Shown here: piece after piece, positions 1-64,000 of the stretch | Layout: every line of letters begins with the position of its first letter | How positions within the stretch are numbered: the stretch's first letter is position 1 | Assembly: GCF_001677475.2 (NCBI RefSeq) | Contig: NZ_CP015229.1 | From: Escherichia coli | GTDB taxonomy: Bacteria > Pseudomonadota > Gammaproteobacteria > Enterobacterales > Enterobacteriaceae | Direction: 5' to 3' (one strand) | Length of the DNA: 64,000 nucleotides | The notes under the pieces: model-generated | Told to the model about the DNA's origin: nothing | Databases searched by the model: none | The model's input: only the letters and a program-made list of their open reading frames with translations | Translations under genes and position numbers: made by a program

Positions 1-1
1 T

Positions 2-298
2 AAACCGCTTTTCGCGCTGATAGATGCGATGAACGAAGCTCTCGACAAGCAACGCTGGCGACGTCTTCCGGCGCTGCATCAGCAGTTGATGCGTCAGTTT
101 CACGATTACGCGGCGGCTGAAACTGACGCGCAACAGCTTGGTGCGGTGAAATCGCAACTTCATGCCGCGTTTAGCGCATTAATTGCCCGCCGCGAGCAGC
201 GTGCCGACGTGCTGAAAGCGCGCATGGAGCTGCATCAGCAGCGCCAGGAAGGCGTGCTGGCCTACTCAATTGTTCATTTACTTTCGGAGAAGCCATGA
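2..298 (+). CDS. lafD: Lateral flagellar (Flag-2) protein, LafD-like; 5' end probably lies upstream of the window
   Basis: Frame is open back to base 2; stop overlaps the next gene's ATG (ATGA at 295-298); sits directly upstream of FliK/FliL/sigma-28/MotA/MotB homologues. Name assigned by position only. Confidence 0.45.
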   Translation, partial: KPLFALIDAMNEALDKQRWRRLPALHQQLMRQFHDYAAAETDAQQLGAVKSQLHAAFSALIARREQRADVLKARMELHQQRQEGVLAYSIVHLLSEKP

Positions 299-1356
299 AT
301 CCGGCATTGCTTGCCACGCTCGGAACGCTTGCGGAAACCGCGTCTCTGAAAACGGATATTTTACCGCCGGTGAGCGGTGAAAATGCGCCCGCGTTTACGC
401 TGCCGAAAATGGCAGTCGCGGCGGTGGCGGAGCGCGTTCATAGCGCGAAAACCAGTCAGCAACAAGCCACGCACCCGCAGGAGAACGATCCGGCAACGAT
501 GCAGGCCTTAATGGCGCTGTTACTGCCGCAACCTGCCGCGCCGCATCAGGACACGCCGCCGCCGCGAAACGTGGCGACATCGCCGGTTATCCAGCAACTG
601 ACGAAAGCGGTGGTGCAAAACGCGCCGCAACGCCCGACGCAACAGCAGGAACTCACGCCGTTGCCGCCGCAGTTGCAGGCGCTGGTGAGCCAGTTGCCGC
701 AGGTAAAACCGGATCAGCATGCCAGACTGGCGACTTACGCCAGTGAAGATTTACATGCCATTGCGCCGACGCAGCCGCGCGTCTCAACACAGCCAGCTCG
801 CCCGAAACCTGAACTAACCCGTGTGACCTCGCGCCCGCAGGTTGAGCGTAAAACGGAAAAAGTGCCGGACAGCGAACCGGTTATTGCGCGTGCGGTGTTG
901 CAGGATAAGACGCCGGAACTGGTCAGCGATCATCAGGAGATTGTCGCCAAACCAGCCACGCTTTCGATGGACGAACTGGGTGAAAAACTGACGACGCTTT
1001 TCAAAGATCAGATCCACTTTCAGCTCAACAAACAACAGCAGATCTCCACCATCCGTCTCGATCCACCGTCGCTTGGCAAGCTCGAGATCGCCGTACAACT
1101 CGACAACGGCAAACTGATGGTGCACATCGGCGCGAACCAAAGTGAAGTTTGCCGCGCGTTACAGCAGTTTAGCGACGATCTCCGCCAGCATCTGACGGCG
1201 CAAAATTTTATGGAGGTGAACGTACAGGTTTCCTCCGAAGGGCAGTCGCAGCAACAACAACAGTCGGGCCATCAGCAGGAAGAGGTGAGTGCCGCCTTAC
1301 AGCTTGATGATGCGCCTCAATTTCAACAGAACGAATCCGTTTTGATCAAAGTGTAA
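295..1356 (+). CDS. lafE: Flagellar hook-length control protein, FliK-like (Flag-2 LafE)
   Basis: 353 aa, Pro/Gln-rich central region typical of FliK, conserved C-terminal part; start overlaps upstream stop. Confidence 0.7.
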   Translation: MNPALLATLGTLAETASLKTDILPPVSGENAPAFTLPKMAVAAVAERVHSAKTSQQQATHPQENDPATMQALMALLLPQPAAPHQDTPPPRNVATSPVIQQLTKAVVQNAPQRPTQQQELTPLPPQLQALVSQLPQVKPDQHARLATYASEDLHAIAPTQPRVSTQPARPKPELTRVTSRPQVERKTEKVPDSEPVIARAVLQDKTPELVSDHQEIVAKPATLSMDELGEKLTTLFKDQIHFQLNKQQQISTIRLDPPSLGKLEIAVQLDNGKLMVHIGANQSEVCRALQQFSDDLRQHLTAQNFMEVNVQVSSEGQSQQQQQSGHQQEEVSAALQLDDAPQFQQNESVLIKV

Positions 1357-1363
1357 AGGCAAT

Positions 1364-1831
1364 ATGAAGAAAATCGTGGTGGCGGGCGTGGTCAGCGCCG
1401 TTCTGGCGTTGGTGGTGGGGGCCGGAGCTGGATGGAGTGTCTGGCATCATTATGCTGGAAAAGGAAAACCGACTGCCGCCGCGCAGACGGAAACGGTGGA
1501 AACCCTGGATGAAAGTAAAAGCGTGTTTGTGACGTTGCCGGAAACCATTGTCACGCTGCATGACAACAACGGCGCGGACCATTATTTGTCGGCGGAATTA
1601 GTGATGGTAGTCGCCAGTGACAAAGAAGCGGAAAAAATAAAACATCAGGAGCCGCTGTATCAAAGTATTGCAGTTGAATGCCTGACGGAAATGAAATTTG
1701 AAGATTTGCGTGGCATGAAAATATCTGCCATCCGCAAACTGATTTCTGACGCGTTAAAGAAAGATCTTCAGCGTCGCAAAATGAGCGCACCGTATAAGGA
1801 TTTGCTGGTGAAAAAAGTGGTCTTCCAGTAA
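1364..1831 (+). CDS. lafF: Flagellar basal-body-associated protein, FliL-like (LafF)
   Basis: 155 aa, N-terminal transmembrane helix (IVVAGVVSAVLALVVGAG), FliL-like size, position between fliK-like and sigma-28-like genes. Confidence 0.65.
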   Translation: MKKIVVAGVVSAVLALVVGAGAGWSVWHHYAGKGKPTAAAQTETVETLDESKSVFVTLPETIVTLHDNNGADHYLSAELVMVVASDKEAEKIKHQEPLYQSIAVECLTEMKFEDLRGMKISAIRKLISDALKKDLQRRKMSAPYKDLLVKKVVFQ

Positions 1832-1850
1832 TCACCAGGCGGATATAAAT

Positions 1851-2567
1851 ATGCTACAGGATGTATTCGAGTCAGAAGAATTTGCTGCCACACCGGTATT
1901 AACCCCGCAGCAGGAGAGCCACTACTTGCAGGCCTATTTACCGTTGGTGCGTAAAGTGGTGCGGCAACTTGCCCCGCAGTGTAATTGCATTATTGACCGT
2001 CAGGATATGGAACAAACGGCGTTAATGGGGCTGCTTAACGCCATTCGTCGCTATGGGCAGCCGGATGAAGGTTTTGCGGGCTATGCCGTGCACCGTATTC
2101 GCGGCGCGATCCTGGATGAGCTGCGCGCTCTCGACTGGCGACCGCGCCAGCTGCGACAGAAATATCATCAGATGAAAGACCTGATTCGCGAAACGCGTAA
2201 AAAACTGGGTCACGAACCGGAGTGGTCAGAACTGGCCGTGGAAGGGATCTCGCATGAAGATTATCTCGAATATCAGCAACTGGAAGGGGCGGAAACACTC
2301 GCCAGTCTGGACGAACTGCTGAACGGTGAAGGGGCAGGCATTCCGCTTGTTGGCAGGGAACTGGAAGATCAGTTTGTCACCCAGCAAATGTTGCAACAGG
2401 CGCTTTCACAATTAAGCGAAAAAGAGCAACTGATCCTCTCCATGTATTACCAGCATGAGATGAATCTCAAAGATATTGCGCTGGTATTAGGGCTAACCGA
2501 GGCCCGAATTTGTCAACTGAATAAACAGATCGCGCAGAAAATTCGTGATTTTGTCTATCCGAATTAA
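1851..2567 (+). CDS. lafS: Sigma-28 (FliA-family) sigma factor for the lateral flagellar system (LafS)
   Basis: 238 aa; sigma-70 region 2-like segment and region 4 HTH (LSEKEQLILSMYYQHEMNLKDIALVLGLTEARICQL). Confidence 0.85.
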   Translation: MLQDVFESEEFAATPVLTPQQESHYLQAYLPLVRKVVRQLAPQCNCIIDRQDMEQTALMGLLNAIRRYGQPDEGFAGYAVHRIRGAILDELRALDWRPRQLRQKYHQMKDLIRETRKKLGHEPEWSELAVEGISHEDYLEYQQLEGAETLASLDELLNGEGAGIPLVGRELEDQFVTQQMLQQALSQLSEKEQLILSMYYQHEMNLKDIALVLGLTEARICQLNKQIAQKIRDFVYPN

Positions 2568-2579
2568 AGTGAAGAAATT

Positions 2580-3443
2580 ATGCAAAAAATATTAGGTTTA
2601 CTGGTGGTGCTCGGCTGCGTATTTGGCGGTTATTTTGAAGCGGGCGGGCAATTAGTGGCTATCTGGCAACCGGCGGAGATGATCATTATTTTGGGTGCCG
2701 GTTTCGGGGCGATGATTATTGGTAACCCGAAACATGTGCTGAAAGAGATTGCCCATCAAATTAAAGGCGTGATCAGTAAAAAACAGCTTGGGCCGGAATT
2801 TCAGCGCCAGCTATTAATGTGCCTGTATGAGTTGCTCGAAATGGTGCAAAACGGCGGCCTGCGCATGCTGGATCAGCATATCGAGCAGCCGGAGGAGAGC
2901 ACTATTTTCCAGAAATACCCGCTGGTGTTAACCCAGAAACGGCTGGTGACCTTTATTGCCGATAACTTTCGCCTGATGGCGATGGGTAAGATTGACGCTC
3001 ATGAACTGGAAGGCATTCTCGATCAGGAACTGGACACCGCTGAAGAGTCGCTGTTAACGCCGTCGCGCTCGCTGCAACGTACCGCCGAAGCGATGCCGGG
3101 ATTTGGTATTTGTGCAGCAGTGTTGGGGATCATCATCACCATGCAGTCGATTGATGGATCTATCGCCCTGATTGGCCTGAAAGTGGCGGCAGCGCTGGTA
3201 GGGACGTTTTTAGGCGTCTTTATCTGCTACTGCCTGATGGACCCGCTCGCCAACGCCATGGAACAACAGGCGCGGGCGGAGCATTCATTGTTGGAGTGCG
3301 TGCGTACCGTGCTGGTGGCGCAGGCGGGCGGTAAACCGACGCTGCTGGCGGTGGACGCCGGGCGTAAGCTGCTGCATCTGGCGTCCAAACCGACCTTCGC
3401 CAACCTCGACGCGTGGGTGAATGCGATGCTGGAGCAAGAATAA
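2580..3443 (+). CDS. lafT: Flagellar stator protein, MotA-like (LafT)
   Basis: 287 aa, multiple transmembrane helices, MotA/TolQ/ExbB-type C-terminal membrane segment; immediately followed by a MotB-like gene. Confidence 0.8.
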   Translation: MQKILGLLVVLGCVFGGYFEAGGQLVAIWQPAEMIIILGAGFGAMIIGNPKHVLKEIAHQIKGVISKKQLGPEFQRQLLMCLYELLEMVQNGGLRMLDQHIEQPEESTIFQKYPLVLTQKRLVTFIADNFRLMAMGKIDAHELEGILDQELDTAEESLLTPSRSLQRTAEAMPGFGICAAVLGIIITMQSIDGSIALIGLKVAAALVGTFLGVFICYCLMDPLANAMEQQARAEHSLLECVRTVLVAQAGGKPTLLAVDAGRKLLHLASKPTFANLDAWVNAMLEQE

Positions 3444-3445
3444 GC

Positions 3446-4369
3446 ATGAGAAAGACGGGCAACCGCCGCGAGCGTGGGGCAAAAACCACCATCGTCCGGC
3501 GGCAGATCAAAAAGAATCATGCCGGGCATCACGGCGGGGCGTGGAAGGTGGCGTTTGCCGACTTTACTTTGGCAATGATGGCGCTGTTTATGACCCTGTG
3601 GATTGTCAACAGCGTCAGTAAATCCGAGCGTGAAAGTATTATCGCCGCGCTGCACGGGCAGTCGATTTTTAACGGTGGCGGGCTGTCGCCGTTAAATAAA
3701 ATCAGCCCGCCTCATCCGCCGAAACCTGCCACCGTGGCGGTGCCGGAAGAGACGGAGAAGAAAGCGCGCGACGTCAACGAGAAAACGGCGCTACTGAAGA
3801 AGAAATCTGCCACCGAGCTTGGAGAGCTGGCAACCAGTATCAACACCATTGCCCGTGATGCGCATATGGAAGCGAATCTGGAGATGGAGATTGTCCCGCA
3901 GGGATTACGCGTGCTGATTAAAGACGACCAGAACCGCAATATGTTTGAACGCGGCAGCGCGAAGATTATGCCGTTCTTTAAAACGCTGCTGGTGGAGTTA
4001 GCGCCAGTGTTCGACTCGCTCGATAACAAAATTATTATTACCGGGCATACTGATGCGATGGCCTACAAAAGCAATATCTACAACAACTGGAACCTTTCGG
4101 GCGATCGCGTGCTTTCGGCCCGTCGGGTGCTGGAAGAGGCCGGAATGCCGGAAGATAAAGTGATGCAGGTGAGCGCGATGGCGGACCAGATGTTGCTGGA
4201 TGCCAAAAATCCGCAAAGCGCGGGCAACCGGCGCATTGAGATTATGGTGCTGACTAAAAGCGCGTCCGATACGCTGTATCAATACTTTGGTCAGCATGGG
4301 GATAAAGTGGTGCAGCCGCTGGTGCAAAAGCTGGATAAGCAGCAGGCGCTTTCGCAGCGAACGCGTTAA
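3446..4369 (+). CDS. lafU: Flagellar stator protein, MotB-like with OmpA-type peptidoglycan-binding domain (LafU)
   Basis: Single N-terminal TM (WKVAFADFTLAMMALFMTLWIV) and C-terminal OmpA-like domain (IITGHTDAMAY...NRRIEIMV). Start chosen at the ATG 3446, 2 nt after the lafT stop; the longest ORF begins at 3413. Confidence 0.8.
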   Translation: MRKTGNRRERGAKTTIVRRQIKKNHAGHHGGAWKVAFADFTLAMMALFMTLWIVNSVSKSERESIIAALHGQSIFNGGGLSPLNKISPPHPPKPATVAVPEETEKKARDVNEKTALLKKKSATELGELATSINTIARDAHMEANLEMEIVPQGLRVLIKDDQNRNMFERGSAKIMPFFKTLLVELAPVFDSLDNKIIITGHTDAMAYKSNIYNNWNLSGDRVLSARRVLEEAGMPEDKVMQVSAMADQMLLDAKNPQSAGNRRIEIMVLTKSASDTLYQYFGQHGDKVVQPLVQKLDKQQALSQRTR

Positions 4370-4405
4370 ATGCTGAATCTTTACGCATTTCTCAAACCCT
4401 GAAAT

Positions 4406-4425
4406 CACTGTATACTTTACCAGTG
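4406..4425 (+). promoter_or_regulatory. LexA (SOS) box upstream of dinB
   Basis: CACTGTATACTTTACCAGTG fits CTG-N10-CAG, about 15 bp upstream of the dinB ATG. Confidence 0.85.
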
Positions 4426-4439
4426 TTGAGAGGTGAGCA

Positions 4440-5495
4440 ATGCGTAAAATCATTCATGTGGATATGGACTGCTTTTTCGCCGCGGTGGAGATGCGCGACA
4501 ATCCCGCCCTGCGCGATATCCCTATTGCTATTGGCGGCAGCCGCGAACGTCGGGGGGTGATCAGCACCGCCAATTATCCTGCGCGTAAATTTGGCGTACG
4601 TAGCGCTATGCCGACAGGGATGGCGCTCAAATTATGCCCACATCTCACCTTGCTTCCGGGGCGCTTTGACGCCTACAAAGAAGCCTCAAATCATATCCGT
4701 GAAATCTTCTCGCGCTACACCTCGCGCATTGAACCGTTGTCACTGGATGAAGCCTATCTCGATGTCACCGATAGCGTCCATTGCCACGGTTCTGCGACCC
4801 TCATCGCCCAGGAAATCCGCCAGACGATCTTCAACGAGCTGCAACTGACGGCGTCTGCGGGCGTGGCACCAGTAAAGTTTCTCGCCAAAATCGCCTCCGA
4901 CATGAATAAACCCAACGGCCAGTTTGTGATTACGCCGGCAGAAGTTCCGGCATTTTTACAAACCTTGCCGCTGGCAAAAATTCCCGGCGTCGGCAAAGTC
5001 TCGGCGGCAAAACTGGAAGCGATGGGGCTACGGACCTGCGGTGATGTGCAAAAGTGTGATCTGGTGATTCTGCTTAAACGCTTTGGCAAATTTGGCCGCA
5101 TTTTGTGGGAGCGTAGTCAGGGGATTGACGAGCGCGACGTTAACAGTGAACGGTTGCGAAAATCCGTCGGCGTGGAACGCACGATGGCGGAAGATATTCA
5201 TCACTGGTCTGAATGTGAAGCGATTATCGAGCGGCTGTATCCTGAACTTGAACGCCGTCTGGCAAAGGTAAAACCTGATTTACTGATTGCCCGCCAGGGG
5301 GTGAAATTAAAGTTCGATGATTTTCAGCAAACCACTCAGGAGCATGTCTGGCCGCGGCTGAATAAAGCTGACTTAATCGCCACCGCGCGTAAAACCTGGG
5401 ATGAACGCCGTGGCGGGCGCGGTGTGCGTCTGGTGGGGCTGCATGTGACGTTGCTTGACCCGCATATGGAAAGACAACTGGTGCTGGGATTATGA
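4440..5495 (+). CDS. dinB: DNA polymerase IV (Y-family translesion polymerase)
   Basis: 351 aa; N-terminus [33 protein letters not shown] is the E. coli DinB sequence as recalled. Confidence 0.97.
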
Positions 5496-5546
5496 TGTAT
5501 ACTATTATGTCTATTCTGGTGTGCATTATTATGAGGGGATCACTGT

Positions 5547-5840
5547 ATGCATCGAATTCTCGCTGAAAAATCGGTCAATATCACTGAGTTACGTAAAAAC
5601 CCAGCTAAATACTTTATTGATCAACCGGTTGCGGTTCTTTCTAATAATCGCCCCGCAGGATATCTCTTAAGTGCCAGCGCATTTGAAGCGTTAATGGACA
5701 TGCTTGCTGAACAAGAGGAGAAAAAACTGGTGAAGGCGCGCTTCCGTCCGAGTGCCGCAAGATTAGAGGAAATTACACGCCGCGCTGAACAATATCTTAA
5801 TGATATGACGGATGATGATTTCAATGACTTTAAGGAATAA
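5547..5840 (+). CDS. yafN: Type II antitoxin YafN
   Basis: 97 aa, Phd/YefM-like antitoxin, immediately upstream of yafO in the dinB operon. Confidence 0.88.
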   Translation: MHRILAEKSVNITELRKNPAKYFIDQPVAVLSNNRPAGYLLSASAFEALMDMLAEQEEKKLVKARFRPSAARLEEITRRAEQYLNDMTDDDFNDFKE

Positions 5841-5842
5841 GG

Positions 5843-6241
5843 ATGCGGGTATTCAAAACAAAACTTATTCGCCTGCAACTTACAGCAGAGGAACTTGATG
5901 CGTTAACGGCGGATTTTATTTCCTATAAGCGTGACGGTGTTTTGCCAGATATATTTGGTCGCGATGCACTCTACGACGACTCGTTTACCTGGCCATTAAT
6001 CAAATTTGAGCGAGTTGCTCATATTCATCTGGCAAATGTGAATAATCCATTTCCGTCACAGTTGCGCCAATTCAGCAGAACGAATGACGAAGCGCATTTG
6101 GTATATTGTCAGGGTGCGTTTGATGAGCAAGCATGGTTGCTCATTGCCATTCTGAAACCTGAACCTCATAAACTGGCTCGAGATAACAACCAAATGCATA
6201 AAATTGGGAAAATGGCAGAAGCGTTTCGCATGCGTTTTTGA
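5843..6241 (+). CDS. yafO: Type II toxin YafO (ribosome-dependent mRNA interferase)
   Basis: 132 aa, 2 nt after the yafN stop; conserved dinB-yafN-yafO-yafP order. Confidence 0.88.
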   Translation: MRVFKTKLIRLQLTAEELDALTADFISYKRDGVLPDIFGRDALYDDSFTWPLIKFERVAHIHLANVNNPFPSQLRQFSRTNDEAHLVYCQGAFDEQAWLLIAILKPEPHKLARDNNQMHKIGKMAEAFRMRF

Positions 6242-6250
6242 ATTTATATT

Positions 6251-6703
6251 ATGAATAACATACAAATAAGAAACTATCAGCCTGGCGATTTTCAGCAACT
6301 ATGCGCTATTTTCCTTAGAGCGGTTACGATGACCGCCAGTCAGCATTATTCACCACAACAAATTGCCGCCTGGGCGCAGATTGACGAATCTCGCTGGAAG
6401 GATAAACTCGCGAAATCACAAGTGCGGGTTGCCATCATTAATGCACAACCGGTTGGTTTTATTTCCCGCATTGAACATTATATCGATATGTTATTTGTTG
6501 ACCCTGAATACACCCGCCGTGGGGTTGCCAGCGCTTTGTTAAAACCTTTGATTAAGTCTGAATCCGAACTTACAGTGGACGCCAGCATAACCGCAAAACC
6601 ATTTTTTGAACGTTATGGTTTTCAGACAGTTAAGCAGCAGCGCGTTGAATGCCGGGGAGCGAGGTTTACTAATTTTTATATGCGTTATAAACAGCAACAT
6701 TAA
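6251..6703 (+). CDS. yafP: GNAT-family N-acetyltransferase YafP
   Basis: 150 aa, GNAT-like motif region (RRGVASALL); last gene of the dinB operon. Confidence 0.88.
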   Translation: MNNIQIRNYQPGDFQQLCAIFLRAVTMTASQHYSPQQIAAWAQIDESRWKDKLAKSQVRVAIINAQPVGFISRIEHYIDMLFVDPEYTRRGVASALLKPLIKSESELTVDASITAKPFFERYGFQTVKQQRVECRGARFTNFYMRYKQQH

Positions 6704-6872
6704 ATCCAGCTTGCAATGAAAATAACGCCCGCCTAATATGTGCGCGTTTTGTTATTCCACAAACTGCAAGGAGGTAAATCATGACAAATCCTTTATCAAT
6801 GACTCTTTGCAGACCTTTCCAGGATTAATTCTTTTTTTTCTTGCCCTGGATCCGTCTGCCATTTCCTGATTT

Positions 6873-7008
6873 TTATATTTATATACTCTAAATAATTCGA
6901 GTTGTAGGAAGGCGACAAGCGAGTGAATCCCTAGGAGCTTACGAAAGTAAGTGACTGGGGTGAACGAACGCAGTCGTAGTACATGCAACTTGAAGTATGA
7001 CGAGTATA
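6873..7008. repeat. ERIC/IRU element (enterobacterial repetitive intergenic consensus), copy 1
   Basis: Contains GTGAATCCCTAGGAGCTTAC and AAGTAAGTGACTGGGGTGAACG, matching the ERIC primer sites; imperfect palindrome; second copy at 25753-25880. Confidence 0.85.
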
Positions 7009-7009
7009 A

Positions 7010-8161
7010 ATGGAATGGTACATGGGCAAATATATTCGTCCCTTATCCGATGCGGTATTTACCATCGCATCTGATGACCTGTGGATCGAGAGTTTAGCGA
7101 TCCAACAATTACACACCACGGCAAATTTACCCAACATGCATCGCGTAGTGGGGATGCCAGATTTACACCCCGGACGTGGCTACCCGATTGGCGCAGCGTT
7201 CTTCTCCGTAGGTCGTTTTTACCCGGCGCTGGTCGGCAATGATATCGGCTGCGGCATGGCGCTATGGCAAACAGATATTCTCGTGCGCAAGTACAACGCC
7301 GATAAGTTTGAAAAGCGATTATCAGCTTTGGATGACGTTGCTGAAGAAAGCTGGCTGGAGGAAAACCTGCCGTCAGCGTTTGCACTACATCCGTGGCGCA
7401 GCTCGCTTGGCTCCATCGGCGGTGGCAATCACTTCGCTGAACTGCAACAGATTGATCAAATTATCGACGCGGAACTGTTTGCACTGGCAGGTCTGGATGC
7501 GCAGCATCTGCAACTGCTGGTTCATAGCGGATCGCGTGGTCTGGGGCAGTCTGTTTTACAAAAACATATTTCCACATTCTCGCATCATGGTTTGCCGGAA
7601 GGCAGTGATGACGCGATGCGCTATATCGTGGAACATGACGATGCGCTGGCGTTTGCTCGCATTAATCGCCAGATGATCGCCCTGCGCATAATGCAACAGG
7701 TGAAGGCTACGGGAAGTCCGGTTCTGGATGTGGCGCATAACTTCATTACCGCGAGTAAAATTGGCGATCAACAAGGCTGGTTACACCGTAAAGGGGCTGC
7801 GCCAGATGACAGTGGCCTGGTGGTTATCCCCGGTTCACGCGGTGATTACTCATGGCTTGTACAGCCTGTCAGTAGCGAAGAAATATTGCATTCGCTGGCG
7901 CATGGGGCAGGACGTAAATGGGGGCGCACCGAGTGCAAAGGACGGCTGGCAGCGAAATACACGGCGACGCAACTTACGCGTACTGAACTTGGCAGCAGGG
8001 TAATTTGTCGCGATAAACAGCTCATCTTTGAAGAGGCGCCGCAGGCCTATAAATCGGCAGAAAGCGTGGTGCAATGTCTGGTGCAGGCCGGTTTAATTAT
8101 TCCTGTCGCGCGGCTGCGCCCGGTGCTGACACTCAAAAACAGTGGAGGGAAAAAAGGATGA
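7010..8161 (+). CDS. RtcB-family RNA ligase paralogue (RtcB2-like), full length
   Basis: 383 aa; GGGNHF motif and HNF motif region typical of RtcB; stop overlaps the prfH start (ATGA at 8158-8161). The K-12 counterpart (ykfJ) is a pseudogene. Confidence 0.8.
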
Positions 8162-8772
8162 TCTTGCTACAACTCTCCTCAGCCCAGGGACCGGAAGAAT
8201 GCTGCCTCGCAGTCAAAAAGGCGTTGGACAGGCTGATTAAAGAAGCATCCCAACAGCGTGTTGCGGTAACGGTGCTGGAGACAGAAACGGGCCGCTACTC
8301 TGATTCGCTGCGTTCAGCGCTGGTTTCTCTGGATGGCGACAACGCATGGGCATTAAGCGAAAGCTGGTGCGGCACTATTCAGTGGATTTGTCCGAGTCCG
8401 TATCGGCCTCATCATGGGCGCAAAAACTGGTTTCTGGGCATTGGGCGTTTTACCGCTGATGAGCAGGAACAATCGGATGCAATCCGTTATGAGACGCTGC
8501 GTTCGTCGGGGCCGGGCGGTCAACATGTCAATAAAACCGACTCGGCGGTACGCGCCACGCATCTGGCTACCGGAATTAGTGTGAAGGTTCAGTCAGAGCG
8601 CAGCCAGCATGCTAACAAACGGCTGGCGCGATTGCTGATCGCCTGGAAGCTGGAACAACAGCAACAGGAAAATAGCGCGGTGCTGAAATCGCAGCGGCGA
8701 ATGTTCCATCACCAGATTGAACGTGGCAACCCGCGACGGACATTTACAGGGATGGCTTTTATCGAAGGATAA
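8158..8772 (+). CDS. prfH: Peptide chain release factor homologue PrfH
   Basis: 204 aa from [15 protein letters not shown]; GGQ motif present ([17 protein letters not shown]); the longer ORF from 8074 overlaps rtcB and is taken as an extension artefact. Confidence 0.88.
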
Positions 8773-8784
8773 TGAAGGATGAAA

Positions 8785-8817
8785 CTGCCGGAAGGCGATT
8801 AAACGCCATCCGGCAGC
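8785..8817. terminator. Bidirectional hairpin between convergent prfH and pepD
   Basis: Inverted repeat CTGCCGGAAGGCG...CGCCATCCGGCAG between two convergent stops. Confidence 0.6.
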
Positions 8818-8828
8818 AAATCAAATAA

Positions 8829-10286
8829 TTACTTCGCCGGAATTTCTTTCAGCAGTTCAGTCAGCAGTGTCCAGTAATGACCTACGCTTTCGATGTGAAC
8901 TTGCTCATCCGGAGAGTGTGGACCGGTGATAGTTGGCCCGATAGACACCATGTCCATTTCCGGATACGGTTTTTTGAACAGACCACATTCCAGGCCCGCG
9001 TGGATAATCTGGATGTTCGGCGTCTTGTTGAACAGGCGCTGATAGGTTTCACGTACCAGATGCATCACCGGAGAATTAGCGTCCGGCTGCCAGCCAGGAT
9101 ATGCGCCTTTCGCTTCGGTTTTCGCGCCAGCCAATTTACCCAGCGAATCCAGCATGCTCACCACGTAGTCTTTACCGCTGTCGATCAGAGAACGGATCAG
9201 ACAGTGAATTTCTACGTTATTGTCAGTCATGGTCACCACACCGACGTTCAGGGAGGTTTCGACCACACCTTTTGCCACGTCGGAGTTGCGGATCACACCG
9301 TTCGGGGTGGCGTTCAGTAGACGAATAAAGGTATCGCGAGATTTCGCAATCAGGGCAGCTTTATCGTTCGCTACAGAGTCCAGCAACAAGGCCAGATTTT
9401 TCTCTTTCTCTGCCAGCTCGTTTTTCAGGATATCCTGATAGGTATTCACCAGAGATTTCAGGGCGTCGACTTTATCAGCTGCGACAGCAATGGTCGCAAA
9501 GGCTTCACGCGGGATGGCGTTACGCAGTGTGCCGCCGTTGAAATCAATAAGACGCAGGTCCAGTTCTTCTGCATGACCCGCCAGGAAGCGCACCAGCAGT
9601 TTGTTGGCATTACCCAGGCCAACGTGGATTTCACCGCCGGAGTGACCGCCTTTCAGACCTTTTAAGGTTAACTTGAAGGTTTCAAAACCAGCTGGAACCG
9701 CTTCACGATCTAAATGCAGGTTGGAGGTGAAGTCGATACCCCCCGCACAACCCATGTAGATTTCACCTTCTTCTTCGGAGTCGGTGTTAATCAAAATATC
9801 AGCCTGCAACCAGTTGCTCTGTAAGCCGAACGCACCGTCCATACCTGCTTCTTCGGTCATGGTCAGCAGCACTTCCAGCGGGCCGTGAACCACGTTTTCG
9901 TCAGCCAGAACCGCCAGTGCAGAGGCCATACCAATGCCGTTATCCGCACCCAGCGTGGTACCGCGCGCTTTAACCCATTCGCCATCAATATAAGGCTGGA
10001 TAGGATCTTTAGTGAAGTCATGCACGGTGTCGTTATTTTTCTGCGGCACCATATCGAGGTGGGCCTGCAAGACGACCGGTTTACGATTTTCCATACCTGC
10101 GGTAGCAGGTTTACGAATCAGGATATTACCTACCTGATCGCGTTCGACATGGAAACCTTTCTCTTTTGCCCAACCAACAATGTATTCAGCGAGTTGCTCT
10201 TCATGATAGGACGGGTGAGGAATAGAACAGATTTTGGCAAAAATATCCCACAGCGGCTGTGGAGATAATTGAGACAGTTCAGACAC
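8829..10286 (-). CDS. pepD: Cytosol non-specific dipeptidase (aminoacyl-histidine dipeptidase), M20 family
   Basis: 485 aa; N-terminus MSELSQLSPQPLWDIFAKICSIPHPS as recalled for E. coli PepD. Confidence 0.95.
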   Translation of the reverse strand: MSELSQLSPQPLWDIFAKICSIPHPSYHEEQLAEYIVGWAKEKGFHVERDQVGNILIRKPATAGMENRKPVVLQAHLDMVPQKNNDTVHDFTKDPIQPYIDGEWVKARGTTLGADNGIGMASALAVLADENVVHGPLEVLLTMTEEAGMDGAFGLQSNWLQADILINTDSEEEGEIYMGCAGGIDFTSNLHLDREAVPAGFETFKLTLKGLKGGHSGGEIHVGLGNANKLLVRFLAGHAEELDLRLIDFNGGTLRNAIPREAFATIAVAADKVDALKSLVNTYQDILKNELAEKEKNLALLLDSVANDKAALIAKSRDTFIRLLNATPNGVIRNSDVAKGVVETSLNVGVVTMTDNNVEIHCLIRSLIDSGKDYVVSMLDSLGKLAGAKTEAKGAYPGWQPDANSPVMHLVRETYQRLFNKTPNIQIIHAGLECGLFKKPYPEMDMVSIGPTITGPHSPDEQVHIESVGHYWTLLTELLKEIPAK

Positions 10287-10546
10287 GTTAAGTCTCCTTG
10301 TCGATCACCCGCAAAACAGTATTGCAGGTCACAGGGTTAGCAGAAAATGTTGTCAACACAAGACAGGCTTGCGAGATATGTTTGAGAATACCACTTTATC
10401 CCGCGTCAGGGAGAGGCAGTGCGTAAAAAGACGCGGACTCATGTGAAATACTGGTTTTTAGTGCGCCAGATCTCTATAATCTCGCGCAACCTATTTTCCC
10501 CTCGAACACTTTTTAAGCCGTAGATAAACAGGCTGGGACACTTCAC

Positions 10547-11005
10547 ATGAGCGAAAAATACATCGTCACCTGGGACATGTTGCAGATCCATGCACGTAAA
10601 CTCGCAAGCCGACTGATGCCTTCTGAACAATGGAAAGGCATTATTGCCGTAAGCCGTGGCGGTCTGGTACCGGGTGCGTTACTGGCGCGTGAACTGGGTA
10701 TTCGTCATGTCGATACCGTTTGTATTTCCAGCTACGATCACGACAACCAGCGCGAGCTTAAAGTGCTGAAACGCGCAGAAGGCGATGGCGAAGGCTTCAT
10801 CGTTATTGATGACTTGGTGGATACCGGTGGTACTGCGGTTGCTATTCGAGAAATGTATCCAAAAGCGCACTTTGTCACCATCTTCGCAAAACCGGCCGGT
10901 CGCCCGCTGGTTGATGATTATGTTGTTGATATCCCGCAAGATACCTGGATCGAACAGCCGTGGGATATGGGCGTCGTATTCGTCCCGCCAATCTCTGGTC
11001 GCTAA
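10547..11005 (+). CDS. gpt: Xanthine-guanine phosphoribosyltransferase
   Basis: 152 aa; [23 protein letters not shown]; PRPP-binding motif [11 protein letters not shown]. Confidence 0.95.
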
Positions 11006-11012
11006 TCTTTTC

Positions 11013-11045
11013 AACGCCTGGCACTGCCGGGCGTTGTTCTTTTTA
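11013..11045 (+). terminator. Rho-independent terminator downstream of gpt
   Basis: Hairpin AACGCCTGGCACTGCCGGGCGTT followed by a T-run. Confidence 0.75.
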
Positions 11046-11096
11046 ACTTCAGGCAGGTTACAATAGTTTCCAGTAAGTATTCTGGAGGCTGCATCC

Positions 11097-12341
11097 ATGA
11101 CACAGGCAAACCTGAGCGAAACCCTGTTCAAACCCCGCTTTAAACATCCTGAAACCTCGACGCTAGTTCGCCGCTTTAATCACGGCGCACAACCGCCTGT
11201 GCAGTCGGCCCTTGATGGTAAAACCATCCCTCACTGGTATCGCATGATTAACCGTTTGATGTGGATCTGGCGCGGCATTGACCCACGTGAAATCCTCGAC
11301 GTCCAGGCGCGTATTGTGATGAGCGATGCCGAACGTACCGACGATGATTTATACGATACGGTGATTGGCTACCGCGGCGGCAACTGGATTTATGAGTGGG
11401 CTACCCAGGCGATGGTGTGGCAACAAAAAGCCTGTGCGGAAGAAGATCCGCAACTCAGTGGTCGACACTGGCTGCATGCGGCTACGTTGTACAACATTGC
11501 TGCCTATCCTCATCTAAAAGGAGATGACCTGGCCGAGCAAGCGCAGGCTTTGTCAAACCGCGCCTATGAAGAGGCCGCTCAGCGTCTGCCGGGCACGATG
11601 CGGCAGATGGAGTTTACCGTACCCGGCGGTGCGCCCATCACCGGCTTTTTGCATATGCCGAAAGGCGATGGCCCGTTCCCGACAGTATTAATGTGTGGTG
11701 GTCTGGATGCGATGCAGACGGACTATTACAGCCTGTATGAACGTTATTTTGCGCCGCGCGGCATTGCGATGCTGACTATTGATATGCCGTCGGTGGGCTT
11801 TTCTTCAAAATGGAAGCTCACCCAGGACTCCAGCCTGTTGCATCAGCACGTCTTAAAGGCGCTGCCTAACGTACCGTGGGTAGATCACACTCGCGTCGCG
11901 GCCTTTGGTTTCCGTTTCGGCGCTAACGTTGCCGTACGTCTGGCATACCTTGAATCGCCGCGTCTGAAAGCGGTTGCCTGTCTTGGTCCGGTAGTTCATA
12001 CCCTGTTGAGTGATTTTAAGTGCCAGCAACAGGTGCCGGAAATGTATCTTGACGTTCTGGCGAGTCGTTTGGGGATGCATGATGCTTCCGACGAAGCGTT
12101 ACGCGTGGAGCTGAATCGCTATTCATTAAAAGTGCAAGGATTGCTGGGACGTCGTTGCCCAACGCCAATGTTATCAGGCTACTGGAAGAACGATCCGTTC
12201 AGCCCGGAAGAGGACTCACGCTTAATCACCTCATCATCTGCTGACGGTAAATTATTAGAGATCCCATTTAACCCGGTGTATCGGAATTTTGACAAAGGCC
12301 TTCAGGAAATCACAGACTGGATCGAAAAACGATTGTGTTAA
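11097..12341 (+). CDS. frsA: Fermentation/respiration switch protein, alpha/beta hydrolase
   Basis: 414 aa; conserved position between gpt and crl; sequence recalled as FrsA. Confidence 0.9.
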
Positions 12342-12800
<459 letters not shown>

Positions 12801-12810
12801 GTGAAATGTG

Positions 12811-12829
12811 CCGGATGCATCACATCCGG
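12811..12829. terminator. Bidirectional hairpin between convergent crl and phoE
   Basis: CCGGATGCATCACATCCGG hairpin between the two stop codons; REP-like. Confidence 0.6.
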
Positions 12830-12838
12830 CAATAATCA

Positions 12839-13894
12839 TTAAAACTGATACGTCATCCCAACCGCGACAATATCATCATTATTAATATTCAATTTGTTAT
12901 CGCTATCCAGTTGGTTGATTTTATAATCAACAAACGCTGACATATTTTTGTTGAAATAATATGTAGCACCGACGTCGATATAATTGACCAGATCTTCATC
13001 ACCGATACCTTCAATATCTTTCCCTTTCGATAAGACATAACCCAGCGATGGACGCAGACCAAAGTCAAACTGATATTGAGCGACCGCTTCAAAGTTCTGT
13101 GTCTTATTGGCAAAGCCGCCAGTTATTGGCGTCATTTTGCGTGTTTCAGAATAGAAAGTTGCCAGATAAATATTATTGGCATCGTATTTCAGACCTGTTG
13201 CCCATGCTTCTGCACGCTTGCCTGTGCCACGGCTTTGCAGATTCTGCTCGTTGGTGCGATCTGAGTTGGTATAGGCCCCACTAATGGCGAAATCGCTGCC
13301 GCCAAAGTCATATGTCAATGACGTGCCGAAGCCATCGCCGTTTTGCTTTTTAACGTCGCGGTTTTCGTTTTTCCCTTGATATTGCAGGGTTAAGTTCAGG
13401 CCATCGATAACGCCGAAGAAGTCGGTGTTCCGATACGTCGCCAGACCGCTGGCGCGTTTGGTCATGAAGTTGTCGGTCTGCGCCGAGGAGTCGCCACCAA
13501 ATTCCGGGAACATATCGGTCCAGGCCTCAACGTCATACAACGCGCCCAGGTTACGACCATAATCGAAAGAACCCAAATCTTTATATTTCAACCCGGCAAA
13601 AGCGAGACGCGTTTTTTGCTGTGCAGTATCACTCTCCGCTTTATTACCGGCAAACTCCGCTTCCCACCGACCATAACCCGTCAGTTGATCGTTAATTTGT
13701 GTTTCGCCTTTAAAACCAAAACGGATATAACTCTGGTCGCCATCTTTACTGTCGTTATCACTCATATAATGCATGGCTTTAACTTTGCCATAGACATCCA
13801 GTTTATTACCGTCTTTGTTATATATTTCTGCGGCCTGTACGGATGCAGATGCCACAATGCCCATCACCACTAATGCCAGAGTGCTCTTTTTCAT
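12839..13894 (-). CDS. phoE: Phosphate-starvation outer-membrane porin PhoE
   Basis: 351 aa from [21 protein letters not shown]; porin C-terminus ...AVGMTYQF; Pho box upstream. Confidence 0.93.
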
Positions 13895-13974
13895 TTTCAT
13901 TCCTGATTTTAATTAACGCGCGAATATTCAGCGGGAGAGTCCCGTTGAAAACAGGAAAGTTTTTAACCTGAGAT

Positions 13975-13993
13975 TGTTAAAGATATATTACAG
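13975..13993 (-). promoter_or_regulatory. Pho box (PhoB binding site) of the phoE promoter
   Basis: Minus-strand sequence CTGTAATATATCTTTAACA upstream of phoE; two CTGTAAT-like half sites. Confidence 0.8.
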
Positions 13994-14181
13994 ATTAATA
14001 ATATTCTTAAAATGTGGTAATTTATTAAATCTGTAATAAAAGCGTAAACAACTGCCGCTAGGCTTGCTGATCCCGCGCAACAAAACGCCATGCTTTGCTC
14101 GCAGATGGTTGGCAACCGACGACAGTCCTGCTAAAACGTTCGTTTGATATCATTTTTCCTAAAATTGAATGGCAGAGAATC

Positions 14182-15285
14182 ATGAGTGACAGCCAGACGC
14201 TGGTGGTAAAACTCGGCACCAGTGTGCTAACAGGCGGATCGCGCCGCCTGAACCGTGCCCATATCGTTGAACTTGTTCGCCAGTGCGCGCAGTTACATGC
14301 CGCCGGGCATCGGATTGTTATTGTGACGTCGGGCGCGATCGCCGCCGGACGTGAGCACCTGGGTTACCCGGAACTGCCAGCGACTATCGCCTCGAAACAA
14401 CTGCTGGCGGCGGTAGGGCAGAGTCGACTGATTCAACTGTGGGAACAGCTGTTTTCGATTTATGGCATTCATGTCGGGCAAATGCTGCTGACCCGTGCTG
14501 ATATGGAAGACCGTGAACGCTTCCTGAACGCCCGCGACACCCTGCGTGCGTTGCTCGATAACAATATCGTTCCGGTAATCAATGAGAACGATGCTGTCGC
14601 TACTGCGGAGATTAAGGTCGGCGATAACGATAACCTTTCTGCGCTGGCGGCGATTCTGGCGGGTGCCGATAAACTGTTGCTGCTGACCGATCAAAAAGGT
14701 TTGTATACCGCTGACCCGCGCAGCAATCCGCAGGCAGAACTGATTAAAGATGTTTACGGCATTGATGACGCACTGCGCGCGATTGCCGGTGACAGCGTTT
14801 CAGGCCTCGGAACTGGCGGCATGAGTACCAAATTGCAGGCCGCAGACGTGGCTTGCCGTGCGGGTATCGACACCATTATTGCCGCGGGCAGCAAACCGGG
14901 CGTTATTGGTGATGTGATGGAAGGCATTTCCGTCGGTACGCTGTTCCATGCCCAGGCCACTCCGCTTGAAAACCGTAAACGCTGGATTTTCGGTGCGCCG
15001 CCTGCGGGTGAAATCACGGTAGATGAAGGGGCAACCGCCGCCATTCTTGAACGCGGCAGCTCCCTGTTGCCGAAAGGCATTAAAAGCGTGACTGGCAATT
15101 TCTCGCGTGGTGAAGTCATCCGCATTTGCAACCTCGAAGGCCGCGATATCGCCCACGGTGTCAGTCGTTACAACAGCGATGCATTACGCCGTATTGCCGG
15201 ACACCACTCGCAAGAAATTGATGCAATACTGGGATATGAATACGGCCCGGTTGCCGTTCACCGTGATGACATGATTACCCGTTAA
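14182..15285 (+). CDS. proB: Glutamate 5-kinase
   Basis: 367 aa from [19 protein letters not shown]; amino-acid kinase fold plus C-terminal PUA-like region; the ORF from 14095 is a 5' extension. Confidence 0.95.
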
Positions 15286-15296
15286 GGAGCAGGCCG

Positions 15297-16550
15297 ATGC
15301 TGGAACAAATGGGCATTGCCGCGAAGCAAGCCTCGTATAAATTAGCGCAACTCTCCAGCCGCGAAAAAAATCGCGTGCTGGAAAAAATCGCCGATGAACT
15401 GGAAGCACAAAGCGAAATCATCCTCAACGCTAACGCCCAGGATGTTGCAGACGCGCGTGCCAATGGCCTTAGCGAAGCGATGCTTGACCGTCTGGCACTG
15501 ACGCCCGCACGGTTGAAAGGCATTGCCGACGATGTGCGCCAGGTGTGCAACCTCGCCGATCCGGTGGGGCAGGTGATTGATGGTGGTGTGCTGGACAGCG
15601 GTCTGCGTCTGGAGCGTCGTCGCGTACCGCTGGGGGTGATTGGCGTGATTTATGAAGCTCGCCCGAACGTGACAGTTGATGTCGCTTCGCTGTGCCTGAA
15701 AACCGGTAACGCAGTGATCCTGCGCGGTGGCAAAGAAACCTGTCGCACTAACGCTGCAACGGTGGCGGTGATTCAGGACGCCCTGAAATCCTGCGATTTA
15801 CCGGCGGGTGCCGTGCAGGCGATTGATAATCCTGACCGTGCGCTGGTCAGTGAAATGCTGCGTATGGATAAATACATCGACATGTTGATCCCGCGCGGCG
15901 GGGCTGGTTTGCATAAACTGTGCCGCGAACAGTCGACGATCCCGGTGATCACTGGTGGTATAGGCGTATGCCATATTTACGTTGATGAAAGTGCAGAGAT
16001 CGCTGAAGCCCTGAAAGTCATCGTCAACGCGAAAACCCAGCGTCCGAGCACATGTAATACGGTTGAAACGTTGCTGGTAAATAAAAACATAGCAGATAGC
16101 TTCCTGCCCGCATTAAGCAAACAAATGGCGGAAAGCGGCGTGACATTACACGCAGATGCAGCTGCGCTGGCGCAGTTGCAGACAGGCCCCGCGAAGGTGG
16201 TGGCGGTTAAAGCCGAAGAGTATGACGATGAGTTTCTGTCATTAGATTTGAACGTCAAAATCGTCAGCGATCTTGACGATGCCATCGCCCATATTCGTGA
16301 ACACGGCACGCAACACTCCGATGCGATCCTGACCCGCGATATGCGCAACGCCCAGCGTTTTGTTAACGAAGTGGATTCGTCCGCTGTTTACGTTAACGCC
16401 TCTACGCGTTTTACCGACGGCGGCCAGTTTGGACTGGGTGCGGAAGTGGCGGTAAGCACACAAAAACTCCACGCGCGTGGCCCAATGGGGCTGGAAGCGC
16501 TGACCACTTACAAGTGGATCGGCATTGGTGATTACACCATTCGTGCGTAA
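15297..16550 (+). CDS. proA: Gamma-glutamyl phosphate reductase
   Basis: 417 aa, aldehyde dehydrogenase-type fold, immediately downstream of proB. Confidence 0.95.
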
Positions 16551-16664
16551 ATAAAACCGGGTGATGCAAAACTAGCCATTTGATTCACAAGGCCATTGAC
16601 GCATCGCCCGGTTAGTTTTAACCTTGTCCACCGTGATTCACGTTCGTGAACATGTCCTTTCAGG

Positions 16665-16740
16665 GCCGATATAGCTCAGTTGGTAGAGCAGCGCATTCGT
16701 AATGCGAAGGTCGTAGGTTCGACTCCTATTATCGGCACCA
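16665..16740 (+). tRNA. thrW: tRNA-Thr (anticodon CGU)
   Basis: 76 nt GCCGATATAGCTCAGTTGGTAGAGCAGCGCATTCGTAATGCGAAGGTCGTAGGTTCGACTCCTATTATCGGCACCA; cloverleaf with CGT anticodon and encoded CCA end. Confidence 0.95.
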
Positions 16741-16754
16741 TTTAAATCAATAAG

Positions 16755-17021
16755 TTACACATCATTAGTACCTTCCTTATTTCTTGACTGGGACAAATTT
16801 GGGACCGATGGGTTCAGAATCGAGTCTATTTGCCGTGCGTGTTCGGTAAGGTGATTAGGTGCGAGGTGAGCATATCGACGAACCATTTCAAGAGTTTCCC
16901 ATCCTCCCATTTCTGTAAGTGCAAGAAGAGAAACACTGGACTGAACCAGCCTGCTTGCCTTTGCTATCAAAGTACCTTGAGGACCAGATGATTTCTGGCG
17001 ATATTTACAGCGCGTCCGCAA
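16755..17021 (-). pseudogene. Tyrosine-recombinase (phage/P4-type integrase) C-terminal remnant
   Basis: Only about 50 C-terminal residues are integrase-like ([34 protein letters not shown], with the catalytic Tyr region); no N-terminal or core domains upstream; adjacent to the tRNA attachment site. Confidence 0.65.
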
Positions 17022-17107
17022 TGAGTTTTTCTCCGTGCCGCCAGTGACGTTCCCCGCTTTTTCAGTGCGGCGATAATATCAGCGGGATGCCAGTCCTGTT
17101 GTGTCAT
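16966..17107 (-). pseudogene. Ner/Nlp(SfsB)-like HTH regulator, 5' fragment fused to the integrase remnant
   Basis: Begins [24 protein letters not shown], matching the Ner/Nlp N-terminus as recalled, then diverges and stops after about 46 codons; a Ner-like segment (LIAKA) continues in the integrase-remnant frame. Confidence 0.45.
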
Positions 17108-17574
17108 ACAACCACCTCGCTGATAAATTTTACGCCGTCGGCGGTGCGCAGCCAGCGCGGGGCTTTGAGTCCTTCCATGAAATACCAGACCAGTTCACAC
17201 AACAGCCCGGTCAGGGTTTGTTCCGTTTTTGGTTCCGCCGGGCGTTCCAGCAGAAGCTGGAGTAGTGCGAGGCAGTATTCGCACAAGGAATCTGGTTCGG
17301 AAATAAAGTGCTCTGGTGTGGCGGGAAGGGTATCAACGGTCAGGCTTTCAATCAGATGCGGCGGGATGGGGTCGTGCAGCGTGGGGTGCAATAGCGCAAG
17401 AGCCGCGTGAAGCCGTCCGCAGAGCGCTAGCCGTAGCGCGGGATCGTCGGTTTCGATCAGGGTTTCGGCGAAGCGGGCGCAGTAATCGGCAAGGACAGTA
17501 AAATCCGTGGTGGCATTGAAGGGGGCGGACAGCAGATCGAGTAAATCGCAGTCAGGGGTGAGGGTTGTAGCCAT
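17104..17574 (-). CDS. Hypothetical protein, 156 aa, acidic and Leu-rich, no recognised domain
   Basis: ORF with an AGGAGA Shine-Dalgarno about 7 nt upstream of the ATG at 17574 (longest ORF starts at 17628); stop overlaps the ATG of the Ner-like fragment (ATGA); GC-rich relative to the neighbouring RT gene. Confidence 0.5.
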   Translation of the reverse strand: MATTLTPDCDLLDLLSAPFNATTDFTVLADYCARFAETLIETDDPALRLALCGRLHAALALLHPTLHDPIPPHLIESLTVDTLPATPEHFISEPDSLCEYCLALLQLLLERPAEPKTEQTLTGLLCELVWYFMEGLKAPRWLRTADGVKFISEVVV

Positions 17575-17917
17575 AGGGCGTCTCCTGTAACGGTTTATTA
17601 TGTCCGCCACTAGAGAGGCTAATCTCATGGGGGGCGGAACCGGACGGGGTTAGCCTTACCGGCGTTACAGGAAACCGGCGCGTCTTGCGACGCCCCCGCC
17701 CGGCCCGCCATTGAGGTGTAGCCGAACGCACGACACAAAAAAGACGCTGGTGCGTCAAGTGTCGCCTGTAACGGTTTTCAGGAGGCTAATCCCGACGCCT
17801 GATTTTGCAGGCGCGGGAGAAAGATACTGCGATTGGTCATGAGTGGCAAGGGCTACATCCTGTTTACCGACATCTCACGCAAAAATACCCTGATTATTAA
17901 TAGCGAAAATCAGTTTC

Positions 17918-20900
17918 TTATTTTGGCGGTAGCTTTTTGCGGTTCTTTGCCAATTGGAATCCTTCAGGTAACGGTTTGAATTTATCGCCGCCTTTAGGCC
18001 AGCGTTTTGCCCTGCTCTGAAATGCCCTTAACGAGTCGATATCCAGTGTTGCAGCGATCACAAAGTCATTATCGCCGCCCTTCACACGAGCAATATCACG
18101 CATAAAGGGTTCTTTTGCCGGGGAACGTACGCGACTATCGCCGTATTTTCGGTTATTCACTAAAATGGTATAGGCATGAATATCCAGCGCTGCTGATTCA
18201 ATCAACGATGCAAACGTATCCAGATCTTTATTCCAGCTCAATACCATTAATGCATCGAGCGCGCCCTGAAAACGGATCCTCGCTTTACTATTCTGGAGTT
18301 CAGAGCAAATCATAACGCCAAAATTGACGCCGTGATGAATATATACCGGCTTACGTTGTTTAACATTAAGTGTCGAGTCCCAAGACTTACCATAAGTTGA
18401 AAATAATGCCTCATCTTCACCTACGGCGGGTTCCAGCTTGGGTTGCCATATTTTGACACTCGCTGGATAGCCGAGTCTGTTATCTGAAAGGACAAGTACG
18501 GCCTCACTCTTCAGTTGATTATCGCCTAAGTGGCGGTATTCTGTTCCCGCAATTAGACTGATACCCGCCGAACTCAAACGATCAGCAATACTGTTAACCC
18601 AGCGTAACGGGATTGAAAGCTCGGGGAATAAAACATAATCAGGTTTAGGAGATAGTTTCAATGTTGCATTAACCAGTTCAGAAATCCGCTGGTACCTTGA
18701 ACGGGACAAGTTAGATTTATTGCAGGCCATTTTAGCCCAGTCGTCTTCCTCTGTTTTAATGCTGGTTAGCGCAACGACAATTTTATGTTTCCTGTCAGTG
18801 CCAATATGAATGAATTTCTTAGGCCGAGCTTTTTTTGTCGCTTCATCTGAGTCCTGCTCCGATGCTAGTAACGTCGGTTTGATCCATACACCGCGTAATG
18901 CTTGAGTATATTTTGCCCAAACGGTGGACGGTCTCTCATCTGGTTTTTTGTCGGATGTAGAGGGTAATCCAACACATTCGGGGGCCAGTTCTGATATTTC
19001 AGCGGGAGTTAAAGGACGTGTAGGGAAAATGTAAGGTAGGTAACTTTCGTTCTTACGATTTCCTTTAGCCACTTTTTCCAGTCGGGTATTCTTGGTTGAT
19101 TTCAAAAATAGCTTAATAACGTCAATATCAATAAGCGATGAGTCCCTCATTAATTTCAGTATTTTAACTTCTTTTTTACGATCACGCTGATTAACAAGTT
19201 TTTCTGCCGACTGACTCTTTACGATCTGTTTATAAGGTTCCTTTGCTAAATCAGCTCGAGCTACCAATGGCGCTTTTAAATAAAAATCTGCTGAATCAAA
19301 GCGAAGATCCAGTAAATCCTTTAGATTTGTCAGACTTTGTGAAATATGATTAAAAAATGTATCCGCAAGGCACTCTTCTTTCTTTGAACGTTTATCAAGA
19401 AATAATCTGTCAGGACTGTAATATCGTGTCGCTGCATCAACAAATAGCCAGCTTAATGTGCCTTTTATACAGCGCCAAAGATCATTTACTGCTCGAGTTT
19501 TGCAACCATTTATAGTCACTTCCTTACCTGAAGTAATCACCGATGCCAACAGGTTGATGGACTCGTAAGCTTTAAGTACAATTTTTTCCGCGTGCTGCCA
19601 TTCATTCATACTGATAGCAAAGCCAAGCAGCCTTGGCAGATAACTAAAATGTGCAAATAGATTATCAGCCCTAAGAATATGGTTGTAGGCAAACTGATAA
19701 AACTCTTCCCGCTGTTCTTTCCATTCACTTGGAGACAGATCTCGTGCCAGTGTTTCAACGTAGCGTAATTGCAGTGACCAGCCCAAACGACGAATGGTTA
19801 ATCCATCCGCACGGCGCAGAGTATCGGCATTTTCACCTACACTACCGGCAGCGGAAAGGACTTTAGCTGCGGTGGAGTGTTCCAGTTGATCCGGTGAAGG
19901 CATCAAGCGGTGTTCACTAGAAAGCTCGTAGATCTCCTTTTCGATACTGTCGAGCAGATCTATTCCTGCCCTCCCTTGAAGCACGAAAAGTTTTTGCTTA
20001 TCGGATTGTAACTGGATGGTGGTCTTACCCTGGAAATGCTCGCCCTGCTGTATTTGCCATATTTGTTTTTTCTCGTTTTTCAGATAAACGCAATCATTGC
20101 CAAGCCTATCTTGCAGCAATAACATAAATTCGTGATTATTAGTAATTTTACCTGTATCGCGTATTACAAGGAACATATCATCGACATAACGACCGTAGTG
20201 AATTGGCGACAGTTTTTCAATGACTAATTTATCCCAATGGTGTAGCAATATATTGGAAATGATCCGACTGGCTGTTAATCCAATGACCAGACCACCATTA
20301 ATAACAGGTGTTTTGTACGCTATTTTTTTTCCAAATGCCGCTGCGCCGTCAGACCAGTGCTTTAAGAATACAGCTAACTGTGCAGTAAACGCTTTTTCAT
20401 GCTCAGTCAGTTTTATGTTTAGTGTGTTATAGAGATCATCAGAGGTTATAGCCAGTGGATCAATAAAATGATAGTAACTTTTTAAATCCAGTGAGGCGGC
20501 GATAATGTCACGATCTTTTTCCAACTCGTCACGTATAGCTTTTAAGCCATCACCACGCCATTTTTGGTAGGGCTGGAAATAGGGGCTAAAAGAACCCACG
20601 GCACTGATATGGAATGGATTATCCTGCTCATTGCTAAATAATTCATCATTACGAATACGTTTTAGCCGCGCGCCATAACAACAGTTGTCTAAGCTGGCAT
20701 CAAATTTATGCCCGACCATATTAATCCATAGTGCAGAGATAATGTGACTATCAACCGGGAAGTCACCAATAATACGAAACTCTGGTATCAGATCAAAATT
20801 ATTAAATAAATGGTCGGCTGCTCGTTTAGGATTAGAAAAGTGGACGTGTCCATTTTGGAATTCATGTTTTTTCTTTGTGGTTAATTTTTTCGGTAACAAA

Positions 20901-21127
20901 CGAAATTTGCCAATCAACTTCTTATTGCTACTGAATCCATCTTCGCTCTGCAAAATATCTAAGAGTTCTTGCAGGTTTTCAATTAATTCCTGCTCATACT
21001 CGGCAAATTTGATAGCAACAGGAAATGTATTCTCAAAGAAGCTATCGGCTTTGGCTTTCCGGTAAGCGACCAGAAGGTCTTCAATCGTCAGATCATCCCA
21101 GCCAGTGAAAGTTGCCTGATATGTCAT
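17918..21127 (-). CDS. Reverse transcriptase fused to a C-terminal nitrilase (CN-hydrolase) domain; UG/Abi-type defence-associated RT (DRT type 1 / UG1-like architecture)
   Basis: 1069 aa. RT motifs: motif A ASLDLKSYYHFID, motif B GLVIGLTASRIISNILL, motif C YGRYVDDMFLV (about aa 310-320). C-terminal ~280 aa carry a nitrilase-like Glu/Cys pattern (VLFPELSIP ... GVMICSELQ). AT-rich gene in an island next to a tRNA. Confidence 0.85.
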   Translation of the reverse strand: MTYQATFTGWDDLTIEDLLVAYRKAKADSFFENTFPVAIKFAEYEQELIENLQELLDILQSEDGFSSNKKLIGKFRLLPKKLTTKKKHEFQNGHVHFSNPKRAADHLFNNFDLIPEFRIIGDFPVDSHIISALWINMVGHKFDASLDNCCYGARLKRIRNDELFSNEQDNPFHISAVGSFSPYFQPYQKWRGDGLKAIRDELEKDRDIIAASLDLKSYYHFIDPLAITSDDLYNTLNIKLTEHEKAFTAQLAVFLKHWSDGAAAFGKKIAYKTPVINGGLVIGLTASRIISNILLHHWDKLVIEKLSPIHYGRYVDDMFLVIRDTGKITNNHEFMLLLQDRLGNDCVYLKNEKKQIWQIQQGEHFQGKTTIQLQSDKQKLFVLQGRAGIDLLDSIEKEIYELSSEHRLMPSPDQLEHSTAAKVLSAAGSVGENADTLRRADGLTIRRLGWSLQLRYVETLARDLSPSEWKEQREEFYQFAYNHILRADNLFAHFSYLPRLLGFAISMNEWQHAEKIVLKAYESINLLASVITSGKEVTINGCKTRAVNDLWRCIKGTLSWLFVDAATRYYSPDRLFLDKRSKKEECLADTFFNHISQSLTNLKDLLDLRFDSADFYLKAPLVARADLAKEPYKQIVKSQSAEKLVNQRDRKKEVKILKLMRDSSLIDIDVIKLFLKSTKNTRLEKVAKGNRKNESYLPYIFPTRPLTPAEISELAPECVGLPSTSDKKPDERPSTVWAKYTQALRGVWIKPTLLASEQDSDEATKKARPKKFIHIGTDRKHKIVVALTSIKTEEDDWAKMACNKSNLSRSRYQRISELVNATLKLSPKPDYVLFPELSIPLRWVNSIADRLSSAGISLIAGTEYRHLGDNQLKSEAVLVLSDNRLGYPASVKIWQPKLEPAVGEDEALFSTYGKSWDSTLNVKQRKPVYIHHGVNFGVMICSELQNSKARIRFQGALDALMVLSWNKDLDTFASLIESAALDIHAYTILVNNRKYGDSRVRSPAKEPFMRDIARVKGGDNDFVIAATLDIDSLRAFQSRAKRWPKGGDKFKPLPEGFQLAKNRKKLPPK

Positions 21128-21422
21128 GCGTTATCGTCCTTAGATTAAAGTCTGTACAGAATTAGCCAGCCGTTTCATGCCCGAAGGAGGTGCTCTTGAC
21201 ACCAGTAATCCATCAGTGAGGCTGGCAATAATTTTGATTTGTATCCATGTTACACGCTCCCCGCAACCAGTCCGAGCATATATTTGTCACATTTTTCCCG
21301 AAAGTGATTAAGTTTGAATTTTTTGTTTAATGTCGATTTTTAGTCGACAAAATGAGGAATAAGTAAATTATTTCTTGCTGTGGCGTATCCCTGAACCTAC
21401 ACTGGTTTAAATATTTGTACTA

Positions 21423-22226
21423 ATGTCTATTCAGGGGCGACATTTGCCAAATTATCTAAACTGGCTGATGCAGAATACGCTACCCGGTCAGGTGCTGCTC
21501 CAGTCATGGCTTACCCGCAACGGCGTAGATCGTAAGCTCTCTTACCTCTATGTCCAGAATGGCTGGCTCAGGCGGATCGCTCACGGCGTATACTGCCGGA
21601 CGGGTCGTGAACCGGACTGGGTGGACGCGGTTTACTGCCTGCAAACACAGTGGGAAAAGCCAGTACGGGTGGCGGGGCTAACCAGCCTTGCGCTTCAGGG
21701 CCATGCGCACTATACCGAACCGGGTAAGCCGCAAATCTGGCTCGCGCTTCCGGCTTACGTCAAACTGCCGGGATGGTTTGCTGCCTTCGAACAATCTGCA
21801 ACATTTATCACGCTGTATACATCGGGCCTTACCGTTGATGTCACGTCATTTACTACGGAACTGAAAATTGGCGACCGGCAGTTAGCAGGCAGTGCCCCGG
21901 AACTGGCCGCGTATGAGATCGCCTGCGGCGTTCCTTCGTTGATATCGTTCGAACATGCCGATGCTCTGTTTCAGGGGATGAATCTTCTCAGCCCGCGTAA
22001 ATTGCAGGCGTTACTCTGCGCCAGTCATTCGGTTAAAACCAACCGGGTGATGCTTTACCTTGCCCGGCGTAATGGACACCCTTATTTTCAGTATATTGAT
22101 CAAAGCGGTATAGAAACAGGTACGGGAAAGCGGCAAATCATACCCGGCGGCTGGCTGGAGCCGGATTATCAAATTACTGTTCCACGCGAATTTAAACCGG
22201 AAGGAGTCGAAGATGGATCTGCGTGA
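21423..22226 (+). CDS. AbiEi-family antitoxin / transcriptional regulator (type IV TA, abortive infection)
   Basis: 267 aa; N-terminal winged-helix pattern (LTRNGVDRKLSYLYVQNGWLRRIAHGVYCRTG) typical of AbiEi; overlaps the downstream nucleotidyltransferase gene by 14 nt. Confidence 0.65.
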   Translation: MSIQGRHLPNYLNWLMQNTLPGQVLLQSWLTRNGVDRKLSYLYVQNGWLRRIAHGVYCRTGREPDWVDAVYCLQTQWEKPVRVAGLTSLALQGHAHYTEPGKPQIWLALPAYVKLPGWFAAFEQSATFITLYTSGLTVDVTSFTTELKIGDRQLAGSAPELAAYEIACGVPSLISFEHADALFQGMNLLSPRKLQALLCASHSVKTNRVMLYLARRNGHPYFQYIDQSGIETGTGKRQIIPGGWLEPDYQITVPREFKPEGVEDGSA

Positions 22227-23133
22227 TAGCTATACCCGGCAGGTCAAACTGTTGATGGCCGCTCTGCCGCATGTGGCGAAGGAGTCCTGTTTCGCGTTGA
22301 AAGGCGGCACGGCAATCAATTTGTTTGTGCAGGATTTTCCCCGTCTGTCGGTGGATATCGATCTGGCGTATAAGACTTTTGCGGATCGCGATACCGATTT
22401 GACGGCGATCAACGACGCTTTGAAGAGAATTACTGCATCGCTGAACAGTAAACCGGGGATTACCGCGATTCGGCAGGAAAATAAAACGGATGAAAAGCGC
22501 ATCATTGTGAATACGGCTGATGCCCAGATTAAGATCGAGGTTAGTCCGGTCTGGCGTGGGCTGTTGTTGCCTCCGGCAGAAATGTCGGTGTGCGAACGTG
22601 TGGAAATGGAGTATGGCTTCACCACTATGAGTGTCGTTTCGCTGGCGGATCTTTATGGCGGTAAAATCTGCGCAGCGCTTGATCGTCAGCACCCGCGCGA
22701 TCTGTTTGATGTGCTGAATATGCTGGAGAAACCGGGACTGATGCGGGAGATCTTTGACGGTTTTCTTTGTTATCTGGCAGGCCATCCCCGCCCCATTGCC
22801 GAGTTGCTGGCCCCAAACTGGGATACAGAGCGGATCACGACGCTGTATGCCCAGGAATTTTCGGGGATGACTCAGCAGGAAACGTCGCTGGAATCGCTGC
22901 TGTCAGTAACGACTTTGCTGCCGCAGGCGTTGAAGTCACATCTTACGGATCTGGATCGCGAGTTCTTGCTCAGTTTTAAGCAAAACAGCCCTGACTGGTC
23001 GCGGTATCGCTATCCTGAAATTCAGCATCTTCCGGCTATTCGCTGGAAGCAACGCAATCTGGCGGTGCTTAAAGATAAAAATCCGGCGAAGTATGTGGCG
23101 GCGGTGAATAAGCTAGAGAGGGTGCTGGAGTAA
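22213..23133 (+). CDS. AbiEii/AbiGii-family nucleotidyltransferase toxin (DUF1814)
   Basis: 306 aa; N-terminal LKGGTAINLF and DIDLAY motifs of the AbiEii nucleotidyltransferase fold; translationally coupled to the upstream AbiEi-like gene. Confidence 0.75.
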   Translation: MDLRDSYTRQVKLLMAALPHVAKESCFALKGGTAINLFVQDFPRLSVDIDLAYKTFADRDTDLTAINDALKRITASLNSKPGITAIRQENKTDEKRIIVNTADAQIKIEVSPVWRGLLLPPAEMSVCERVEMEYGFTTMSVVSLADLYGGKICAALDRQHPRDLFDVLNMLEKPGLMREIFDGFLCYLAGHPRPIAELLAPNWDTERITTLYAQEFSGMTQQETSLESLLSVTTLLPQALKSHLTDLDREFLLSFKQNSPDWSRYRYPEIQHLPAIRWKQRNLAVLKDKNPAKYVAAVNKLERVLE

Positions 23134-23538
23134 TATTCTTAGCGCTGTTCAGGGACTCTGAATTGGGCCATGATGCTTTGGTTATATGAATAACTTCGTG
23201 GCCATAACTCAAACATATTCATTTAATTCAATACATAGCACCATCGAGTAAGAGATCGCTGAGTCATTAGACGATCTCTGCTCGTGGAAATACGAAACTA
23301 TCTCTTTCCAAAGCTGATCTGAATAACATTATCTGGAGCATCATTATTAGACCTGATGATCTCATGCTCAATAAAATCCCCCCATTTCAAAAAAAGATCC
23401 CGTAATTTTTCCGCCTGCTGCCCGACCTGATAAGTTCTGATTAATCTGTCTTTCGGAACATGATTCAACAGAAGTTCTATAAGCCGTTCTGGCGCATCCA
23501 GATACTCAGCACAGCCTGTAGAGTGCAGGTGCAGACAT

Positions 23539-24438
23539 TTAAGCCAATTGCTGCCGCCATTCCTTGACGTGGTCAATCAGGGCGCGGAGCTTTGGTGCAA
23601 TATTGCGACGCTGTGGGAAATACAGATAGAAGCCCGGAAATTGTGGAAGAAAGTCATCAAGCAGCGATACAAGCTTACCGCTTTCAATATATGGCCTGAA
23701 CGTTTCCTGAGTGGCAATTGTTATTCCTCCGCCGGCAAGAGCCAGCCTCAACATCAGACGCAGATCATTCGTCGTAATCTGCGGTTCAATCGCAAGGTCG
23801 AAAGCTCTACCGTTTTCTTCAAATGGCCAGCGATAAGGAGCAACCTCCGGGGACTGACGCCAGCCGATACACTTATGATTCACAAGTTCACGCGGGTGAA
23901 CAGGTGTGCTGTTGGCTGCGAGATAGGAGGGAGAGGCAACGACCATTTCACGCTGCCTGGCGGTAAGGGGAACAGCAATCATGTCTTTTTCAATGACCTC
24001 TCCGAGCCTTACGCCAGCATCGTAACCTGCGGCAACGATATCGAATTCCTCATCCGTGACAACAATATCAAGCGTAACGGCTGGATTGGCAGCTGCAAAC
24101 GAAGCGATTAGCGGACCTGAAAGAAATTCTTCTGCTATCGACGTCACCGCGATTCTGAGATGTCCACGTGGTACATGGTCAGAAACCATCTCTTCGAACG
24201 CTGCCTCAATACCGGATAAAGGTAATGACAACGATTTATGCAGCCGTTCTCCCGCTTCCGTCAAATTAACTGAGCGCGTGGTCCGCATTACAAGCATTGT
24301 CCCGAATGCATCTTCAAGGCGTCTTATTCCCTGACTGACCGCTGAACGGGTAACGCCCAGTCGTGCGGCGGCTTTACTGAAATTACTCTCTTCTGCTACC
24401 GCGATAAAAATGGGTAAAAGATTAAGATCGATTTTCAT
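23539..24438 (-). CDS. LysR-family transcriptional regulator
   Basis: 299 aa; N-terminal HTH (FSKAAARLGVTRSAVSQGIRRLE) and LysR substrate-binding domain; divergent from an SDR gene. Confidence 0.85.
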   Translation of the reverse strand: MKIDLNLLPIFIAVAEESNFSKAAARLGVTRSAVSQGIRRLEDAFGTMLVMRTTRSVNLTEAGERLHKSLSLPLSGIEAAFEEMVSDHVPRGHLRIAVTSIAEEFLSGPLIASFAAANPAVTLDIVVTDEEFDIVAAGYDAGVRLGEVIEKDMIAVPLTARQREMVVASPSYLAANSTPVHPRELVNHKCIGWRQSPEVAPYRWPFEENGRAFDLAIEPQITTNDLRLMLRLALAGGGITIATQETFRPYIESGKLVSLLDDFLPQFPGFYLYFPQRRNIAPKLRALIDHVKEWRQQLA

Positions 24439-24536
24439 TGTTTAATGCCGCTAACCACTGAGTACATTGAAAGCAGGATACTGGAACCAATCATAAAGTT
24501 CTATTATCTCTCCGAACACATTTGAAGGAGAACGTA

Positions 24537-25259
24537 ATGGATAAGGTCATATTAATCACCGGCGCATCAAGTGGTATTGGGGAAGGTATTGCCAGAGAAC
24601 TGGGAACGACAGGTGCGAAGGTTTTACTGGGCGCACGCAGAGTTGAGCGTATCGAAGCCATTGCAACCGAAATCTGCCTCGCAGGAGGAATTGCTAAAGC
24701 GCGGGAGTTGGATGTCACAGACCGACAGTCCATGGCCGATTTCGTGCAAGCAGCGCTGGATAACTGGGGGCGAGTTGATGTTCTTATCAATAATGCGGGC
24801 GTTATGCCGCTTTCACCGCTTGCAGCAGGAAAACAGGATGAATGGGAGCTCACTATTGACGTGAATATCAAAGGTGTACTGTGGGGAATTGGCGCTGTAC
24901 TTCCGGTGATGGAAGCACAGGGTTCCGGTCAGATAATCAATCTTGGTTCTATTGGTGCCCTTTCTGTTGTGCCCACAGGCGCAGTCTATTGTGCATCAAA
25001 ATTTGCAGTACGGGCTATTTCTGATGGCTTACGGCAGGAAAGCTCGAAAATCCGTGTGACCTGCGTAAATCCTGGCGTTGTCGAAAGTGAACTGGCTTCA
25101 ACCATTACCCATGTGGAAACCATGAAGGCAATGGACGCCTACCGTTCTGTTGCACTTCAACCCGCGGATATTGCCCGTGCTGTAAGGCATATTATTGAAT
25201 CTCCCGAAAGCGTTGATACAACCGAAATTACCATCAGACCCACTGCATCTGCAAACTGA
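24537..25259 (+). CDS. Short-chain dehydrogenase/reductase (SDR) family oxidoreductase
   Basis: TGASSGIG Rossmann motif and the S...YxxxK catalytic pattern (YCASK); start taken at MDKVILITG. Confidence 0.85.
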   Translation: MDKVILITGASSGIGEGIARELGTTGAKVLLGARRVERIEAIATEICLAGGIAKARELDVTDRQSMADFVQAALDNWGRVDVLINNAGVMPLSPLAAGKQDEWELTIDVNIKGVLWGIGAVLPVMEAQGSGQIINLGSIGALSVVPTGAVYCASKFAVRAISDGLRQESSKIRVTCVNPGVVESELASTITHVETMKAMDAYRSVALQPADIARAVRHIIESPESVDTTEITIRPTASAN

Positions 25260-25470
25260 AGAATAACTTTTACATTCACGTTTTATTAAATATGTCAGAA
25301 GGAAAATTTATATCCACCTGTTTTGCATAGCAAGATGCATTATGTATTGCTCACCCCGAAGGAGATGAAGTTTTAATTACAGAAGGAGTATTTTCTCTTG
25401 GAGTAAATATGGCTCATGTTTAATGCCTATGTATATAAAACTCATCCTCTCAATTGTCAGGAGAATTAAC

Positions 25471-25701
25471 ATGAATACTATCTGTTCTTTAATTGTTGTG
25501 GTTACACTGTCTTTATTATCATTCAGTAGCGTCGCCAAAACGATTACTGCCGTCGGTTCAACCATCGACAGCACTGAAAAAGAAATTTCTTTACAGGCAG
25601 AAAAACAAGGAAAATCATATAAAATTCTGGGCGCATTTTTCAAGAACAGAGTTTATATTATAGCAAAGTTAACACCAGTCAGTAAAAATGATGCTTCATA
25701 A
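25471..25701 (+). CDS. Small secreted DUF1471 (YdgH/BhsA/McbA-like) protein
   Basis: About 76 aa with a signal peptide (MNTICSLIVVVTLSLLSFSSVA) and a mature part resembling the BhsA/YhcN family; boundaries uncertain. Confidence 0.5.
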   Translation: MNTICSLIVVVTLSLLSFSSVAKTITAVGSTIDSTEKEISLQAEKQGKSYKILGAFFKNRVYIIAKLTPVSKNDAS

Positions 25702-25752
25702 GGCTCATGATATAATTTTTAAGACATGATCAAGAAGCACGTTTATTTATTC

Positions 25753-25880
25753 ATATACTCTAAATAATTCAAGTTGCAGGAAGGCGACAAGTGAGTGAAT
25801 CCCCAGGAGCTTACAAAAGTAAGTGACTGGGGTGAATGAACGCAGTCGCAGCACATGCAACTTGAAGTATGACGAGTATA
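25753..25880. repeat. ERIC/IRU element, copy 2
   Basis: Over 90% identical by eye to the copy at 6873-7008 (GTGAATCCCCAGGAGCTTAC ... AAGTAAGTGACTGGGGTGAATG). Confidence 0.85.
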
Positions 25881-26031
25881 ATTATCATTATTATGGCCAT
25901 GGAATACCTGACAAATGACGCTACCCCAACCTTCTGTACCAGTCGTTCTGCTAATTCTACCGATGCTTCGGTCTGGAGTGGTAGAGTAATATTAGACACA
26001 GTTTTATTTTCTCTCTTTTTCGAGGGCTGTA

Positions 26032-26297
26032 TATGAACAGGAAGAATACATCCCTAAGCGGTTAATGCTGGCGTAATCAATAGACCAGCATTAATCACAG
26101 ATGATTATCAATCAGACAGAAATGGTTAAATCGTCGAATTCATAATTAATACTTTTTGTAACGCCGCTGAATAGCTTGAAAAGGATGTATATTTTAAATA
26201 TCAGTGAAGTGAACAGTTTATTGCCGTTATTAATAGAAATGGAGGAATAAATACGCGTATTCTACTATTGCAACAAAAACAACGATATTGATCATTT
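26032..26297. repeat. Intergenic repeat module, intact copy (two halves contiguous)
   Basis: First half matches 44674-44784 and second half matches 45478-45622 (for example TATTTTAAATATCAGTGAAGTGAACAGTTTATTGCCGTTATTAATAGAAATGGAG); contains an internal inverted repeat TTAATGCTGG...CCAGCATTAA. Confidence 0.7.
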
Positions 26298-26527
26298 TTC
26301 ATAATGAAGTAACCTGACAGATATAAAAATGTTGATTGAGGCTAAATGCCCGGATGAAGGTTGTCGAGGGAGCCAGGTTGTTTTTTCTTTTGGATGATCT
26401 CCATTGCTGGATAGTCCCCTTGTACAGATAAGTCTGCTCTTTCTCGCTCAAAGCAGACCCTGGAATTGAACGCAGAGTGACTACCTGACACAATATTGCA
26501 CCGTGAAGAGTCGGTCGTTGTTAACGT

Positions 26528-27412
26528 TCAGATTTTCAATGTATCAATGACCATCCGCAGAGCGGGGGAGACGTTGCGATGAGGGTAATAGAGAAACAAT
26601 CCCTCCATTCGCAGGCTGTAACGCTGCAACACTCTGATAAGCTTACCGTGTTCTAAATCATCCGCGACCAGTTCAACAGGAACATAGGCCAATCCGAGGC
26701 CCAGCCGGGCTGCTTCTGCTTCCATATAGCTGTCGGATAAGGCCCATTGCCCTTCAGGGCGATGAGTGATTTTTTTATCATCCTGATTGAGTTCCCACTG
26801 GTATACGCTGCCGTCGGCAAACTGATAGGCGATACAGGGATGCGCCTTTAAATCCGCCGGGGTTTGCGGAAAACCATAGCGACGAAAATGTTCCGGAGTC
26901 CCCACAATTGCCATCTCCATATCGGGCGTGATGCGTACCGCGACCATGCCCTGACCGACTTCAGGCCCCAGGCGGACACCTGCATCGAATCTTTCCTCGA
27001 TGATATCGACGAACCGGCTCTCATTTATCAGTTCAAGCCGGATATCAGGATATCGCTGTTTAAATACCGCCAGCTTTGGCAGCAGGCATTTATCAATCGC
27101 GTGCTGGCTGGCATTGATACGCACCGTGCCGGAGGGCGTCTCTCGATAGTGCGCCAGCGTGGCAAGCCCAAGATCTAACATTTCAAATCCAGATGCCGTC
27201 TTCTGGTAGAGCTGCTCGCCTGCTTGTGTCAGCGACAGTTTACGCGTGGTGCGCACTAGCAGCTGGACGCCCAGCCTTTCTTCAAGCTCGCGAACAGAAC
27301 GGCTGACTCCTGACTGAGCAAGACCCAGCCGCTGAGCTGCTGCGGTAAAGCTGCCTTCCCGCACCACCTGCATAAACAGGTACAGCTCGTTGTAGTTCTC
27401 CCTTTTCGCCAT
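26528..27412 (-). CDS. LysR-family transcriptional regulator (position of K-12 yagP)
   Basis: 294 aa, HTH (FTAAAQRLGLAQSGVSRSVRELE); divergent from a hydrolase/MFS gene pair. Confidence 0.85.
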   Translation of the reverse strand: MAKRENYNELYLFMQVVREGSFTAAAQRLGLAQSGVSRSVRELEERLGVQLLVRTTRKLSLTQAGEQLYQKTASGFEMLDLGLATLAHYRETPSGTVRINASQHAIDKCLLPKLAVFKQRYPDIRLELINESRFVDIIEERFDAGVRLGPEVGQGMVAVRITPDMEMAIVGTPEHFRRYGFPQTPADLKAHPCIAYQFADGSVYQWELNQDDKKITHRPEGQWALSDSYMEAEAARLGLGLAYVPVELVADDLEHGKLIRVLQRYSLRMEGLFLYYPHRNVSPALRMVIDTLKI

Positions 27413-27598
27413 TGAAACATCCCCCCTTCATGCCGGCAATCTCCGCATTAATTTATAACAATATGGTATTAATCTTAGCATTAATCGCCCCCTAATCAGC
27501 ACTAATTCTGCTCATTATAATGACCCCATCAAAGCAAAGCACCGCAGCGTTGTCCGTCGGAAACCTGTATCTCTCTGTTGTTTTTTATGGGGATTTTT

Positions 27599-28735
27599 AT
27601 GAAAGCCTTCACCCGAACGCTAAAAACCGCGATGCCGACCATGTTGCTTTTCGCATCATTAAGTGGAGTCACGACAATGAGTTATGCTGATTCAACCAAT
27701 CCTAATGCCCCTGTGTCCATGACAGATAAATGGGATAAAACGTTCGCCGAGAGCCAGAAAGTCGATCACCGTAAAGTCTCGTTCCCGAACCGATATGGCA
27801 TCACCTTAGTGGGCGATCTTTACCTGCCTAAAGACCGTGGCGATCGCAAACTGGCGGCGATTGCGGTCAGTGGGCCATTTGGCGCGGTGAAAGAGCAATC
27901 CAGCGGCTTGTATGCGCAGACGCTGGCGGAACGAGGGTTTGTTACCCTGGCGTTCGATCCTTCTTACACCGGGGAAAGCGGCGGCTATCCGCGAAACGTC
28001 GCCTCACCGGATATCAACACTGAAGATTTCAGCGCGGCGGTGGATTTCTTAGGGCTGCAAAAAGAGGTAGATCGCAACCGTATCGGGCTGCTCGGTATTT
28101 GTGGCTGGGGCGGCATGGCGCTGAACGACGCGGCGATGGATACCCGCGTTAAAGCGGTAGCTACCAGCGTGATGTATGACATGAGCCGGGCGATGGGTCA
28201 TGGTGTGGGGGATGGCAAAGACCGTTATTCTATCGCCGACCGTCGTGCTGTTCTGCAATATCTGAATGAACAGCGCCGGAAGGATGCGCAGAGCGGAACG
28301 TTCGCTCACGGTGGTCATGATATTAATGTCGATAGCAACGGCAAGGTCAGTGCTGGCGAGCGCATTCTGCCAGAAACGCTGCCGGCAAATCCTCATCCGG
28401 TACTGAAAGAGTTCTTTGACTACTATCGCATGCCGCGCGGCTTCCACGAACGTTCCGTTAACTCTACCGGGGCGTGGACGGCAACGATGCCGCTGTCATT
28501 TATGAATATGCCGCTGTTGAGCTACGCCAGTGAAATCACCATTCCGACGCTGATTGTGACCGGTGAGAAAGCACATTCACGTTATTTTGCTGAAGATGCT
28601 TACAAGGCGGTTGGCAGTAAAGACAAAGAGCTGGTGGTGGTACCAGGGGCAAATCACGTGGACCTGTACGATAACGTGGCCGGAAAAATACCTTTCGCGA
28701 AGTTCGAACAATTTTTCCAGACCAAACTGAAATAA
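27599..28735 (+). CDS. Secreted alpha/beta-fold hydrolase
   Basis: Signal peptide, then an alpha/beta hydrolase-like core (GICGWGG nucleophile-elbow-like motif); start taken at MKAFTRTLK. Confidence 0.7.
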   Translation: MKAFTRTLKTAMPTMLLFASLSGVTTMSYADSTNPNAPVSMTDKWDKTFAESQKVDHRKVSFPNRYGITLVGDLYLPKDRGDRKLAAIAVSGPFGAVKEQSSGLYAQTLAERGFVTLAFDPSYTGESGGYPRNVASPDINTEDFSAAVDFLGLQKEVDRNRIGLLGICGWGGMALNDAAMDTRVKAVATSVMYDMSRAMGHGVGDGKDRYSIADRRAVLQYLNEQRRKDAQSGTFAHGGHDINVDSNGKVSAGERILPETLPANPHPVLKEFFDYYRMPRGFHERSVNSTGAWTATMPLSFMNMPLLSYASEITIPTLIVTGEKAHSRYFAEDAYKAVGSKDKELVVVPGANHVDLYDNVAGKIPFAKFEQFFQTKLK

Positions 28736-28810
28736 AACCTCTCCTGAATTGATGCAAAGCCACCGGTCTATGGCAGGTGGCTTTTATCCTGATCTTTGTG
28801 AAATTTCACT

Positions 28811-30004
28811 ATGTCGACACTAAGCCAAACACTATCACCTCATCATCAGCGCGCATACTGGGGCGGTATTTTTGCCATGACCCTGTGCGTGTTTGTGCTG
28901 ATTGCTTCTGAATTTATGCCCGTCAGCCTGCTCACGCCGATTACCCGCGATTTAGGCGTGACGGAGGGGCTTGCAGGGCAGGGGATTGCTATCTCCGGCG
29001 CGCTGGCGGTTCTGACCAGCCTGACGCTTTCAACGCTAGCTGGAAAGATGAATCGTAAGTTCCTGCTGCTGGGGATGACGGTTCTGATGGCCGTATCGGG
29101 GCTTATTATTGCGCTGGCTTCCAGTTATCTGATGTATATGGTCGGTCGTGCGATGATTGGGGTGGCCATTGGCGGTTTTTGGTCGATGTCAGCGGCAACG
29201 GCGATTCGTCTGGTGCCGCAGCATCAGGTTACGCGTGCGCTGGCGATTTTCAACGCCGGTAATGCGCTGGCGACGGTCGTGGCCGCGCCGCTGGGAAGCT
29301 ATCTGGGGGCCACGGTCGGATGGCGAGGCGCTTTCTTGTGCCTGGTGCCTATCGCGGTTGTCGCCTTTATCTGGCAGTACATCAGCCTGCCCAGTATGGA
29401 TGCGAATAAAAGCCACACGTCAGCTGGCGATGTATTCCGCATACTTAGCCGCCGCGTGATTGCGGTTGGCATGCTGGCCTGCGGCCTGTTTTTCATGGGG
29501 CAGTTTGCACTATTCACCTATGTGCGCCCGTTTCTGGAGTCGGTGACACGGGTTAATTCCTTAGGCTTGTCGTTGATTTTGCTGATTATCGGCGTGGCCG
29601 GTTTTATTGGCACGCTGGTTGTTTCGGCATTTCTCAACAGAAAATTCTACCCCACGCTGATGGCCATACCCGGACTGATGGCCGTCATTGCTATCGGTCT
29701 GATGCTTACCGGGCATCACGTCTGGACGGTCTCGCTGCTGTTAGGACTCTGGGGCATGCTGGCCACCGCCGCGCCAACCGGATGGTGGACATGGATTGCG
29801 CGTACGTTGCCTGACAACGCCGAAGCCGGAGGCGGCCTCATGGTCGCGGTGATTCAGCTCGCCATCGCCCTTGGATCAACGGCAGGAGGCATCGTGTTTG
29901 ACCGCCTTGGCTGGCAGAGTACGTTTGCCATGAGTAGCGTGCTGCTCCTTTGCGCGGGCGTACTGACCTTTGTTACCGCACGCCAGAAGGCCGGTGCGTT
30001 TTAG
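28811..30004 (+). CDS. MFS-family transporter
   Basis: 397 aa, about 12 predicted transmembrane helices, MFS-like loop motifs. Confidence 0.8.
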   Translation: MSTLSQTLSPHHQRAYWGGIFAMTLCVFVLIASEFMPVSLLTPITRDLGVTEGLAGQGIAISGALAVLTSLTLSTLAGKMNRKFLLLGMTVLMAVSGLIIALASSYLMYMVGRAMIGVAIGGFWSMSAATAIRLVPQHQVTRALAIFNAGNALATVVAAPLGSYLGATVGWRGAFLCLVPIAVVAFIWQYISLPSMDANKSHTSAGDVFRILSRRVIAVGMLACGLFFMGQFALFTYVRPFLESVTRVNSLGLSLILLIIGVAGFIGTLVVSAFLNRKFYPTLMAIPGLMAVIAIGLMLTGHHVWTVSLLLGLWGMLATAAPTGWWTWIARTLPDNAEAGGGLMVAVIQLAIALGSTAGGIVFDRLGWQSTFAMSSVLLLCAGVLTFVTARQKAGAF

Positions 30005-30183
30005 TCCGGCGAGGGGGCGCGTTGCTGAATAAGTTACACACGGCGATGAGCGCCCACTATGGGTTGGGCGCTCTTTTAAACGATTTAGGTGATTTTCTAA
30101 AACGGCTACTGCAAATTTTTCTCTTAATTTATGGGTATTTCCCCCGGAGGCGAGAAAGCGCTCTCCACGCCCGGCCGCAAGGA

Positions 30184-31140
30184 TCAGGACGACGGGGGCA
30201 GGCATGAATCCTCCTCCAGATGGAGACGTACAGAGGCAACTTCTGCCAGCACAGAGAGGGCCAGTGTATGCGCATCCCGGGCTTTGGGGAATATCCCGAT
30301 GGGTGCCCGGATTTGCGCTGTCTCCTCCCTGGACCATCCCAGCTCGTGGAGCTTTTGCAGACGTAAAGTGTGGGTTCGATAGCTGCCCAATGCGCCGAGA
30401 TAAAAGGGTTTTGCCTCTCGCGCGGCCTGCAACACTGGCAGCTCCCGGTTGAGATCATGGCACAGCAAAATGACCGCCGTATCGGTATCGATCTGAGCGC
30501 TGGCTGAGGCCGGAAAAAGATCGAAGATATGGTTGTCATAGCCTGTGGCTGCTGCAAGACTCGCGGTTGCCTGCGCCTCAAGAGAACCTCCGTAAATCAA
30601 CAGCCTGACGCATGGCCTGAACCCTACCTCAAAGCCATTGAGATTCCAGCCCGTTCGGGTTTGCGTGGGCAGGCACACCAGCGATTGTGCTTGCGGATCA
30701 TAGCGCAGCCCCGCCGGTTTTCTCTGTTCCAGGCGGTTCAGCACGGCGAGCAGAGGCTGTGCCGTGCGTAGTTTATGGAGCGTCAGCGTGATCCCACCGC
30801 CGCAGGGCAGAACGATGTCAAACCACGGCGAACCTTCGCCATAGCGAATTTCGCGATCGCAGCCTGAGCCCATCATCTCCAGCGCTTCAAAAGCGGCAGC
30901 GGCCTCCACGCAGCCGCCAGAGACAAAACCGCAGTAACGACCATCTTCGCGCACCACCATCTGCGCCCCGAGCGGGCGCGCCGCGCCGCCGCGTATCTCC
31001 ACCAGCGTCACCAGCACCGCTCCTTTACCGGACATTAGCGCCTCTACGGCGAAGCGCAGAATGGTCCGGTGGTCATCGGTGAGAAACGCCTGCTCTGGCT
31101 TATGCCAGTGTTCGTCTTTGTCAAAAAGCGGGTATGACAT
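30184..31140 (-). CDS. paoD: Molybdenum cofactor insertion chaperone, XdhC family
   Basis: 318 aa; last gene of the paoABCD operon; XdhC/CoxI-like. Confidence 0.85.
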   Translation of the reverse strand: MSYPLFDKDEHWHKPEQAFLTDDHRTILRFAVEALMSGKGAVLVTLVEIRGGAARPLGAQMVVREDGRYCGFVSGGCVEAAAAFEALEMMGSGCDREIRYGEGSPWFDIVLPCGGGITLTLHKLRTAQPLLAVLNRLEQRKPAGLRYDPQAQSLVCLPTQTRTGWNLNGFEVGFRPCVRLLIYGGSLEAQATASLAAATGYDNHIFDLFPASASAQIDTDTAVILLCHDLNRELPVLQAAREAKPFYLGALGSYRTHTLRLQKLHELGWSREETAQIRAPIGIFPKARDAHTLALSVLAEVASVRLHLEEDSCLPPSS

Positions 31141-31149
31141 TGTTCCTCC

Positions 31150-33348
31150 TTAAACCACATCCGGCAGCTTATCGAGCAGCTTATCCAGAGTGATGGGATA
31201 ATCCCGTACCCGAATACCGGTGGCGTTATACACCGCGTTGGCGATAGCCGCGCTCACGCCGCACAGGCCCAGCTCACCGACACCTTTGGCCTTCATCGGG
31301 GAGGATATGGGGTCGGTATCATCCAGGAAAATCACCTCCTGTTTTGGGATATCCGCATGGACCGGCACCTCATACCCCGCCATATCGTGATTAACGAAGT
31401 AGCCCAAACGGTCATCCACCGCCAGCTCCTCCATCAGTGCCGCGCCCATGCCCATAGTCATTGCGCCAATGACCTGGCTGCGTGCAGTTTTCGGATTCAG
31501 GATGCGTCCTGCAGCACACACAGCGAGCATACGCCGGACCCGAACTTCTCCCGTCGCGCTATGCACGCCGACCTCCACAAAATGCCCGGCAAAGGTCGAC
31601 TGCTGGTACTCCTTGCTCAGTGTTCCGAATTCAATGCTCTCTTCCGCTGTCAGTCTGCCGCCTGCGGTGGCCTCACGTAGCGTGGCGCTACGGGTACCGT
31701 TGGTAATCTTGCCGTCGGCAAACTGCGACTGCTCAGGATCAAACCCGACAGCCGAGGCAATCATTTCGCGAAGTTTCACGCAGGCGGCGTAAACGCCAGA
31801 GGTGGAGGTATTCGCGCCCCATTGTCCGCCAGAACCCGCAGAAACCGGGAAACTGGAATCGCCGAGGTGAACCGCAACCTGCTCCAGCGGTACGCCAAGC
31901 ATTTCCGCTGCCGTCTGGGCCAGAATGGTGTAGCTGCCGGTGCCAATGTCGGTCATGTCCGTTTCTACGGTAACGGTGCCGTTTTGTTCGAGGTGAACCC
32001 GAGCACCCGATTTTTCCAGCAGATTATTGCGGAAGCCCGCCGCAACACCGTGGCCGACTAGCCACTCCCCGTCGCGCACCTGTCCGGGTGTGGCGTTGCG
32101 CTGCTTCCAGCCAAATTTATCCGCTCCGGTGCGCAAGCACTCGATAAGCTGACGGCGAGAGAAGCGGCGCGTCGGGTCGGCGGGGTCAACCTGAGTGTCA
32201 TTCAGGATGCGAAACTCGACGGGATCGATGCCCGCTTTTTCCGCCAGTTCGTCGATCGCGATTTCGAGCGCCATCAGACCGGGGGCTTCGCCGGGCGCAC
32301 GCATGGCGTTCCCTTCCGGCAAATCAAGCGTGGCGAGCCGCAGGCCGGTATGACGGTTTGCCCCTGCGTAGAGTAATTCGCTTTGCTGTACCGCCGTTTC
32401 CGGCGTGCCGCCGGGCAGGTTTCCGGACCAGCTTTCATGTGAGATAGCGGTGATTTTCCCGCTCTGGTCAGCACCGATACGCAAGTGCTGAAGGGTGGCG
32501 GGGCGGTGCGTGGTGTTATTGGGAATAGTGGGGCGGGGGAGCATCACTTTAACCGGACGTTTCACCGCACGGGCAGCGAGGGCCGCCAGCAGCGCATCGC
32601 TTCTCAGGAACAGCTTGCCGCCAAACCCTCCTCCGATATACGGGGAGATAATACGCACATTCTCCACGGGCACTTTCAGCGTTTTTGCCAGATCGGTGCG
32701 GCACCAGTCAATCATCTGATTTGAGGTCCAGAGGGTAAGCTTATTTCCATCCCAGACGGCCATCGAGGCATGTGGCTCCATCGCCATATGGCTCTGGTCC
32801 GGGGTCGTGTAGGTAGCATCAATCTTCACCGCAGCGGAGGTGAAAGCCCCGTCAAAGTCACCGACGTTTTTGTCGGGCGTGTCTTCCGGCGGCTGATTGA
32901 CGGCCTGTTTTTCGTCCGCCAGGGAGTAAGCTCCTTTATTACGGCGATAGTGCGCCTGCAACAGCGAGGCCGCCGCTCGCGCCTGTTCGAAGGTCTCGGC
33001 CACTACCAGCGCAATGGCCTGATGATAGTGCTCAATAGTGGGGCCGCCTAACAGCCTGGCGGTGTTTTTGTCGCCTTTGTCGAGTGCCCCGGCGTTACTG
33101 GCGGTAATGACAGCCAGTACGCCCGGCGCTTTTTGCGCGGCGTCCGTATCAAGGGCGGTGAGGCGTCCTTTGGCAATGGCGGAACCGACGATATAGCCAT
33201 AGGCGGCGTTGGGGGCTTCTTCATGCCATTCGTAGGCGTAGCGTGCCGTGCCGGTAGTTTTCAGCGGTCCGTCGATGCGGTCATGGGGACGACCGACAAC
33301 CTTCAGCTGATCGATCGGGTTTTCCCCTGCGGGTTTATCAAATTTCAT
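31150..33348 (-). CDS. paoC: Periplasmic aldehyde oxidoreductase, molybdopterin-binding large subunit
   Basis: 732 aa, xanthine dehydrogenase/aldehyde oxidase-family molybdopterin domain. Confidence 0.9.
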
Positions 33349-34301
33349 GCCTGTGCCCTCGCTTCAGCCAGTACGGAGGCAAGCGTTCGCTTCGCCAACA
33401 GGAGTTTAAAGGTGTTTTCAGCGGTGGGATGGGCGCTGGCGAACAGCGCGTCATATACGGCCTGCGCCCCCTGGGATAGCTGAGCATCCGCAGCCTCAAT
33501 GCGCCAGGGCTTATGTGCTACTCCGCCCAGCGCGACGCGCCCGCTGCCGTCAGGCTGAATAATCGCTGCGACCGATACCAGGGCAAAGGCGTAGGAGGCG
33601 CGATCGCGCACCTTACGGTAAATATGTTTTCCGCCGAGCGGCGGAGGTAATGTCACCGCAACGATAAGCTCACCGGGAAGCAGGGCGGTTTCAATGTGCG
33701 GCGTTTTCCCCGGTGGGTGATAAAAATCAGCCAGTGTGATACTGCGAGTCTTTCCCTCCGGCGTGATGGTTTCCACCACCGCATCCAGCAACCGCATTGC
33801 GACCGCCATATCGCTCGGATGGGTGGCAATGCAGGCTTTGCTTACGCCTACCACCGCGTGCTGACGGCTAAAGCCTTCAAGTGCCGCGCAGCCGCTCCCG
33901 GGCAGGCGCTTATTGCAGGGCTGATTGGTGTCGTAAAAATAGGGGCAGCGCGTGCGCTGGAGCAGATTACCTGCGGTGGTTGCCTGATTACGTAACTGAC
34001 CAGACGCGCCAGCGAGCAGAGCGCGGGAGAGTACCGCGTAATCACGACGCACGCGCTCGTGAGCCGCCAGGTCGGTGTTCCGTACCAGTGCGCCGATGCG
34101 CAGCCCACCCGCGTCGGTCACTTCAATCTTATCGAGCCCGAGCCCGTTCACATCGATAAGGTGGGTGGGCGTTTCAATTTCCAGCTTCATCAGGTCCAGC
34201 AGATTGGTCCCGCCAGCGATAAATTTTGCGCCGGGTACGCGCTGAGCGCTAAGTGCCGCCTCGGCCGGGGTGTTCACTCGTTCATAGGTAAACGCCTTCA
34301 T
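33345..34301 (-). CDS. paoB: Aldehyde oxidoreductase FAD-binding subunit
   Basis: 318 aa, FAD-binding domain of the CO-dehydrogenase/xanthine dehydrogenase type; overlaps paoC by 4 nt. Confidence 0.9.
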
Positions 34302-34987
34302 GATTTTATCTCCCCCGCAGCGTCTTCAATGGCGGCAAGGATGTTAGCGTATGCTCCACAGCGACAGATGTTACCGCTCATACGTTCACGGATCTCATCG
34401 GCCGTTCTTTCTGGAGGGGAAACCAAATCGACCGTGACGTGACTGGGAATGCCGTCCTGAATCTCTTTTAGCACCGCTACTGATGAGCAAATTTGCCCGG
34501 AGGTGCAGTAGCCGCACTGGAAGCCATCATGCTTGATAAAGGCCGCCTGCATGGGGTGAAGATTATCTGGTGAACCCAGGCCTTCAATGGTGGTGATCTC
34601 GGCCCCCAGATGCATGACTGCAAGCGTCAGGCAGGCATTAAGCCTGCGACCATTGACCAGCACGGTACAGGCTCCGCACTGTCCGTGATCGCAACCTTTC
34701 TTGGTACCGATCAGATGCAGATTTTCACGCAAAGCGTCCAGTAGCGTGGTTCGGGTATCCACCTCAAGCTGCTCGGTTTTGCCGTTCACCTTAAGTGTCA
34801 GGGGCATTATCTCTGGCGCGGGTGTAGCTGCCGGAACGCTTGCCGCAAACGTAGAATGAGGATAAACCACGGCGGTCGCCGCCGTTGCGGCGCTCACTTT
34901 AATCAGATCGCGACGGGTCAAACTAAAATCGTGCGGCTCGTGCTTCCCAACCCGATTATCTTCGGGGTATTCGCTTTGGTTGCTCAT
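34298..34987 (-). CDS. paoA: Aldehyde oxidoreductase [2Fe-2S] subunit with Tat signal
   Basis: 229 aa; twin-arginine motif ([17 protein letters not shown]) and two Cys clusters for 2Fe-2S centres. Confidence 0.9.
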
Positions 34988-35404
34988 ACCAGGCCTCCGG
35001 TATTCTAATGGGGAAAATAAGAGTGCGTTGCGAGAGTGCTGATGCTTTTTTAAACGTTAAGCATAGTCGGCGACAGCAGGAGGATTATTCTTAAAACGCG
35101 AATGCAGCTATGAGCCCGGCTAATAAATTCATGTTCGCCGGGATGTTGATGATGATGGGAGCTGGTTTATTGCTTTAGTTGTACGATGCAAAAACCGATA
35201 AGGAAACCTGTGATTGTCAGCTCTGCATCACCCTGCAAATCTTTGTCACTTCTAATATAAAAATATGGAGAAATGATGGTGCTTATATTCATTGGCGATT
35301 AGGAAACCATCTTGTTATACAAAACAATACAGTTCTTTACATTTGCTTTGTTTTATGAATACTCCTAAAGAGGTGTATAACATAATGGTACAAGCAGGGT
35401 AGAT

Positions 35405-36019
35405 ATGAATATATTTGAACAAACTCCACCGAACCGCAGACGTTACGGTCTTGCTGCATTCATTGGGCTGATTGCTGGCGTTGTTTCCGCATTTGTGAAG
35501 TGGGGGGCTGAAGTTCCATTGCCGCCACGTAGCCCGGTGGATATGTTTAATGCAGCGTGTGGCCCGGAATCATTAATCAGGGCTGCTGGGCAAATTGATT
35601 GCTCCCGTAATTTTCTCAATCCTCCGTATATTTTTCTTCGGGATTGGTTGGGGCTGACAGATCCAAATGCGGCTGTTTATACCTTCGCCGGGCATGTCTT
35701 TAACTGGGTTGGTGTAACGCACATAATCTTTTCGATAGTTTTTGCCGTTGGTTACTGTGTGGTCGCCGAAGTATTTCCGAAAATTAAACTTTGGCAGGGT
35801 TTACTGGCAGGTGCTTTAGCCCAACTTTTTGTTCATATGATTTCTTTCCCTCTCATGGGACTGACGCCACCTCTGTTTGATCTTCCGTGGTATGAGAATG
35901 TCTCTGAAATTTTTGGACATTTAGTCTGGTTCTGGTCTATTGAAATTATTCGCAGAGATTTACGAAACAGAATTACTCATGAGCCAGACCCTGAGATCCC
36001 TTTAGGCTCAAACAGATAA
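35405..36019 (+). CDS. yagU: Inner-membrane protein YagU (DUF1440)
   Basis: 204 aa, several TM helices; conserved position after the pao operon. Confidence 0.8.
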
Positions 36020-36033
36020 TGTAATGAATGATA

Positions 36034-36060
36034 AAAATGGCGCAAATACAGCGCCATTTT
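36034..36060 (+). terminator. Hairpin terminator downstream of yagU
   Basis: AAATGGCGCAAATACAGCGCCATTT stem-loop followed by a T-run. Confidence 0.65.
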
Positions 36061-36265
36061 TATAGGTTAAAAACATTGCTTTTTATATTCTGATGCAGCT
36101 AGTCAGTGAGCATATCGCGCCACTTCAGGATGATGTAGATCCGAAGAACGCTACAGAAGAGAGGCATTGTTGCTGGCAAATAGAAGAAGTTTCGGGTTTT
36201 GTTGCCCCTAAAAACGAAGCCCCGCTATTACAGTAGGCGGGGCAGTGCAATTAATTATTGCATAT

Positions 36266-36595
36266 TTATAACGGTGTCAGCCCGTATTTAGCTCTTGCAC
36301 GATTGCAAGCCTCATTGACTTCTCCATTTTCACCAGACATGGCGAATTCTCTGCATGTGGACGATCGATTTTTATATATCGTGCAGCAGGCATTTTTGCC
36401 CGGGGTTCCTGCAAGGGCAATACATCGGGGGTTTTTCTGATTGGTACCGCTCATGCATCGGTGAAAAGGGGATATTTGTTCAGTGAGCCTGGCGGGAATG
36501 GTACCGCCAGCATCGTCGGCTTCGGCCCAGTAAAAAGAGACGCGGAAAAATGCACAACAGGCACCACACGTCATGCATGGATTCAGATTGCTCAT
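36266..36595 (-). CDS. ykgJ: Cys-rich Fe-S/Zn-binding protein YkgJ
   Basis: 109 aa, CxxCxxCC motif at the N-terminus ([17 protein letters not shown]). Confidence 0.8.
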
Positions 36596-36907
36596 AATTC
36601 ACCAGTACAGCTATAAATCGTAAAGAGAACAGCGGTACATCGTATGTAAGAACGTACCGCGGTTGGCTGGTGAACTTTCGATAGTGTGAGTATTGAATGA
36701 TTTCCAGCCGTTACCGATTTTACGTACTAATTCGTGAAGAAACCACTCGTTAGCAGGCTGCCTGGTACCTTTCCGTGTCTCCTGAACACTATGGTGTACA
36801 TATGAGAAAGCCCATCATTACAGGTGACATTGACGATCGCTTCCACATTATTTAAACGATTTTTGAGTCTCTGAGGTGGAATTCTTCCCTCGACCGATGG
36901 ATAAGTA

Positions 36908-37618
36908 TCAGTCCGCCGAAGGGGGCTTAGCCGGACAGGAATTGCTAATCTTAATGAATTTGTCGTTATAGACCAGATAATGATTCCCCGGCTGACGTAA
37001 CTCAGGCTGATGAACCACGTCTCCCGGACGTAGATACCAGGCGTCGCCTTCCTCTTCGGTCGAATCACATCCTGGTTTAATCAGTAGCTTAAACCACGTG
37101 TTGCCGGTGTTACTTACCGTTCCTGTCACCTGGTCGAAGGACCATTTAAACTGAACCTGACGTGGTCGTACTACCAGAATGGTATCCATCACCACCACCG
37201 GCTCCGTGCTGACCTCGCCGCCGGTTGGGCTGCGTCTTGTCTGGTTACGAGTGGGGACCTCGCGAAATGAGACCCGGTAGTAGCGCTCGCGGTTATCCCG
37301 TGGCCCATGATAGTAAAATTTAAAATACTCGCTCTCACCAGCCTGCAACGCCAGCTGGCGGGGGGCGAAAAGCAGTTCACCATCCACCGGTCGGGTGCGC
37401 AATTCACTGCTGCCTGGGCTATCAATAGCACTGATGGAAATACGGTATATCCGTGCGCTTTTGTTGTTATTCACTACACGTTTGCTGACAAAGTCAGACT
37501 CGGACGGCAGCGAAAATGTCAGATTGCCGACCGAAATCGCCTGTGTCAAAGGTGCCGCCAGCATACAGACCGCTGTCAGCAGGGCCTTAGTTAATGTTAC
37601 GCCACGTCGCCTGAACAT
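36908..37618 (-). CDS. ecpE: E. coli common pilus periplasmic chaperone EcpE
   Basis: 236 aa from [20 protein letters not shown] (signal peptide); last gene of the ecp operon. Confidence 0.8.
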
Positions 37619-39230
37619 GAATTTCTCCTGAAGCGCTGACTTCGCCAAACCAGCCGTTATCATCTATCGTACGCAGCGAAATGGCGTTATCCATTGGAAT
37701 CGAAAATTTGACTGTGGTCTTATCCATCTGCCCCACTTCGCCAGAGATATCAGTCCACGGTGTGGTCAGCCACAGCGCATCGGTCATATCCCGCCAGCTA
37801 TCATCGCACCCGGCATCGTAGGTTTTTGTAGCTCCGTTGCGGGTAATAAAGGAAAGCGTCGCCGGGAACGGTACTTTCGCCTTACCGTCATCGGAGCTGA
37901 AGACACAATAGGAGCGCCCGCCAATCACCTGCGCGGGTCCGGTCACCTTGATCAGCACTTCGTCGGCAGCTGTTTTACCGCTGGTGGTTACGATATAGCC
38001 GAAATCGAGTGCCGACTCGCCGCTGCCGACATATCCCTCCCGCGACGGTGTCTGAGTATATTCATCGGAGATAATACTGATGCTGAAATCACGGGGTTTG
38101 ATAAGCAGCGTGTTGGAGGTAGAAAATTCATACCAGCCAGACTCCGGTGATGTGGTGTTCTGAAAGCGAAAGTTGAACAGATCTTTGGTGTTGATATCGC
38201 TGATCCCGAGGTTCACCATCTGCTTAAAGAAGTTGCTCGAGAAGAAAACATAGATCGAGTCTGCGCTCTTCATCTCGTTGAAGGTGTAGTAATAGGCAGT
38301 ATTGCTCACCGGTTTCCATGAACTGCCATTCAGACTGAACTGCATATCGTACGCCCCGACGGCCGAGGCTAACGACGAGTTGGCGATCGCCGGGAATATA
38401 TGGATTGAGGTGTTGCTGAGTCCGTTTGTTTGCAGGGTGTAGTTGACCATCTTACAACTTAATCCTGAAAGGCTGCCGATGGTTTGTGTCCGGCAGTCGG
38501 CGTTCCCTTCGCCCAGAGTCGGTACTCCGTCGCTGTTGATAAATACCTCCGCCAGCGAGTGGGTATTTATTAACCGCAGATTTGCTGCTTTCGTATGGGT
38601 GACGTTGCGAACATACCAGTTGCCGGAGGCCTGATCCTTACAGCGTGCGCCGCTGCTGGCGTCATAGTTCACAGAGGTCTGGCAGGCATTGATGGTCATT
38701 GTAAAGCTGCTGCCGACGGGCATTTGTTGCATATACTGGTAAAACGCGTCTGACAACATGCCGTGCATCCACTTCGCGCCGCCGCTGGTCACCGTCGCGC
38801 CATAAAATCCACTGGCGTCGGTGGTTTGCGGCAGGATAAGACTGGTGGTCATATTACACCCTGCGTACCAGTTGATGCAGCGTAAGCCAGTTAAAGGAGA
38901 TGATACCGGCGAATTTTCCAGCCACATATCAAACTTCCAGTTGGTATAGAGGCCGGTGTTGTAACCGTTATCAATGTAGCCGAGGCTTTGCTGATAAATG
39001 GTTCCTGAGCCAGTGTATTTTAAACCGGTCCAGCGGTTAGCACCGGTCAGGCGCGGATCCAGCGCCCCGCCAGGCGTGACGAAAAAGTTGTCGTCTGAGT
39101 TGTTTTCGACAAACACAAACTCGCTTGCCGGTGCATCCGCCCAGGTTGTTTTGCTCACTGCAGCTCTGAGCGCGGTTGCTGGCCAGATTAACGCAAATAT
39201 TATCATCGCTATCAGTAGGTTAACTCTCAT
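37587..39230 (-). CDS. ecpD: E. coli common pilus tip adhesin EcpD
   Basis: 547 aa, signal peptide; synteny. Confidence 0.85.
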
Positions 39231-41745
39231 TCTCTTCTCCTGTCTGCTTCACGGCTGCCCACGATGAGAGGCCGCTGCAGACCACATCACCGACCCAGAC
39301 GGCACCGCGCGCCTGGTTGAGTTCCAGTGCCACTTCGCAGGTTTTATTGCCACTGTAGCGAAAATCGATAGTGGGGTATTTCTTGTCCACATCCATGACA
39401 AACTCGCCGTTTTCATCGGTTCGGGTTCGGCCGATATGGTTGTTAATCCGTGCGTTAGCCAGCAGTGTGCCGTCTTCCGCACGGATACGGCCGGAGACGG
39501 TAACCATCTGCTTCACCTCTGGCTCAATGACAGCGACATTGCCTGGATAGAGAGTCAGATGACTTTTGCGGCCGCTGACGATATCGTAACTGTCGAGTGA
39601 GTTTTTGCTGTTCTGTAACTCCACCTCATATCTTCCATAGGGAGAGAGCGGGAGATAGTTACGCTTGCCGTTAAGCGGGAAAATCCGCCCGTTGATTTTG
39701 GCGCTGATCTGACCGTCGTCCTCCAGCCCTGTGTTGAATATCACCCCAGCGTTGCCATCAGTCCGCCCGCTGGCAGCAATGTTTTTACCCTGCCAGCCGA
39801 CGCTGCCATTGGCGGTCAAGTTGGTATTGACGTAGCCGTCCGCCGCGCTATTGACGTTCAGCGTTCCGCTGGCGTAACGAGCGTCGAACTGTGCATACGC
39901 CCCACCGCTGAGGGTTTTGTCATCACCGGTATCGCCGGAGATGGCACGTGACAGATTGGCACCAACAGTGCGAATGGTTCCTTCATCAAACTGTTTGCGT
40001 GCTGACAGGTTTGCCATGGTGTAGCCGTTTTGATGGGTCATCCCTGCGCTAAACCAGTTGCCCAGTGGGAGCGAGAGATCGAGAGCGATATATTTCCCGG
40101 TATTGGCGTTGCTGTCGCCGTTGTTATAGCGCTGAATACCGGCCCGCAGGCCAAGCGAACCAAAGTTACCGCTGTAGACATTTTGATAGTAATCTGCTGT
40201 GTAATAATGGTTGTTGTAACGGCGGTCATCATTGTAGCTGATGCTGAATGTGCCCAGCTTCGACCACAGTGAGTTCAGGTTGAGTGTGCCGCCGATAGCA
40301 CGGTTGTCGGCATCGCTACGTCGCAATTGATTGCCAATGCGGGTTTTTTCCTGATTAACCCACAGCGAACTAAAGCCTCCCGGTAGAGTGGCGCTGATGC
40401 TGCCGATGCTGCTCCATGAGCTGTCACTGGCCAGCATATTTTGCAGGTTAACGTTGATTGCCCCCCCAAGCGGCAGCGTCAGACGGGTTTCACCCACCGC
40501 CTGATTATCGTATCCATATCCCGTTGCCGCCCAGCTAAGCGTACTCAATGAGCCGGAGGTCGAGGCACCTGCTAGCCAACTCTCTTTAGCTGGTCGCGTC
40601 TTTTTCCCGTTTTCCGACCAGCGATCCATATGAAAGCTACCGCCCCATATCTGCCACGCCAGTGGTGCACCGACTCCGCGCCCCCGGCTAAACAGCTTAT
40701 TGACCCGCTGGGTGCGTTTGCTGATCACGCGACCATTAACGATCACCTCAACTTCCACATCGTAAATACCGTACGGTAGACCCCGGGTATCCACTTCATG
40801 ATTGCCCATGGTGAAGTTCTGAACGCTTAGTAGCCGCCCATCACGGGTGAGATGTACTTCACCCGCCGCCGGTAAAAAGGCGATCACTGGCGTGGCAGAC
40901 TGGCTGCTGTCGAAGATGGTGGAGCTGGCCTGGTTTCCCCAGGAAAGGCCGTAAATCTTTCCTGCTGAAATGGCGGTCATCGGCCCTAAGGACTGCAAGT
41001 TCCAGGTGTCGAGCATTCCACCGGCAAATCGGTGACCGGCAAAATCGCGTTCGTACATCGCTTTATATAATTCACTGTCCTGTTGACCGCTACCGATCCC
41101 ATACAGCGAGCCGTCGAGCACCACGTGATGTTCGCGCAGCGCAGTAACGTTATTCAGCGACAGATAGCTGGATGTGTTGCTCCCGCCGTTACGCAACTGG
41201 TTGTTATAGACGCCGAAGTTATAGCTCAGATTACTGCTGAGGGTGTTAACACTGGACTGCCCGATGTCTTCGCTACGTGAGCGTAGTACGGTGCCCAGCG
41301 CTTCGCGCTTGACCACCAGCTGCAGCAGCAGTTGGCGCAAGCTGAGATCCAACTGCGCGTTGTCAGTCAGGGGGATGGTAAGGGCCTCATTGAACGGGGC
41401 GTTCGCCAGAGCCATCAGCTGCTGTCGAGTTTGTTCGCTGACACTGGCGTTATCTTCACTCTCTTCCAGCTGTATTTTCCGGATGCGTAGCTGTCCATCA
41501 TCCAGCCAGATAAAAGCGCTGCCGATTCGCTGATCGTCCTGGCGACCCTGGCTACCGGCGAGATGAATATAGAGCGGGACGCTCATGCCGTCCTGAAGCG
41601 CCTGACTGAAGGCCTGCGGAATAATCACCCCACCTATTTGCTGCGCACTTATGTCAGCAGCGCTGGCATCGGGTTGAACGAACAAAAAGACCATGCCGAA
41701 GGCAAACTGGGCTTTCAGTCCTGGGGAGAACCGTCGTAAAGGCAT
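39220..41745 (-). CDS. ecpC: E. coli common pilus outer-membrane usher EcpC
   Basis: 841 aa, usher-sized beta-barrel protein with signal peptide. Confidence 0.85.
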
Positions 41746-41770
41746 TGTCGTTATCCATCTGCACAGCTAT

Positions 41771-42439
41771 CTATTTCACGGGAATGAACTTATCACCCTG
41801 CCAAAGTGCAACCCGTCCTTTGTTATCCGCCGTGTCCACGCGGGTAAAACGACGCGACTTGCCCGGCATCAGGTAGTAATTCTCTTTACACTCCTTACCA
41901 TTGGCGGCTTTCAGGCAGGGGCCGTAAGCGAGGATCCGCAGCGTCGCATTTCCTGTATTTGTCAGGGAGCCGTTGGCGTACTGAAAGTGGTAGTTCGCCT
42001 GGCGGGGGGCGACGACCAGAATGGTGCCGATGCGGGCGGAAGCAGTGGCCACAGCGCTGCGGTTGGCATTATCGCGCTGTGCATCACTGAGGGCCTGATC
42101 AAACCAGACAATGCGGTAGTAGCGCTCTTTTTCATCTGCAGGTCCCTTATAGAAGAAGCGGATCACTTCGCTGGCTTGGGCGGGTAGCAGCAAGCTGGCG
42201 GGAGTGAGTAGCAACTCATCCGGCTTGTCCATTGAGATAACCTGCCCGTCGTCAAGCGGTGAAGAGAGCCGTTCGAGACGGATATTGATAAGGCGACCAC
42301 TGTCGGTACTGTTTTTGATCGTTTTGCTCAGCGTGCTGCTGTCACTGTTCATAAACGATGATATATCGCCGACATCTAGCGCCTGGGCCGGAGATATTCC
42401 GGAAAACAGCAGAGCGAGAGGCAGAAGGTGCTTTTTCAT
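41771..42439 (-). CDS. ecpB: E. coli common pilus chaperone EcpB
   Basis: 222 aa, signal peptide; synteny. Confidence 0.85.
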
Positions 42440-42496
42440 AACAATTCCGTCCAGGAATAAAGCAGGGGGGCTACCCCTGCTGGTACATCAGAGAGA

Positions 42497-43084
42497 TTAA
42501 CTGGTCCAGGTAGCGTCGAACTGTACGCTAACGTCGCCGCTCCAGATGCCTTCCGGTAGAGTGCTGTAATCGGTTACTGCGGTGGTACCATTGGTGGTGC
42601 CGCTGATGATGGAGAAGGTGAAACCATCCTGTGCGGTGGTACGATTGCTGGCATTGTAACCGTTAGCCAGCGGGCTAAGGTTGCCGCCCAGTACGCCGTT
42701 GGCGGTATCGATCATCACGGTATCGCCAGTTTTTTCGACTGCCGCGCCGTTATAATCCACGCCCACATTCAGTGTGGAACCTGAGGTATCCAACTGGGTT
42801 AATGTGTTGGTGATAAGACGTGAGGTCAGTTTAAAGGCGGTAGCCGTTGAGTCACCCTCGATAGCCACGTCAAATAGACCTTTCTGTGAGTTAAAACCTT
42901 TAATGCCTTCGGCATACTGGAACGCCAGGCTACCGAGTGGCGTCACAACCAGTTTACTGGTGGTGTCTTTTTTGGCTGTTGCCGACCAGGTCGCTACAGC
43001 CTGAGCTGTTACGTCAGCAGCCTGCGCCACACCCATGCCGGTAAACACCGTTACCAGAGCTATTGCCAGAACCTTTTTTTTCAT
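42497..43084 (-). CDS. ecpA: E. coli common pilus major pilin EcpA (MatB)
   Basis: 195 aa; [30 protein letters not shown]... recalled as EcpA. Confidence 0.9.
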
Positions 43085-43158
43085 TGCATTTCTTCCCGAG
43101 TTGAATTGAGGACGTGATGTCCCTGTGAGTCATTTTTTAAAACTAACTTGCCTGGAGT

Positions 43159-43770
<612 letters not shown>

Positions 43771-44150
43771 TTACAGGTGCATTCAGTTTCATTAGTAAAC
43801 CGGAAGTAAATAAGATACGTAGCACATATCAATAAAGGTTAAACGAGATTAAGTTTAATTATTTTCGATTGGGCTTAAATTTATGTTTTTTTCCCGATGA
43901 GTGTCAATATGTGAACGGAAAAGGAATTCAATGGTTAAGTCAATATTTAGAAAAACTGAAAATATTGCTTTTTTGATAAGAAGAAAAAGACATTTGGTTT
44001 CATAAGGTTATTGGCAATATAACGTTCATTTCTTACTTGCATTTTATATTGGTCAGGAATTTTGCCCTGAAGTGTTAGGAATAGTCTTAATGCGCTGTGT
44101 GATGGACTAGTAAAAAAACAAGTTTTAAGGGTAAGGGATAGAATATAAAA

Positions 44151-44378
44151 CTATGATGAGCTGCCATTGAAGATGATTTGCCAATCAGTAAGATATTTTA
44201 ATGGATTAACATGCCGCACAAAATGGTTATAGGTGTTCATTCCAATAAGTGATGGAAAATTGAACCGGGTTATGTACATCATCTGTTCGGTAAGCCCCCT
44301 AAGAGCCAAATTAAGTGAAGTTAAACGAAGGCTGCCAGCTGTCACAGGAACGATGGCCTTTTTGTCAGGGCACTGCAT
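44151..44378 (-). CDS. ykgL: Small hypothetical protein (YkgL-like)
   Basis: 75-aa ORF between ecpR and ykgO, where K-12 has ykgL; no domain recognised. Confidence 0.4.
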   Translation of the reverse strand: MQCPDKKAIVPVTAGSLRLTSLNLALRGLTEQMMYITRFNFPSLIGMNTYNHFVRHVNPLKYLTDWQIIFNGSSS

Positions 44379-44673
44379 TCAGTCATCTGTGCGCATTACT
44401 CTAACTGGCACTCGAACGTCGGCGATGGGGTTGCCGGTGGATCAGGCTGTTCCTGTGGCGTAAACGTTTTTATGTTAGTACCAACAGATTTACCACATTT
44501 ATCATCTTAACAGTTTGAGTGAAAATGCAGGCTGCGCCGCAAAGGGAGGAGACTGAGTGGCGTGTTCAGTCTAAAAGAGAGTTGATGCCAGCATACAGGG
44601 GCGAAGCTGGTCAACAAGTCAACATTAAGATAATGGAATATTCGGAGAGAAACGTCAGGCAGTTGGCCTCAAA

Positions 44674-44784
44674 TGAACAGGAAGAATATATCCCCAGGAA
44701 AATTAATGTTGGTGTTATAAACACACCAACATTAATCCGATCTGATTATTAATCAGACAAATATCGTTAATCCGTCGAATTTTG
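44674..44784. repeat. Intergenic repeat module, split copy, first half
   Basis: Matches 26032-26140 (ATGAACAGGAAGAATA...CCGTCGAATT); ykgO/ykgM follow directly. Confidence 0.7.
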
Positions 44785-44786
44785 AA

Positions 44787-44927
44787 TCAACGTTTTTTCT
44801 TACGACCCTGAACGGCCTTAAAACGTGGATTAGATTTACAAATCACATATAGCCGTCCTTTTCGCTTCACAATCTGACAGTCTGGATGGCGTTCTTTTGC
44901 GGTACGCAGAGAGTTAAGGACTTTCAT
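44787..44927 (-). CDS. ykgO: 50S ribosomal protein L36 paralogue, zinc-independent type
   Basis: 46 aa [46 protein letters not shown]; start overlaps the ykgM stop by 1 nt. Too short for the ORF track; found by manual translation. Confidence 0.9.
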
Positions 44928-45193
44928 CACGCCCCCTTTTTCGTGCTAACAAAACGACCAAAACGTTGGGTGAATCGTTCAACATTTCCTTCTGATGCCA
45001 CTGTTCTCAGCTTCCCTGTATAGAACGGGTGCGATTTAGAAGAGACATCAATTGTCACGTACGGATACGTTACGCCATCCAGCTCAATCTCCCGGTCTGT
45101 TTTGATAGTCGAGCCGATTTTAAAGTACTCATCAACACTGGTGTCGTGGAACACCACAGTACGATACTCAGGATGGATATTGGGTTTCATCAT
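44927..45193 (-). CDS. ykgM: 50S ribosomal protein L31 paralogue, type B (zinc-independent)
   Basis: 88 aa starting [19 protein letters not shown], no Cys zinc ribbon; Zur box immediately upstream. Confidence 0.92.
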
Positions 45194-45198
45194 TTTTA

Positions 45199-45221
45199 CC
45201 TGTTATGTTATAACATAACCG
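45199..45221 (-). promoter_or_regulatory. Zur box in the ykgM promoter
   Basis: Near-perfect palindrome TGTTATGTTATAACATAAC 6-28 bp upstream of the ykgM start. Confidence 0.85.
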
Positions 45222-45477
45222 TAAAGATACATGCTCATCCGGATCATTTCAACACCCAATCCCTGTGACCCTTTGTGGATGTGGAATTTCCGCAACGGGG
45301 AACTCTGGCATTGTTAGCAGCCATTGGTGACGCTCCCATAAACGCCTGGATGAGTGATTGATGATGGTTTTGCTGAGAGTATGGATTTTTCGAGAATGGA
45401 GGTTATCTCTACTTTACTGGCCGATGATTTATCGCAGTATGATTGATTACCTGACAGCGTGTATTCCTCTCCCACGG

Positions 45478-45622
45478 ATATAATAATTACTTACAAAAAG
45501 GGAGAGGATGCATATTTTAAATATCACTGAAGTGAACAGTTTATTGCCGTTATTAATAGAAATGGAGAAATAAATAGGCGTATTCTACAATTGCGACAAA
45601 AACAACGATATTAATCAGTTTA
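45478..45622. repeat. Intergenic repeat module, split copy, second half
   Basis: Matches 26141-26297 (TATTTTAAATATCACTGAAGTGAACAGTTTATTGCCGTTATTAATAGAAATGGAG...AACAACGATATT). Confidence 0.7.
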
Positions 45623-46135
45623 TGACTGATTTGTTGTACTTTATTCTCTTTCATTGGTACTTCCTCGCTTTAAAAAAGAGTGCACTTCGTAAGTGCCCTT
45701 ATATAAATAACGAGTTTGGTCAACCAATTTTTTGACATGTATCACAAATTTGAATAGATGTATTACATCAACTATCTTTTATTGCACCAACGTCATTGAT
45801 ATATGTCGCCTGAAGTCAGTTCCGGGAATGAGTCTGATCTCAAGATTGGCCCAGTCCTGGCGTTGATTGGCGCTGAGGAGCATATCGCATCTCATCATAA
45901 TGTCGTATCTCCTGGGGTGTTATACAAGATATCGTTGTTGGTGACCTGGGAGAGGAATTGAGTTCTATTAAACCGTCAACTATGCCGGATACATACTGGA
46001 TTACACTGCAGGCACGCCTTATGAGAGAACGTGCCGCAGTGACGGGTTAATTATCTGAAAGAATTTGTGAGGCTGTATCGGTTACTCATTGATTTGATAG
46101 TTTTACTCTCGGGAGAGTAATAGATATTTAATCCA

Positions 46136-46379
46136 TTAACGGAAACCAGTGAGTTCCTTTCGATGTCTGAATTTCCTTGGCGTGACATAGGTATATCCTG
46201 TAATTACTAAACCAATATTTTGTGAGCGACGTTTATAATATTCGAGTTCTTGCTCAGAGATGGTTCCATCAGGATTAGCTGACCAGGTCGTCATAGGAGC
46301 CATAACGATACGATTACATGGCTTTGTTTTTTTCTGTCAGCATAAAAGGAGGAAACAGTGATAAGTGTTTATTTGTCAT
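46136..46379 (-). pseudogene. Old-yellow-enzyme/NADH:flavin oxidoreductase family N-terminal remnant (frameshifted, truncated)
   Basis: Manual translation gives MTNKHLSLFPPFML... then, after a frame change, MAPMTTWSANPDGTISEQELEYYKRRSQNIGLVITGYTYV, resembling the OYE N-terminus (xMAPMT...EYY...GLIIT); stop after about 55 codons. Confidence 0.35.
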
Positions 46380-46672
46380 GACAATACCTCAAATGTTTAT
46401 CTGATTTTGATGCGTATATTTTAACTGGTTAGTTGTTACCAGCTTTGGAACCAAGATTTTTGGCTTTGTTTTTATTTATAATTACTGTTAGTGCTTTTAT
46501 TGAATTTATGGTGGAGAAAAGAGTAAAAAAAGAAAGTTAATGATGTGTGTCAGAATATCGGTAAGAAGAATGACGCAATCGTGAGGATACGTTTATTCAT
46601 AATAAATCTCCTGAAAGTTTAGAATTATTTTCTATACAGCCAGATTATCATTGTTACTAATAATGTGGTTAA

Positions 46673-48616
<1,944 letters not shown>

Positions 48617-49165
48617 TTATCGTTCATGAGAAGCATAACGTAAAGAGAAGAGCTCGATTAGACGGCAGGATTTGTCAGGGGTTATGAACGAAATTCATAA
48701 ATCTGTTTGAGTGTTGCGATGGGTAGTGCAAGTTCGATATCTCCGCAATTTACAGTCCGATGAAGGAAAATGAATATCCATAAAAAATATATTGGTTTAT
48801 CCTGGTATATATACCTATTTCGACGTATTTCCAATAGTTGTTAATTAAAGGCAGGTCATTATTATTCACTCTGAATAATGAATTATTCACTGTCCGCAGA
48901 GTAAAAATATAACTTAGGTATCTATTTAATGACTTGCACAAAAAGCTAAATTTTCACCCATAAATAAAAATATAATCCCGCGCCCAACCACCTGATGAGT
49001 GGCTACAGGCACTGGATATATTAGGTGGCGGTGTACTTTCTTACATAAAGGTATTTCCTTTTCTGCGGAAAAGGAAACCGGGAAATCCCCGGCTTTTCTG
49101 ACAAGCAGACACCATTATTTGTGTCTGCCTATGTTCGTTAATTCGTTCATCAGGAAATTATCTCA

Positions 49166-52100
49166 ATGTCACGTTATAAAACAGGTCATAAACAACCACG
49201 ATTTCGTTATTCAGTTCTGGCCCGCTGCGTGGCGTGGGCAAATATCTCTGTTCAGGTTCTTTTTCCACTCGCAGTCACTTTTACCCCAGTAATGGCTGCA
49301 CGTGCGCAGCATGCGGTTCAGCCACGGTTGAGCATGGAAAATACCACGGTAACTGCTGATAATAATGTGGAGAAAAATGTCGCGTCGTTTGCCGCAAATG
49401 CCGGGACATTTTTAAGCAGTCAGCCAGATAGCGATGCGACACGTAACTTTATTACCGGAATGGCCACCGCTAAAGCTAACCAGGAAATACAGGAGTGGCT
49501 CGGGAAATACGGTACTGCGCGCGTCAAACTGAATGTCGATAAAGATTTCTCGCTGAAGGATTCTTCGCTGGAAATGCTTTATCCGATTTATGATACGCCG
49601 ACAAATATGTTGTTCACTCAGGGAGCAATACATCGTACCGACGATCGTACTCAGTCAAATATTGGTTTTGGCTGGCGTCATTTTTCAGGAAATGACTGGA
49701 TGGCGGGGGTGAACACCTTTATCGACCATGATTTATCCCGTAGTCATACCCGCATTGGTGTTGGTGCGGAATACTGGCGCGATTATCTGAAACTGAGCGC
49801 CAATGGTTATATTCGGGCTTCTGGCTGGAAAAAATCGCCGGATATTGAGGATTATCAGGAACGCCCGGCGAATGGTTGGGATATCCGCGCAGAGGGCTAT
49901 TTACCTGCCTGGCCGCAGCTTGGCGCAAGCCTGATGTATGAACAGTATTATGGCGATGAAGTCGGGCTGTTTGGTAAAGATAAGCGCCAGAAAGACCCGC
50001 ATGCTATTTCTGCCGAGGTGACCTATACGCCAGTGCCTCTTCTGACACTGAGCGCCGGGCATAAGCAGGGCAAGAGCGGTGAGAATGACACTCGCTTTGG
50101 CCTGGAAGTTAACTACCGAATTGGCGAACCTTTGGCGAAACAACTCGATACGGATAGCATTCGCGAGCGTCGGGTACTGGCAGGCAGCCGCTATGACCTG
50201 GTTGAGCGTAATAACAACATCGTTCTTGAGTACCGCAAATCTGAAGTGATCCGTATTGCTCTGCCTAAGCGTATTGCAGGTAAGGGCGGGCAGACGGTTT
50301 CCCTGGGGCTTGTGGTGAGTAAAGCAACTCACGGTCTGAAAAATGTTCAATGGGAAGCGCCGTCTTTGCTGGCCGCAGGCGGAAAAATTACGGGGCAGGG
50401 TAATCAGTGGCAAGTGACGCTCCCGGCTTACCAGGCAGGCAAAGACAATTATTATGCGATTTCTGCGGTTGCCTACGATAACAAAGGCAATGCCTCAAAA
50501 CGCGTGCAGACAGAGGTGGTCATTACCGGAGCAGGTATGAGTGCCGAGCGCACGGCGTTAACGCTTGACGGTCAGAGCCGTATCCAAATGCTTGCTAACG
50601 GTAGTGAGCAAAAGCCACTGGTGCTTTCTCTGCGCGACGCCGAGGGGCAGCCAGTCACGGGCATGAAAGATCAGATCAAGACTGAGCTGACGTTCAAGCC
50701 AGCTGGAAATATTGTGACTCGTACCCTGAAGGCCACTAAATCACAGGCAAAGCCAACTCTGGGTGAGTTCACCGAAACTGAAGCAGGGGTGTATCAGTCT
50801 GTCTTTACTACCGGAACGCAGTCAGGTGAGGCAACGATTACTGTTAGCGTTGATGGCATGAGCAAAACCGTCACTGCAGAACTGCGGGCCACGATGATGG
50901 ATGTGGCAAACTCCACCCTGAGCGCTAACGAGCCGTCAGGTGACGTGGTTGCTGATGGTCAGCAAGCCTACACGCTGACGTTGACTGCGGTGGACTCCGA
51001 GGGTAATCCGGTGACGGGAGAAGCTAGCCGCCTGCGACTTGTTCCGCAAGACACTAATGGTGTTACCGTTGGTGCCATTTCGGAAATAAAACCTGGGGTT
51101 TACAGCGCCACGGTTTCTTCGACCCGTGCCGGAAACGTTGTTGTGCGTGCCTTTAGCGAGCAGTATCAGTTGGGCTCATTACAACAAACGCTGAAGTTTG
51201 TCGCCGGGCCGCTTGATGCAGCACATTCGACCATCGCCCTGAATCCGGATAAACCGGTGGTTGGCGGTACAGTTACGGCAATCTGGACGGCAAAAGATGC
51301 CAATGACAACCCTGTGACCAGCCTCACGCCGGAAGCGCCGTCATTAGCGGGTGCCGCTGCTGTAGGTTCTACGGCATCGGGCTGGACAAATAATGGTGAT
51401 GGGACGTGGACTGCACAAATTACTCTCGGCTCTACGGCGGGTGAATTAGAAGTTATGCCGAAGCTAAATGGACAGGATGCGGCAGCAAATGCGGCAAAAG
51501 TAACCGTGGTGGCTGATGCGTTATCTTCAAACCAGTCGAAAGTCTCTGTCGCAGAAGATCACGTAAAAGCCGGCGAAAGCACAACCGTGACGCTTATTGC
51601 AAAAGATGCACATGGCAACGCTATCAGTGGTCTTTCGTTGTCGGCAAGTTTGACGGGGACCGCCTCTGAAGGGGCGACCGTTTCCAGTTGGACCGAAAAA
51701 GGTGACGGTTCCTATGTTGCTACGTTGACTACAGGCGGAAAGACGGGCGAGCTTCGTGTCATGCCGCTCTTCAACGGCCAGCCAGCAGCCACCGAAGCCG
51801 CGCAGTTGACGGTCATCGCCGGAGAGATGTCATCAGCGAACTCTACGCTTGTTGCGGACAATAAGGCTCCGACCGTCAAAACGACGACGGAACTCACCTT
51901 CACCGTGAAGGATGCGTACGGGAACCCGGTCACCGGGCTGAATCCAGATGCACCAGTGTTTAGCGGTGCCGCCAGCACGGGGAGTGAGCGTCCTTCAGCA
52001 GGAAACTGGACAGAGAAAGGTAATGGGGTCTACGTGTCGACCTTAACGCTGGGATCTGCCGCGGGTCAGCTGTCTGTGATGCCGCGAGTGAACGGCCAAA

Positions 52101-53419
52101 ATGCCGTTGCTCAGCCACTGGTGCTGAACGTTGCAGGTGACGCATCTAAGGCTGAGATTCGTGATATAACAGTGAAGGTTAATAACCAACTGGCTAATGG
52201 ACAGTCTGCTAACCAGATAACCCTGACCGTCGTGGACAGCTATGGTAACCCGTTGCAGGGGCAAGAAGTTACGCTGACTTTACCGCAGGGTGTGACCAGC
52301 AAGACGGGGAATACAGTAACAACCAATGCGGCAGGGAAAGTGGACATTGAGCTTATGTCAACGGTTGCGGGAGAACACAATATTTCCGCTTCGGTGAATG
52401 GTGCTCAGAAGACGGTCACGGTGAAATTCAACGCGGATGCCAGCACCGGTCAGGCAAACCTGCAGGTAGACGCCGCTGCTCAAAAAGTGGCAAACGGCAA
52501 AGATGCCTTTACGCTGACGGCGAACGTTGAGGATAAAAATGGTAACCCTGTTCCAGGGAGCCTGGTGACCTTTAATCTGCCCCGGGGTGTCAAGCCGCTT
52601 ACAGGCGATAATGTCTGGGTGAAAGCCAACGATGAGGGGAAAGCAGAGTTGCAGGTGGTTTCAGTGACTGCCGGAACGTATGAGATCACGGCATCGGCAG
52701 GGAATAACCAGCCTTCGAATACGCAGACTATAACGTTTGTGGCCGATAAGGCGACCGCAACCGTCTCCGGTATTGAGGTGATTGGCAACTATGCACTGGC
52801 GGATGGCAAAGCCAAACAGACGTATAAAGTTACGGTGACTGATGCCAATAACAACCTGTTGAAAGATAGCGAGGTGACGCTGACTGCCAGCCCGGCAAAT
52901 TTAGCTCTGGATCCCGATGGGACGGCGAAAACTAATGAGCAAGGGCAGGCTATTTTCACCGCCACGACCACTGTCGCAGCGAAATATACACTCACGGCGA
53001 AAGTGGAACAGGCCAACGGTCAGGAATCGACGAAAACTGCTGAATCTAAATTCGTCGCGGATGATAAAAACGCGGTGCTCGCCGCATCATCTGATGTGAC
53101 TTCTCTGGTGGCGGATGGGGTACAGACCGCAACAATGACGGTTACCCTGTTCTCGGCAAATAACCCTGTTGGGGGGAATGTGTGGGTCGACATTGAGGCT
53201 CCGGAAGGAGTGACGGAGAAGGATTATCAGTTCCTGCCGTCGAAAAATGACCATTTCGTGAGCGGGAAAATCACGCGTACATTTAGTACCAGCAAGCCTG
53301 GTGTCTATACATTCACATTTAACGCCCTGACCTATGGCGGGTACGAAATGAAGCCAGTGAAGGTGACCATTACCGCGGTGGATGCCGATACGGCAAAGGA
53401 CGAGGAGGCGATGAAGTAA
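49166..53419 (+). CDS. fdeC: Intimin/invasin-family outer-membrane adhesin, full length (FdeC / EaeH)
   Basis: 1417 aa; N-terminal beta-barrel anchor region followed by many Ig-like repeat segments (recurring ...VTLTA/VTVTD...GNPV... blocks); position corresponds to K-12 eaeH. Confidence 0.88.
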   Translation: MSRYKTGHKQPRFRYSVLARCVAWANISVQVLFPLAVTFTPVMAARAQHAVQPRLSMENTTVTADNNVEKNVASFAANAGTFLSSQPDSDATRNFITGMATAKANQEIQEWLGKYGTARVKLNVDKDFSLKDSSLEMLYPIYDTPTNMLFTQGAIHRTDDRTQSNIGFGWRHFSGNDWMAGVNTFIDHDLSRSHTRIGVGAEYWRDYLKLSANGYIRASGWKKSPDIEDYQERPANGWDIRAEGYLPAWPQLGASLMYEQYYGDEVGLFGKDKRQKDPHAISAEVTYTPVPLLTLSAGHKQGKSGENDTRFGLEVNYRIGEPLAKQLDTDSIRERRVLAGSRYDLVERNNNIVLEYRKSEVIRIALPKRIAGKGGQTVSLGLVVSKATHGLKNVQWEAPSLLAAGGKITGQGNQWQVTLPAYQAGKDNYYAISAVAYDNKGNASKRVQTEVVITGAGMSAERTALTLDGQSRIQMLANGSEQKPLVLSLRDAEGQPVTGMKDQIKTELTFKPAGNIVTRTLKATKSQAKPTLGEFTETEAGVYQSVFTTGTQSGEATITVSVDGMSKTVTAELRATMMDVANSTLSANEPSGDVVADGQQAYTLTLTAVDSEGNPVTGEASRLRLVPQDTNGVTVGAISEIKPGVYSATVSSTRAGNVVVRAFSEQYQLGSLQQTLKFVAGPLDAAHSTIALNPDKPVVGGTVTAIWTAKDANDNPVTSLTPEAPSLAGAAAVGSTASGWTNNGDGTWTAQITLGSTAGELEVMPKLNGQDAAANAAKVTVVADALSSNQSKVSVAEDHVKAGESTTVTLIAKDAHGNAISGLSLSASLTGTASEGATVSSWTEKGDGSYVATLTTGGKTGELRVMPLFNGQPAATEAAQLTVIAGEMSSANSTLVADNKAPTVKTTTELTFTVKDAYGNPVTGLNPDAPVFSGAASTGSERPSAGNWTEKGNGVYVSTLTLGSAAGQLSVMPRVNGQNAVAQPLVLNVAGDASKAEIRDITVKVNNQLANGQSANQITLTVVDSYGNPLQGQEVTLTLPQGVTSKTGNTVTTNAAGKVDIELMSTVAGEHNISASVNGAQKTVTVKFNADASTGQANLQVDAAAQKVANGKDAFTLTANVEDKNGNPVPGSLVTFNLPRGVKPLTGDNVWVKANDEGKAELQVVSVTAGTYEITASAGNNQPSNTQTITFVADKATATVSGIEVIGNYALADGKAKQTYKVTVTDANNNLLKDSEVTLTASPANLALDPDGTAKTNEQGQAIFTATTTVAAKYTLTAKVEQANGQESTKTAESKFVADDKNAVLAASSDVTSLVADGVQTATMTVTLFSANNPVGGNVWVDIEAPEGVTEKDYQFLPSKNDHFVSGKITRTFSTSKPGVYTFTFNALTYGGYEMKPVKVTITAVDADTAKDEEAMK

Positions 53420-53455
53420 TTTTAAGAATATGAAAGTAGCATTCTAATAAACATT

Positions 53456-53482
53456 AATGGCGTTGACATATTCAACGCCATT
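53456..53482. terminator. Bidirectional hairpin between convergent fdeC and ykgA
   Basis: AATGGCGTTGACATATTCAACGCCATT stem-loop flanked by A/T runs. Confidence 0.65.
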
Positions 53483-53538
53483 ATTATTGAATTTCCAGAC
53501 AGTAGTCTCGTTATAAATTCATTTAGATATAGCGACAA

Positions 53539-54429
53539 CTAAACCGGACGAACGGGGATAAAAATTTCGCAAACAACATCATTGCTATCCTTTTCTACGA
53601 AATCTTCATTGTAATAAAACCGCTCAATATCACTGCCGTTGACTCTGGCTAACCCCCTGGCGGGTAATTCCATCAGATAGAGGTTTCGCGCCCATTCAGG
53701 GTAGTGCTCCCACTCACCTTCATAGCGGAAAGAGGCATACAGTCCTCGGTTAATTGTCCACTCTTTCGGCATCTCTGAATCGGTTTGTTTGCATACCGTA
53801 CCGGCAAAAGTTTCAACCGTGAGCAAATCGACCGATTTTGTTGACGGTTCAAACGTGGAGACGAAATAGATATCCGTCTTAAAATTCTTCATACATCTGG
53901 CTAAATGATGACGTCGTAGTTTGACTTCTTCATCCGGTGATTTAATCGACACTTCAATGTCATATTTAAATGAGTTGCCAAAAATAGGTGTCTCAGGAAA
54001 GTTGACTAATCTACACTCCGTCTTTTGCTGTTGACGTATTAAAAAAGAAGGGAAGATATTTGCGAGATCCCAATAATCACGGTGGCGGTATTCACGGGGA
54101 GAGCAGCGGAATAACTTTTTAAATTCGCGGCTGAATGACTGCTGTGAATCAAAATGCAAAGAGAGTGCAATATCAAGCATAGATTTCGCGGTGAGCCGGA
54201 CAAGAATGGCGGCACGACAAAGCCTTCGTTTGCGAATGTATTCTCCCAAAGGCACATGCATGAAATTTCGGAACAGAAGCTGGATGTTGCGTCTGCTGTA
54301 GCCAGATTTCTGTGCGATATCTTCGATTGAAATAGGGTGCTCAAGATTGCACTCAATCCACTCCAGGAGCTGCTGTAGAATCTTCTGCCTGATCATCACA
54401 TTCTCCATTAATTCTTCGTCATATCGCAC
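53539..54429 (-). CDS. ykgA: AraC-family transcriptional regulator with C-terminal effector domain
   Basis: 296 aa, N-terminal AraC HTH (IEDIAQKSGYSRRNIQLLF...SQQSFSREFKKLFRCSP). Confidence 0.8.
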   Translation of the reverse strand: MRYDEELMENVMIRQKILQQLLEWIECNLEHPISIEDIAQKSGYSRRNIQLLFRNFMHVPLGEYIRKRRLCRAAILVRLTAKSMLDIALSLHFDSQQSFSREFKKLFRCSPREYRHRDYWDLANIFPSFLIRQQQKTECRLVNFPETPIFGNSFKYDIEVSIKSPDEEVKLRRHHLARCMKNFKTDIYFVSTFEPSTKSVDLLTVETFAGTVCKQTDSEMPKEWTINRGLYASFRYEGEWEHYPEWARNLYLMELPARGLARVNGSDIERFYYNEDFVEKDSNDVVCEIFIPVRPV

Positions 54430-54629
54430 ATTTTCGTTATGCCCTGGGCCCTAAGTGTATCAAAAACAGCAAGGCCGAAGGCAAAAGTACTGGTAGCGTC
54501 TGCTTCGTTGTCCCCGAAAATAGAGAGGTTTCAGTCCTACATTATTAATGAATTTTTTGCATAAGTGATATCAAAATCCACATACTAATTTGAGGTTACG
54601 TTTTAACGTAGACTCATTGTTCATGCCTA

Positions 54630-55514
54630 ATGGAGGGACTGACAGTGGAATTTTCCGTATTAAGTAACAATCTGAAAATGCCGATGATGGGATTTGGTGT
54701 TTTTCAGGTTACCGATAAAAACGTGTGCAAACAGTCAGTGTTGAACGCTATCCGCACGGGTTATCGACTCATCGACACTGCAGCGGTATACGGTAATGAA
54801 GATGCCGTCGGTGAAGCCGTTCGTGAAGCTATATCTGAAGGTTTATGTACCCGAGATGAGTTATTTATAACGTCTAAATTGTGGGTGCAGGATATGTTGA
54901 ATCAGGATACGGCAGCAGCAGGTATTGAAGCATCATTAAAAAAATCGGGACTAGAATACTTCGACCTCTATTTATTGCATCAGGCTATGCGCGATTATTT
55001 CAGTGCGTGGCGTGCACTCGAAGATGCCTATGAAGAGGGCAAATTAAAAGCAATTGGGGTTTCCAATTTCTACCCTCATGTTCTGGCGAACTTTTGTGAA
55101 ACGGTAAGAGTTAAACCGATGGTCAACCAGGTCGAGTTGCATCCCTATTTTGCCCAACCAGAGGCGCTGGCAACCATGAAGTATTATAACGTGCAGCCTG
55201 AAGCATGGGCTCCGTTAGGTGGGGGACGACATAAACCCTTTGAAAATAATCTGCTTCAGAGTATTGCAGATGCCCATCAAAAATCGATTTCTCAAGTCAT
55301 TCTGCGTTGGAATATTCAACGGGGAGTGGTCGTTATTCCGAAATCGATACATCAACAGCGTATCGAAGAAAATTTTGCTATCTGGGATTTCTCACTGACA
55401 GAGAAAGAAATGGCACAAATTAGTTCGCTTGATTTGGGTTATGTTGGGGAGTCGGTAAAACATTTTAATCCTGAATTTGTTCGTGGTTGTCTTGCTGTAA
55501 AAATACATGATTGA
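54630..55514 (+). CDS. Aldo-keto reductase, paralogue of the gene at 47750-48601
   Basis: 294 aa, MPMMGFGVFQVTD...[14 protein letters not shown]; exact start uncertain. Confidence 0.8.
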   Translation: MEGLTVEFSVLSNNLKMPMMGFGVFQVTDKNVCKQSVLNAIRTGYRLIDTAAVYGNEDAVGEAVREAISEGLCTRDELFITSKLWVQDMLNQDTAAAGIEASLKKSGLEYFDLYLLHQAMRDYFSAWRALEDAYEEGKLKAIGVSNFYPHVLANFCETVRVKPMVNQVELHPYFAQPEALATMKYYNVQPEAWAPLGGGRHKPFENNLLQSIADAHQKSISQVILRWNIQRGVVVIPKSIHQQRIEENFAIWDFSLTEKEMAQISSLDLGYVGESVKHFNPEFVRGCLAVKIHD

Positions 55515-55673
55515 TATTAATCATGTATTTTACCTGAGACAACAAGAATCTTTTAACAGGGGAGTGATATTGATCTTCACTCTGTCATATCTCCGGTAAT
55601 ATGGCGTCAGGCTTCATCATCAGAAAGGGGGCCTGACGCCTGAAAAAGTGAACAACAGACAGTGTTCTGATTA

Positions 55674-56267
55674 TCAATCTTCAGTTTTTAACGTTGAACT
55701 GGATTCATTACTGTGTTGTTTAAGAATGTCCCGCGCCGAATCTGCCATTATCATGACAGCACCTGCCAGCATCAGAGTATCTTTCAATACCAGACGACCA
55801 GCACCAGATAAATAAGGGAAACCATGATGAGCGTCACCCAATGCGGGTACCCATGCCTCCGGGGTGGTGATTAAAAATGAGAGTGTTACCAGCGGCGTGG
55901 TAAATGCCATCAGCCCTCCCAATAAACCTAACCAGCGATTGACAGGATTAGCCAAAACCAGCAGAGCAATAATCACCTCCACGATGCCAAGACCGTTGGA
56001 AAAACCATAGGTATTATTAGCCGTTTGCCATGCCCTTGCTTCTGGTTTGTATTCGCCTTCGTGAGTCAGATACTGTTTATAGTCTTCTGGGTGTTCATAA
56101 AAGAACGACATTAGTGGACTGTTTGCGACGAATGGTGTAATGCTGTCTGCCTCGTAAGGGACAAACTTTAATAACCCAATCCACATAAAAACAATCGCAA
56201 TACTCAGACGAATCAATGTCAGGCCAATTTTATCTCCCCGACTTAACAGGTGCAGGTATCTTTCCAT
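55674..56267 (-). CDS. rclC: Reactive-chlorine resistance membrane protein RclC (DoxX-like)
   Basis: About 197 aa, multi-pass membrane protein; downstream of rclB. Confidence 0.85.
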   Translation of the reverse strand: MERYLHLLSRGDKIGLTLIRLSIAIVFMWIGLLKFVPYEADSITPFVANSPLMSFFYEHPEDYKQYLTHEGEYKPEARAWQTANNTYGFSNGLGIVEVIIALLVLANPVNRWLGLLGGLMAFTTPLVTLSFLITTPEAWVPALGDAHHGFPYLSGAGRLVLKDTLMLAGAVMIMADSARDILKQHSNESSSTLKTED

Positions 56268-56278
56268 TGTAAACATCC

Positions 56279-56515
56279 TTATTTATACAATACTGCTGTT
56301 GCGGTTGAATTATTATCAATTCGCATCGATGTGACTTTCCAGGATGAAGCATTATATTTTTTGGCCATATCAGCAATGGCATCCTCCAGAACTGTCGGTG
56401 ATGCTGATACTGACGAGACGCTGATATGTTTCAGAATTATTTTATCATCTGCATTGGTGGAAAATGCCATAACGCCAGATAATAGTGTTGCAAATAAAAC
56501 AGATTTTTTAAACAT
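56279..56515 (-). CDS. rclB: Reactive-chlorine resistance periplasmic protein RclB (DUF1471)
   Basis: 78 aa from MFKKSVLFATLLSGVMAFSTNA (signal peptide); the ORF extension to 56563 runs into the IS end. Confidence 0.8.
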   Translation of the reverse strand: MFKKSVLFATLLSGVMAFSTNADDKIILKHISVSSVSASPTVLEDAIADMAKKYNASSWKVTSMRIDNNSTATAVLYK

Positions 56516-56563
56516 ATAAAATACCATCAATGAAGTGATTAAGAAGTTAGGTAGTGCATCCAA

Positions 56564-56959
56564 TTAGTAGAACATGTGTTTTTCGATAAACGCTCCGATC
56601 ACTTTTTCGTGGATCTCAACTGAGCGTGAGAAGCAGATTGTTTTACGAGCCAACCGCTTAATGCGGGTGCGTAGCGTCAGATTATTACGCTCAATGCGTT
56701 GGGTGAATATTTTGCCGGTCAGATGCTTATTCTTCGGCACCTCCCGGCCATAGCTGCCCCAGTCATCGCTGGTCAGCATGCCGATGTTGAAGGGTGTAAG
56801 CAGTGCCAGTAGCTCCCGGCACGTTTGATCGGTTCGGGGACCAAAAGTGTAGGCCAGTACACCGCCTGTTTTGGTGTTGTACGCGTACCAGAGCCAGTGT
56901 TGCCGGGCTTTACTGCCAACGTAGCTCCATTGCTCATCAAGCTCGCAGATAAGCGCCAC
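56564..56959 (-). CDS. insB: IS1 transposase InsB' (ATG-bounded part; the InsAB' fusion frame extends upstream by frameshift)
   Basis: 131 aa with IS1 InsB similarity (DEQWSYVGSKARQ...YTQRIERNNLTLRT...). Confidence 0.8.
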   Translation of the reverse strand: MALICELDEQWSYVGSKARQHWLWYAYNTKTGGVLAYTFGPRTDQTCRELLALLTPFNIGMLTSDDWGSYGREVPKNKHLTGKIFTQRIERNNLTLRTRIKRLARKTICFSRSVEIHEKVIGAFIEKHMFY

Positions 56960-56985
56960 ATCAGCATGGGCAACAGGCGAAGACG

Positions 56986-57258
56986 TTATTCGCTTTGGCG
57001 CGAGTTTTTTAAAGTCCGGATGACGGTGTTAATACCAATTTTCAGTGTCCTGGCGGTATCGCGAACCCCGGCACCATTAAAGGCCATTTCAGTTATCAGC
57101 TCTTTCATACCCGGCTTACGTGCTTGATAAGTATAAGTGAGCTGAAACACACGGTGGCAGTCACGGCAGCGAAATCTGTCACGGCCTTTAGGGTTCTGAC
57201 CATGGCGGTAAACCTGAGCTGACTGACAACGGGGACAATGAATATTAACGCTGGCCAT
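56986..57258 (-). CDS. insA: IS1 protein InsA (zinc-finger/HTH transposition regulator)
   Basis: 90 aa MASVNIHCPRCQSAQVYRHG... with CxxC...CxxC and HTH; divergent from K-12 IS1A InsA but clearly the same family. Confidence 0.85.
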   Translation of the reverse strand: MASVNIHCPRCQSAQVYRHGQNPKGRDRFRCRDCHRVFQLTYTYQARKPGMKELITEMAFNGAGVRDTARTLKIGINTVIRTLKNSRQSE

Positions 57259-57397
57259 GAGATAACCTCAAAAGCCCGTATTATACATCAGATTCAACTA
57301 ATTAGAGACATCACCAGAAGTTATAAAGTAACAGGGAATTAATAAGATTCTTTTCTCTGAGACGCCAGAATATTTGTTCTGGCGTCTGATTTTGAGT

Positions 57398-58723
57398 TTA
57401 TTTAACTAATGAAAATAGATCATTGAGTGATTCGCTCATCGACGGATGAGTAAATATCTGATCGCGTAATATGCTATAAGGCAGCCCGGCATCCATCACC
57501 ATTTTCACTATATTGATCATCTCGTGGGAGTCAACACACAGCAGTGATGCTCCTAATATACGTTGGGTTTTATTATCAACAATCGCTTTTAATACCCCAC
57601 GGGTATCGTTCATCACTCTTGCGCGCGGAATTGCAGCTACAGGCAATGTCACCACCTGAATATCAGCACCACTCTCTCTGGCCTGTTCTTCTGTCATACC
57701 AACCCTGGACAGTGGCGGTGTCATGAATACGGAATAAGGCACATTTTTCCGATCATCAGTACTACGTCTGCCTTCTCCCAGCAACTCATCACGCACAATG
57801 CGGTAATCATCCAGTGAAATATAAGTAAATTGCAGCCCGCCGGTAACATCTCCCATCGCCCAAATATTGTCTGCGGTGGTATGTAATTGCTTGTCAACGA
57901 CAATTGCCCCACGTTCGTTTACTGCGATACCTGCATTTTCTGGATGTAACGAAGCGGTAGCCGGTTGACGACCGGAAGCTATTAACAGTGCATCCACCGC
58001 CAGTTGGGCGTGCTCGCTATGCACTTGCACTTGATTTTCATGGTGACTGATTCGCTCCACATGGGCATTGAGGATAATATCGACGCCCTGATCGCGTAAA
58101 ATCGTCGCGATATTATCAGCAATATCCCGATCTTCCCGAGGCAAAAACAGCGAAGCTGCTTCTAAAATGGTTACCTTGCTGCCAAAATTAGCGAACATAG
58201 AGGCGAACTCAACGCCAATATATCCGCCGCCCAAAATACCTAAATGCCCAGGCAATTCTTTTAGATTAAGTAATCCGGTGCTGTCATATACACCAGGCGT
58301 GGTGGTAATTCCAGGAATTGGCGGAACCACGGTTTGTGCACCGGTATTAATAAAAATTTTCTCGCCATGAATCTCCAGATTTCCCTCAGGCCGATGAACA
58401 CGCAGGCTATTATTATTGATAAACTCCGCCTGGCCGTCGATCACGTCGATATTGGGCATATCCGCAAGATTATGAAAATTCTTATTACGTAAAAAATTAA
58501 CCACTTCATTTTTACGCTGTATGGCACGGACAAAATCTGTGTGCTGCTGTGCGTCATGAACCAATGTTTTGGTTGGGATGCAGCCGATATTAATACAGGT
58601 CCCGCCATACATTGCATTTGATTGTTCGATGAGAGCCACTCGCCAACCTGCTTTTGCCAGCGTGACGGCTAATGTTTTTCCCGCCTTGCCAAAACCAATA
58701 ATAACTGCCTGATATTTATTCAT
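57398..58723 (-). CDS. rclA: Reactive-chlorine resistance flavoprotein disulfide reductase RclA
   Basis: 441 aa from MNKYQAVIIGFGKAGKTLA; FAD-binding GxGxxG and redox-active CxxxxC (GGTCINIGCIPTK). Confidence 0.9.
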   Translation of the reverse strand: MNKYQAVIIGFGKAGKTLAVTLAKAGWRVALIEQSNAMYGGTCINIGCIPTKTLVHDAQQHTDFVRAIQRKNEVVNFLRNKNFHNLADMPNIDVIDGQAEFINNNSLRVHRPEGNLEIHGEKIFINTGAQTVVPPIPGITTTPGVYDSTGLLNLKELPGHLGILGGGYIGVEFASMFANFGSKVTILEAASLFLPREDRDIADNIATILRDQGVDIILNAHVERISHHENQVQVHSEHAQLAVDALLIASGRQPATASLHPENAGIAVNERGAIVVDKQLHTTADNIWAMGDVTGGLQFTYISLDDYRIVRDELLGEGRRSTDDRKNVPYSVFMTPPLSRVGMTEEQARESGADIQVVTLPVAAIPRARVMNDTRGVLKAIVDNKTQRILGASLLCVDSHEMINIVKMVMDAGLPYSILRDQIFTHPSMSESLNDLFSLVK

Positions 58724-58948
58724 GATGATTTCCTGTCGAAACGCGTTCATTTGACATCATGACTATAGACGCAAAAGAGCAAATAACATTTCTTCACAAC
58801 GCTTGATATTTTGTCTTATCGTCTGGTATTTTCTTTTTCTTAATCAGAATCACAAAACAAAAATCATGATTAACTATTTGATGATATTACATTAATTATT
58901 TACTAAGATTGTTGGTGTTTGTAATCAAAAACCACTCAGGAGTCTGAT

Positions 58949-59803
58949 ATGGATGCCCTTAGCCGTTTGTTGATGCTTAACGCTCCACAAGGAACGATCG
59001 ATAAGAATTGCGTGTTAGGAAGTGACTGGCAGCTTCCACATGGTGCCGGGGAATTATCGGTTATTCGTTGGCATGCGTTAACGCAAGGAGCGGCGAAGCT
59101 GGAAATGCCGACGGGAGAGATTTTTACATTACGCCCGGGAAATGTGGTCCTGCTACCACAAAATTCAGCTCATCGCCTGAGTCATGTCGATAATGAATCG
59201 ACCTGTATTGTCTGTGGCACTCTTCGGCTGCAACATTCGGCGCGTTATTTTTTAACGTCTTTGCCGGAAACGCTGTTTTTAGCACCAGTTAACCACAGCG
59301 TGGAATATAACTGGCTGAGGGAGGCGATCCCGTTTTTACAACAGGAATCCAGATCGGCGATGCCGGGAGTGGATGCACTGTGTAGCCAGATCTGCGCTAC
59401 ATTCTTTACCCTCGCGGTGCGTGAGTGGATTGCACAGGTTAATACTGAGAAAAACATTCTCAGTTTGCTTCTGCATCCACGTCTTGGTGCGGTAATACAG
59501 CAAATGCTGGAAATGCCAGGACACGCCTGGACCGTCGAATCGCTGGCCAGCATCGCCCACATGTCCCGGGCAAGTTTTGCCCAGCTTTTCCGTGATGTTT
59601 CCGGAACCACGCCGCTGGCTGTATTAACAAAGTTGCGTCTACAAATAGCGGCCCAGATGTTTTCCCGGGAAACGCTCCCTGTTGTGGTGATCGCTGAGTC
59701 AGTAGGCTATGCCAGTGAATCATCTTTTCACAAGGCGTTTGTCCGCGAGTTTGGTTGTACCCCGGGCGAATATCGGGAAAGGGTCAGACAGCTTGCACCC
59801 TGA
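58949..59803 (+). CDS. rclR: Reactive-chlorine-sensing AraC-family activator RclR
   Basis: 284 aa; C-terminal AraC HTH; divergent from rclA. Confidence 0.88.
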   Translation: MDALSRLLMLNAPQGTIDKNCVLGSDWQLPHGAGELSVIRWHALTQGAAKLEMPTGEIFTLRPGNVVLLPQNSAHRLSHVDNESTCIVCGTLRLQHSARYFLTSLPETLFLAPVNHSVEYNWLREAIPFLQQESRSAMPGVDALCSQICATFFTLAVREWIAQVNTEKNILSLLLHPRLGAVIQQMLEMPGHAWTVESLASIAHMSRASFAQLFRDVSGTTPLAVLTKLRLQIAAQMFSRETLPVVVIAESVGYASESSFHKAFVREFGCTPGEYRERVRQLAP

Positions 59804-60321
59804 ATAAAACCGCCAGGAATCGGAGCAAAGATAATCCGCATTCCGGGTGTTGTGAGCCTTTCAGCTATTTATATTTCCAGGTTTTTTATATGTTTTTTTG
59901 AAGTGGTCTGGCTTAGTAATTAAATAAAAGATACAAACTAAATTGCTTCAATTAAATAAAATCCCGACTATTACTTGATACGTGATTATTGTCGGTAATT
60001 TTGTTTGTACACCATCAGTGTATATCTCAATAACCCCTGAATAAGTAGCTCTGAATAGGTATAAGGGATGTAGCCATTTTTAAATGGATTTCTTATGCCA
60101 AAAATGATCGTCGATTTCCCCATAAAATGTGAGCGATGCCGAAAGAAATAAAATTAGTTATTGCATTTGAAGTTTGGATGAAAGATTATCATTTGTCATA
60201 CAAATGAGGGGTGGTATGTTGCTAGCCAATTAAAAAAGAACGCCATATTTATTGATGATTGCTCCCCCGGAAGGGGGGAACCATCGGGCATAAATGGGCA
60301 TGAAGTAATGGAGTATTAGTT

Positions 60322-61041
60322 GTGAATGTCAATTTCTTTGTCACCTGTATTGGTGACGCCCTGAAATCAAGAATGGCACGAGACTCCGTGCTGCTACTGG
60401 AAAAACTCGGCTGTCGCGTAAATTTCCCGGAGAAACAGGGATGCTGCGGTCAGCCTGCGATCAATAGTGGTTATATCAAAGAAGCGATTCCAGGGATGAA
60501 AAATCTGATCGCCGCACTGGAGGATAACGACGATCCCATTATTTCACCGGCTGGCTCTTGCACCTATGCCGTAAAAAGTTACCCGACGTATCTGGCGGAT
60601 GAACCTGAATGGGCATCACGAGCCGAAAAGGTTGCCGCGCGTATGCAGGATCTCACCTCTTTTATTGTTAATAAATTAGGGGTAGTCGATGTAGGTGCCA
60701 GTTTGCAAGGGAGAGCGGTGTATCACCCATCTTGTAGCCTGGCCCGTAAGCTGGGGGTGAAGGACGAGCCACTTACGCTGCTAAAAAATGTGCGTGGACT
60801 GGAGCTGTTGACCTTTGCTGAACAGGATACCTGCTGCGGATTTGGCGGCACGTTCTCGGTCAAAATGGCCGAAATATCCGGCGAGATGGTGAAAGAAAAG
60901 GTTGCGCACCTGATGGAAGTCCGCCCTGAGTATTTAATTGGTGCTGACGTGAGTTGCCTGCTGAACATCAGTGGGCGATTACAACGGGAAGGGCAGAAAG
61001 TCAAAGTGATGCATATTTCTGAAGTGTTGATGAGCCGCTGA
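60322..61041 (+). CDS. ykgE: Cys-rich Fe-S oxidoreductase subunit YkgE (LutA-like)
   Basis: 239 aa, GTG start; MNVNFFVTCIGDALKSRMARD as recalled for YkgE. Confidence 0.9.
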   Translation: MNVNFFVTCIGDALKSRMARDSVLLLEKLGCRVNFPEKQGCCGQPAINSGYIKEAIPGMKNLIAALEDNDDPIISPAGSCTYAVKSYPTYLADEPEWASRAEKVAARMQDLTSFIVNKLGVVDVGASLQGRAVYHPSCSLARKLGVKDEPLTLLKNVRGLELLTFAEQDTCCGFGGTFSVKMAEISGEMVKEKVAHLMEVRPEYLIGADVSCLLNISGRLQREGQKVKVMHISEVLMSR

Positions 61042-61051
61042 GGATATAAAG

Positions 61052-62479
61052 ATGTCGATCAAAACCAGTAATACAGATTTTAAGACACGCATCCGTCAGC
61101 AAATTGAAGATCCGATCATGCGCAAAGCGGTGGCAAACGCGCAGCAGCGTATTGGGGCAAATCGGCAAAAAATGGTCGATGAATTGGGGCACTGGGAGGA
61201 GTGGCGCGATCGGGCCGCCCAGATACGTGATCATGTTCTGAGTAATCTCGACGCTTATCTGTACCAGCTCTCAGAAAAAGTGACGCAAAACGGCGGTCAC
61301 GTCTATTTTGCAAAAACCAAAGAAGACGCTACCCGCTACATTTTACAGGTTGCCCAACGCAAAAATGCCCGGAAGGTGGTGAAATCTAAATCGATGGTAA
61401 CCGAAGAGATTGGTGTCAATCATGTGTTGCAGGATGCTGGCATTCAGGTGATTGAAACCGATCTGGGTGAATATATTCTCCAGCTGGATCAAGATCCGCC
61501 CTCTCATGTTGTGGTCCCGGCAATTCATAAAGATCGCCATCAGATCCGTCGAGTGCTAAACGAACGTCTGGGCTATGAGGGGCCGGAAACGCCTGAAGCG
61601 ATGACCTTATTCATCCGGCAAAAAATCCGCGAAGATTTCCTCAGTGCTGAAATAGGTATTACCGGCTGTAATTTCGCGGTGGCAGAGACAGGTTCGGTAT
61701 GCCTGGTGACCAATGAAGGTAATGCGCGAATGTGTACCACGCTGCCTAAAACGCATATTGCAGTGATGGGAATGGAGCGTATTGCCCCCACGTTTGCCGA
61801 GGTAGATGTATTGATCGCCATGCTGGCGCGCAGTGCCGTTGGTGCACGTTTGACGGGATACAACACCTGGCTGACAGGACCGCGCGAAGCGGGGCACGTT
61901 GATGGTCCTGAAGAGTTTCATCTGGTTATTGTCGATAACGGACGTTCTGAGGTGCTGGCCTCTGAATTTCGGGATGTGCTGCGCTGTATTCGCTGCGGGG
62001 CTTGTATGAATACTTGTCCGGCATATCGCCATATTGGCGGTCATGGATATGGCTCTATTTATCCAGGGCCAATTGGTGCGGTGATTTCTCCGCTACTTGG
62101 CGGCTATAAAGATTTTAAAGATTTACCCTATGCCTGCTCTTTATGCACTGCTTGTGACAGCGTGTGTCCGGTGCGTATTCCGCTGTCAAAACTGATTTTG
62201 CGTCATCGTCGGGTGATGGCTGAAAAAGGGATCACCGCAAAAGCAGAGCAACGGGCGATAAAAATGTTCGCTTATGCCAATAGTCATCCAGGATTGTGGA
62301 AAGTCGGGATGATGGCTGGTGCTCATGCGGCAAGCTGGTTTATCAATGGCGGCAAAACACCACTCAAATTTGGCGCGATTAGCGAATGGATGGAAGCACG
62401 CGATCTTCCTGAAGCTGACGGAGAGAGTTTCCGTAGTTGGTTTAAGAAACATCAGGCGCAGGAGAAAAAGAATGGATAA
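61052..62479 (+). CDS. ykgF: Fe-S cluster-binding electron-transport protein YkgF (LutB-like)
   Basis: 475 aa; two 4Fe-4S ferredoxin-type Cys motifs (CIRCGACMNTCP, CSLCTACDSVCP). Confidence 0.9.
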   Translation: MSIKTSNTDFKTRIRQQIEDPIMRKAVANAQQRIGANRQKMVDELGHWEEWRDRAAQIRDHVLSNLDAYLYQLSEKVTQNGGHVYFAKTKEDATRYILQVAQRKNARKVVKSKSMVTEEIGVNHVLQDAGIQVIETDLGEYILQLDQDPPSHVVVPAIHKDRHQIRRVLNERLGYEGPETPEAMTLFIRQKIREDFLSAEIGITGCNFAVAETGSVCLVTNEGNARMCTTLPKTHIAVMGMERIAPTFAEVDVLIAMLARSAVGARLTGYNTWLTGPREAGHVDGPEEFHLVIVDNGRSEVLASEFRDVLRCIRCGACMNTCPAYRHIGGHGYGSIYPGPIGAVISPLLGGYKDFKDLPYACSLCTACDSVCPVRIPLSKLILRHRRVMAEKGITAKAEQRAIKMFAYANSHPGLWKVGMMAGAHAASWFINGGKTPLKFGAISEWMEARDLPEADGESFRSWFKKHQAQEKKNG

Positions 62480-63167
62480 TCGGAGCGAATTTTTGAATAA
62501 CGTTGCTCAGGCACTGGGTCGCCCGCTGCGACTTGAACCGCAAGCAGAAGATGCGCCGCTTAACAACTATGCTAACGAGCGGCTTACCCAACTTAACCAA
62601 CAGCAGCGCTGTGACGCGTTTATTCAGTTTACCAGCGATGTTATGTTGACGCGCTGTGAGCTGACCAGCGAGGCGAAGGCGGCAGAAGCTGCAATACGTC
62701 TGTGTAAAGAGCTGGGAGATCAGTCGGTCGTGATTAGCGGTGACACGAGGCTGGAGGAATTGGGGATTAGCGAACGTTTGCAGCAGGAATGCAATGCCGT
62801 TGTTTGGGATCCGGCGAAAGGTGCCGAGAATATCTCGCAGGCAGAGCAGGCTAAAGTGGGTGTCGTGTATGCTGAATATGGTTTAACCGAATCGGGAGGC
62901 GTGGTTCTTTTTTCCGCCGCCGAGCGCGGGCGTTCATTGAGCCTGCTCCCGGAATCTTCTCTTTTTATCCTGCGTAAAAGCACAATCCTGCCGCGTGTAG
63001 CGCAACTCGCAGAAAAATTGCATCAGAAAGCGCAGGCCGGTGAACGAATGCCGTCCTGCATTAACATCATTAGCGGCCCTAGTTCAACGGCGGATATTGA
63101 GCTTATCAAAGTCGTCGGGGTTCATGGCCCGGTGAAAGCGGTGTATCTGATTATTGAGGATTGCTGA
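62472..63167 (+). CDS. ykgG: LutC-like protein YkgG
   Basis: About 231 aa from MDNRSEFLNNVAQALG; start overlaps the ykgF stop. Confidence 0.85.
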   Translation: MDNRSEFLNNVAQALGRPLRLEPQAEDAPLNNYANERLTQLNQQQRCDAFIQFTSDVMLTRCELTSEAKAAEAAIRLCKELGDQSVVISGDTRLEELGISERLQQECNAVVWDPAKGAENISQAEQAKVGVVYAEYGLTESGGVVLFSAAERGRSLSLLPESSLFILRKSTILPRVAQLAEKLHQKAQAGERMPSCINIISGPSSTADIELIKVVGVHGPVKAVYLIIEDC

Positions 63168-63409
63168 GTGAGATATGAAGTCTGGACATAAACCTGAAGG
63201 CGGCATACGAGGTTGTGAATAGCGTTAAGGACAACCTGACTTAACCCCGTTCTGTCATGGTTATGCTCCTCTTCTTTAAATATCCTGGCATTAGTAATGC
63301 CAGGATATTTACAGTGAAAAAGACAGGCATCCATTCCTGAAAACGGGTTCCCTTCCCGGTCATTGTCACTTCAGTTTTATACAGGCACTCTCTATCAGAA
63401 TGCTGTTTA

Positions 63410-63847
63410 TTACTGCCCAGAGTTTTGTTGGTATTCATCTACCATTTTTTTGACAAGGCAAAACATTACAGAAATCACAATGCTTAGAAAAAATCCCAGA
63501 GCCAGGCAAATGGCAGCAGGGTATTTATTTTTTATTTCTGGTGAGCTTATAGTGACACAGCCATCACCGTTCGGATACAATGACCAGTTCCTGGTCAGGT
63601 ATATCATTTTTGTATAAAGCTCACTGTTAATTGCTGAAGGCGTTTGTATCTCATCGAGAACTTGCCTGCCATTATGGTATTCTGACGCATACCATTTGAT
63701 AATAGACGCATGCACGCGAGATATTTCCGCTTCAGCAGTTGGTAAATCGCTCTTATCTCCTGACCATTCCAGCTTTATTTCTCTGTTCTTGACATCTGGG
63801 CTGGTCTGAAAAAATGTAGTAATTCGCTGAATGACATCTTCAGTCAT
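63410..63847 (-). CDS. Hypothetical protein with C-terminal transmembrane anchor
   Basis: 145-aa ORF with C-terminal hydrophobic helix (AAICLALGFFLSIVISVMFCLV); in-frame stop upstream at 63929-63931; AT-rich; no recognised domain. Confidence 0.4.
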   Translation of the reverse strand: MTEDVIQRITTFFQTSPDVKNREIKLEWSGDKSDLPTAEAEISRVHASIIKWYASEYHNGRQVLDEIQTPSAINSELYTKMIYLTRNWSLYPNGDGCVTISSPEIKNKYPAAICLALGFFLSIVISVMFCLVKKMVDEYQQNSGQ

Positions 63848-64000
63848 TGTGGTCTGACAGGCAAAGTTATTATTGCTATCACAGTTAACAAGTATGCCTG
63901 GTGTTGTCTGATTTATTTTAGCTGTAACTCACTTTTATATTATCTTTATTGATATACAGAAACAACAGCACCATTGCCATACAGATAGCTATAATAAAAA

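Follow-up and report, generated by a model that had tools for sequence, protein, structure and literature searches.

An ORF153-family backbone gene, probably under P4/P1-type RNA immunity, beside a defense cargo slot in an Escherichia coli tRNA island

Gene content of the locus

The window (the whole stretch of E. coli DNA that was analyzed, 64,000 nucleotides) contains a decayed island at the tRNA gene thrW, which is flanked by frsA-crl-phoE-proB-proA as in E. coli 042. The features of the locus are listed in Table 1.

Table 1. Features of the thrW island in the window, with positions counted from the first letter of the window
Feature	Position	Strand	Evidence and remarks
tRNA-Thr (CGT), thrW	16665..16740	+	ARAGORN; Rfam tRNA, 71.8 bits; island attachment site
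P4-type tyrosine integrase remnant, C-terminal ~60 codons	16755..16961	-	PHROG matches
Ner/SfsB-like (HTH_35) pseudogene	16951..17107	-	In frame over ~24 codons from the ATG; frameshifted and truncated beyond
ORF156	CDS 17574-17107; TGA 17106-17104	-	156 aa; first cistron behind C4; member of an uncharacterized family of ~153 aa (ORF153)
Downstream C4 target boxes	Region 17581..17622; a2 TTAGCC 17622-17617; b2 CGTTACAGG 17592-17584	-	
C4/P4-CI-type antisense RNA gene	17627..17715	-	Rfam RF01695, full-length, 73.7 bits (gathering 45), E 4.6e-14
C4 pairing elements	Loop CCUGUAACG 17671-17663; junction GGCUAA 17655-17650	-	
IsrK/P4-seqA-like leader	17737..17827	-	Rfam isrK RF01394, 68 bits (gathering 50)
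Leader boxes	a1 17789-17784; b1 17773-17765	-	C4 target set 1
Intrinsic terminator, hairpin and T-run	17756-17737	-	Terminator scan; lies in the leader
Candidate sigma-70-like promoter, TTGCCA-17-TATCTT	17821..17849	-	Consensus scan only; a few nucleotides upstream of the leader
RT fused to nitrilase, UG5-large type DRT (cargo)	17918..21127	-	PADLOC RT_UG5-nitrilase PDLC03780, full-length, 1031.7 bits
AbiEi antitoxin/AbiEii nucleotidyltransferase toxin pair (cargo)	21423..23133	+	PGAP names; 97-99% identical to E. coli 042 genes

The open frame of ORF156 spans positions 17104 to 17628 on the minus strand and encodes 174 aa when counted from its first ATG (17628). Homologous loci do not conserve this upstream ATG, which falls within the 3' end of the C4 RNA. 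The ATG at 17574, which follows an AGGAGA Shine-Dalgarno sequence (17586-17581) and a 6-nt spacer, is the conserved start and gives a protein of 156 aa; its GGAGG-N6-8-ATGGCTAC context was retained in 30 or more homologous loci. A previous sequence-only reading of the locus had chosen this start with its AGGAGA and had described the product as acidic and Leu-rich and the gene as higher in GC than the RT gene, all of which was borne out. The protein has a pI of 4.46, 23 D+E against 9 K+R and 19.9% Leu, and the GC content of the gene is 57.9% (GC3 64%), compared with 41.8% (GC3 38%) for the RT gene. The maximum 19-residue Kyte-Doolittle hydropathy was 1.09, under the threshold of about 1.6, indicating that no transmembrane segment is present.

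The TGA of ORF156 overlaps the ATG of the Ner-like frame (GTATGACAC; ATGA at 17107-17104). Of 26 distinct intact ORF-Ner pairs taken from other species, 25 have the identical 4-nt stop/start overlap, which upholds the proposal that the two genes once formed an operon. Intact Ner partner genes elsewhere resemble Mu Ner and E. coli SfsB (Nlp), matching NCBIfam SfsB (E 9e-34) and Pfam HTH_35, whereas in the frame of the window only the first ~25 residues match SfsB/Ner (NCBIfam NF007670, E 2.9e-8; PHROG 769 'transcriptional repressor'). A tblastn search with an intact Ner recovered two pieces in different frames, in which ~57 codons survive, fused to the last ~60 codons of the integrase. The frame switch and the fusion to the integrase tail mean that the term 'Ner-like fragment' was correct. 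To our knowledge, no Ner gene has been described with an ORF153-type cistron upstream.

The integrase remnant matched PHROG 35951, PHROG 1 and PHROG 216 ('integrase') with E values of 8e-22 to 1.5e-7 over residues 21-82 of an 88-aa ORF, and PGAP annotates the equivalent stretch of E. coli 042 as a partial integrase. The Ner-integrase junction is colinear in E. coli 042 and E. coli 4/1-1, being a deletion junction common to diverged alleles. No attR repeat of the tRNA 3' end was detected within 10 kb of the island in the window.

RNA-immunity cassette upstream of ORF156

The GC-rich 340 nt between the RT stop codon and ORF156 constitute a complete P4/P1-type antisense-RNA immunity cassette. Its elements are ordered as promoter, IsrK/seqA leader with a1/b1 boxes and terminator, C4/CI antisense RNA and a2/b2 boxes. 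IsrK is a homologue of seqA and C4 is a homologue of CI (PMC3632133; PMC4825925). The Rfam model c4-a1b1 (RF03163) scored 43.8 bits in the window, slightly under its gathering threshold of 46.7, and 50 bits in Dickeya loci. The trio of isrK, c4-a1b1 and C4 was also found in phage P4 and in the loci tested from E. coli, Klebsiella and Dickeya, and a C4 family member was located at the equivalent place in five other loci and phage P4. The CTTGC...GTATCT motif of the promoter is conserved in alignments of other loci, and we infer from its position that this candidate promoter is the equivalent of P4 PLE.

The b2 box overlaps the Shine-Dalgarno sequence of ORF156, and b1 and b2 were also recovered as a direct repeat. 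From this arrangement, the small antisense RNA C4 appears to switch ORF156 off by covering its ribosome-binding site. The C4 loop is of the type CCUGUAAC in the window versus CCGAUAAG in E. coli 042, and the b-box specificity of the two alleles has changed in step at all three sites.

The sequence-only reading had overlooked the RNA cassette 5' of ORF156. The 68-aa ORF that overlies C4 in the window (17552-17758) did not match Pfam Phage_ASH, whereas equivalent ORFs elsewhere did. The 'ash family protein' calls (Pfam PF10554) overlie the C4 RNA gene and probably do not represent proteins.

Covariation of C4 with its target boxes

Whole-molecule RNAduplex calculations for C4 and the initiation region could not tell cognate from noncognate combinations (-44 versus -40 kcal/mol), because the GC-rich stems dominate the energies. 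Column-wise covariation was therefore used, in which the C4 loop and junction were paired with the target boxes across 23 species. For a2/b2, 92.7% of the cells were paired and compensatory changes were present in 11 of 15 pairs; the corresponding values for a1/b1 were 97.4% and 13 of 15. The covariation score was reached by none of 500 shuffles, and pairing fell to 19-47% when the partner was slid by 1-3 columns. At least four a-types and at least seven b-types occurred, in mixed combinations. Judged by this covariation, the C4 loop and junction are complementary to both a1/b1 and a2/b2.

Conservation and predicted fold of the ORF153 family

ORF156 had been labeled an orphan, which was wrong: 616 clusters of a 90%-clustered protein collection were related to it at E <= 1e-3, across Enterobacterales, and were reduced to 181 representatives at 50% identity. 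In E. coli, 1329 genomes contained a member of the family, and the thrW-type ORF156, which is annotated as an intact CDS, was present in approximately 804. Carriage amounts to about one-quarter of complete E. coli genomes, with up to four copies per genome. Many truncated members exist, as do solo ORF153 remnants between chromosomal genes (locus L055). In viral collections, IMG/VR scans with two family members gave no match, and a single 1.5-kb unannotated record with a family match was found in the INPHARED phage collection.

The statement that the protein has no recognizable motif holds under homology tools as well. Neither the protein nor an alignment of 40 sequences gave a profile match in Pfam-A, PHROGs v4 or NCBIfam 20, or in an hmmsearch of PDB sequences. 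One AFDB relative is named 'DUF1484 domain-containing protein', but no family member matched that Pfam family. Nevertheless, dN/dS in the family is 0.09-0.33 and ten residues are nearly invariant. Between the window and E. coli 042, the block at 16.7-17.9 kb is 82-94% identical, compared with 98-99% for its flanks; divergence is 8.3% in the common pseudogene block and 7.9% in ORF156, where 26 of the 37 changes are synonymous (dN/dS 0.13, binomial P = 2e-8). To judge from these substitution patterns, ORF156 is a genuine, conserved and uncharacterized protein gene.

The AF2 model of ORF156 (pLDDT 89.5, pTM 0.82) is a four-helix bundle with a C-terminal beta-hairpin. The protein is predicted to be a small, acidic, soluble four-helix bundle without a catalytic motif. 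An AF2 run on an ORF153-(GGGGS)6-Ner fusion, with a shallow paired alignment of 19 rows, gave a pTM of 0.47 and a lowered pLDDT.

Island backbone and cargo

In the intact module, the cargo is followed by the leader, C4, ORF153, Ner, EFASI RNA and a XerC-like integrase, after which come a P4-type integrase, encoded on the opposite strand, and the tRNA. Across 34 species loci, only the Ner-like gene, the XerC-like 'Integrase_1' and the P4-type integrase recurred with ORF153, while everything upstream of the leader was variable. The P4-type integrase was intact in 18 related loci, and in intact loci it shared 55-60% identity with that of P4. Decay in the window has wrecked Ner and the integrases and spared the candidate promoter, the leader, C4, the target boxes and ORF156. 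ORF156 is a backbone gene of a decayed, P4-satellite-like, tRNA-integrated island. The suggestion that it belongs to the backbone rather than to the RT cargo is thereby supported, since its constant companions in the 34 loci are all backbone genes and the cargo varies.

The cargo upstream of ORF153 modules included Avs2, PDC-S21, LmuB (Lamassu), PDC-S06, RM with DarTG, AbiE with DUF4747, and RT-UG5-nitrilase. The cargo slot is a defense hotspot, and the RT-nitrilase and AbiE of the window are interchangeable cargo, not partners of ORF156.

Satellite relatives and known systems

More distant homologues of ORF153 occur without Ner in P4-like satellites. P0146 (44% identity, E 2.4e-23), encoded in a thrW P4-like satellite, has an eta-like gene on one side and epsilon-like/alpha-like genes on the other; P0160 (40% identity) precedes a DUF927 primase. 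Within 10 kb of the near-family loci, no P4 alpha, sid, delta, psu or P2-type cos was found, and none of the loci examined contained a P2/P4 cos-like sequence. When all P4 proteins were searched by tblastn against the window and 50 or more loci, only the integrase and the 'cI ORF' stretch over C4 matched.

Several P4 proteins were considered as homologues of ORF156 and rejected. ORF151, which is similar in size and position, gave a BLASTP E value of 10 and an hhalign probability of 0.09%; epsilon (PF25738) likewise gave an hhalign probability of 0.09%, and eta/the old 'cI ORF' had no detectable similarity. ORF156 had no Pfam or PHROG match to the known antirepressor families epsilon, P1 Ant and Gifsy AnrP.

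The immunity region and left operon of P4 read PLE - seqA - CI RNA - seqC - eta/kil - epsilon - orf151 - orf106 - alpha. The window resembles P4 in the identical order of isrK/seqA, c4-a1b1 and C4/CI and in the downstream target box at the start of the first protein gene; the P4-type integrase is a feature of the intact related loci, of which the window retains the last ~60 codons, and distant ORF153 homologues are located in satellite early operons by epsilon-like and alpha-like genes. ORF156, as the first cistron behind C4, occupies the payload position of an immunity-controlled early operon. The island differs in having a Ner-like HTH gene, EFASI RNA and a XerC-like integrase after ORF153, where P4 has epsilon and alpha, and in that the island operon is directed toward the integrase and tRNA and the satellite operon away from them.

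The organization of immI of P1/P7 (c4 RNA - icd - ant) is established in the literature for P1. There, too, the two single-stranded elements of C4 pair with a1/b1 and a2/b2, b2 overlaps the ribosome-binding site of the first ORF, and this ORF is translationally coupled to a regulator gene. However, the 153-aa helical bundle ORF153 and the 73-aa Icd are unrelated, the coupled gene encodes a Ner/SfsB-type HTH protein here and the Ant antirepressor in P1, and the element is a small integrative island and not a plasmid prophage.

In the isrK - orf45 - anrP region of Salmonella Gifsy-1, IsrK controls the coupled translation of orf45 and anrP, which overlap by AUGA (Hershko-Shalev et al. 2016; PMC4825925). 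The IsrK leader and the AUGA overlap are shared with the window, as would be terminator read-through, a processed RNA of ~80 nt downstream and the gating of the second gene by translation of the first ORF (PMC4825925). In Gifsy-1, however, orf45, of 45 codons, overlaps the RNA element and encodes a nonconserved peptide, with an antirepressor as payload (PMC4825925), whereas the first ORF in the window encodes a conserved protein of 153-156 aa and is separate from the RNA gene.

Discussion

Taken as a whole, ORF156 is probably a real ORF153-family backbone gene of Enterobacterales tRNA islands that are under P4/P1-type RNA immunity, with the RT and AbiE as cargo. The RNA immunity of such islands would be borrowed from phage P1 and the satellite phage P4. 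At rest, C4 would pair with a2/b2 and block ribosome entry on ORF153, which would silence the coupled Ner gene too; C4 pairing may also favor premature termination. Titrating or outrunning C4 would allow ORF153 and Ner to be made and the 'induced' program of the element to start. We infer this control by analogy with P1 c4-icd-ant, P4 CI-seqC and Gifsy-1 isrK-orf45-anrP. Because ORF153 is a predicted acidic soluble bundle with homologues beside epsilon (helper derepression) and primase alpha, it may, as a tentative guess at its role, be an antirepressor-type protein-binding adaptor acting on a helper-phage, host or element regulator.

The sequence-only reading had left room for ORF156 to regulate the RT or act with it. 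In favor of a regulatory or accessory-subunit role in the neighboring RT-nitrilase (UG5/DRT) system, both genes are on one strand, 340 nt separate the RT stop from ORF156 downstream, and no terminator was detected on their strand in that interval apart from the leader hairpin and T-run; a Serratia locus (L027) has the same RT-AbiE block adjoining an ORF153 gene. That locus, however, is the only one of the 34 species loci in which an RT-nitrilase adjoins a family member. The RT gene is present in 260 E. coli genomes, far fewer than carry ORF156 or any family member, and in E. coli 4/1-1 the identical thrW remnant has a type I RM system (hsdRMS) in place of the RT; the GC contents of the two genes also differ. 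The check set in advance, co-occurrence with RT-nitrilase genes in other genomes, likewise went against partnership: homologues sit in satellite early operons and do not co-occur with RT-nitrilases. The RT of the window is a full-length relative of the UG5-large RT-nitrilase (DRT11; E. coli 101 system; Rousset et al. 2022) and, like other such systems, lies in a mobile-element defense hotspot, beside AbiE. A published UG5-large system works with its RT and nitrilase domains alone, and its usual neighbor or accessory is a transmembrane protein (bioRxiv 10.64898/2025.12.16.694600), whereas ORF156 is modeled as soluble, is acidic and is linked to the backbone. The RT-partner reading is largely refuted, and we consider it very improbable. 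A similarly slight chance is given to the reading that only the act of translation matters, in which case ORF156 would be a leader ORF, its translation exposing the Ner ribosome-binding site and keeping Rho from terminating transcription, and its protein would be functionless. Gifsy-1 orf45 is a model for this, and the ATGA coupling with Ner is conserved, but so are the amino acids, including the ten nearly invariant residues; the compact fold is predicted with confidence, and homologues without Ner exist in P4-like satellites.

Two further explanations concern the persistence of an open ORF156 in a wrecked island. It could be a functionless relic that has not yet decayed and whose conservation stems from its history in intact islands, consistent with its dead operon partner and integrases, with the many truncated family members and with the lower identity of the 16.7-17.9 kb block to E. 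coli 042, which is compatible with recombined-in sequence. This is unlikely, as the deletion junction is common to diverged alleles and yet the ORF is open in about 800 E. coli genomes, with strongly synonymous-biased substitutions. Alternatively, C4 and ORF156 could form a type I/III-like pair of RNA antitoxin and protein toxin or an abortive-infection trigger, persisting in wrecked islands as loss of C4 would be lethal or C4-titrating infections would be aborted. The leader, C4, boxes and ORF156 are intact where Ner and integrase are destroyed, the changes in ORF156 are biased toward synonymous ones, the b-box specificity differs in step at three sites between alleles, and solo ORF153 remnants exist, all of which fit such a pair. 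Growth inhibition by icd of P1 and kil of P4, each the first ORF after C4, also counts in its favor. So does TraDIS in S. Typhi, where IsrK-like elements of P4-like prophages were required (PMC3632133). On the other hand, ORF156 resembles no toxin family; addiction would put selection on C4, with no obvious reason for the toxin to stay intact; and intact islands elsewhere in the genome may have refreshed the block of ORF and C4 through gene conversion. We regard a toxin role as unlikely.

A more speculative extension, to which we give only a low probability, is that the C4-gated ORF156 is a self-standing infection sensor-effector that was kept by selection after Ner, the integrases and mobility were lost. 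IsrK/seqA-type decoys of matching specificity from a P4-like satellite or a P1-like or lambdoid phage would titrate C4, or the trigger might be a perturbation of RNase P/Hfq by an incoming element, and the released ORF156 would act as a toxic or regulatory protein alongside the defense cargo. The intact cassettes in approximately 800 E. coli remnants, the dN/dS of 0.13 across a common junction and the coordinated b-type switch are compatible with such a sensor. If it exists, an arms race would have left its trace in the many a/b box specificities.

As an ordinary backbone gene, ORF156 comes off the list of candidate RT partners. The PF10554 'ash' calls over C4 affect satellite-detection pipelines that rely on that marker. 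The backbone of the reading favored here, comprising the IsrK leader, C4, ORF153, Ner, EFASI RNA and the XerC-like and P4-type integrases, is compact and widespread and places the orphan Rfam motifs C4, IsrK and EFASI in a single operon context. It adjoins the slot where Enterobacterales swap antiphage systems, which makes it a practical landmark for defense hotspots, and its many natural specificity types make it a clean case in which RNA immunity can be tested.

ORF156 and its family

The sequence-only reading of ORF156, the 156-aa gene beside the reverse transcriptase (RT) gene, was accurate in its particulars: an AGGAGA Shine-Dalgarno sequence lies six nucleotides 5' of the ATG at 17574, the ORF156 TGA shares nucleotides with the ATG that starts the Ner-like frame (ATGA, 17107-17104), the GC content (57.9%, GC3 64%) exceeds that of the RT gene (41.8%, GC3 38%), and the product is acidic and leucine rich (pI 4.46, 19.9% Leu). 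ATG 17574 is the conserved start, with GGAGG-N6-8-ATGGCTAC kept among homologous loci; these loci do not conserve ATG 17628, which opens a longer frame inside the 3' end of an RNA gene.

The label "orphan" was wrong. At E <= 1e-3, 616 clusters were found in a 90%-clustered collection, and an exhaustive phmmer search of 1.84 billion representatives gave 181 family clusters at 50% identity. The members of this family (ORF153) are mostly 153 aa long and come from Escherichia, Salmonella, Klebsiella, Enterobacter, Citrobacter, Dickeya, Pectobacterium, Hafnia, Brenneria and others. Pairwise dN/dS was 0.09-0.33. ORF156 is thus a real gene and not an orphan. It did lack a recognizable motif, as had been noted, with no match to any curated family. 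The fold searches that had been proposed hit nothing beyond generic four-helix bundles and unnamed family members, and no transmembrane segment was found in ORF156. The AlphaFold2 model (40-sequence alignment; pLDDT 89.5, pTM 0.82) has four long helices, a short helix and a C-terminal beta-hairpin following a conserved KAPRW/F motif.

The ORF156 allele (17107-17574) reached at most 93.5% nucleotide identity in complete E. coli RefSeq genomes, and the RT gene was matched at 98.5% in 260. Because no complete RefSeq E. coli genome exceeded 93.5% over ORF156, the cassette allele of the window is either rare or from a lineage outside the complete E. coli genome collection.

An RNA cassette upstream of ORF156

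The earlier reading overlooked an RNA cassette 5' of ORF156. Its isrK, c4-a1b1 and C4 elements also occur in phage P4, at 8420-8705; IsrK has been equated with P4 seqA, and C4, an antisense RNA, with P4 CI RNA (PMC3632133; PMC4825925). In the tested E. coli, Klebsiella and Dickeya loci, C4 and isrK each lie as far from the ORF153 gene as they do in the window.

Features of the locus (coordinates are those of the window unless a locus is named)
Feature	Coordinates	Strand	Remarks
tRNA-Thr thrW	16665-16740	+	
P4-type integrase	16755-16961	-	last ~60 codons
Ner/SfsB-like reading frame	16951-17107	-	frameshifted and truncated
ORF156	17574-17104	-	
b2 CGTTACAGG	17592-17584	-	overlaps Shine-Dalgarno 17586-17581
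a2 TTAGCC	17622-17617	-	just 5' of ORF156
C4 antisense RNA	17627-17715	-	Rfam, 73.7 bits (gathering score 45)
Hairpin and T-run	17756-17737	-	leader end
isrK	17737-17814	-	Rfam, 68 bits (gathering score 50)
b1 CGTTACAGG	17773-17765	-	leader
a1 TTAGCC	17789-17784	-	leader
c4-a1b1	17775-17827	-	Rfam, 43.8 bits, slightly below gathering score 46.7
Sigma-70-like promoter, TTGCCA-17-TATCTT	17849-17821	-	5' of leader
GC-rich non-coding DNA, 340 nt	between ORF156 and RT gene		
RT-nitrilase	17918-21127	-	1069 aa
AbiEi/AbiEii pair	21423-23133	+	
LysR-family regulator, YafC-like	23539-24438	-	within 23135-26065 segment
SDR oxidoreductase	24522-25259	+	within 23135-26065 segment
"ash" ORF	L002:9865-10023		C4 at L002:9861-9948
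"ash" ORF	L001:10020-10193		E. coli 042
"ash" ORF	L059:8865-9023		E. coli 4/1-1

Each of two target sets in the window, a1/b1 in the leader and a2/b2 just before ORF156, complements the hairpin loop (CCUGUAACG) and junction (GGCUAA) of C4. When this region was aligned over 23 loci, each from a different species, C4 paired with a2/b2 in 92.7% of cells, with changes on both sides in 11 of 15 pairs, and with a1/b1 in 97.4% of cells, with compensatory changes in 13 of 15. The covariation score was reached by none of 500 shuffles, and sliding the partner by 1-3 columns lowered the pairing to 19-47%. This is direct comparative evidence for selection on the RNA-target interaction, with the ORF153 initiation region as its downstream target. 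At least four a-types (GGCUAA, UUCCAA, GACCAA and GGUCAA) and seven b-types appeared in mixed combinations in the alignment, and these box types look like immunity specificities.

The a2-b2 spacer GUGGCGGA (17599-17606; GUGGUGG in most loci) complements the 3' strand of the C4 closing stem, UCCGCCCC (17633-17640; UCCACCAC elsewhere). The two were paired in 89% of cells (alignment columns 206-213 with 234-241); covariation was weak, with two pairs changed on both sides. This complementarity could reflect a third contact, or else the unprocessed transcript could fold in an alternative way.

The C4/CI RNA gene is overlain by ORFs that PGAP annotates as "ash family protein" and that have Pfam PF10554 (Phage_ASH), and tblastn matches of the old P4 "cI gene product" ORF were confined to the C4 stretch; the Ash family is thus probably a conserved RNA gene read as protein. 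Ash was used as a synonym of epsilon in one satellite paper (PMC8628076). The 68-aa ORF over C4 in the window (RNA gene 17627-17715) had no PF10554 match.

Island backbone and exchangeable cargo

The ORF153 gene was present in all 34 loci fetched from different species, to which several more were added by exact-protein look-up. Recurring with it were a Ner-like HTH_35 gene, whose ATG overlapped the ORF153 stop in 25 of 26 distinct pairs, a 294-aa XerC-like "Integrase_1" gene (16/34 loci) and a tRNA-adjacent P4-type integrase (18/34). Upstream of the leader, no gene was found in five or more of the 34 loci. The cargo there comprised Avs2, PDC-S21, Lamassu LmuB, PDC-S06, type I restriction-modification (RM) with DarTG, AbiE with DUF4747 and TacAT, and Rhs fragments; RT-UG5-nitrilase with AbiE was found in the window and in Serratia (L027). 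Because the Ner-like gene and integrases recur while the upstream genes vary, ORF156 belongs to the backbone, as its GC content had suggested, and the RT is one cargo among many.

A role of ORF156 as partner or regulator of the RT, which had also been considered, was contradicted by poor co-occurrence and by replacement of the RT in E. coli 4/1-1. Of 5426 complete E. coli genomes, 260 carry the RT gene, about 804 a thrW-type ORF156 and 1329 at least one family member. In E. coli 4/1-1, where the thrW remnant and AbiE pair are identical, hsdRMS takes the place of the RT. Between the C4 leader and AbiE, type I RM (L059:2692-8658) stands for the RT-nitrilase of the window (17918-21127), a clean exchange of cargo within a fixed frame. 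One UG5-large RT-nitrilase has been shown to need only its two domains for defence, and the usual neighbour of UG5-large systems is a membrane protein (bioRxiv 10.64898/2025.12.16.694600).

In intact islands, EFASI RNA (Rfam RF02957, 99-119 bits), an orphan motif, lies between the Ner-like gene and Integrase_1 (L007:11300-11429; L002, L004:11733-11861), is oriented in the direction of the C4-controlled operon and was lost by deletion in the window. An isrC RNA match (RF01387, 145 bits; L002, L004:7868-7990) lies at the 5' end of an IS3-family transposase gene, beside island cargo.

State of the remnant

The host DNA of the window is Escherichia chromosome, with frsA-crl-phoE-proB-proA preceding tRNA-Thr, and was 97.4% identical to E. 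coli 042 across 14.3 kb. PGAP gives the same order in 042: partial integrase, partial HTH protein, WP_000201185.1 "hypothetical protein", "ash family protein" and RT. At the right island edge, window 23135-26065 (~2.9 kb) has no counterpart in 042.

The island is wrecked in the window, yet ORF156 has survived intact, and so have the promoter, leader, C4 and the two target sets. The window, 042 and 4/1-1 share a colinear Ner/integrase junction, so the deletion is old. The window and 042 differ by 8.3% in the pseudogene block and by 7.9% in ORF156; 26 of the 37 ORF156 changes were synonymous, whereas neutrality predicts 26% (binomial p 2e-8; dN/dS 0.13). The 16741-17900 block was 82-94% identical, and the flanks (proA side and RT-AbiE side) 98-99.5%. 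The minimum (82%) falls over C4 and a2/b2, and the b-type differs in step at b1, the C4 loop and b2 (CGTTACAGG/CCUGUAACG in the window, CTTATCGG/CCGAUAAGG in 042). This low identity and coordinated switch suggest that the immunity cassette has recombined or is under diversifying selection. E. coli genomes carry up to four family members. The cassette would be either still selected in the remnant or repeatedly refreshed by recombination with intact copies, and it is because of these two options that both a novel sensor-type reading and a toxin-like rival are raised.

Relation to P4-like satellites and other elements

The alpha, sid, delta, psu and epsilon genes and a P2-type cos were absent from every near-family locus, and the near-family operon runs towards the integrase, whereas that of P4-like satellites runs away from it. 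Therefore, these islands are not P4-like satellites by the usual definition. The distant family protein P0146 (44% identity, E 2.4e-23) lies within a thrW-integrated element with the order int-AlpA-...-P2-capsid-like gene-(divergent small gene)-eta-like p67-p69-ORF149-p159-epsilon-like-alpha-like primase-Ogr/Delta; its epsilon-like gene has 46% identity to P4 epsilon (Pfam "Derepression"). P0160 (40% identity) heads an early operon that ends in a DUF927 primase. L053/L054 4707-15345 is a P4-like satellite at thrW with a Phage_cap_P2 (Pfam) gene, epsilon-like "Derepression", alpha-like primase, Ogr/Delta and YefM/YoeB; no C4 RNA was found in it at the Rfam gathering threshold, and a small divergent gene fronts its early operon.

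In Morganella morganii (L039:8381-16975), ORF153-Ner is followed by PFGI-1-type ICE genes (ParB TIGR03764, PFL_4669, TraR and SSB). An IS630 transposase there takes the place of the leader and C4, and b2 and the Shine-Dalgarno sequence alone remain. The solo family gene P0137 (44% identity; L055:7319-7780, L056:2092-2553) is flanked by ordinary chromosomal genes, and neither Ner nor an integrase or tRNA is nearby; it is a further case of the ORF outliving its island.

Proposed control and role

By analogy with P1 c4-icd-ant, P4 CI-seqC and Gifsy-1 isrK-orf45-anrP, C4 would repress translation of ORF153 and may promote termination. In the Gifsy-1 operon, translation of the first ORF gates the coupled second gene through an AUGA overlap (PMC4825925), and ORF153-Ner has the same stop/start overlap as orf45-anrP. 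The common denominator of the ORF153 relatives is an early place in a repressor- or RNA-controlled "activation" operon of integrative elements. From this position, we infer that the ORF153 protein may be an adaptor or antirepressor-like factor; comparisons of it with epsilon, ORF151 and the P4 "cI" ORF showed no similarity, and no predicted ORF153-Ner complex was obtained. The regulatory anatomy itself is well supported. As the first cistron in the RNA-immunity-controlled operon (P4/P1 type) of a Ner-type integrative island, ORF156 has been left beside swappable defence cargo. The regulatory device is already known; the payload and the element context are new.

Follow-up and report, generated by a model that had tools for sequence, protein, structure and literature searches.

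The short GC-rich interval at the 3' end of the gene for a reverse transcriptase (RT)-nitrilase raises the question whether it encodes an RNA partner of this enzyme or belongs to something else. The original prediction left the choice between a structured non-coding RNA, by implication linked to the RT, a repeated operator and a recombination scar. The reading favoured here, with a probability of about 0.88, is that the region is an antisense-RNA immunity module of the P4 type (P1/P7 c4 type) that is part of the backbone of a decayed integrative island at tRNA-Thr (thrW) and does not belong to the RT. The intergenic gap between the RT stop and the start of the following 156-aa ORF measures 343 nt (17575-17917, in the coordinates of the window, i.e. 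the whole 64-kb stretch of DNA that was analysed), and the structured module spans only about 17560-17850 of this gap region. All the features noticed before, namely the GC jump, the direct repeats, the inverted partner and three hairpins, are present. The GC content is 0.59-0.62 over 17400-17800 versus 0.34-0.45 across most of the RT gene. The repeats are more frequent than chance predicts: the minus-strand sequence AAACCGTTACAGG has two exact copies in the window (17584-17596 and 17765-17777), where 0.05 matches are expected and none of 100 shuffles gave two. GATTAGCCTC likewise occurs twice (17615-17624 and 17782-17791; 0.09 expected), so that the existence of this pair was rightly seen, the position given for its first copy (17614) being off by one base. 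The inverted partner CGTTACAGG occupies 17663-17671, and a second inverted pair, which had escaped attention, is formed by 17645-17656 with 17783-17794.

Positions 15000-23000 were scanned on both strands with Rfam, which yielded three overlapping or adjacent matches, all on the minus strand. One of these is an 89-nt C4/CI antisense RNA (17627..17715, minus strand), which matched model RF01695 over positions 1-87 of 87 with 73.7 bits (gathering score 45; E about 2e-13). It has the C4 architecture of a long closing stem that encloses two hairpins, the first of which is the previously noted GCGTC-GCAA-GACGC, and its minimum free energy (MFE) structure equals the Rfam structure. The RNA fold prediction that had been called for showed that the segment is more stable than shuffled sequences (MFE -50.3 kcal/mol, z = -3.81), none of 200 shuffles being as stable. 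In an alignment of 16 C4 sequences 10 pairs of the helices carried compensatory changes, a number reached by none of 500 shuffles, and 84.6% of cells were paired against at most 58% in slid registers. A C4 covariance model built in the course of this work (R1) scored the C4 of the window at 94 bits. Two parts of the molecule are left unpaired and form its antisense elements: the loop a' UUUCCUGUAACG (17663-17674) and the single-stranded b' AAGGCUAACCCCG (17645-17657). Score and covarying structure, together with the duplicated targets and the overlap with a ribosome-binding site described below, place the RNA in the C4 family.

Upstream of C4 the isrK model RF01394 was matched over its full length (positions 1-77 of 77) by 17737..17814 of the minus strand, with 68 bits (gathering score 50; E 2.6e-13). 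This is the IsrK-like leader RNA, known as seqA RNA in P4. The third match, to RF03163 (c4-a1b1), overlaps it (17827..17775) and stays just below the gathering score (43.8 bits versus 46.7). The leader consists of a 5' hairpin (17795-17814; GCGCCTG-CAAAAT-CAGGCGT), the target b1 (17781-17794), which is complementary to b', the target a1 (17761-17777), which is complementary to a', and an intrinsic terminator that was found by a terminator scan and in which the hairpin GACGC-ACCA-GCGTC (stem 17743-17756) is followed by T6 (17737-17742). Its fold has a z of -2.05. With a score above gathering, and with a1/b1 lying between a hairpin at the 5' end and a Rho-independent terminator at the 3' end, the leader is a member of the IsrK/seqA family. 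A promoter scan of 17400-18100 found one promoter-like site only, a sigma-70-like TTGCCA, 17-nt spacer, TATCTT (17821..17849, minus strand; 9/12 matches), and the transcription start that it predicts falls where the isrK model begins. For further comparison the module was aligned with that of P4, those of three other E. coli thrW islands, that of an E. coli tRNA-Asn island and that of a Serratia locus; the -35 CTTGCC was invariant in 7/7 modules, P4 included. Judged by this alignment, the promoter is the positional homologue of P4 PLE and the first conserved element of the module. Of the options offered originally, the structured non-coding RNA has thus held up, in the form of a C4/CI-type antisense RNA and an IsrK/seqA-like leader RNA encoded here.

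The direct repeats find their counterpart in the antisense RNA, both pairs being complementary to a' and b', its unpaired parts. Downstream of C4 lie b2 GAGATTAGCCTCTC (17613..17626, minus strand), which is a direct repeat of b1 and complementary to b', and a2 AAACCGTTACAGGAGAC (17580..17596, minus strand), which is complementary to a'. As had been proposed, a repeat copy covers the ribosome-binding region of the 156-aa gene: a2 contains the Shine-Dalgarno (SD) sequence AGGAG (17582-17586), located 7 nt before the ATG at 17574. The loop/target duplexes of the window have energies of -13.6, -17.4, -17.7 and about -10 kcal/mol, where -17.4 belongs to the 12-bp a'-a2 duplex and the weak value of about -10 to b2-b', which contains mismatches. 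In addition, the SD is sequestered in cis when the b2-a2 segment folds on itself as a hairpin (z = -2.4). In every variant that was aligned or inspected, a2 carries or abuts a purine-rich ribosome-binding stretch, mostly GGAG but GAGGTAA in the variant L099, which precedes the start codon by 5-9 nt.

Loops and targets change together between variants. This was judged by duplex energies and alignment, since G-U pairs and shifts of register made a covariation test on exact 9-mers too strict. In a 6x6 energy matrix of the window, two E. coli thrW islands, Serratia, P4 and SfV, the cognate duplex was the most stable in 6/6 rows for a'-a1 and again in 6/6 for a'-a2, with -10 to -17 kcal/mol for cognate and -1.3 to -11 for non-cognate a' duplexes; the b'-b sites change together across variants in the same way. 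A scan of IMG/VR in which the conserved stem of hairpin 2 was sought and its 7-nt loop left free gave 120 modules with 8 genuine loop variants; in each of the latter a' and b' are both matched by an upstream and a downstream site. Two further pattern matches (L035 and L064) were unrelated GC-rich sequences and were discarded. The window combines a' CCUGUAACG with a sites CGTTACAGG (twice) and b' GGCUAA with b sites TTAGCC, SfV has a' CCUUGAUCA with a sites (T/C)GATCAAGG and b' CGCCAA with TTGGCG, and Serratia has a' CCAGUAUGG with a sites CATACTGG and b' GGUCAA with TTGACC. Among the IMG/VR variants, L011 pairs a' CCGUAUGCG with a sites TGCATACGG, L078 b' GACCAA with TTGGTC and L099 b' UGCAAA with TTTGCA. 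This is the pattern expected of an antisense RNA whose loops set immunity specificity. A seeming third repeat copy, the 10-mer AAACCGTTAC at 17968-17977 in the RT gene, encodes the conserved peptide KFKPLPEGF and was set aside as a coincidence; the same 10-mer was also found beside C4s of different specificity.

The immunity region of phage P4 (NC_001609) contains the same two Rfam families in the same order as the window, with C4 at 8507..8420 (74.9 bits), which is the CI RNA, and isrK at 8692..8615 (60.8 bits), the leader downstream of PLE. The two modules are in register from the -35 and -10 elements through the 5' hairpin, b1, a1, the terminator and its T-run, and further through C4/CI, b2/a2 (seqC) ending in GGAG, the ATG and the first 7 codons. 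The 65-aa P4 ORF at 8365..8168 is kil, and its size and position fit the published gene; the N-terminal MATTLTP of the 156-aa ORF is identical to that of Kil, the remainder being unrelated. P4 differs from the window in its a'/b' (CCUGUGAAG / UCUCAC versus CCUGUAACG / GGCUAA) and in about 85 extra nt between terminator and CI. It also differs in the genes downstream (kil, epsilon and alpha versus the 156-aa ORF and a Ner-like HTH gene) and in the upstream neighbour, which is vis/PLL in P4 and defence cargo in the window. Unlike P4, the window is without sid, delta, psu, cos and primase. That IsrK corresponds to P4 seqA and C4 to the P4 CI RNA, and that CI pairs with seqA and seqC and thereby causes premature termination of the left operon, has been described (PMC4825925, PMC3632133).

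According to the Rfam family definition and the literature, the c4 system of P1 and P7 (immI: c4-icd-ant; RF01695, RF03163) resembles the window in that the antisense RNA and its targets are on one transcript, in the a' and b' elements, in the duplicated a1 b1 / a2 b2 with a specificity set by the loops, and in a downstream target pair at the ribosome-binding site of the first ORF, as a2 covers the SD here. In P4 and P1 the C4 RNA is excised as a stable small RNA, a species of about 77-80 nt being characteristic of the family. P1 and P7 regulate icd and ant, neither of which is found here, and the element in the window is the remnant of a chromosomal island, not a plasmid prophage. IsrK-STnc1160 of Gifsy-1 in Salmonella (RF01394) shares with the window a terminated leader and a read-through mRNA from one promoter, a C4-like RNA (STnc1160) downstream, and a structure that sequesters the SD before the first small ORF; however, it controls orf45-anrP and through them the antiterminator AntQ, and such genes are absent here (PMC4825925). 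A superficial likeness only exists with the ncRNAs of class 2 UG/Abi systems (DRT2, DRT9, DRT3) and with retron msr/msd, in that a structured RNA is located beside a defence RT. Unlike these, the RNA of the window shows no conservation with the RT, is equipped with a promoter and a terminator of its own and belongs to a phage immunity family, and the RT beside it is of class 3 and needs no template (PMC13275509).

The RT gene itself (17918..21127, minus strand) encodes a UG5-large RT-nitrilase of 1069 aa that matches the PADLOC model RT_UG5-nitrilase over its full length with 1031.7 bits. It was found in 260/5426 complete E. coli genomes at about 98.5% identity, versus 814-1137 E. coli genomes for the unit of C4 and 156-aa ORF. 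The stop is followed by a 3' untranslated tail of the RT cassette of about 67 nt (17850..17917), which is AT-richer, is near-identical in the RT-bearing E. coli islands and is unrelated in those that carry a restriction-modification (RM) system or RHS; the RT-proximal segment (17850-17925) showed no fold beyond that of shuffles (z = 0.09). Similarity between RT-bearing and RM-bearing islands starts exactly at the -35 hexamer, at about 17850. In E. coli C9 the same thrW site carries a type I hsdRMS operon between AbiE and a module that is 97.9% identical to that of the window, and strain N3 has the same arrangement with a module of 81.6% identity. The neighbour is an RHS element in tRNA-Asn islands, and a DUF4747 gene with a 185-aa gene in Klebsiella; in both cases C4 is located immediately upstream of a 153-aa homologue of the 156-aa ORF. 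RT-bearing islands have at least three a/b specificities (that of the window, the Z1323/042 type and that of Serratia), and the specificity of the window is also that of an RM-bearing island. Among the cargo documented for the psu-int hotspot of P4 is a UG5 RT-nitrilase (PMC9122126). Taken together, the comparisons show that the RT gene is an independent and interchangeable cargo beside the module.

On the other side of the module, the 156-aa ORF (17104..17574, minus strand) is the first gene 3' of it. Its product had no match in Pfam, NCBIfam, PHROGs or PADLOC. The family comprises 616 homologues in Enterobacterales, all named 'hypothetical' except for some longer gene calls that extend upstream across C4 and bear the name 'ash family protein' (PF10554). 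At every locus examined C4 was directly upstream of a gene of this family. The next gene (16970..17107, minus strand) overlaps the stop of the 156-aa ORF and is a truncated Ner/SfsB-like HTH gene, which stops after 46 codons. The intact 75-aa HTH protein of Serratia L129 matches NF007670 (SfsB) with 108 bits, below the cutoff of that model, and the gene is named HTH_35 in other islands. In intact relatives the operon continues with the Ner/SfsB-like HTH gene, an HTH_3 protein and an Integrase_1-type gene. As the operon of the window is truncated after the 156-aa ORF, the module now governs at most that ORF.

The locus adjoins tRNA-Thr(CGT) and proBA, and an integrase fragment is located next to thrW. 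The divergent genes on the other side of the RT were identified by PADLOC as AbiEi and AbiEii. In the annotations of homologous thrW islands only integrase fragments, AbiE, cargo, the 156-aa ORF and the HTH gene are found, and the ORF map of the window is alike. The set of hallmarks of P4-like satellites (psu, delta, sid, alpha primase and cos, together with a P4-type integrase) was absent from the homologous thrW islands and from the ORF map of the window. Only the immunity region is P4-like, and the island was therefore not classed as a P4-like satellite. The island is decayed and has retained neither replication nor late genes, and the module may now control one small ORF or be a still-intact relic.

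That the region would be the ncRNA partner or template of the adjacent RT, as in retrons or the class 2 systems DRT2, DRT3 and DRT9, is suggested by its position immediately 3' of the RT, by its high degree of structure and by the recurrence of the RT-C4 adjacency in Serratia marcescens with an RT of 81% identity. A wider survey argues against it. Twenty-nine RT homologue loci from GTDB species genomes were scanned with a purpose-built C4 covariance model, and of the 22 whose available 3' flank reached at least 300 nt, 21 had no C4 within it, only S. marcescens being positive; the loci without C4 include two from Enterobacteriaceae in which the RT is 79-80% identical. Conservation across homologous RT loci, as the idea of an RT-linked RNA had implied, was thus not found. 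Moreover, the module stays when the RT is swapped for R-M, RHS or DUF4747 cargo, the homology breaks at its own promoter, RT-bearing islands carry differing C4 specificities, and it is homologous to the immunity regions of P4, SfV and Stx phages, which have no RT. The RTs of UG/Abi class 3, to which DRT1 and the UG5 proteins belong (those assayed being DRT5S/L), are reported to perform untemplated, protein-primed DNA synthesis (PMC13275509), and a UG5-large system requires only its RT and nitrilase domains, RNA-seq showing no flanking ncRNA (bioRxiv 10.64898/2025.12.16.694600). A partnership with the RT is consequently regarded as extremely improbable; the adjacency exists because cargo was inserted next to the immunity promoter of the island. 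Scarcely more credit is given to the idea that a DNA-binding protein such as the downstream Ner-like HTH protein recognises the direct repeats as its operators. There are two direct-repeat pairs about 170-180 bp apart, and intact relatives do have a Ner/SfsB-like HTH gene in the operon. However, for each repeat the C4 RNA offers an exactly complementary unpaired stretch, and from one variant to the next all three copies vary in concert, something that would not be required of a protein operator. In the window the repeats are still intact although the HTH gene is truncated, and the a2 copy is on the SD and not on a promoter. The repeats are RNA target sites, and the covariation of the loops with both targets excludes a protein operator as well as a recombination scar as their explanation.

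Two other alternatives accept the RNAs and differ on what they do. In the first, control would be positive and of the IsrK type, the leader acting in trans to open the SD hairpin and activate the 156-aa ORF, with C4 as a mere modulator. The full-length fit of the leader to the isrK model is consistent with this, as is the b2-a2 hairpin, which hides the SD like that of the translationally inactive isrK-orf45 mRNA (PMC4825925). Since the leader homologue of Gifsy-1 is an activator of the translation that follows it (PMC4825925), the short leader RNA could regulate in either direction. Yet a1/b1 of the leader have the same sense as a2/b2 and cannot pair with them, so that the leader can only compete for C4, and the complementarity and covariation of a'/b' point to C4 as the pairing partner; we therefore consider activation by the leader unlikely. 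About as doubtful, in our opinion, is that the C4 module is genuine and nevertheless a functionless relic or scar of a deleted satellite. Most backbone genes have been lost, the integrase at thrW is a fragment and the HTH gene is truncated, and genes for helper exploitation or replication are not annotated in the homologous islands. Against this, the promoter, the terminator, the C4 stems, both target pairs and the 156-aa ORF are intact here and in more than 800 E. coli genomes, allelic variants at thrW have retained loop-target complementarity through coordinated changes, and the 156-aa family is conserved across Enterobacterales.

For the antisense-RNA immunity module, a mechanism can be proposed in which transcription, RNA processing and actual repression are inferred from the literature on P4, P1 and IsrK. 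The promoter (17849..17821, minus strand) would be constitutive and would start the leader RNA near 17814. Most transcripts would end at the terminator (17756..17737), which would give an IsrK/seqA-like RNA of about 78 nt with b1 and a1. Read-through transcripts would contain the 89-nt C4/CI RNA (17715..17627), which would be processed to a stable RNA. Its a' loop and b' strand are expected to find their partners in a1/b1 of the leader and in b2/a2 just before the first ORF. Pairing at a2 would cover the SD of the 156-aa ORF and block its translation, and would result in premature termination or polarity on the downstream genes, as in P4 and P1; pairing at a1/b1, beside the terminator, would reinforce termination. 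The operon would thus be shut off, the sequences of a' and b' setting the immunity specificity, and the self-fold of b2-a2 could also hide the SD, as in the isrK-orf45 mRNA.

The RNA belongs to an already-known family in its canonical architecture, the long-known C4/CI switch of P1, P7 and P4-type elements. The main value of the assignment is one of correction, because a structured RNA beside a defence RT is tempting to misread as the template of that RT. A further role can be put forward only tentatively and is considered improbable: C4 might have been kept in this much-reduced island for its own usefulness, a constitutively made RNA giving immunity in trans against incoming P4-like satellites or lambdoid phages of the same specificity, or might be the master switch of an undescribed family of tRNA-linked islands. 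If the former were true, C4 would be a third, RNA-only determinant of defence or exclusion beside AbiE and the RT-nitrilase. If the latter were true, the backbone of the family would consist of AbiE, a cargo slot, C4, a 153-156-aa ORF, a Ner-like HTH gene, Integrase_1 and a P4-type integrase, with the cargo slot exactly at the -35 hexamer of the promoter. The junction of cargo and backbone at the module promoter is a handy landmark for cargo mining in this island family. Annotation (PGAP, Pfam PF10554) labels the ORF on top of the RNA gene as 'ash family protein' and leaves the RNA itself unannotated. In the E. coli and Klebsiella records examined, the RNA was unannotated and the overlapping ORF had received this name in most.

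Judged by sequence identity, the locus in the window is a mosaic in which the RT side (17850-21127) and the C4 unit (17560-17850), a P4-type antisense-RNA immunity module, differ in their relationships. The RT gene has ~98.5% identity to its counterparts in 260 E. coli genomes, whereas the C4 unit beside it shows only ~90% identity to most RT-bearing islands. The latter does reach 98-99% identity to the island of E. coli C9, which bears a restriction-modification (R-M) system, and to strain F2_81.

One island backbone recurs in Enterobacterales at tRNA-Thr and tRNA-Asn sites (window 16665-23133 and comparison loci L005, L007, L008, L129 and L158-L164). It starts with AbiEi/AbiEii, followed by a variable cargo slot, the C4 module and a 153-156-aa ORF; next come an HTH_35 Ner-like gene, in some loci an HTH_3 gene, then a 294-aa Integrase_1/Phage_int_SAM_2 gene and lastly a P4-type integrase. 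The slot was found to hold the UG5 RT-nitrilase, a type I R-M system, RHS, or DUF4747 with a 185-aa gene, and the cargo junction coincides precisely with the leader promoter's -35. In the window the upstream neighbour of the RT-nitrilase is a divergent AbiEi/AbiEii pair. No transmembrane partner gene was present downstream of this UG5-large enzyme (flanks 17575-17917 and 21128-21422). Therefore it resembles the stand-alone 'DRT11' of Sinorhizobium; such a partner is found in canonical UG5-large systems and in the example from the P4 hotspot.

The sequence GTAACGGTTT (minus strand: AAACCGTTAC) recurs without mismatch a third time at 17968-17977, within the RT gene, where it is created by the codons of the conserved C-terminal motif KFKPLPEGF. 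It was considered as a third target of the C4 RNA. However, the same copy is found beside C4 modules with a different specificity and was therefore rejected as a coincidence.

The 156-aa ORF (17104-17574, minus strand), which C4 would control, belongs to a family widespread in Enterobacterales, with 616 homologues (E. coli, Salmonella, Klebsiella, Dickeya, Pectobacterium and Hafnia); Pfam, NCBIfam, PHROGs and PADLOC gave no match. Similarity to P4 Kil is confined to the first seven residues (MATTLTP). Within 16741-17107 (minus strand), a Ner/SfsB-like HTH gene, cut off after 46 codons, overlaps the stop of the 156-aa ORF, and an integrase 3' fragment lies between this gene and tRNA-Thr. The intact gene in the Serratia locus L129 (6509-6736) encodes 75 aa.

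ORFs annotated as 'ash family protein' (Pfam PF10554, Phage_ASH) sit squarely over the C4 RNA gene, which itself lacks annotation there: 17552-17758 (minus strand) in the window, 12141-12314 in L001 and 9865-10023 in L158. These are probably coding sequences mis-called over a structured RNA.

The IMG/VR contig L065 combines a window-type a' loop (CCUGUAACG) with an SfV-type b' (CGCCAA). Compared with the window, this arrangement indicates that the specificities of these two antisense elements are reassorted independently.

Follow-up and report, generated by a model that had tools for sequence, protein, structure and literature searches.

DRT1 (UG1), for which a cryo-EM structure of Klebsiella pneumoniae Drt1a is available (9YFD), is a class 3 UG/Abi reverse transcriptase (RT) that combines an RT, an alpha-helical repeat domain and a nitrilase in one chain, and its template-free, protein-primed DNA adducts drive dormant filaments, a form of assembly demonstrated for DRT1 alone (PMC13275509). 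Both aspartates of its YVDD motif (D324 and D325) are essential, defence was lost in the C1116A mutant, and it was likewise abolished by K1219A and A1223F (PMC13275509). A transmembrane (TM) gene, drt1b, occurs with about 18% of drt1 genes. The UG5-large protein DRT5L and the UG5-small protein DRT5S were found to carry protein-linked DNA that is releasable by proteinase K and made without a template (Neville et al. 2026, PMC13275509). DRT11 of Sinorhizobium meliloti RMO17 (WP_040120558.1), a UG5-large protein without a TM protein, needs both its RT DD motif and its nitrilase Cys for defence, behaves as an abortive infection system and confers protection only at low MOI; deletion of 179 bp upstream was without effect, and no flanking transcript was observed (bioRxiv 10.64898/2025.12.16.694600). 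In E. coli, the UG5 RT-nitrilase + 1TM system of the E101 P4-like satellite was validated as anti-phage in 2022 (Rousset et al. 2022, PMC9122126), with a requirement for the downstream TM gene and activity at room temperature only (PMC9122126; PMC9226505). Such a downstream TM gene (clusters 85/1858) is accessory in UG5-large, being present at 31/299 loci (PMC9226505). The class 1 UG/Abi proteins AbiK, AbiA and Abi-P2 also act in abortive infection through protein-primed, template-independent random DNA synthesis, but they have no nitrilase effector, prime on Tyr and assemble as hexamers or trimers composed of HEAT-like repeats. The work on DRT1, DRT5L, DRT5S, DRT11 and E101 makes one statement of an earlier note on the present DNA out of date, namely that proteins of this kind have no established template, product or mechanism.

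A UG5-large RT-nitrilase in E. coli

The window analysed here is a 64,000-nt stretch of an E. coli chromosome (NZ_CP015229.1). The single long minus-strand ORF reported in the earlier note was found at exactly 17918..21127; it encodes 1069 aa from an ATG start, preceded at a distance of 9 nt by an AAGGA Shine-Dalgarno sequence. A 98% identical NCBI cluster from E. coli carries the name RNA-directed DNA polymerase. The gene and its domains are as follows.

17918..21127, minus strand: complete RT-nitrilase gene, stop codon included (ORF list, PADLOC, 98% identical NCBI cluster)
19976..21100, minus strand: N-terminal extension and reverse-transcriptase domain, about aa 10-384
18833..19819, minus strand: all-helical middle domain joining RT to nitrilase, about aa 437-765 (AlphaFold2 helices, pLDDT mostly >85)
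18008..18820, minus strand: C-terminal nitrilase-superfamily (CN-hydrolase) domain, about aa 770-1040

PADLOC, proposed beforehand as a check, matched the protein end to end with an RT_UG5-nitrilase model (PDLC03780, E=0 and 1031.7 bits, with residues 1-1068 aligned to positions 9-901 of the 907-position profile), whereas a second RT_UG5-nitrilase model (PDLC02995) was confined to residues 18-411. The best RT model outside UG5 was Drt1a (PDLC03745), with 91 bits over residues 151-430 only, and PDLC02171 gave 34 bits over residues 940-1045. A whole-protein best match to Drt1a and a length of 1200-1300 aa, as expected of DRT1/UG1, were not found: 30 aligned DRT1-family sequences measured 1219-1253 aa, about 160 aa more than the present protein, and the identity in the profile alignment was just 15-20%. 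The scores (1032 versus 91 bits), the lengths and the low identity therefore assign the protein to UG5-large rather than to DRT1/UG1. A family-profile match that is both full-length and best, an RT with the motif A Asp and YVDD, and a nitrilase fused C-terminally all agree with this. The 1069-aa protein is thus a class 3 UG/Abi UG5-large RT-nitrilase, a family also called DRT11 or DRT5L and a sister of DRT1. The earlier description of a single-gene RT-nitrilase fusion of UG/Abi class 3 stands, and its DRT type 1/UG1 label gives way to the difference in score. The gene had been spotted correctly, but it belongs to an already catalogued family.

A Pfam search, which had also been proposed, returned no significant match at all in the 1069-aa protein, neither RVT_1 nor CN_hydrolase, and both domains were therefore established by other routes; screening with Pfam only would overlook this protein completely. 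RVT_1 was detected in 47/64 relatives. When compared with solved structures, the family profile matched DRT1 9YFD at E 8e-28 across the RT and nitrilase parts, followed by Drt3a, Drt2 and retron RTs, and these profile matches to solved RTs back the domain assignment together with the predicted fold. The AlphaFold2 model (pLDDT 88.1, pTM 0.90), a structure prediction that the earlier note had called for, supports both domains, and the nitrilase fold is closest to small-molecule amidases and Nit2. Residues ~385 to 760 were almost all helical with high confidence, which bears out the helical linker described before; its counterpart in DRT1 is the alpha-helical repeat domain (PMC13275509).

Catalytic residues, the C-terminal lid and a candidate priming serine

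Conservation was assessed in 64 diverse family members with 27-76% identity. The motif strings named by the earlier reader were all located where it had placed them: ASLDLKSYYHFID contains D214, GLVIGLTASRIISNILL spans residues 279-295, YVDD occupies residues 314-317, FPELS holds E836 and MICSE holds C941. Its claim that both enzymes retain complete catalytic residues also held; these residues are invariant across the family.

20486..20488, minus strand: motif A catalytic Asp214, invariant in 64/64 members
20177..20188, minus strand: motif C Y314-V-D316-D317, with Y314, D316 and D317 invariant in the 64-member set
19898..19921, minus strand: S403-S404-E-H-R407-L-M-P410, conserved SSExRLLP motif with the candidate protein-priming serine
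18620..18622, minus strand: catalytic Glu836, invariant in 64/64 members
18437..18439, minus strand: catalytic Lys897, invariant in 64/64 members
18416..18418, minus strand: second catalytic Glu904, at Lys+7 as in canonical nitrilases and DRT1, invariant in 64/64
18305..18307, minus strand: nucleophile Cys941, invariant and aligned with DRT1 Cys1116
17957..17977, minus strand: K1051-P-L-P1054-E-G-F1057, counterpart of the domain-swapped active-site lid of DRT1, with K1051 and P1054 invariant and G1056 and F1057 near-invariant

The motif C YVDD aligned with that of DRT1, and the Lys-to-Glu spacing in the nitrilase is identical to that of the DRT1 family (K1080 and E1087). At the C terminus, K1051-x-x-P-x-G-F aligned with K1219-T-Q-P-A-G-F of DRT1, and DRT5L carries the version K-H-N-P-P-G-F.

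Within the SSExRLLP motif, S404 was conserved in 64/64 members, R407 in 63/64, and E405 and P410 in 62/64 each. In the profile alignment, after a matching conserved Lys (K377 here, K373 in DRT1), this motif fell within 3 residues of the DRT1 priming residue Ser402. However, hhalign paired S402 with R407, which is 3 residues past S404, rather than with S404 itself. S402 and R407 of DRT1 were invariant in 30 DRT1 sequences, but their context S-G-P-A-D-R is not present as such here; the segment is the same and bears a different motif. An SS-x-F-[RL]-L-P version occurs in DRT5L and DRT5S, both of which have been tested biochemically. On the basis of these alignments, Ser404 is a candidate self-priming site. 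Such a role would contradict the published remark that other class 3 RTs do not conserve the priming serine of DRT1 (PMC13275509). A broader and tentative proposal, at somewhat under even odds, is that Ser404 may prime all UG5 RT-nitrilases, large and small, and that, with the shared K-x-x-P-x-G-F lid, the DRT1 scheme of a random covalent DNA tail leading to a lid-closed dormant nitrilase oligomer may be general to class 3 RT-nitrilases.

Genomic setting, distribution and selection

The gene lies on a small decayed integrative island at tRNA-Thr (thrW) of the Escherichia chromosome. The nearby tRNA mentioned in the earlier note is tRNA-Thr(CGT) at 16665-16740 (plus strand), 1.2 kb beyond the 3' end of the ORF. 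Only integrase fragments were found on the island, and no att repeat was detected there. As had been noted, the ORF is AT-rich: its GC content is 41.8% (GC3 38%), while the window as a whole has 49.4% and proBA and frsA reach 53-55%. Upstream, the neighbouring AbiE pair was confirmed by PADLOC as an AbiE operon of antitoxin AbiEi and nucleotidyltransferase toxin AbiEii, a system of its own that is divergent from the RT gene and has a 14-nt overlap between its members.

21128..21422, no strand assigned: divergent intergenic region of 295 nt from RT gene to abiEi, presumably holding both promoters
21423-22226, plus strand: abiEi (PADLOC AbiEi, E 7.6e-79)
22213-23133, plus strand: abiEii (PADLOC AbiEii, E 7.8e-117)

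A promoter-like site was present in the 295-nt region on the plus strand only (21344-21371), and no sigma-70-like site was found upstream of the RT gene on its coding strand. Given this result and the decay of the island with its integrase fragments, expression is not assured. At E<=1, Rfam yielded no RNA family in the 295-nt region, and no retron (msr/msd), group II intron, DGR or CRISPR RNA across 16000-24000, in line with the earlier view that no retron-like, Cas gene or group II intron context exists. Directly downstream on the same strand are the isrK and C4 small RNA genes, which belong to the P1/P4-type immunity region of the element; a soluble 174-aa ORF is also located downstream. Between 16700 and 21500, no ORF of at least 40 aa had a hydrophobic 19-residue window indicative of a TM partner, save a 46-aa antisense ORF over the 3' end of the gene. 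The reading of the gene as stand-alone on a tRNA-linked island next to AbiE was thereby upheld, with no partner gene nearby.

The gene was identified in 260/5426 complete E. coli genomes (4.8%) at 98.5% identity, including strain 042, and was intact in 259 of the 260. Compared with the copy of strain 042, dN/dS was 0.14 and no substitution affected an invariant site, showing at the sequence level that the gene is under purifying selection. The protein was matched by 2016 cluster representatives, with E<=1e-30 in 853 cases; with more than 2000 such matches and a dN/dS of 0.14, the observation is confirmed and far beyond chance. Relatives at 70-76% identity occur in varied contexts, and their upstream gaps of 12 nt, 55 nt or -4 nt contain no common RNA and leave no conserved upstream element. 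Relatives adjoin type I R-M, Kiwa and Fic genes, and hardly any space separates them from the genes on both flanks. The -4 nt case is an overlap of the RT start by an upstream gene of 531-588 aa in two relatives (L005 and L009). AbiE was missing beside the relatives in the other genomic contexts examined.

Among the described systems, DRT11 resembles the present protein by description: both are single-gene UG5-large proteins in which a YVDD RT is followed by a helical connector and finally by the nitrilase with its catalytic Cys, and neither has a TM partner or a flanking ncRNA. DRT11 lies in a variable region adjoining an AbiEii-type toxin, as the present gene adjoins the AbiE pair, but it has 1005 rather than 1069 aa and resides on an alphaproteobacterial megaplasmid instead of an enterobacterial chromosome island. 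DRT5L belongs to a distant branch of the same family (BLAST nitrilase E 2e-20, 30% identity; RT 1e-16, 24%), has a middle domain without BLAST alignment and is about 947 aa long according to a machine-read OCR supplement. It shares YVD(D), SS-x-F-R-L-P, ELS...C-x-E and the C-terminal K-x-x-P-x-G-F. E101 has in common with the present locus a UG5 RT with C-terminal nitrilase, an E. coli host and an integrative element with P4-type features, and differs by its TM gene.

Proposed mode of action and alternative explanations

Established for this locus are the family, both folds, the intact invariant catalytic residues and purifying selection, together with the lack of any flanking RNA or partner gene. 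We propose, with a probability of roughly 0.6, that it encodes a stand-alone UG5-large defence RT-nitrilase on a decayed thrW island that works through a four-step DNA-adduct/nitrilase scheme, whose steps are likely by analogy with DRT1, DRT5L and DRT11. The RT, without an RNA template, would use a side chain of the protein itself as primer, most plausibly that of Ser404, and add a short semi-random single-stranded DNA tail. These covalent adducts would favour oligomerisation via the nitrilase domains into a pre-assembled silent state, in which the nitrilase pocket would be closed off by the K-x-x-P-x-G-F tail at the C terminus of an adjacent protomer. A phage factor of the replication stage might then upset the assembly, and the released E-K-E-C nitrilase would cleave an essential C-N compound, so that the infected cell aborts infection. 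Features shared with DRT1 support the scheme, namely C941/C1116, YVDD with D324/D325, the K1051/K1219 lid and a conserved Ser after the RT domain. The sources of the mechanism are distant, with 24-30% identity to DRT5L and 15-20% to DRT1, and the validated E. coli UG5 system depended on a TM partner and worked at room temperature only (PMC9122126; PMC9226505).

It is very unlikely that the protein is a DRT type 1 (UG1) member acting exactly like the solved Klebsiella DRT1. DRT1 9YFD is its only significant solved relative, the two share architecture, homologous enzymatic domains, catalytic residues and the lid motif, and UG1 nitrilases were reported to be nested in the UG5 radiation (bioRxiv 10.64898/2025.12.16.694600), but the HMM scores already point to a placement outside the UG1 clade, and the shorter length, the 15-20% profile identity and the different priming motif argue in the same direction. 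An inactive passenger of a decaying island, that is, an orphan UG5-large protein whose necessary partner has been lost (such as the TM effector of E101 or the upstream ATPase of some relatives), is improbable but deserves more weight. Such a loss would fit the integrase fragments, the dependence of E101 on its TM gene, the overlapping upstream gene in two relatives and the lack of a TM ORF here; against it stand the nearly universal integrity of the gene among its carriers, the low dN/dS with unchanged invariant sites, the rarity of the TM gene among UG5-large loci (PMC9226505), the function of DRT11 without one (bioRxiv 10.64898/2025.12.16.694600), and the end-to-end match to PDLC03780, PDLC02995 covering residues 18-411 only.

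NCBIfam models also bear on whether the protein could be a templated RT of the ordinary retroelement kind (that of a retron, group II intron or DGR, or a class 2-type ncRNA-templated DRT) with cDNA as the active product. Its RT core has relatives among the retron, Drt2 and Drt3 RTs and the isrK and C4 genes follow on the same strand, but the retron, Drt2, Drt3a and Drt4 models scored 21-33 bits against cut-offs of 200-450 (retron_St85_RT, 33 bits against 235). The C-terminal region is a nitrilase and not the X/En domain of group II introns, and msr/msd, intron and DGR RNAs were absent at Rfam E<=1. Moreover, isrK and C4 are served by a separate promoter-like site and terminator and are missing beside seven relatives, the relatives leave almost no room for a flanking RNA, and DRT11 tolerated its upstream deletion and showed no flanking transcript (bioRxiv 10.64898/2025.12.16.694600), so we consider this explanation highly doubtful. 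A housekeeping or metabolic nitrilase with a polymerase-like domain and no role in phage defence might be suggested by the similarity to small-molecule amidases and Nit2, but is extremely improbable for a gene that just 4.8% of E. coli genomes carry, on an AT-rich island, that is always surrounded by genes for defence (AbiE, type I R-M, Kiwa, Fic), and whose relatives are defensive by experiment (PMC9122126; bioRxiv 10.64898/2025.12.16.694600; PMC13275509).

The stand-alone defence RT-nitrilase preferred here adds little new biology, as cataloguing of the family goes back to 2014-2022, PADLOC includes a model devoted to it, relatives were validated in E. coli and Sinorhizobium, and the sister family has a 2026 cryo-EM mechanism. 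The small additions of the present work are the invariant Ser404 of SSExRLLP as a candidate priming site and the C-terminal K-x-x-P-x-G-F lid common with DRT1. The locus is of practical value as a naturally occurring one-gene UG5-large allele of E. coli itself, carried by ~5% of complete genomes including strain 042, which could be used to ask what the nitrilase substrate and the releasing phage factor are and whether Ser404 is the priming site. If the Ser404/lid scheme is true, this partner-free allele would lend itself well to a search for the nitrilase substrate. The surroundings also have a defence character, with AbiE next door, relatives near type I R-M and Kiwa, and a patchy presence in E. 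coli.

A UG5-large reverse transcriptase–nitrilase

An AT-rich reverse transcriptase (RT)–nitrilase gene encoded by one long minus-strand ORF of 1069 aa, near a tRNA and adjoining an AbiE pair, had been described in an earlier note from the sequence alone. The ORF list gave one minus-strand ORF at the coordinates of this gene, and it started with ATG behind an AAGGA ribosome-binding site located 9 nt upstream. The motif strings quoted in the note were all found at the residues assigned to them, and the nucleotide coordinates were checked by translation. The GC content of the RT ORF was 41.8% (GC3 38%), in comparison to 49.4% for the window and 53-55% for the core neighbours frsA, proB and proA. 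The tRNA and both AbiE genes were recovered as well. The observation was confirmed in full, and the anatomy of a real defence gene had been accurately described.

Features of the RT gene and its island (position, strand, description)
16665-16740, +, tRNA-Thr(CGT) (thrW), found by ARAGORN; the only tRNA found in the window, 1.2 kb past the 3' end of the RT ORF
16755-17107, -, integrase C-terminal fragment of 88 aa plus broken HTH, adjoining the tRNA
16967-17107, -, broken HTH/repressor-like ORF within the preceding stretch
17104-17628, -, 174-aa ORF, 56.8% GC, directly downstream of the C4 RNA
17627-17715, -, C4 antisense RNA (Rfam, 73.7 bits), downstream of the RT gene on the same strand
17737-17814, -, isrK sRNA (Rfam, 68 bits), same strand as the RT gene and directly past its stop codon
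17775-17827, -, C4 a1b1 target sites (Rfam, sub-threshold)
17918-21127, -, RT gene
21423-22226, +, abiEi (PADLOC, E 7.6e-79), divergent from the RT gene
22213-23133, +, abiEii (PADLOC, E 7.8e-117), divergent from the RT gene
23298-23576, -, second integrase C-terminal fragment, at the far end of the RT-AbiE island

Alignment A1 (64 members) comprised the RT protein and 63 relatives, a diverse set with 27-76% identity. The invariant RT columns included the motif A residue Asp214, N292, D299, and Y311, R313, Y314, D316 and D317 (YVDD), and the nitrilase tetrad E836, K897, E904 (Lys+7) and C941 was invariant as well. Both domains are genuine, and each has a full set of catalytic residues. A search of the A1 profile against all PDB sequences matched DRT1 (9YFD) with an E value of 8.3e-28, the RT and nitrilase parts separately, followed by Drt3a, Drt2, retron RTs, a DGR RT and group II RTs. 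YVDD was paired with the YVDD of DRT1 (D324/D325) in the A1-DRT1 alignments, and C941 with C1116. The AlphaFold2 model built from A1 had a mean pLDDT of 88.1 and a pTM of 0.90, with values below 50 only at residues 431-440, and its Foldseek search against a PDB copy older than 9YFD gave a probability of 1.0 to nitrilase-superfamily amidases, nitrilases and carbamoylases. Between the enzymatic domains the model was all-helical over residues ~385-760, which bears out the helical linker proposed previously.

In PADLOC-DB, the RT_UG5-nitrilase profile (PDLC03780) covered residues 1-1068 of the RT protein (E=0, 1031.7 bits) and RTasNitrilase covered residues 783-1058 (E 7.8e-43), whereas Drt1a reached just 91 bits over residues 151-430. 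Because these scores favour RT_UG5-nitrilase end to end, the protein is a member of UG5-large, one of the class 3 groups of UG/Abi reverse transcriptases (Mestre et al. 2022, PMC9226505), and not of UG1/DRT type 1. The earlier DRT type 1/UG1 label was therefore off by one subfamily: the profile score and the length both fall outside DRT1/UG1, and all the sequence and structure features of UG5-large were found in the protein. An optional TM partner occurs in only 31 of 299 UG5-large loci (PMC9226505), and the RT protein is without one, as none turned up when every ORF of at least 40 aa in 16700-21500 was scanned for hydropathy.

Other RT identities fared poorly. NCBIfam returned only retron, Drt2, Drt3a and Drt4 RT matches, at 21-33 bits against cut-offs of 200-450, and PHROGs gave only weak matches to RTs and proteins of unknown function. 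With scores below the family cut-offs and cognate RNAs absent by Rfam, a retron, group II intron or DGR identity was rejected, in line with the previous view that neither retron nor group II intron context is present. The Pfam check that had been proposed (RVT_1 and CN_hydrolase) failed for the RT protein. Pfam-A gave nothing significant on the RT protein, and a scan of each A1 member at E<=0.001 detected RVT_1 in 47/64 and CN_hydrolase in 0/64; on account of the missing match in the RT protein and the failure of CN_hydrolase, Pfam was not usable in the way proposed. The family is large: a phmmer search against 1.84 billion cluster representatives yielded 2016 proteins at E<=0.001, of which 853 reached E<=1e-30. 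Full-length relatives with 69-81% identity were spread over Gammaproteobacteria, including Citrobacter, Salmonella, Yersinia, Vibrio, Marinobacter, Idiomarina and others, and none of them carried a precomputed Pfam domain.

The thrW island and the gene contexts of relatives

E. coli core genes flanked the island, with frsA, crl, phoE, proB, proA and thrW to one side and LysR, SDR and ykgR to the other. Its order was integrase fragment, broken HTH gene, 174-aa ORF, RT gene, abiEi-abiEii and second integrase fragment. A search of 16600-26500 for att direct repeats of at least 14 nt found nothing relevant, so the element is immobilised. Identity to E. coli TUM13936 was 98-99% for the RT gene, only 85-92% for the integrase/C4 end (16600-18096), and 92-94% for the intergenic region with abiEi (21097-22096). 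This mosaic of identities over 16600-23400 suggests recombination within the island. Near ykgR, a local indel or replacement was seen at 25595-26094, with only ~72% identity to TUM13936 and gaps in 125 of the 500 columns of the block.

Template RNAs were searched up- and downstream of the RT gene with Rfam at E<=1, and only isrK, C4 and the C4 a1b1 targets were returned. The isrK/C4 stretch, over which PGAP places an 'ash family protein' ORF in E. coli genomes, carries a promoter-like site (17849-17821) and an intrinsic terminator (17756-17743) of its own, and was not found beside seven relatives. On these grounds it was rejected as a template or part of the RT system; it resembles a P1/P4/Gifsy-type immunity leader belonging to the decayed element. 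The 174-aa ORF, which had no PADLOC, NCBIfam or PHROG match, sits where icd/ant or anrP stand in C4/IsrK-controlled operons. Elsewhere in the window, a full-length IS009 RNA match (RF02111, 193.5 bits) was located in a low-GC stretch at 36025-36223 (+).

The genetic context analysis of the relatives indicated several arrangements. In loci from Yersinia, Citrobacter, Salmonella and a Pleionea-like contig (L003, L004, L006, L007 and L008, ~1-8200), hsdR-hsdM-hsdS-kwaA-kwaB(-like) preceded an RT gene 72-76% identical to ours, in the same orientation and with a gap of 12-55 nt to kwaB(-like). This type I R-M/Kiwa/UG5 cassette is recurrent, and a tRNA and integrase are often found next to it. Two further loci (L005 4238-6004 and L009 3-1598), from a Vibrio genome and a metagenome contig, had an upstream gene of 531-588 aa with a weak SMC_N match that overlapped the RT start by 4 nt; the window lacks this gene, which may be a partner in some UG5-large branches. 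On another relative's contig, hsdS and a Fic gene preceded the RT. With contexts so varied, no partner gene is conserved and a conserved flanking RNA would have no space, and the neighbours were consistently defence genes. As for AbiE, the validated DRT11 (a UG5-large protein of S. meliloti) likewise neighbours an AbiEii-type toxin, whereas the other relatives examined do not. Since abiEi-abiEii and the RT gene are divergent and the pair is not kept beside relatives, functional coupling was rejected, and the adjacency probably reflects defence-island clustering.

A proposed mechanism carried over from DRT1 and other relatives

The earlier statement that this class has no established template, product or mechanism is out of date, as results on DRT1, DRT5L/DRT5S and DRT11 have been published. 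DRT1 synthesizes A-rich DNA on Ser402 in a template-free, protein-primed reaction, and the DNA adducts lead to tetramers and then to dormant filaments joined via the nitrilase domains (Neville et al. 2026, PMC13275509). Its nitrilase pocket is shut by a domain-swapped C-terminal tail, in which K1219A and A1223F abolish defence; defence also needs the RT DD motif and C1116, and activation requires the T4 Dda helicase, which does not suffice by itself (PMC13275509). Purified DRT5L (UG5-large) and DRT5S (UG5-small) yielded proteinase-K-releasable DNA without template (PMC13275509). The stand-alone UG5-large DRT11 protected S. meliloti at low MOI, required DD296-297 and C876, had no flanking transcript and tolerated upstream deletion (Sanchez-Nieto et al. 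2025, bioRxiv 10.64898/2025.12.16.694600). Furthermore, a UG5 RT-nitrilase and its TM gene, both from a P4-like satellite of E. coli, gave defence at room temperature (Rousset et al. 2022, PMC9122126). From these relatives we infer the mechanism of the RT protein, which is homologous to DRT1, lies outside the DRT1 family and probably works like DRT1.

The catalytic residues of DRT1 are the same as those of the RT protein, and two further motifs were compared. The extreme C-terminus, K1051-P-L-P1054-E-G-F, for which A1 showed invariant K and P and near-invariant G and F, aligned with K1219-T-Q-P-A-G-F of DRT1 and recurred as K-H-N-P-P-G-F in DRT5L. Just past the RT domain, an S-S-E-x-R-L-L-P motif was retained in A1 (S404 64/64, E405 62/64, R407 63/64, P410 62/64), and DRT5L and DRT5S contained the same motif as SS-x-F-[RL]-L-P. 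Given the shared catalytic residues, the C-terminal K-x-x-P-x-G-F and the invariant Ser404 motif, the DRT1 scheme could apply here.

Full-length hhalign of A1 against 30 DRT1-family members returned the nitrilase region only. The N-terminal halves aligned with a probability of 98.9% (E 1e-17), and the conserved K377 paired with DRT1 K373; this alignment is not residue-exact, and placed DRT1 S402 on R407, three residues after S404. Ser404 would thus be a candidate priming residue, although the DRT1 priming serine is said not to be conserved in other class 3 RTs (PMC13275509). Taken jointly, Ser404 and the C-terminal lid point tentatively to an extension of the DRT1 scheme to class 3 RT-nitrilases, a reading to which we assign a probability of about 0.4.

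Distribution and selection in E. coli

Public annotation and defence-finder profiles already include the RT gene, and close members of its family have been validated. PGAP names it "RNA-directed DNA polymerase" or "hypothetical protein" (WP_000222103.1 in strain 042), and a literature search for WP_000222103 found no mention. A tblastn search against 50,697 phage records found no relative of the RT protein. Of 5426 complete E. coli genomes, 260 carried the gene, with 98.3-98.6% nucleotide identity; it was on the chromosome in all carriers but one, and was broken by an IS5 element in one genome. Compared with the 042 copy, 31 synonymous and 16 non-synonymous differences were counted (dN/dS 0.14), all of them outside the A1-invariant sites.

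Follow-up and report, generated by a model that had tools for sequence, protein, structure and literature searches.

A probable intact and autonomous AbiE-family toxin-antitoxin operon of the AbiEi_3/DUF2893 and AbiEii/DUF1814 subtype in Escherichia coli

Introduction

The founding member of the AbiE family, L. lactis AbiE, is plasmid-borne, and its ability to cause abortive infection has been demonstrated. AbiEii of S. agalactiae uses UTP/CTP to modify tRNA, and AbiEi neutralises it by inducing the phosphorylation of its T65 (10.64898/2026.01.19.700257), and AbiE is reclassified in the same 2026 preprint as type VII, which is defined by antitoxin-induced auto-phosphorylation of the toxin. When introduced into E. 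coli, S. agalactiae AbiE gives no protection against 32 coliphages. In M. tuberculosis, MenA4 (Rv2827c) autoregulates through inverted repeats located within about 131 bp upstream (PMC7319586). DUF2893, which is now termed AbiEi_3, has already been given as a COG5340 partner of COG2253 genes (PMC3985639). The demonstrated activity of the AbiEi_3-type subfamily is that of a toxin-antitoxin system only, in Serratia (PMC7725324). In Serratia AbiE-2, whose antitoxin is of the AbiEi_3 type, the toxin reduces the viable count of E. coli 10^6-fold and perturbs tRNA levels, and the cells are rescued by the cognate antitoxin only (PMC7725324). S46 of this AbiEi_3-paired toxin is mapped in the same paper to S78, the phospho-acceptor of MenT3.

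In this study, a gene pair located next to an RT gene in a 64-kb stretch of E. coli DNA (the whole stretch is termed the window) is analysed. The locus is, with high probability, an intact and autonomous AbiE-family toxin-antitoxin operon of the AbiEi_3/DUF2893 and AbiEii/DUF1814 subtype.

Organization of the locus

The two genes of the pair, and the ribosome-binding site that lies between their start codons, are as follows.

21444..22226, plus strand: abiEi, AbiEi_3-type predicted antitoxin/repressor, 260 aa from TTG (Pfam, PADLOC, AlphaFold model)
22213..23133, plus strand: abiEii, DUF1814 predicted nucleotidyltransferase toxin, 306 aa (Pfam, PADLOC, motifs, fold)
22201..22206, plus strand: Shine-Dalgarno AAGGAG of abiEii, within the 3' end of abiEi and 6 nt before ATG 22213, read from the sequence

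The ORF scan of the window confirms that the two genes run in the same direction and overlap by 14 nt, as proposed in the sequence-only reading, with the abiEi ORF extending from either 21423 or 21444 to 22226 and the abiEii ORF from 22213 to 23133. The proposed divergent arrangement of this pair and the RT-nitrilase gene (17918..21127, minus strand, 1069 aa) across an AT-rich gap is confirmed as well. The gap (21128-21422) is 295 bp long and its GC content is 39.0%, as compared to 49.4% for the window and 52-54% for abiEi and abiEii. In the homologues the genes overlap as well, by either 8 or 14 nt, and the internal AAGGAG ribosome-binding site is conserved. The dN/dS values against four genera are 0.06-0.12 for both genes (0.08-0.10 for abiEi and 0.06-0.12 for abiEii). 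This result indicates that, at the sequence level, both abiEi and abiEii are under strong purifying selection.

The AbiEi_3_N, AbiEi_3 and AbiEii (PF08843) profiles all match in the HMM search that the sequence-only reading had suggested as a check, far beyond chance. NCBIfam gives a model for neither the AbiEi nor the AbiEii protein, and Rfam gives no family within 21128-23300. The membership of the predicted AbiEi and AbiEii in the family is assigned from profile, motif and fold. Thus, the assignment of the pair to the AbiE family stands, while the 'type IV' label that accompanied it derives from Dy et al. 2014 (PMC3985639) and is under revision to type VII.

AbiEii toxin

AbiEii matches the Pfam family PF08843 (AbiEii/DUF1814) at residues 14-221 (1.9e-35) and the PADLOC model PDLC02290 at residues 5-305 (7.8e-117). 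Its motifs, as defined by Dy et al. 2014 (PMC3985639; hG[G/S]x15DhD, motif III, and motif IV with +DxxD), were examined in an alignment of 20 homologues with 53-91% identity. Motifs I and II (hG[G/S]x15DhD) correspond to K30-G31-G32-x15-D48-I49-D50 and are invariant, so that the KGGTA(I/L) and DxD sequences noticed in the second protein are found as K30-G31-G32-T33-A34-I35 and D48-I49-D50, both invariant in the 20-sequence alignment. Motif III (K151...R158) is also invariant and has the same 7-residue spacing as in K173...R180, and so is motif IV (R162-D163-L164-F165-D166, +DxxD) in all 20 homologues. R44, which is located four residues ahead of the first Asp and is the counterpart of R63, is invariant. 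The nucleotidyltransferase residues, the absence of which would have spoken against the assignment of AbiEii, are therefore all present. S46 is invariant in the 20 homologues and is located two positions before the D48xD50 metal site, a result that concerns the presence of the residue alone. By spacing, S46 corresponds to T65 of S. agalactiae AbiEii, S78 of MenT3 and S46 of Serratia AbiE-T2. The Escherichia AbiEii proteins do not have the last three residues that are present in other genera.

The model of AbiEii has a pLDDT of 87.8 and a pTM of 0.84. DUF1814 toxins account for all nine of its top PDB matches, namely MenT4 (6Y56), JHP933 (4OK0) and TglT/MenT3, with a probability of 1.00 and a TM of about 0.5. 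PDB sequence searches, either with the single sequence or with the 20-sequence profile, give nothing meaningful, and the identities of the AbiE proteins to their solved relatives are just 12-16%. Because the identities are so low and the PDB sequence searches are empty, the residue equivalences given here derive from motif spacing and fold, not from a residue-level structural alignment. Thus, the kinship of the modelled proteins with MenT/AbiE structures is visible at the fold level only.

AbiEi antitoxin

AbiEi matches AbiEi_3_N (9.8e-29) and AbiEi_3 (4.9e-34) in Pfam, as well as a PADLOC model (7.6e-79). The pLDDT of its AlphaFold model is 88.5, and the significant PDB fold matches of this model are only Rv2827c (E 6e-9) and S. 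agalactiae AbiEi (6Y8Q, E 2e-5). A two-domain AbiEi-type protein, with a winged helix N-terminal domain and a C-terminal antitoxicity domain, is thus encoded directly upstream of the toxin gene. No counterpart of D85/E86/I87, the essential loop of S. agalactiae AbiEi, is mappable on AbiEi of the window.

The first protein is therefore AbiEi-type, as initially read, but its initially given length of 267 aa probably does not hold. ATG 21423, from which the 267-aa version would start, is Escherichia-specific and is replaced by ATT in Photorhabdus, Pectobacterium and Buttiauxella. TTG 21444 is common to all genera compared, is the start used by PGAP, and is preceded by a conserved AGAGG/AGGGG sequence. 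AbiEi is most likely 260 aa in length with TTG 21444 as its start, because this codon is conserved across genera, agrees with PGAP and follows AGAGG/AGGGG.

Upstream control region

The features of the region upstream of abiEi are as follows.

21220..21443, plus strand: regulatory region travelling with the AbiE pair, which in relatives is a divergent promoter region shared with hsdR (blastn homology, alignments)
21331..21349, no strand: palindrome TGTCG-N9-CGACA (site 1), candidate AbiEi operator (sequence pattern)
21375..21403, plus strand: candidate sigma-70 promoter TTGCTG-17 nt-TACACT, inferred from sequence and alignments
21424..21442, no strand: palindrome TGTCT-N9-CGACA (site 2), candidate autoregulatory operator, spanning the Shine-Dalgarno sequence directly before the TTG start

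According to blastn, the homology with the E. coli island of the hsdR type (L009) starts at position 21220 of the window and continues through both AbiE genes with 93% identity, and in the alignment with Eco889 and Pectobacterium the region is conserved from about 21233 on. The -10 position of the candidate promoter is conserved, being TATAAT in Photorhabdus and TAAGAT in Pectobacterium. Site 1 overlaps the -35 hexamer TCGACA of a promoter-like site (21344-21371) obtained by a promoter scan; it is kept in Pectobacterium and is degenerate in some E. coli. The site 2 block TGTCYATYMAGRGRCGACATTTG is near-invariant across four genera. The pattern TGTCK-N9-CGACA, which was derived post hoc from these same two sites, matches sites 1 and 2 only in the 64 kb. 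These sequence patterns weakly suggest that sites 1 and 2 are AbiEi operators.

The conserved palindrome at the ribosome-binding site was also examined as a possible leader RNA hairpin, and its folding is no better than that of shuffled sequences (z = -0.51). A 24+24-nt inverted repeat at 21389-21436, resembling the 23-bp repeats of characterised AbiE promoters, was considered as another candidate. It has 17/24 matches in the window, just 12-14/24 elsewhere, and 12-13/24 outside Escherichia. This repeat is not relied on, because its scores are low in other strains and genera.

Distribution of the pair and the thrW island

DNA nearly identical to the AbiE pair (90-98%) is present in 832 of the 5,426 complete E. 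coli genomes (about 15%), in which PGAP already names the proteins AbiEi and AbiEii. Plasmid matches to the pair are just two, one of which is partial, and the pair is therefore essentially chromosomal in E. coli. The two-gene unit is kept in Photorhabdus, Pectobacterium, Buttiauxella and Salmonella, in ICE and island contexts, and one clade of homologues is located among ICE transfer genes. The surroundings of the pair across genomes include R-M, Kiwa, parts of Lamassu and RT. The pair occurs alone or next to other systems, independently of RT.

In the window, the AbiE genes lie within a decayed P4-like element that is located at tRNA-Thr (thrW). This element has integrase fragments on both sides as well as integrase and HTH pseudogenes, its interior is deleted, and its cargo slot is occupied by either hsdRMS or RT. 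No att-type direct repeats bounding the island, from tRNA-Thr to the distal integrase fragment, are found.

A deletion junction is located in the gap between the RT gene and abiEi.

21146..21219, no strand: deletion junction, in which 15 codons remain from the end of a KwaB-like gene (21146-21190, minus strand) and about 30 bp are junction sequence

The homology to the Salmonella (L018) and Yersinia (L017) loci runs 62 bp past the RT start in blastn, and of the KwaB-like gene tblastn detects only the C-terminal remnant KRLANSVQTLI*. The full order is seen in the Salmonella locus, AbiE<->hsdRMS-KwaA-KwaB-like-RT, in which two other systems separate AbiE from RT. As judged from these alignments, the adjacency of RT and AbiE in the window arose by a deletion of ~7.4 kb that removed a type I R-M and a Kiwa-like system. 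The deletion ends about 200 bp before abiEi, and the regulatory region of abiEi is spared. The idea that the RT has been orphaned from obligatory partners was considered and dropped, because the deleted genes belong to independent systems, namely type I R-M and a Kiwa-like KwaA/KwaB pair.

The deletion has joined the RT gene directly to what was the divergent control region of hsdR and abiE. This region contains the candidate operator at 21331-21349 (~200 bp from the RT start), and expression of RT might for this reason have come under the control of AbiEi in this E. coli lineage; in more general terms, AbiE may act as a selfish 'anchor' for the endpoints of deletions and cargo swaps in the thrW hotspot. 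This scenario is speculative and quite improbable. If it were true, the reverse-transcriptase defence would be coupled to the state of a toxin-antitoxin switch.

Possible roles of the pair

By analogy with characterised relatives, AbiEii would be a Pol-beta-type nucleotidyltransferase that adds nucleotides, probably pyrimidines, to tRNA 3' ends and thereby stops translation and growth. AbiEi would neutralise AbiEii, most likely by inducing auto-phosphorylation of S46, and may repress its own promoter through the upstream palindromes (candidates 21331-21349 and 21424-21442). Phage infection or loss of the locus would then upset the balance, such that the free toxin arrests the cell, and the outcome would be defence by abortive infection, maintenance of the island, or both.

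A different possibility, that the RT-nitrilase works together with the AbiE pair in a single multi-gene defence system, is suggested by their divergent arrangement over a single 295-bp region and by the presence of the pair in 255 of the 260 E. coli genomes that have this RT; the two are also held within a single island in Salmonella, and a UG5-large RT of S. meliloti likewise adjoins an AbiEii-like gene (10.64898/2025.12.16.694600). However, the pair occurs without this RT in about 570 E. coli genomes, hsdRMS replaces the RT at the same site in another lineage, and no RT lies alongside the homologue pairs of four other contexts. Conversely, no AbiE is found within 6 kb of the RT homologues of Citrobacter, Yersinia, Vibrio and Alloalcanivorax (within 10 kb for Yersinia). 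Neither adjacency nor co-occurrence of RT and AbiE is conserved across lineages; in Salmonella two other systems stand between them, and their adjacency in the window is a product of deletion. In addition, a systematic analysis of UG5 neighbourhoods gives TM and nitrilase partners only (PMC9226505), and the S. meliloti AbiEii-like gene is also present in strains without the RT (10.64898/2025.12.16.694600). A single system is thus highly unlikely, and the RT is an incidental neighbour that represents a separately acquired system. The initial proposal of two mechanistically different systems in a defence-island arrangement agrees with these results. Partnership with the RT is not conserved (832 E. 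coli genomes for the pair, 260 for the RT), and the neighbours vary across other genera.

It is even less likely that the pair is decaying along with the rest of the degraded element and is a remnant without function. The surroundings are heavily decayed, as described above, and the three C-terminal residues of AbiEii are missing in Escherichia, but both ORFs are full length, all catalytic motifs are invariant, dN/dS is 0.06-0.12, the ribosome-binding site and leader are conserved, and the pair is kept in 832 genomes. The persistence of an intact pair between integrase fragments, while its surroundings decay and the cargo turns over between hsdRMS and RT, may instead mean that it is chiefly an addiction (stabilisation) module that holds the thrW island in the chromosome without meaningful phage resistance. 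AbiE stabilises plasmids (PMC3985639) and is reported to stabilise an ICE in S. suis (PMC11062541). The halt of the 7.4-kb deletion ~200 bp before abiEi, the homologue clade within ICE transfer genes and the failure of S. agalactiae AbiE against the 32 coliphages are consistent with this role. On the other hand, the founding L. lactis AbiE is an abortive-infection system, the related DUF1814 pairs SanaTA and RlegTA affect T7, and the pair is consistently found among defence systems (R-M, Kiwa, parts of Lamassu, RT). A role chiefly in addiction is a possibility to be kept in mind but is rather doubtful, and the two roles are not mutually exclusive. An intact toxin-antitoxin operon, which may serve defence, island retention or both, is the preferred reading.

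Comparison with known systems

The AbiE pair is real but ordinary, and its family is already known. Little weight is given to it as a discovery, because the family has been described since 2014, both genes are automatically annotated in hundreds of E. coli genomes and covered by PADLOC models at nearly full length, and a Serratia pair with this subtype of antitoxin is a validated toxin-antitoxin. The pair identifies the thrW site as a hotspot for defence systems within a decayed P4-like element, and the adjacent RT, which was separately acquired and brought close by deletion, is to be interpreted on its own terms. As a very common E. coli pair of the AbiEi_3 type, it provides a test case for the type VII auto-phosphorylation model and for the question of real phage defence.

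The pair shares with AbiEi-AbiEii of S. agalactiae and L. lactis the overlapping genes, which in the window are predicted to be bicistronic, hG[G/S]x15DhD and motifs III and IV with the same spacing, a Ser/Thr residue two positions ahead of the first catalytic Asp, and, as judged from the 6Y8Q match, a wHTH and CTD antitoxin fold. However, the antitoxin of the window belongs to AbiEi_3/DUF2893 and consists of 260 aa, whereas those of S. agalactiae and L. lactis belong to AbiEi_4/DUF4095 and consist of 195 aa; the genes overlap by 14 nt in the window and by 4 nt in S. agalactiae/L. lactis AbiE, and the identity is about 12%.

MenA3-MenT3 of M. tuberculosis (Rv1044-Rv1045, TakA-TglT) shares the DUF1814 fold with the toxin of the window. 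S78/D80/D82 of MenT3 correspond to S46/D48/D50 (S-x-D-x-D), and the spacing also pairs E146 with E109 and K189 with K151. Phosphorylation neutralises MenT3 itself, the target of which is the acceptor end of tRNA. MenA3-MenT3 differs from the window pair in that the identity is 14-16% and MenA3 does not bind to its own promoter, and the tRNA target specificity is likely to be different. Rv2827c-Rv2826c (MenA4-MenT4) of M. tuberculosis gives the best fold matches for both partners (E 1.3e-7 for the toxin model against 6Y56; about 280 columns for the antitoxin model against 1ZEL), and its antitoxin gene is likewise upstream of the toxin gene. It differs in that the identity is 15-16% and that it has four 23-bp repeats, as compared to two candidate 19-bp palindromes ~93 bp apart in the window.

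Serratia sp. ATCC 39006 AbiE-2 (AbiE-A2/AbiE-T2) resembles the window pair in having an AbiEi_3 antitoxin and a DUF1814 toxin with S46, encoded by two genes as a predicted operon in Enterobacterales, but is a different locus in a different host. Homologues of the window proteins from the genus Serratia show about 54-56% identity.

Gene organization and translation start of abiEi

The antitoxin gene abiEi and the toxin gene abiEii (AbiE pair) diverge from the gene for the UG5-type RT-nitrilase (RT). The ORFs are as follows.

17918-21127, minus strand: RT-nitrilase ORF (1069 aa)
21423-22226, plus strand: abiEi ORF, longest form (267 aa)
22213-23133, plus strand: abiEii ORF (306 aa)

The ORF list agrees with the sequence-only reading that abiEi and abiEii are co-directional and overlapping (by 14 nt), and that an AT-rich gap of 295 bp, with a GC content of 39.0% versus 49.4% window-wide, separates them from the RT gene. 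The ribosome-binding site of abiEii (AAGGAG, 22201-22206) is located within the 3' end of abiEi. The toxin size given in that reading, 306 aa, stands, but the antitoxin size, 267 aa, probably does not. The antitoxin is most likely composed of 260 aa, because TTG at 21444 is invariant across E. coli, Photorhabdus, Pectobacterium and Buttiauxella in the upstream-region alignment and is chosen as the start by PGAP and in the gene calls of every homologous locus, whereas ATG at 21423 is present only in Escherichia and is replaced by ATT in the other three genera. TTG at 21444 is preceded by a conserved AGAGG or AGGGG.

Family assignment

Both profile searches proposed from the sequence gave matches. 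The abiEi product matches Pfam AbiEi_3_N (9.8e-29) and AbiEi_3 (4.9e-34), and the abiEii product matches Pfam AbiEii (PF08843, 1.9e-35). PADLOC matches are near-full-length for both AbiEi (7.6e-79) and AbiEii (7.8e-117). The predicted KGGTA(I/L) and DxD motifs are found in the abiEii product as K30-G31-G32-T33-A34-I35 and D48-I49-D50. In the definition of Dy et al. (2014, PMC3985639), an AbiEii protein carries motifs I-II (hG[G/S]x15DhD), motif III with Lys and Arg, and motif IV of the form +DxxD. These motifs correspond to G31-G32-x15-D48-I49-D50 (with R44), K151...R158 and R162-D163-L-F-D166, and all four are invariant in an alignment of 20 homologues with identities down to 53%, so that none of the nucleotidyltransferase residues is missing. 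S46, two residues ahead of the first catalytic Asp, is likewise invariant in the 20 homologues. At this position S. agalactiae AbiEii (T65) and MenT3 (S78) accept the phosphate, and S46 of Serratia AbiE-T2, the toxin of the AbiE-2 system, is equivalent according to its authors' alignment.

The nine best PDB matches of the toxin model (pLDDT 87.8) are MenT4, H. pylori JHP933 and TglT/MenT3, each with a probability of 1.00. The antitoxin model (pLDDT 88.5) has only four significant PDB matches, all of which are chains of S. agalactiae AbiEi or of Rv2827c, the antitoxin partner of MenT4. Sequence-only PDB searches give no match for either protein, in keeping with identities of 12-16%. Profiles, motifs and folds thus support the overall reading of the pair as an AbiEi/AbiEii-like toxin-antitoxin system. 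Strong purifying selection acts on abiEi as well as abiEii, as dN/dS is 0.06-0.12 in comparisons with E. coli Eco889, Salmonella, Pectobacterium and Photorhabdus.

The AbiEii C-terminus is ...VLE* (306 aa) in all Escherichia copies and ...VLEQYF* (309 aa) in other genera. In this region of the window (23122-23145), the bases that follow are TAATATTC, and the three C-terminal residues look to have been lost in Escherichia through a CAA-to-TAA nonsense change.

Candidate regulatory sites upstream of abiEi

Inspection of the upstream region suggests the following candidate sites.

21331-21349: candidate operator 1, 19-bp palindrome TGTCK-N9-CGACA
21375-21403: candidate promoter, TTGCTG-17-TACACT
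21424-21442: candidate operator 2, 19-bp palindrome TGTCK-N9-CGACA, covering the ribosome-binding site

The 64 kb contain this pattern only at these two sites, with 3 strand-wise matches versus 0.15 expected, a statistic that is optimistic because the pattern was derived from the two sites counted. The palindrome at 21424-21442 is near-invariant in four genera, in which the proteins are only 74-89% identical to those of the window. That at 21331-21349 is kept in Pectobacterium and degenerate in some E. coli. The position of the candidate promoter is conserved, and its putative -10 sequence is TATAAT in Photorhabdus. A stable RNA hairpin as the cause of the conservation at 21424-21442 was rejected by a folding test.

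Relationship between the AbiE pair and RT

The AbiE pair lies within a larger integrative element, P4-like and decayed, at tRNA-Thr (thrW). Integrase fragments flank this island on both sides, and its features are as follows.

16665-16740: tRNA-Thr
16755-17021, minus strand: tyrosine-integrase fragment near tRNA-Thr
17627-17814, minus strand: C4 antisense RNA (73.7 bits) and isrK (68 bits), Rfam
23298-23576, minus strand: distal tyrosine-integrase fragment

The distal integrase is a near-full-length pseudogene in E. coli Eco889. An att-type direct repeat was not found between the two integrase fragments. The element includes an 'ash family' gene. A c4 a1/b1 target scores 43.8 bits in Rfam, slightly under the gathering score of 46.7. 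These RNA matches, all within 17627-17827 on the minus strand, lie immediately downstream of RT and overlap the 'ash family' ORF region. They are immunity RNA elements of the P4/P1 type, and their presence identifies the island as a P4-like satellite that has decayed.

The AbiE pair and RT, which PADLOC names RT_UG5-nitrilase, are two separate systems. The 1.7-kb AbiE pair is present in 832 of the 5,426 complete E. coli genomes (identity 90-98%, nearly always chromosomal), versus 260 E. coli genomes for this RT. E. coli Eco889, with the same thrW site and flanking remnants, has a type I R-M operon where the window has RT. Elsewhere the AbiE pair adjoins Lamassu-like genes, type I R-M, core genes or ICE transfer genes, and no AbiE is found within 6-10 kb of RT homologues (~70-76% identity) in Citrobacter, Yersinia, Vibrio and Alloalcanivorax. 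A published survey of the genes around UG5 RTs names TM and nitrilase partners only (PMC9226505). The proposal of a defence island with two different systems is borne out by this independent occurrence. At thrW, cargo turns over at a fixed position and AbiE is the constant element; depending on the E. coli lineage, the stretch from the ash-family gene to the AbiE pair contains either a type I R-M operon (1772-7738 of the hsdR-type E. coli island L009) or RT-nitrilase (17918-21127).

A distant UG5-large RT-nitrilase on S. meliloti RMO17 pSymA also adjoins an AbiEii-like gene, which is present in strains without the RT as well (10.64898/2025.12.16.694600). Although this is a further case, the second, of an RT inserted beside AbiE, both are common in defence islands and their adjacency there is probably coincidental.

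In Vibrio anguillarum and Alloalcanivorax (L015:4238-6004 and L016:3884-6004), a large ATPase gene lies upstream of the RT homologue, and its end overlaps the RT start by 4 nt. The ATPase is PtuA/SMC-like in the former and the PADLOC candidate PDC-S06/AAA_13 in the latter. These overlaps suggest that this RT clade sometimes functions as part of an ATPase-containing operon. The window RT has no ATPase partner of this kind.

The full composite island is seen in Salmonella (L018), where AbiEii-AbiEi_3 diverges from hsdR-hsdM-hsdS-KwaA-KwaB-like-RT. The corresponding sites in the window are as follows.

21128-21219: deletion junction, between RT (17918-21127, minus strand) and the AbiE-side homology
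21146-21190, minus strand: KwaB-like gene remnant, last 15 codons only

As judged from sequence comparison, the AbiE-RT adjacency is the scar of a ~7.4-kb deletion by which the R-M and Kiwa-like systems were lost, because the KwaB-like remnant is retained, homology to the Salmonella RT region extends 62 bp beyond the RT start, into this remnant, and that to the hsdR-type E. coli island starts at 21220, and hsdR and KwaA are absent from the entire 64-kb window. RT today sits behind the former hsdR/abiE divergent promoter region. AbiEi might conceivably regulate RT now, because the deletion set RT beside this putatively AbiEi-controlled region, but such control is improbable.

Proposed role and comparison with known systems

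For this AbiE pair, the analysis shows the layout of the putative operon, the predicted folds, the selection on both genes, and that the catalytic residues and the predicted phospho-acceptor are intact. By analogy with its relatives, the toxin would nucleotidylate the 3' ends of tRNA, so that translation stops. This is the mechanism of MenT3, as summarised in PMC7725324, and S. agalactiae AbiEii acts on tRNA with UTP/CTP (preprint 10.64898/2026.01.19.700257). The antitoxin would bind the toxin and induce its auto-phosphorylation, by which nucleotide binding would be abolished, and would also repress its own promoter via inverted repeats. On the basis of antitoxin-induced toxin auto-phosphorylation, the same 2026 preprint places AbiE in type VII instead of type IV. 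[quoted passage not shown]

The AbiE pair is a textbook module that standard annotation already recognises. PGAP names the products 'type IV toxin-antitoxin system AbiEi family antitoxin' and 'nucleotidyl transferase AbiEii/AbiGii toxin family protein', and a protein search gives homologues in thousands, most with the same type of label. DUF2893, today AbiEi_3, was counted among AbiEi homologues already in 2014 (PMC3985639). The antitoxin of AbiE-2 from Serratia sp. ATCC 39006 is also of the AbiEi_3 type, and the toxin of that system reduces E. coli viable counts 10^6-fold, disturbs tRNA levels and is counteracted only by its cognate antitoxin (PMC7725324).

Follow-up and report, generated by a model that had tools for sequence, protein, structure and literature searches.

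The 64,000-nt stretch of Escherichia coli DNA analysed here (the window) contains a genomic island at thrW and two short repeats of the ERIC family, one on either side of it. This arrangement raises the question of whether the right-hand repeat took part in building or rearranging the island, or whether it arrived separately at a site that the island had nothing to do with. We address this through the identity of the repeat, the position of the island boundary, the relation between the two copies and the state of the same site in other genomes.

Identity of the repeat

The right-hand repeat, 127 bp reading TATACTCTAAAT...ATGACGAGTATA, is an ordinary full-length ERIC/IRU, a non-autonomous, MITE-like repeat of the Enterobacteriaceae (copy 2; Table 1). 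It is bounded by 7-bp terminal inverted repeats (TIRs; TATACTC/GAGTATA) with TA at both termini, and ERIC is described in the literature as a 127-bp element with a 7-bp TIR, a target-site duplication and 5′-TA-3′ termini (PMC2229807, Table 1; PMC3184786). A sequence-only reading of this DNA had called an ERIC at 25753-25880; the call was correct and its coordinates were accurate to 1 bp.

At gathering thresholds, Rfam returned no match on 25754-25880 and no ERIC family among its matches; hence, family membership was tested through the consensus, the structure and BLAST. The core differs from the 44-nt consensus at three positions, a level of matching reached by 0/100 shuffled controls, and the primer sites within the element carry one mismatch (ERIC1R) and two mismatches (ERIC2); the core consensus and ERIC-PCR primer sequences used for scoring are what we take to be the standard versions. 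The predicted + strand RNA folds into one long hairpin over the whole element (MFE -56.5 kcal/mol, z = -9.5), with a value of -47.7 kcal/mol (z = -7.6) for the - strand. Independent support for the family assignment comes from BLAST, as most E. coli genomes contain ERIC loci that it matches over the full length at 95 % identity or more. Near-full ERIC copies (at least 80 % of the element) are present in 5,425 of 5,426 E. coli genomes, at a median of five places per genome at megablast stringency.

Two short ORFs, 25869-26036 (+, 55 aa) and 25811-25999 (-, 62 aa), start or end within the ERIC. They are unannotated in relatives and are probably chance products of the ERIC insertion.

Table 1. 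Positions in the window of the ERIC copies, the thrW island and the genes flanking copy 2
Feature	Position	Strand	Basis or remark
ERIC copy 1, yafP-rtcB intergenic region	6882-7008	+	polymorphic site among E. coli genomes
thrW island, degenerate P4-like remnant	16759-23521		synteny boundaries
LysR, left of ERIC	23539-24438	-	annotated relatives
SDR oxidoreductase	24522-25259	+	annotated relatives
Small ORF, 76 aa (92 aa counted from 25423)	25471-25701	+	hypothetical in RefSeq
ERIC/IRU element, copy 2, 127 bp	25754-25880	+	ERIC2-primer sense on + strand
Left terminal inverted repeat, TATACTC, starting with TA	25754-25760	+	sequence
Conserved central ERIC core with ERIC1R and ERIC2 primer sites	25795-25838	+	41/44 consensus match
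Right terminal inverted repeat, GAGTATA, finishing in TA	25874-25880	+	sequence
ykgR-like paralogous segment, downstream 'repeat module'	26033-26298		RefSeq: truncated ykgR
LysR, right of ERIC	26528-27412	-	annotated relatives

The thrW island and the genes around the repeat

Annotated E. coli relatives give the gene order as thrW, the island, LysR, SDR, the small ORF, the ERIC site, a ykgR-like remnant, LysR, an alpha/beta hydrolase, an MFS transporter and paoDCBA. We searched the window for a second copy of the thrW 3′ end (attR) and found none; the island edge was therefore set by synteny, using BLAST maps of four E. coli loci (S1-ZIM-01-A, Combat11I9, 98210 and TUM13936) against the window. 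S1-ZIM-01-A, which has an empty thrW site, is homologous to the window up to 16758, just past thrW, again at 23522-23770, and then from 25943 onward. Combat11I9, with a different prophage at thrW, shows an attR-like partial thrW copy (matching 16695-16758) followed by the window from 23524 onward. Two loci carry the same island: in 98210, position 23134 is joined directly to 26066, while the collinearity of TUM13936 with the window spans 12702-25753 and 25880-29877. The island junctions accordingly fall at 16758/16759 and 23521/23522.

By this synteny, the LysR-SDR-small ORF block at 23522-25753 is chromosomal backbone and not island cargo, and the ERIC lies 2.2 kb past the right end of the island. 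The earlier placement of the repeat near the right edge of the island, where its cargo ends, is not supported: comparison with S1-ZIM-01-A and Combat11I9, which lack this island, sets that edge at approximately 23521. Two other elements of that description hold: the setting is AT-rich (GC content of 0.34-0.38 in the flanks vs 0.49 for the whole window), and the repeat module said to lie about 150 bp downstream is the ykgR-like segment, which begins at approximately 26033.

The genes of the island comprise integrase fragments, an ash-family gene, a 1069-aa reverse transcriptase, AbiEi/AbiEii and a further integrase fragment. The reverse transcriptase (17918-21127, -) has an end-to-end match to PADLOC RT_UG5-nitrilase (DRT; 1031 bits) and is followed by AbiEi (21423-22226, +) and AbiEii (22213-23133, +); the predicted cargo is an anti-phage defence cluster made up of the DRT UG5-nitrilase reverse transcriptase and AbiEi/AbiEii. 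Rfam matches to C4 antisense RNA (17627-17715, -) and isrK (17737-17814, -) lie beside the integrase and ash-family remnants, consistent with the island being a decayed P4-like satellite. Several E. coli strains carry this thrW island at approximately 96 % identity.

Immediately to the left of the ERIC, the small ORF encodes a protein with a signal-peptide-like N-terminus, and its stop codon lies 52 nt upstream of the element. No Pfam match was returned for this ORF; its likeness to BhsA is weak, resting on an NCBIfam match (E = 9e-5) below the curated cut-off. To the right lies the ykgR-like segment, which RefSeq annotates as a ykgR pseudogene truncated at its N-terminus. It has 93 % identity to 45505-45621 (117 nt) and approximately 74 % identity to 44673-44823 (150 nt), these two pieces being separated by approximately 680 bp. 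Further downstream, past the pao/yagU region, there is a full-length Rfam IS009 match (193 bits; 36025-36223, +).

Relation between the two ERIC copies

A sensitive BLAST search across the window detected no ERIC copy or fragment other than those at 6882-7008 and 25754-25880, both of which are intergenic. The sequence-only reading had described a near-identical copy at 6873-7008; such a copy exists and its right end was exact, but its left end had been set 9 bp too far to the left. The two copies are identical at 119/127 positions (93.7 %), and 8/8 differences are transitions. A 140-nt repeat detected at both places takes in a further 12 nt to the left of each copy; we considered these as part of the element and rejected this, as the same bases are present in empty alleles. 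The positions of the eight mismatches likewise led us to reject compensatory changes within the hairpin.

Copy 2 matches the ERIC that lies within rpnD (yjiP/yjiQ region, between mdtM and yjiR) of 34 E. coli genomes at 100 % identity; in most of the other genomes, the best ERIC copy reaches 95-99 %. Since it matches the rpnD ERIC perfectly and copy 1 at only 93.7 %, the likeness between copies 1 and 2 reflects shared family membership only, and by its sequence copy 2 appears as a general copy of the ERIC family, not a local duplicate of copy 1. Both copies in the window and the one in rpnD have identical TATACTC...GAGTATA termini. In E. coli E308 (L005, 3001-3127, between mdtM and yjiR), this ERIC with 100 % identity to copy 2 divides the Rpn-family gene (YhgA-like 'putative transposase') into two pseudogene halves and so represents an intragenic insertion. 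The association of ERIC with the nuclease/transposase-like rpnD gene is probably coincidental.

Copy 1 is an old polymorphic E. coli ERIC, with three allele classes at its site in the species: the full 127 bp (including a K-12 record), a 72-bp internal deletion falling between short AGTCG repeats, and an empty site. The adjoining rtcB-prfH locus is pseudogenised in some strains.

Filled and empty alleles at the copy 2 site

The filled junction (431-bp query, at least 80 % coverage) was found in 0/5,426 complete E. coli genomes. The reconstructed empty site, by contrast, is matched at 80 % or more by 426 E. coli genomes, and the full-length matches that we sampled align in one piece. In alignments with Combat11I9 and with TUM13936, a clean gap of 125 columns falls precisely at the element; the ERIC thus displays presence/absence polymorphism at an orthologous site between otherwise collinear flanks, as expected of a MITE. 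A metagenome scan with the right flank returned four contigs, 4/4 of which carry the empty, E. coli-like allele.

The filled allele belongs to the window's own lineage. Public assemblies encoding exactly the same small protein were located at eight distinct places, 98.65-100 % identical to the window, and 8/8 sampled contigs of this lineage either carry the ERIC or break off within it; short-read contigs tend to end at repeats. The ERIC is invariant in the two full-length copies that we checked (contigs no more than 0.8 % from the window), and the partial copies on broken contigs are also without differences. One assembly near-identical to the window is GCA_019142445.1.

For the core genes of the window (pepD, gpt, frsA, crl, phoE and proBA), the best identity among the 5,426 complete E. 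coli genomes is approximately 96.2 %, and that of the island is approximately 96 %. These values suggest that the window comes from a separate Escherichia lineage, approximately 96-97 % identical to E. coli and possibly a cryptic clade. On present sampling, the ERIC appears fixed within this lineage and absent from E. coli proper, whereas the island architecture is common to both.

The proposed role in rearrangement of the island

The sequence-only reading had proposed that repeats at this position could have mediated the rearrangements that shaped the island. In such a model the two ERIC copies, or copy 2 together with other copies, would serve as substrates for homologous recombination that produced the island and its right junction. 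In favour of this model, the copies are direct repeats, 18,872 bp apart and equally oriented, on either side of thrW and the island; in addition, E. coli tends to rearrange just to the right of the ERIC (breakpoints at 25943 and 26066), and ERIC-like repeats have been suggested to add to plasticity in Xenorhabdus (PMC3184786). However, exchange between direct repeats in these positions would delete the stretch from pepD through proBA, thrW and the island, and would not build an island, and the longest run of perfect identity between the copies is 28 bp, which is marginal for RecA-dependent exchange.

The comparative alignments point the same way. Across strains with an empty, a different or the same thrW island, no island or deletion junction coincides with 6882-7008 or 25754-25880, and the strains that do have breakpoints lack copy 2. 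TUM13936, Z1323CEC0003 and F2_81 share the architecture of island and flanks but lack copy 2; TUM13936 is collinear with the window and has the same island, only the element being missing. Given that no junction lies at an ERIC, that the shared identity is so short and that exchange would remove the island, we regard a recombinational role for the repeats as very improbable, and the proposal finds no footing at the breakpoints themselves (23134/26066 and 23770/25943), neither of which is at an ERIC.

These two deletion junctions, in 98210 and S1-ZIM-01-A, respectively, are independent of each other and remove all or part of the LysR-SDR-small ORF block. The right ends of both deletions fall between 60 and 190 bp to the right of the ERIC site, and neither strain has the ERIC. 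The AT-rich stretch at 25.9-26.1 kb looks deletion-prone with or without the element.

Probable origin of the insertion

The best explanation of the observations as a whole, to which we assign a probability of approximately 0.8, is that the island and its flanks had already taken their shape when the ERIC inserted in an ancestor of the window's lineage, and that the element had no detectable part in shaping the island. Mobilised in trans by a putative transposase, the element would have entered an AT-rich intergenic site in the backbone, 52 nt downstream of the small BhsA-like ORF. None of three reviews (PMC2229807, PMC3184786 and PMC10969869) reports a transposase for ERIC. Readthrough from the upstream gene would then place a long, stable hairpin in its 3′ UTR, where it would probably be neutral or alter the stability of the mRNA modestly.

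The junction bears on how such an insertion might have occurred. The filled allele reads TTCA-TA-[TACTC...GAGTA]-TA-ATTATC, with 123 bp between the two TAs and a net gain of 125 bp, which is compatible with a 123-bp body plus a duplicated TA. Simple duplication of a TA predicts TTCATAATTATC for the empty site, whereas every sampled empty allele reads TTCAAAATTATC, with AA in place of the expected TA; the duplication model therefore needs an additional substitution or a junction that is placed slightly differently. The empty alleles of copy 1 (SMS-3-5 and A3) do show TA at their junction, and the rpnD copy is likewise flanked. Insertion at the copy 2 site may thus have proceeded by TA duplication.

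The distribution of alleles could also be read in the opposite direction, with the ERIC ancestral at the site and E. coli sensu stricto having lost it precisely in its stem lineage, through either excision or deletion. All filled alleles are in one lineage and all empty ones in E. coli; with no outgroup to compare, and if the filled lineage is the sister group of E. coli as a whole, a single loss requires no more steps than a single gain. Two scans of the GTDB representative genomes, among which the source genome is not included, returned no outgroup locus; one used a right-flank 30-mer and the other a degenerate pattern built on the YKILGAFFKN motif in the small ORF. Deletions of ERIC do happen in E. 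coli, as the 72-bp internal deletion and the empty alleles at the copy 1 site illustrate. At the copy 2 site, however, the empty allele contains no ERIC remnant and has the length of a simple pre-insertion site, an exactness that random deletion would rarely achieve. Copy 2 is, moreover, identical to the rpnD member while the flanking intergenic DNA is 5-6 % different from that of E. coli, which weakly favours a younger insertion, the comparison covering 127 bp. We consider precise loss quite unlikely on these grounds, and gain of the ERIC in the window's lineage would better account for the site.

Insertion in an ancestor of the window's lineage might, further, have been fairly recent. The copy is clean and full-length, fixed in one lineage, absent from the E. 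coli genomes searched and 100 % identical to the rpnD copy; on this basis, we tentatively suggest that the filled/empty pair may record a fairly recent transposition in Escherichia from an active or recently active source sequence, a possibility that we hold to be less probable than its opposite.

A possible role in the 3′ UTR

The location of the ERIC downstream of a gene invites the idea that it has been co-opted as a regulatory 3′-UTR hairpin of the BhsA-like gene, where it would stabilise or destabilise the mRNA or bring about partial termination, and has been kept by selection. It lies close behind the stop codon, and a consensus scan around the element detected no terminator-like site between the small ORF and the ERIC, and promoter-like sites at chance level only. 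The fold is very stable, and the element is invariant in the full-length and partial copies of the lineage that we checked, but 0 changes over 127 bp at a divergence of no more than 1.3 % is statistically not meaningful.

A precedent comes from Yersinia, in which, as summarised in PMC2229807 and PMC10969869, ERICs at gene 3′ ends change transcript levels by way of an RNase E site in the TIR; those summaries describe the effect as orientation-dependent (De Gregorio 2005). The Yersinia mechanism needs both the right orientation and ribosomes that unmask the site, whereas here the stop codon is 52 nt away, a gap that would make unmasking by ribosomes unlikely. Co-option under selection is therefore in our view unlikely, and the inserted ERIC is probably neutral or, at most, a putative 3′-UTR hairpin.

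Comparison with other repeat families

Copy 2 agrees with ERIC/IRU as known (Wilson and Sharp 2006) in its 127-bp length, imperfect palindrome, 7-bp TIRs with TA termini and conserved core, and in being an intergenic, multi-copy element whose presence varies among strains and lineages. It is a known MITE-like repeat at a new insertion site, and only this site, between the BhsA-like small ORF and the ykgR remnant and without the element in the 5,426 complete E. coli genomes searched, sets it apart from known ERICs.

Among other families, the REP/BIME elements of E. coli are similarly intergenic, palindromic, transcribed and able to stabilise upstream mRNA, but REPs are approximately 35 bp, GC-rich, clustered and mobilised by RAYT (TnpA-REP), none of which applies to copy 2. 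Correia/NEMIS of Neisseria and RUP of Streptococcus pneumoniae are unrelated to ERIC in sequence, and for RUP a mobiliser of the IS630 family has reportedly been proposed. Like ERIC, both are small, non-coding, TIR-bounded and TA-flanked MITEs that form hairpin RNAs, and they are often co-transcribed at gene 3′ ends (PMC2229807); for copy 2, its position suggests the same. Correia transcripts are cleaved by RNase III (PMC10969869).

Significance

Taken alone, the insertion is of little importance. Its analysis removes a tempting but unsupported link between the repeat and the evolution of the island, and places the actual right-hand limit of the thrW island at approximately 23521. Beyond this, the locus offers an ERIC insertion that is clean, diagnostic for a lineage and paired with known empty alleles. 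Such pairs are raw material for understanding how ERICs move, and may help to explain why short-read assemblies from the window's lineage break at this spot. If the transposition was indeed recent, a census of lineage-specific ERIC insertions could define target-site rules (AT-rich, TA) and point to the mobilising transposase.
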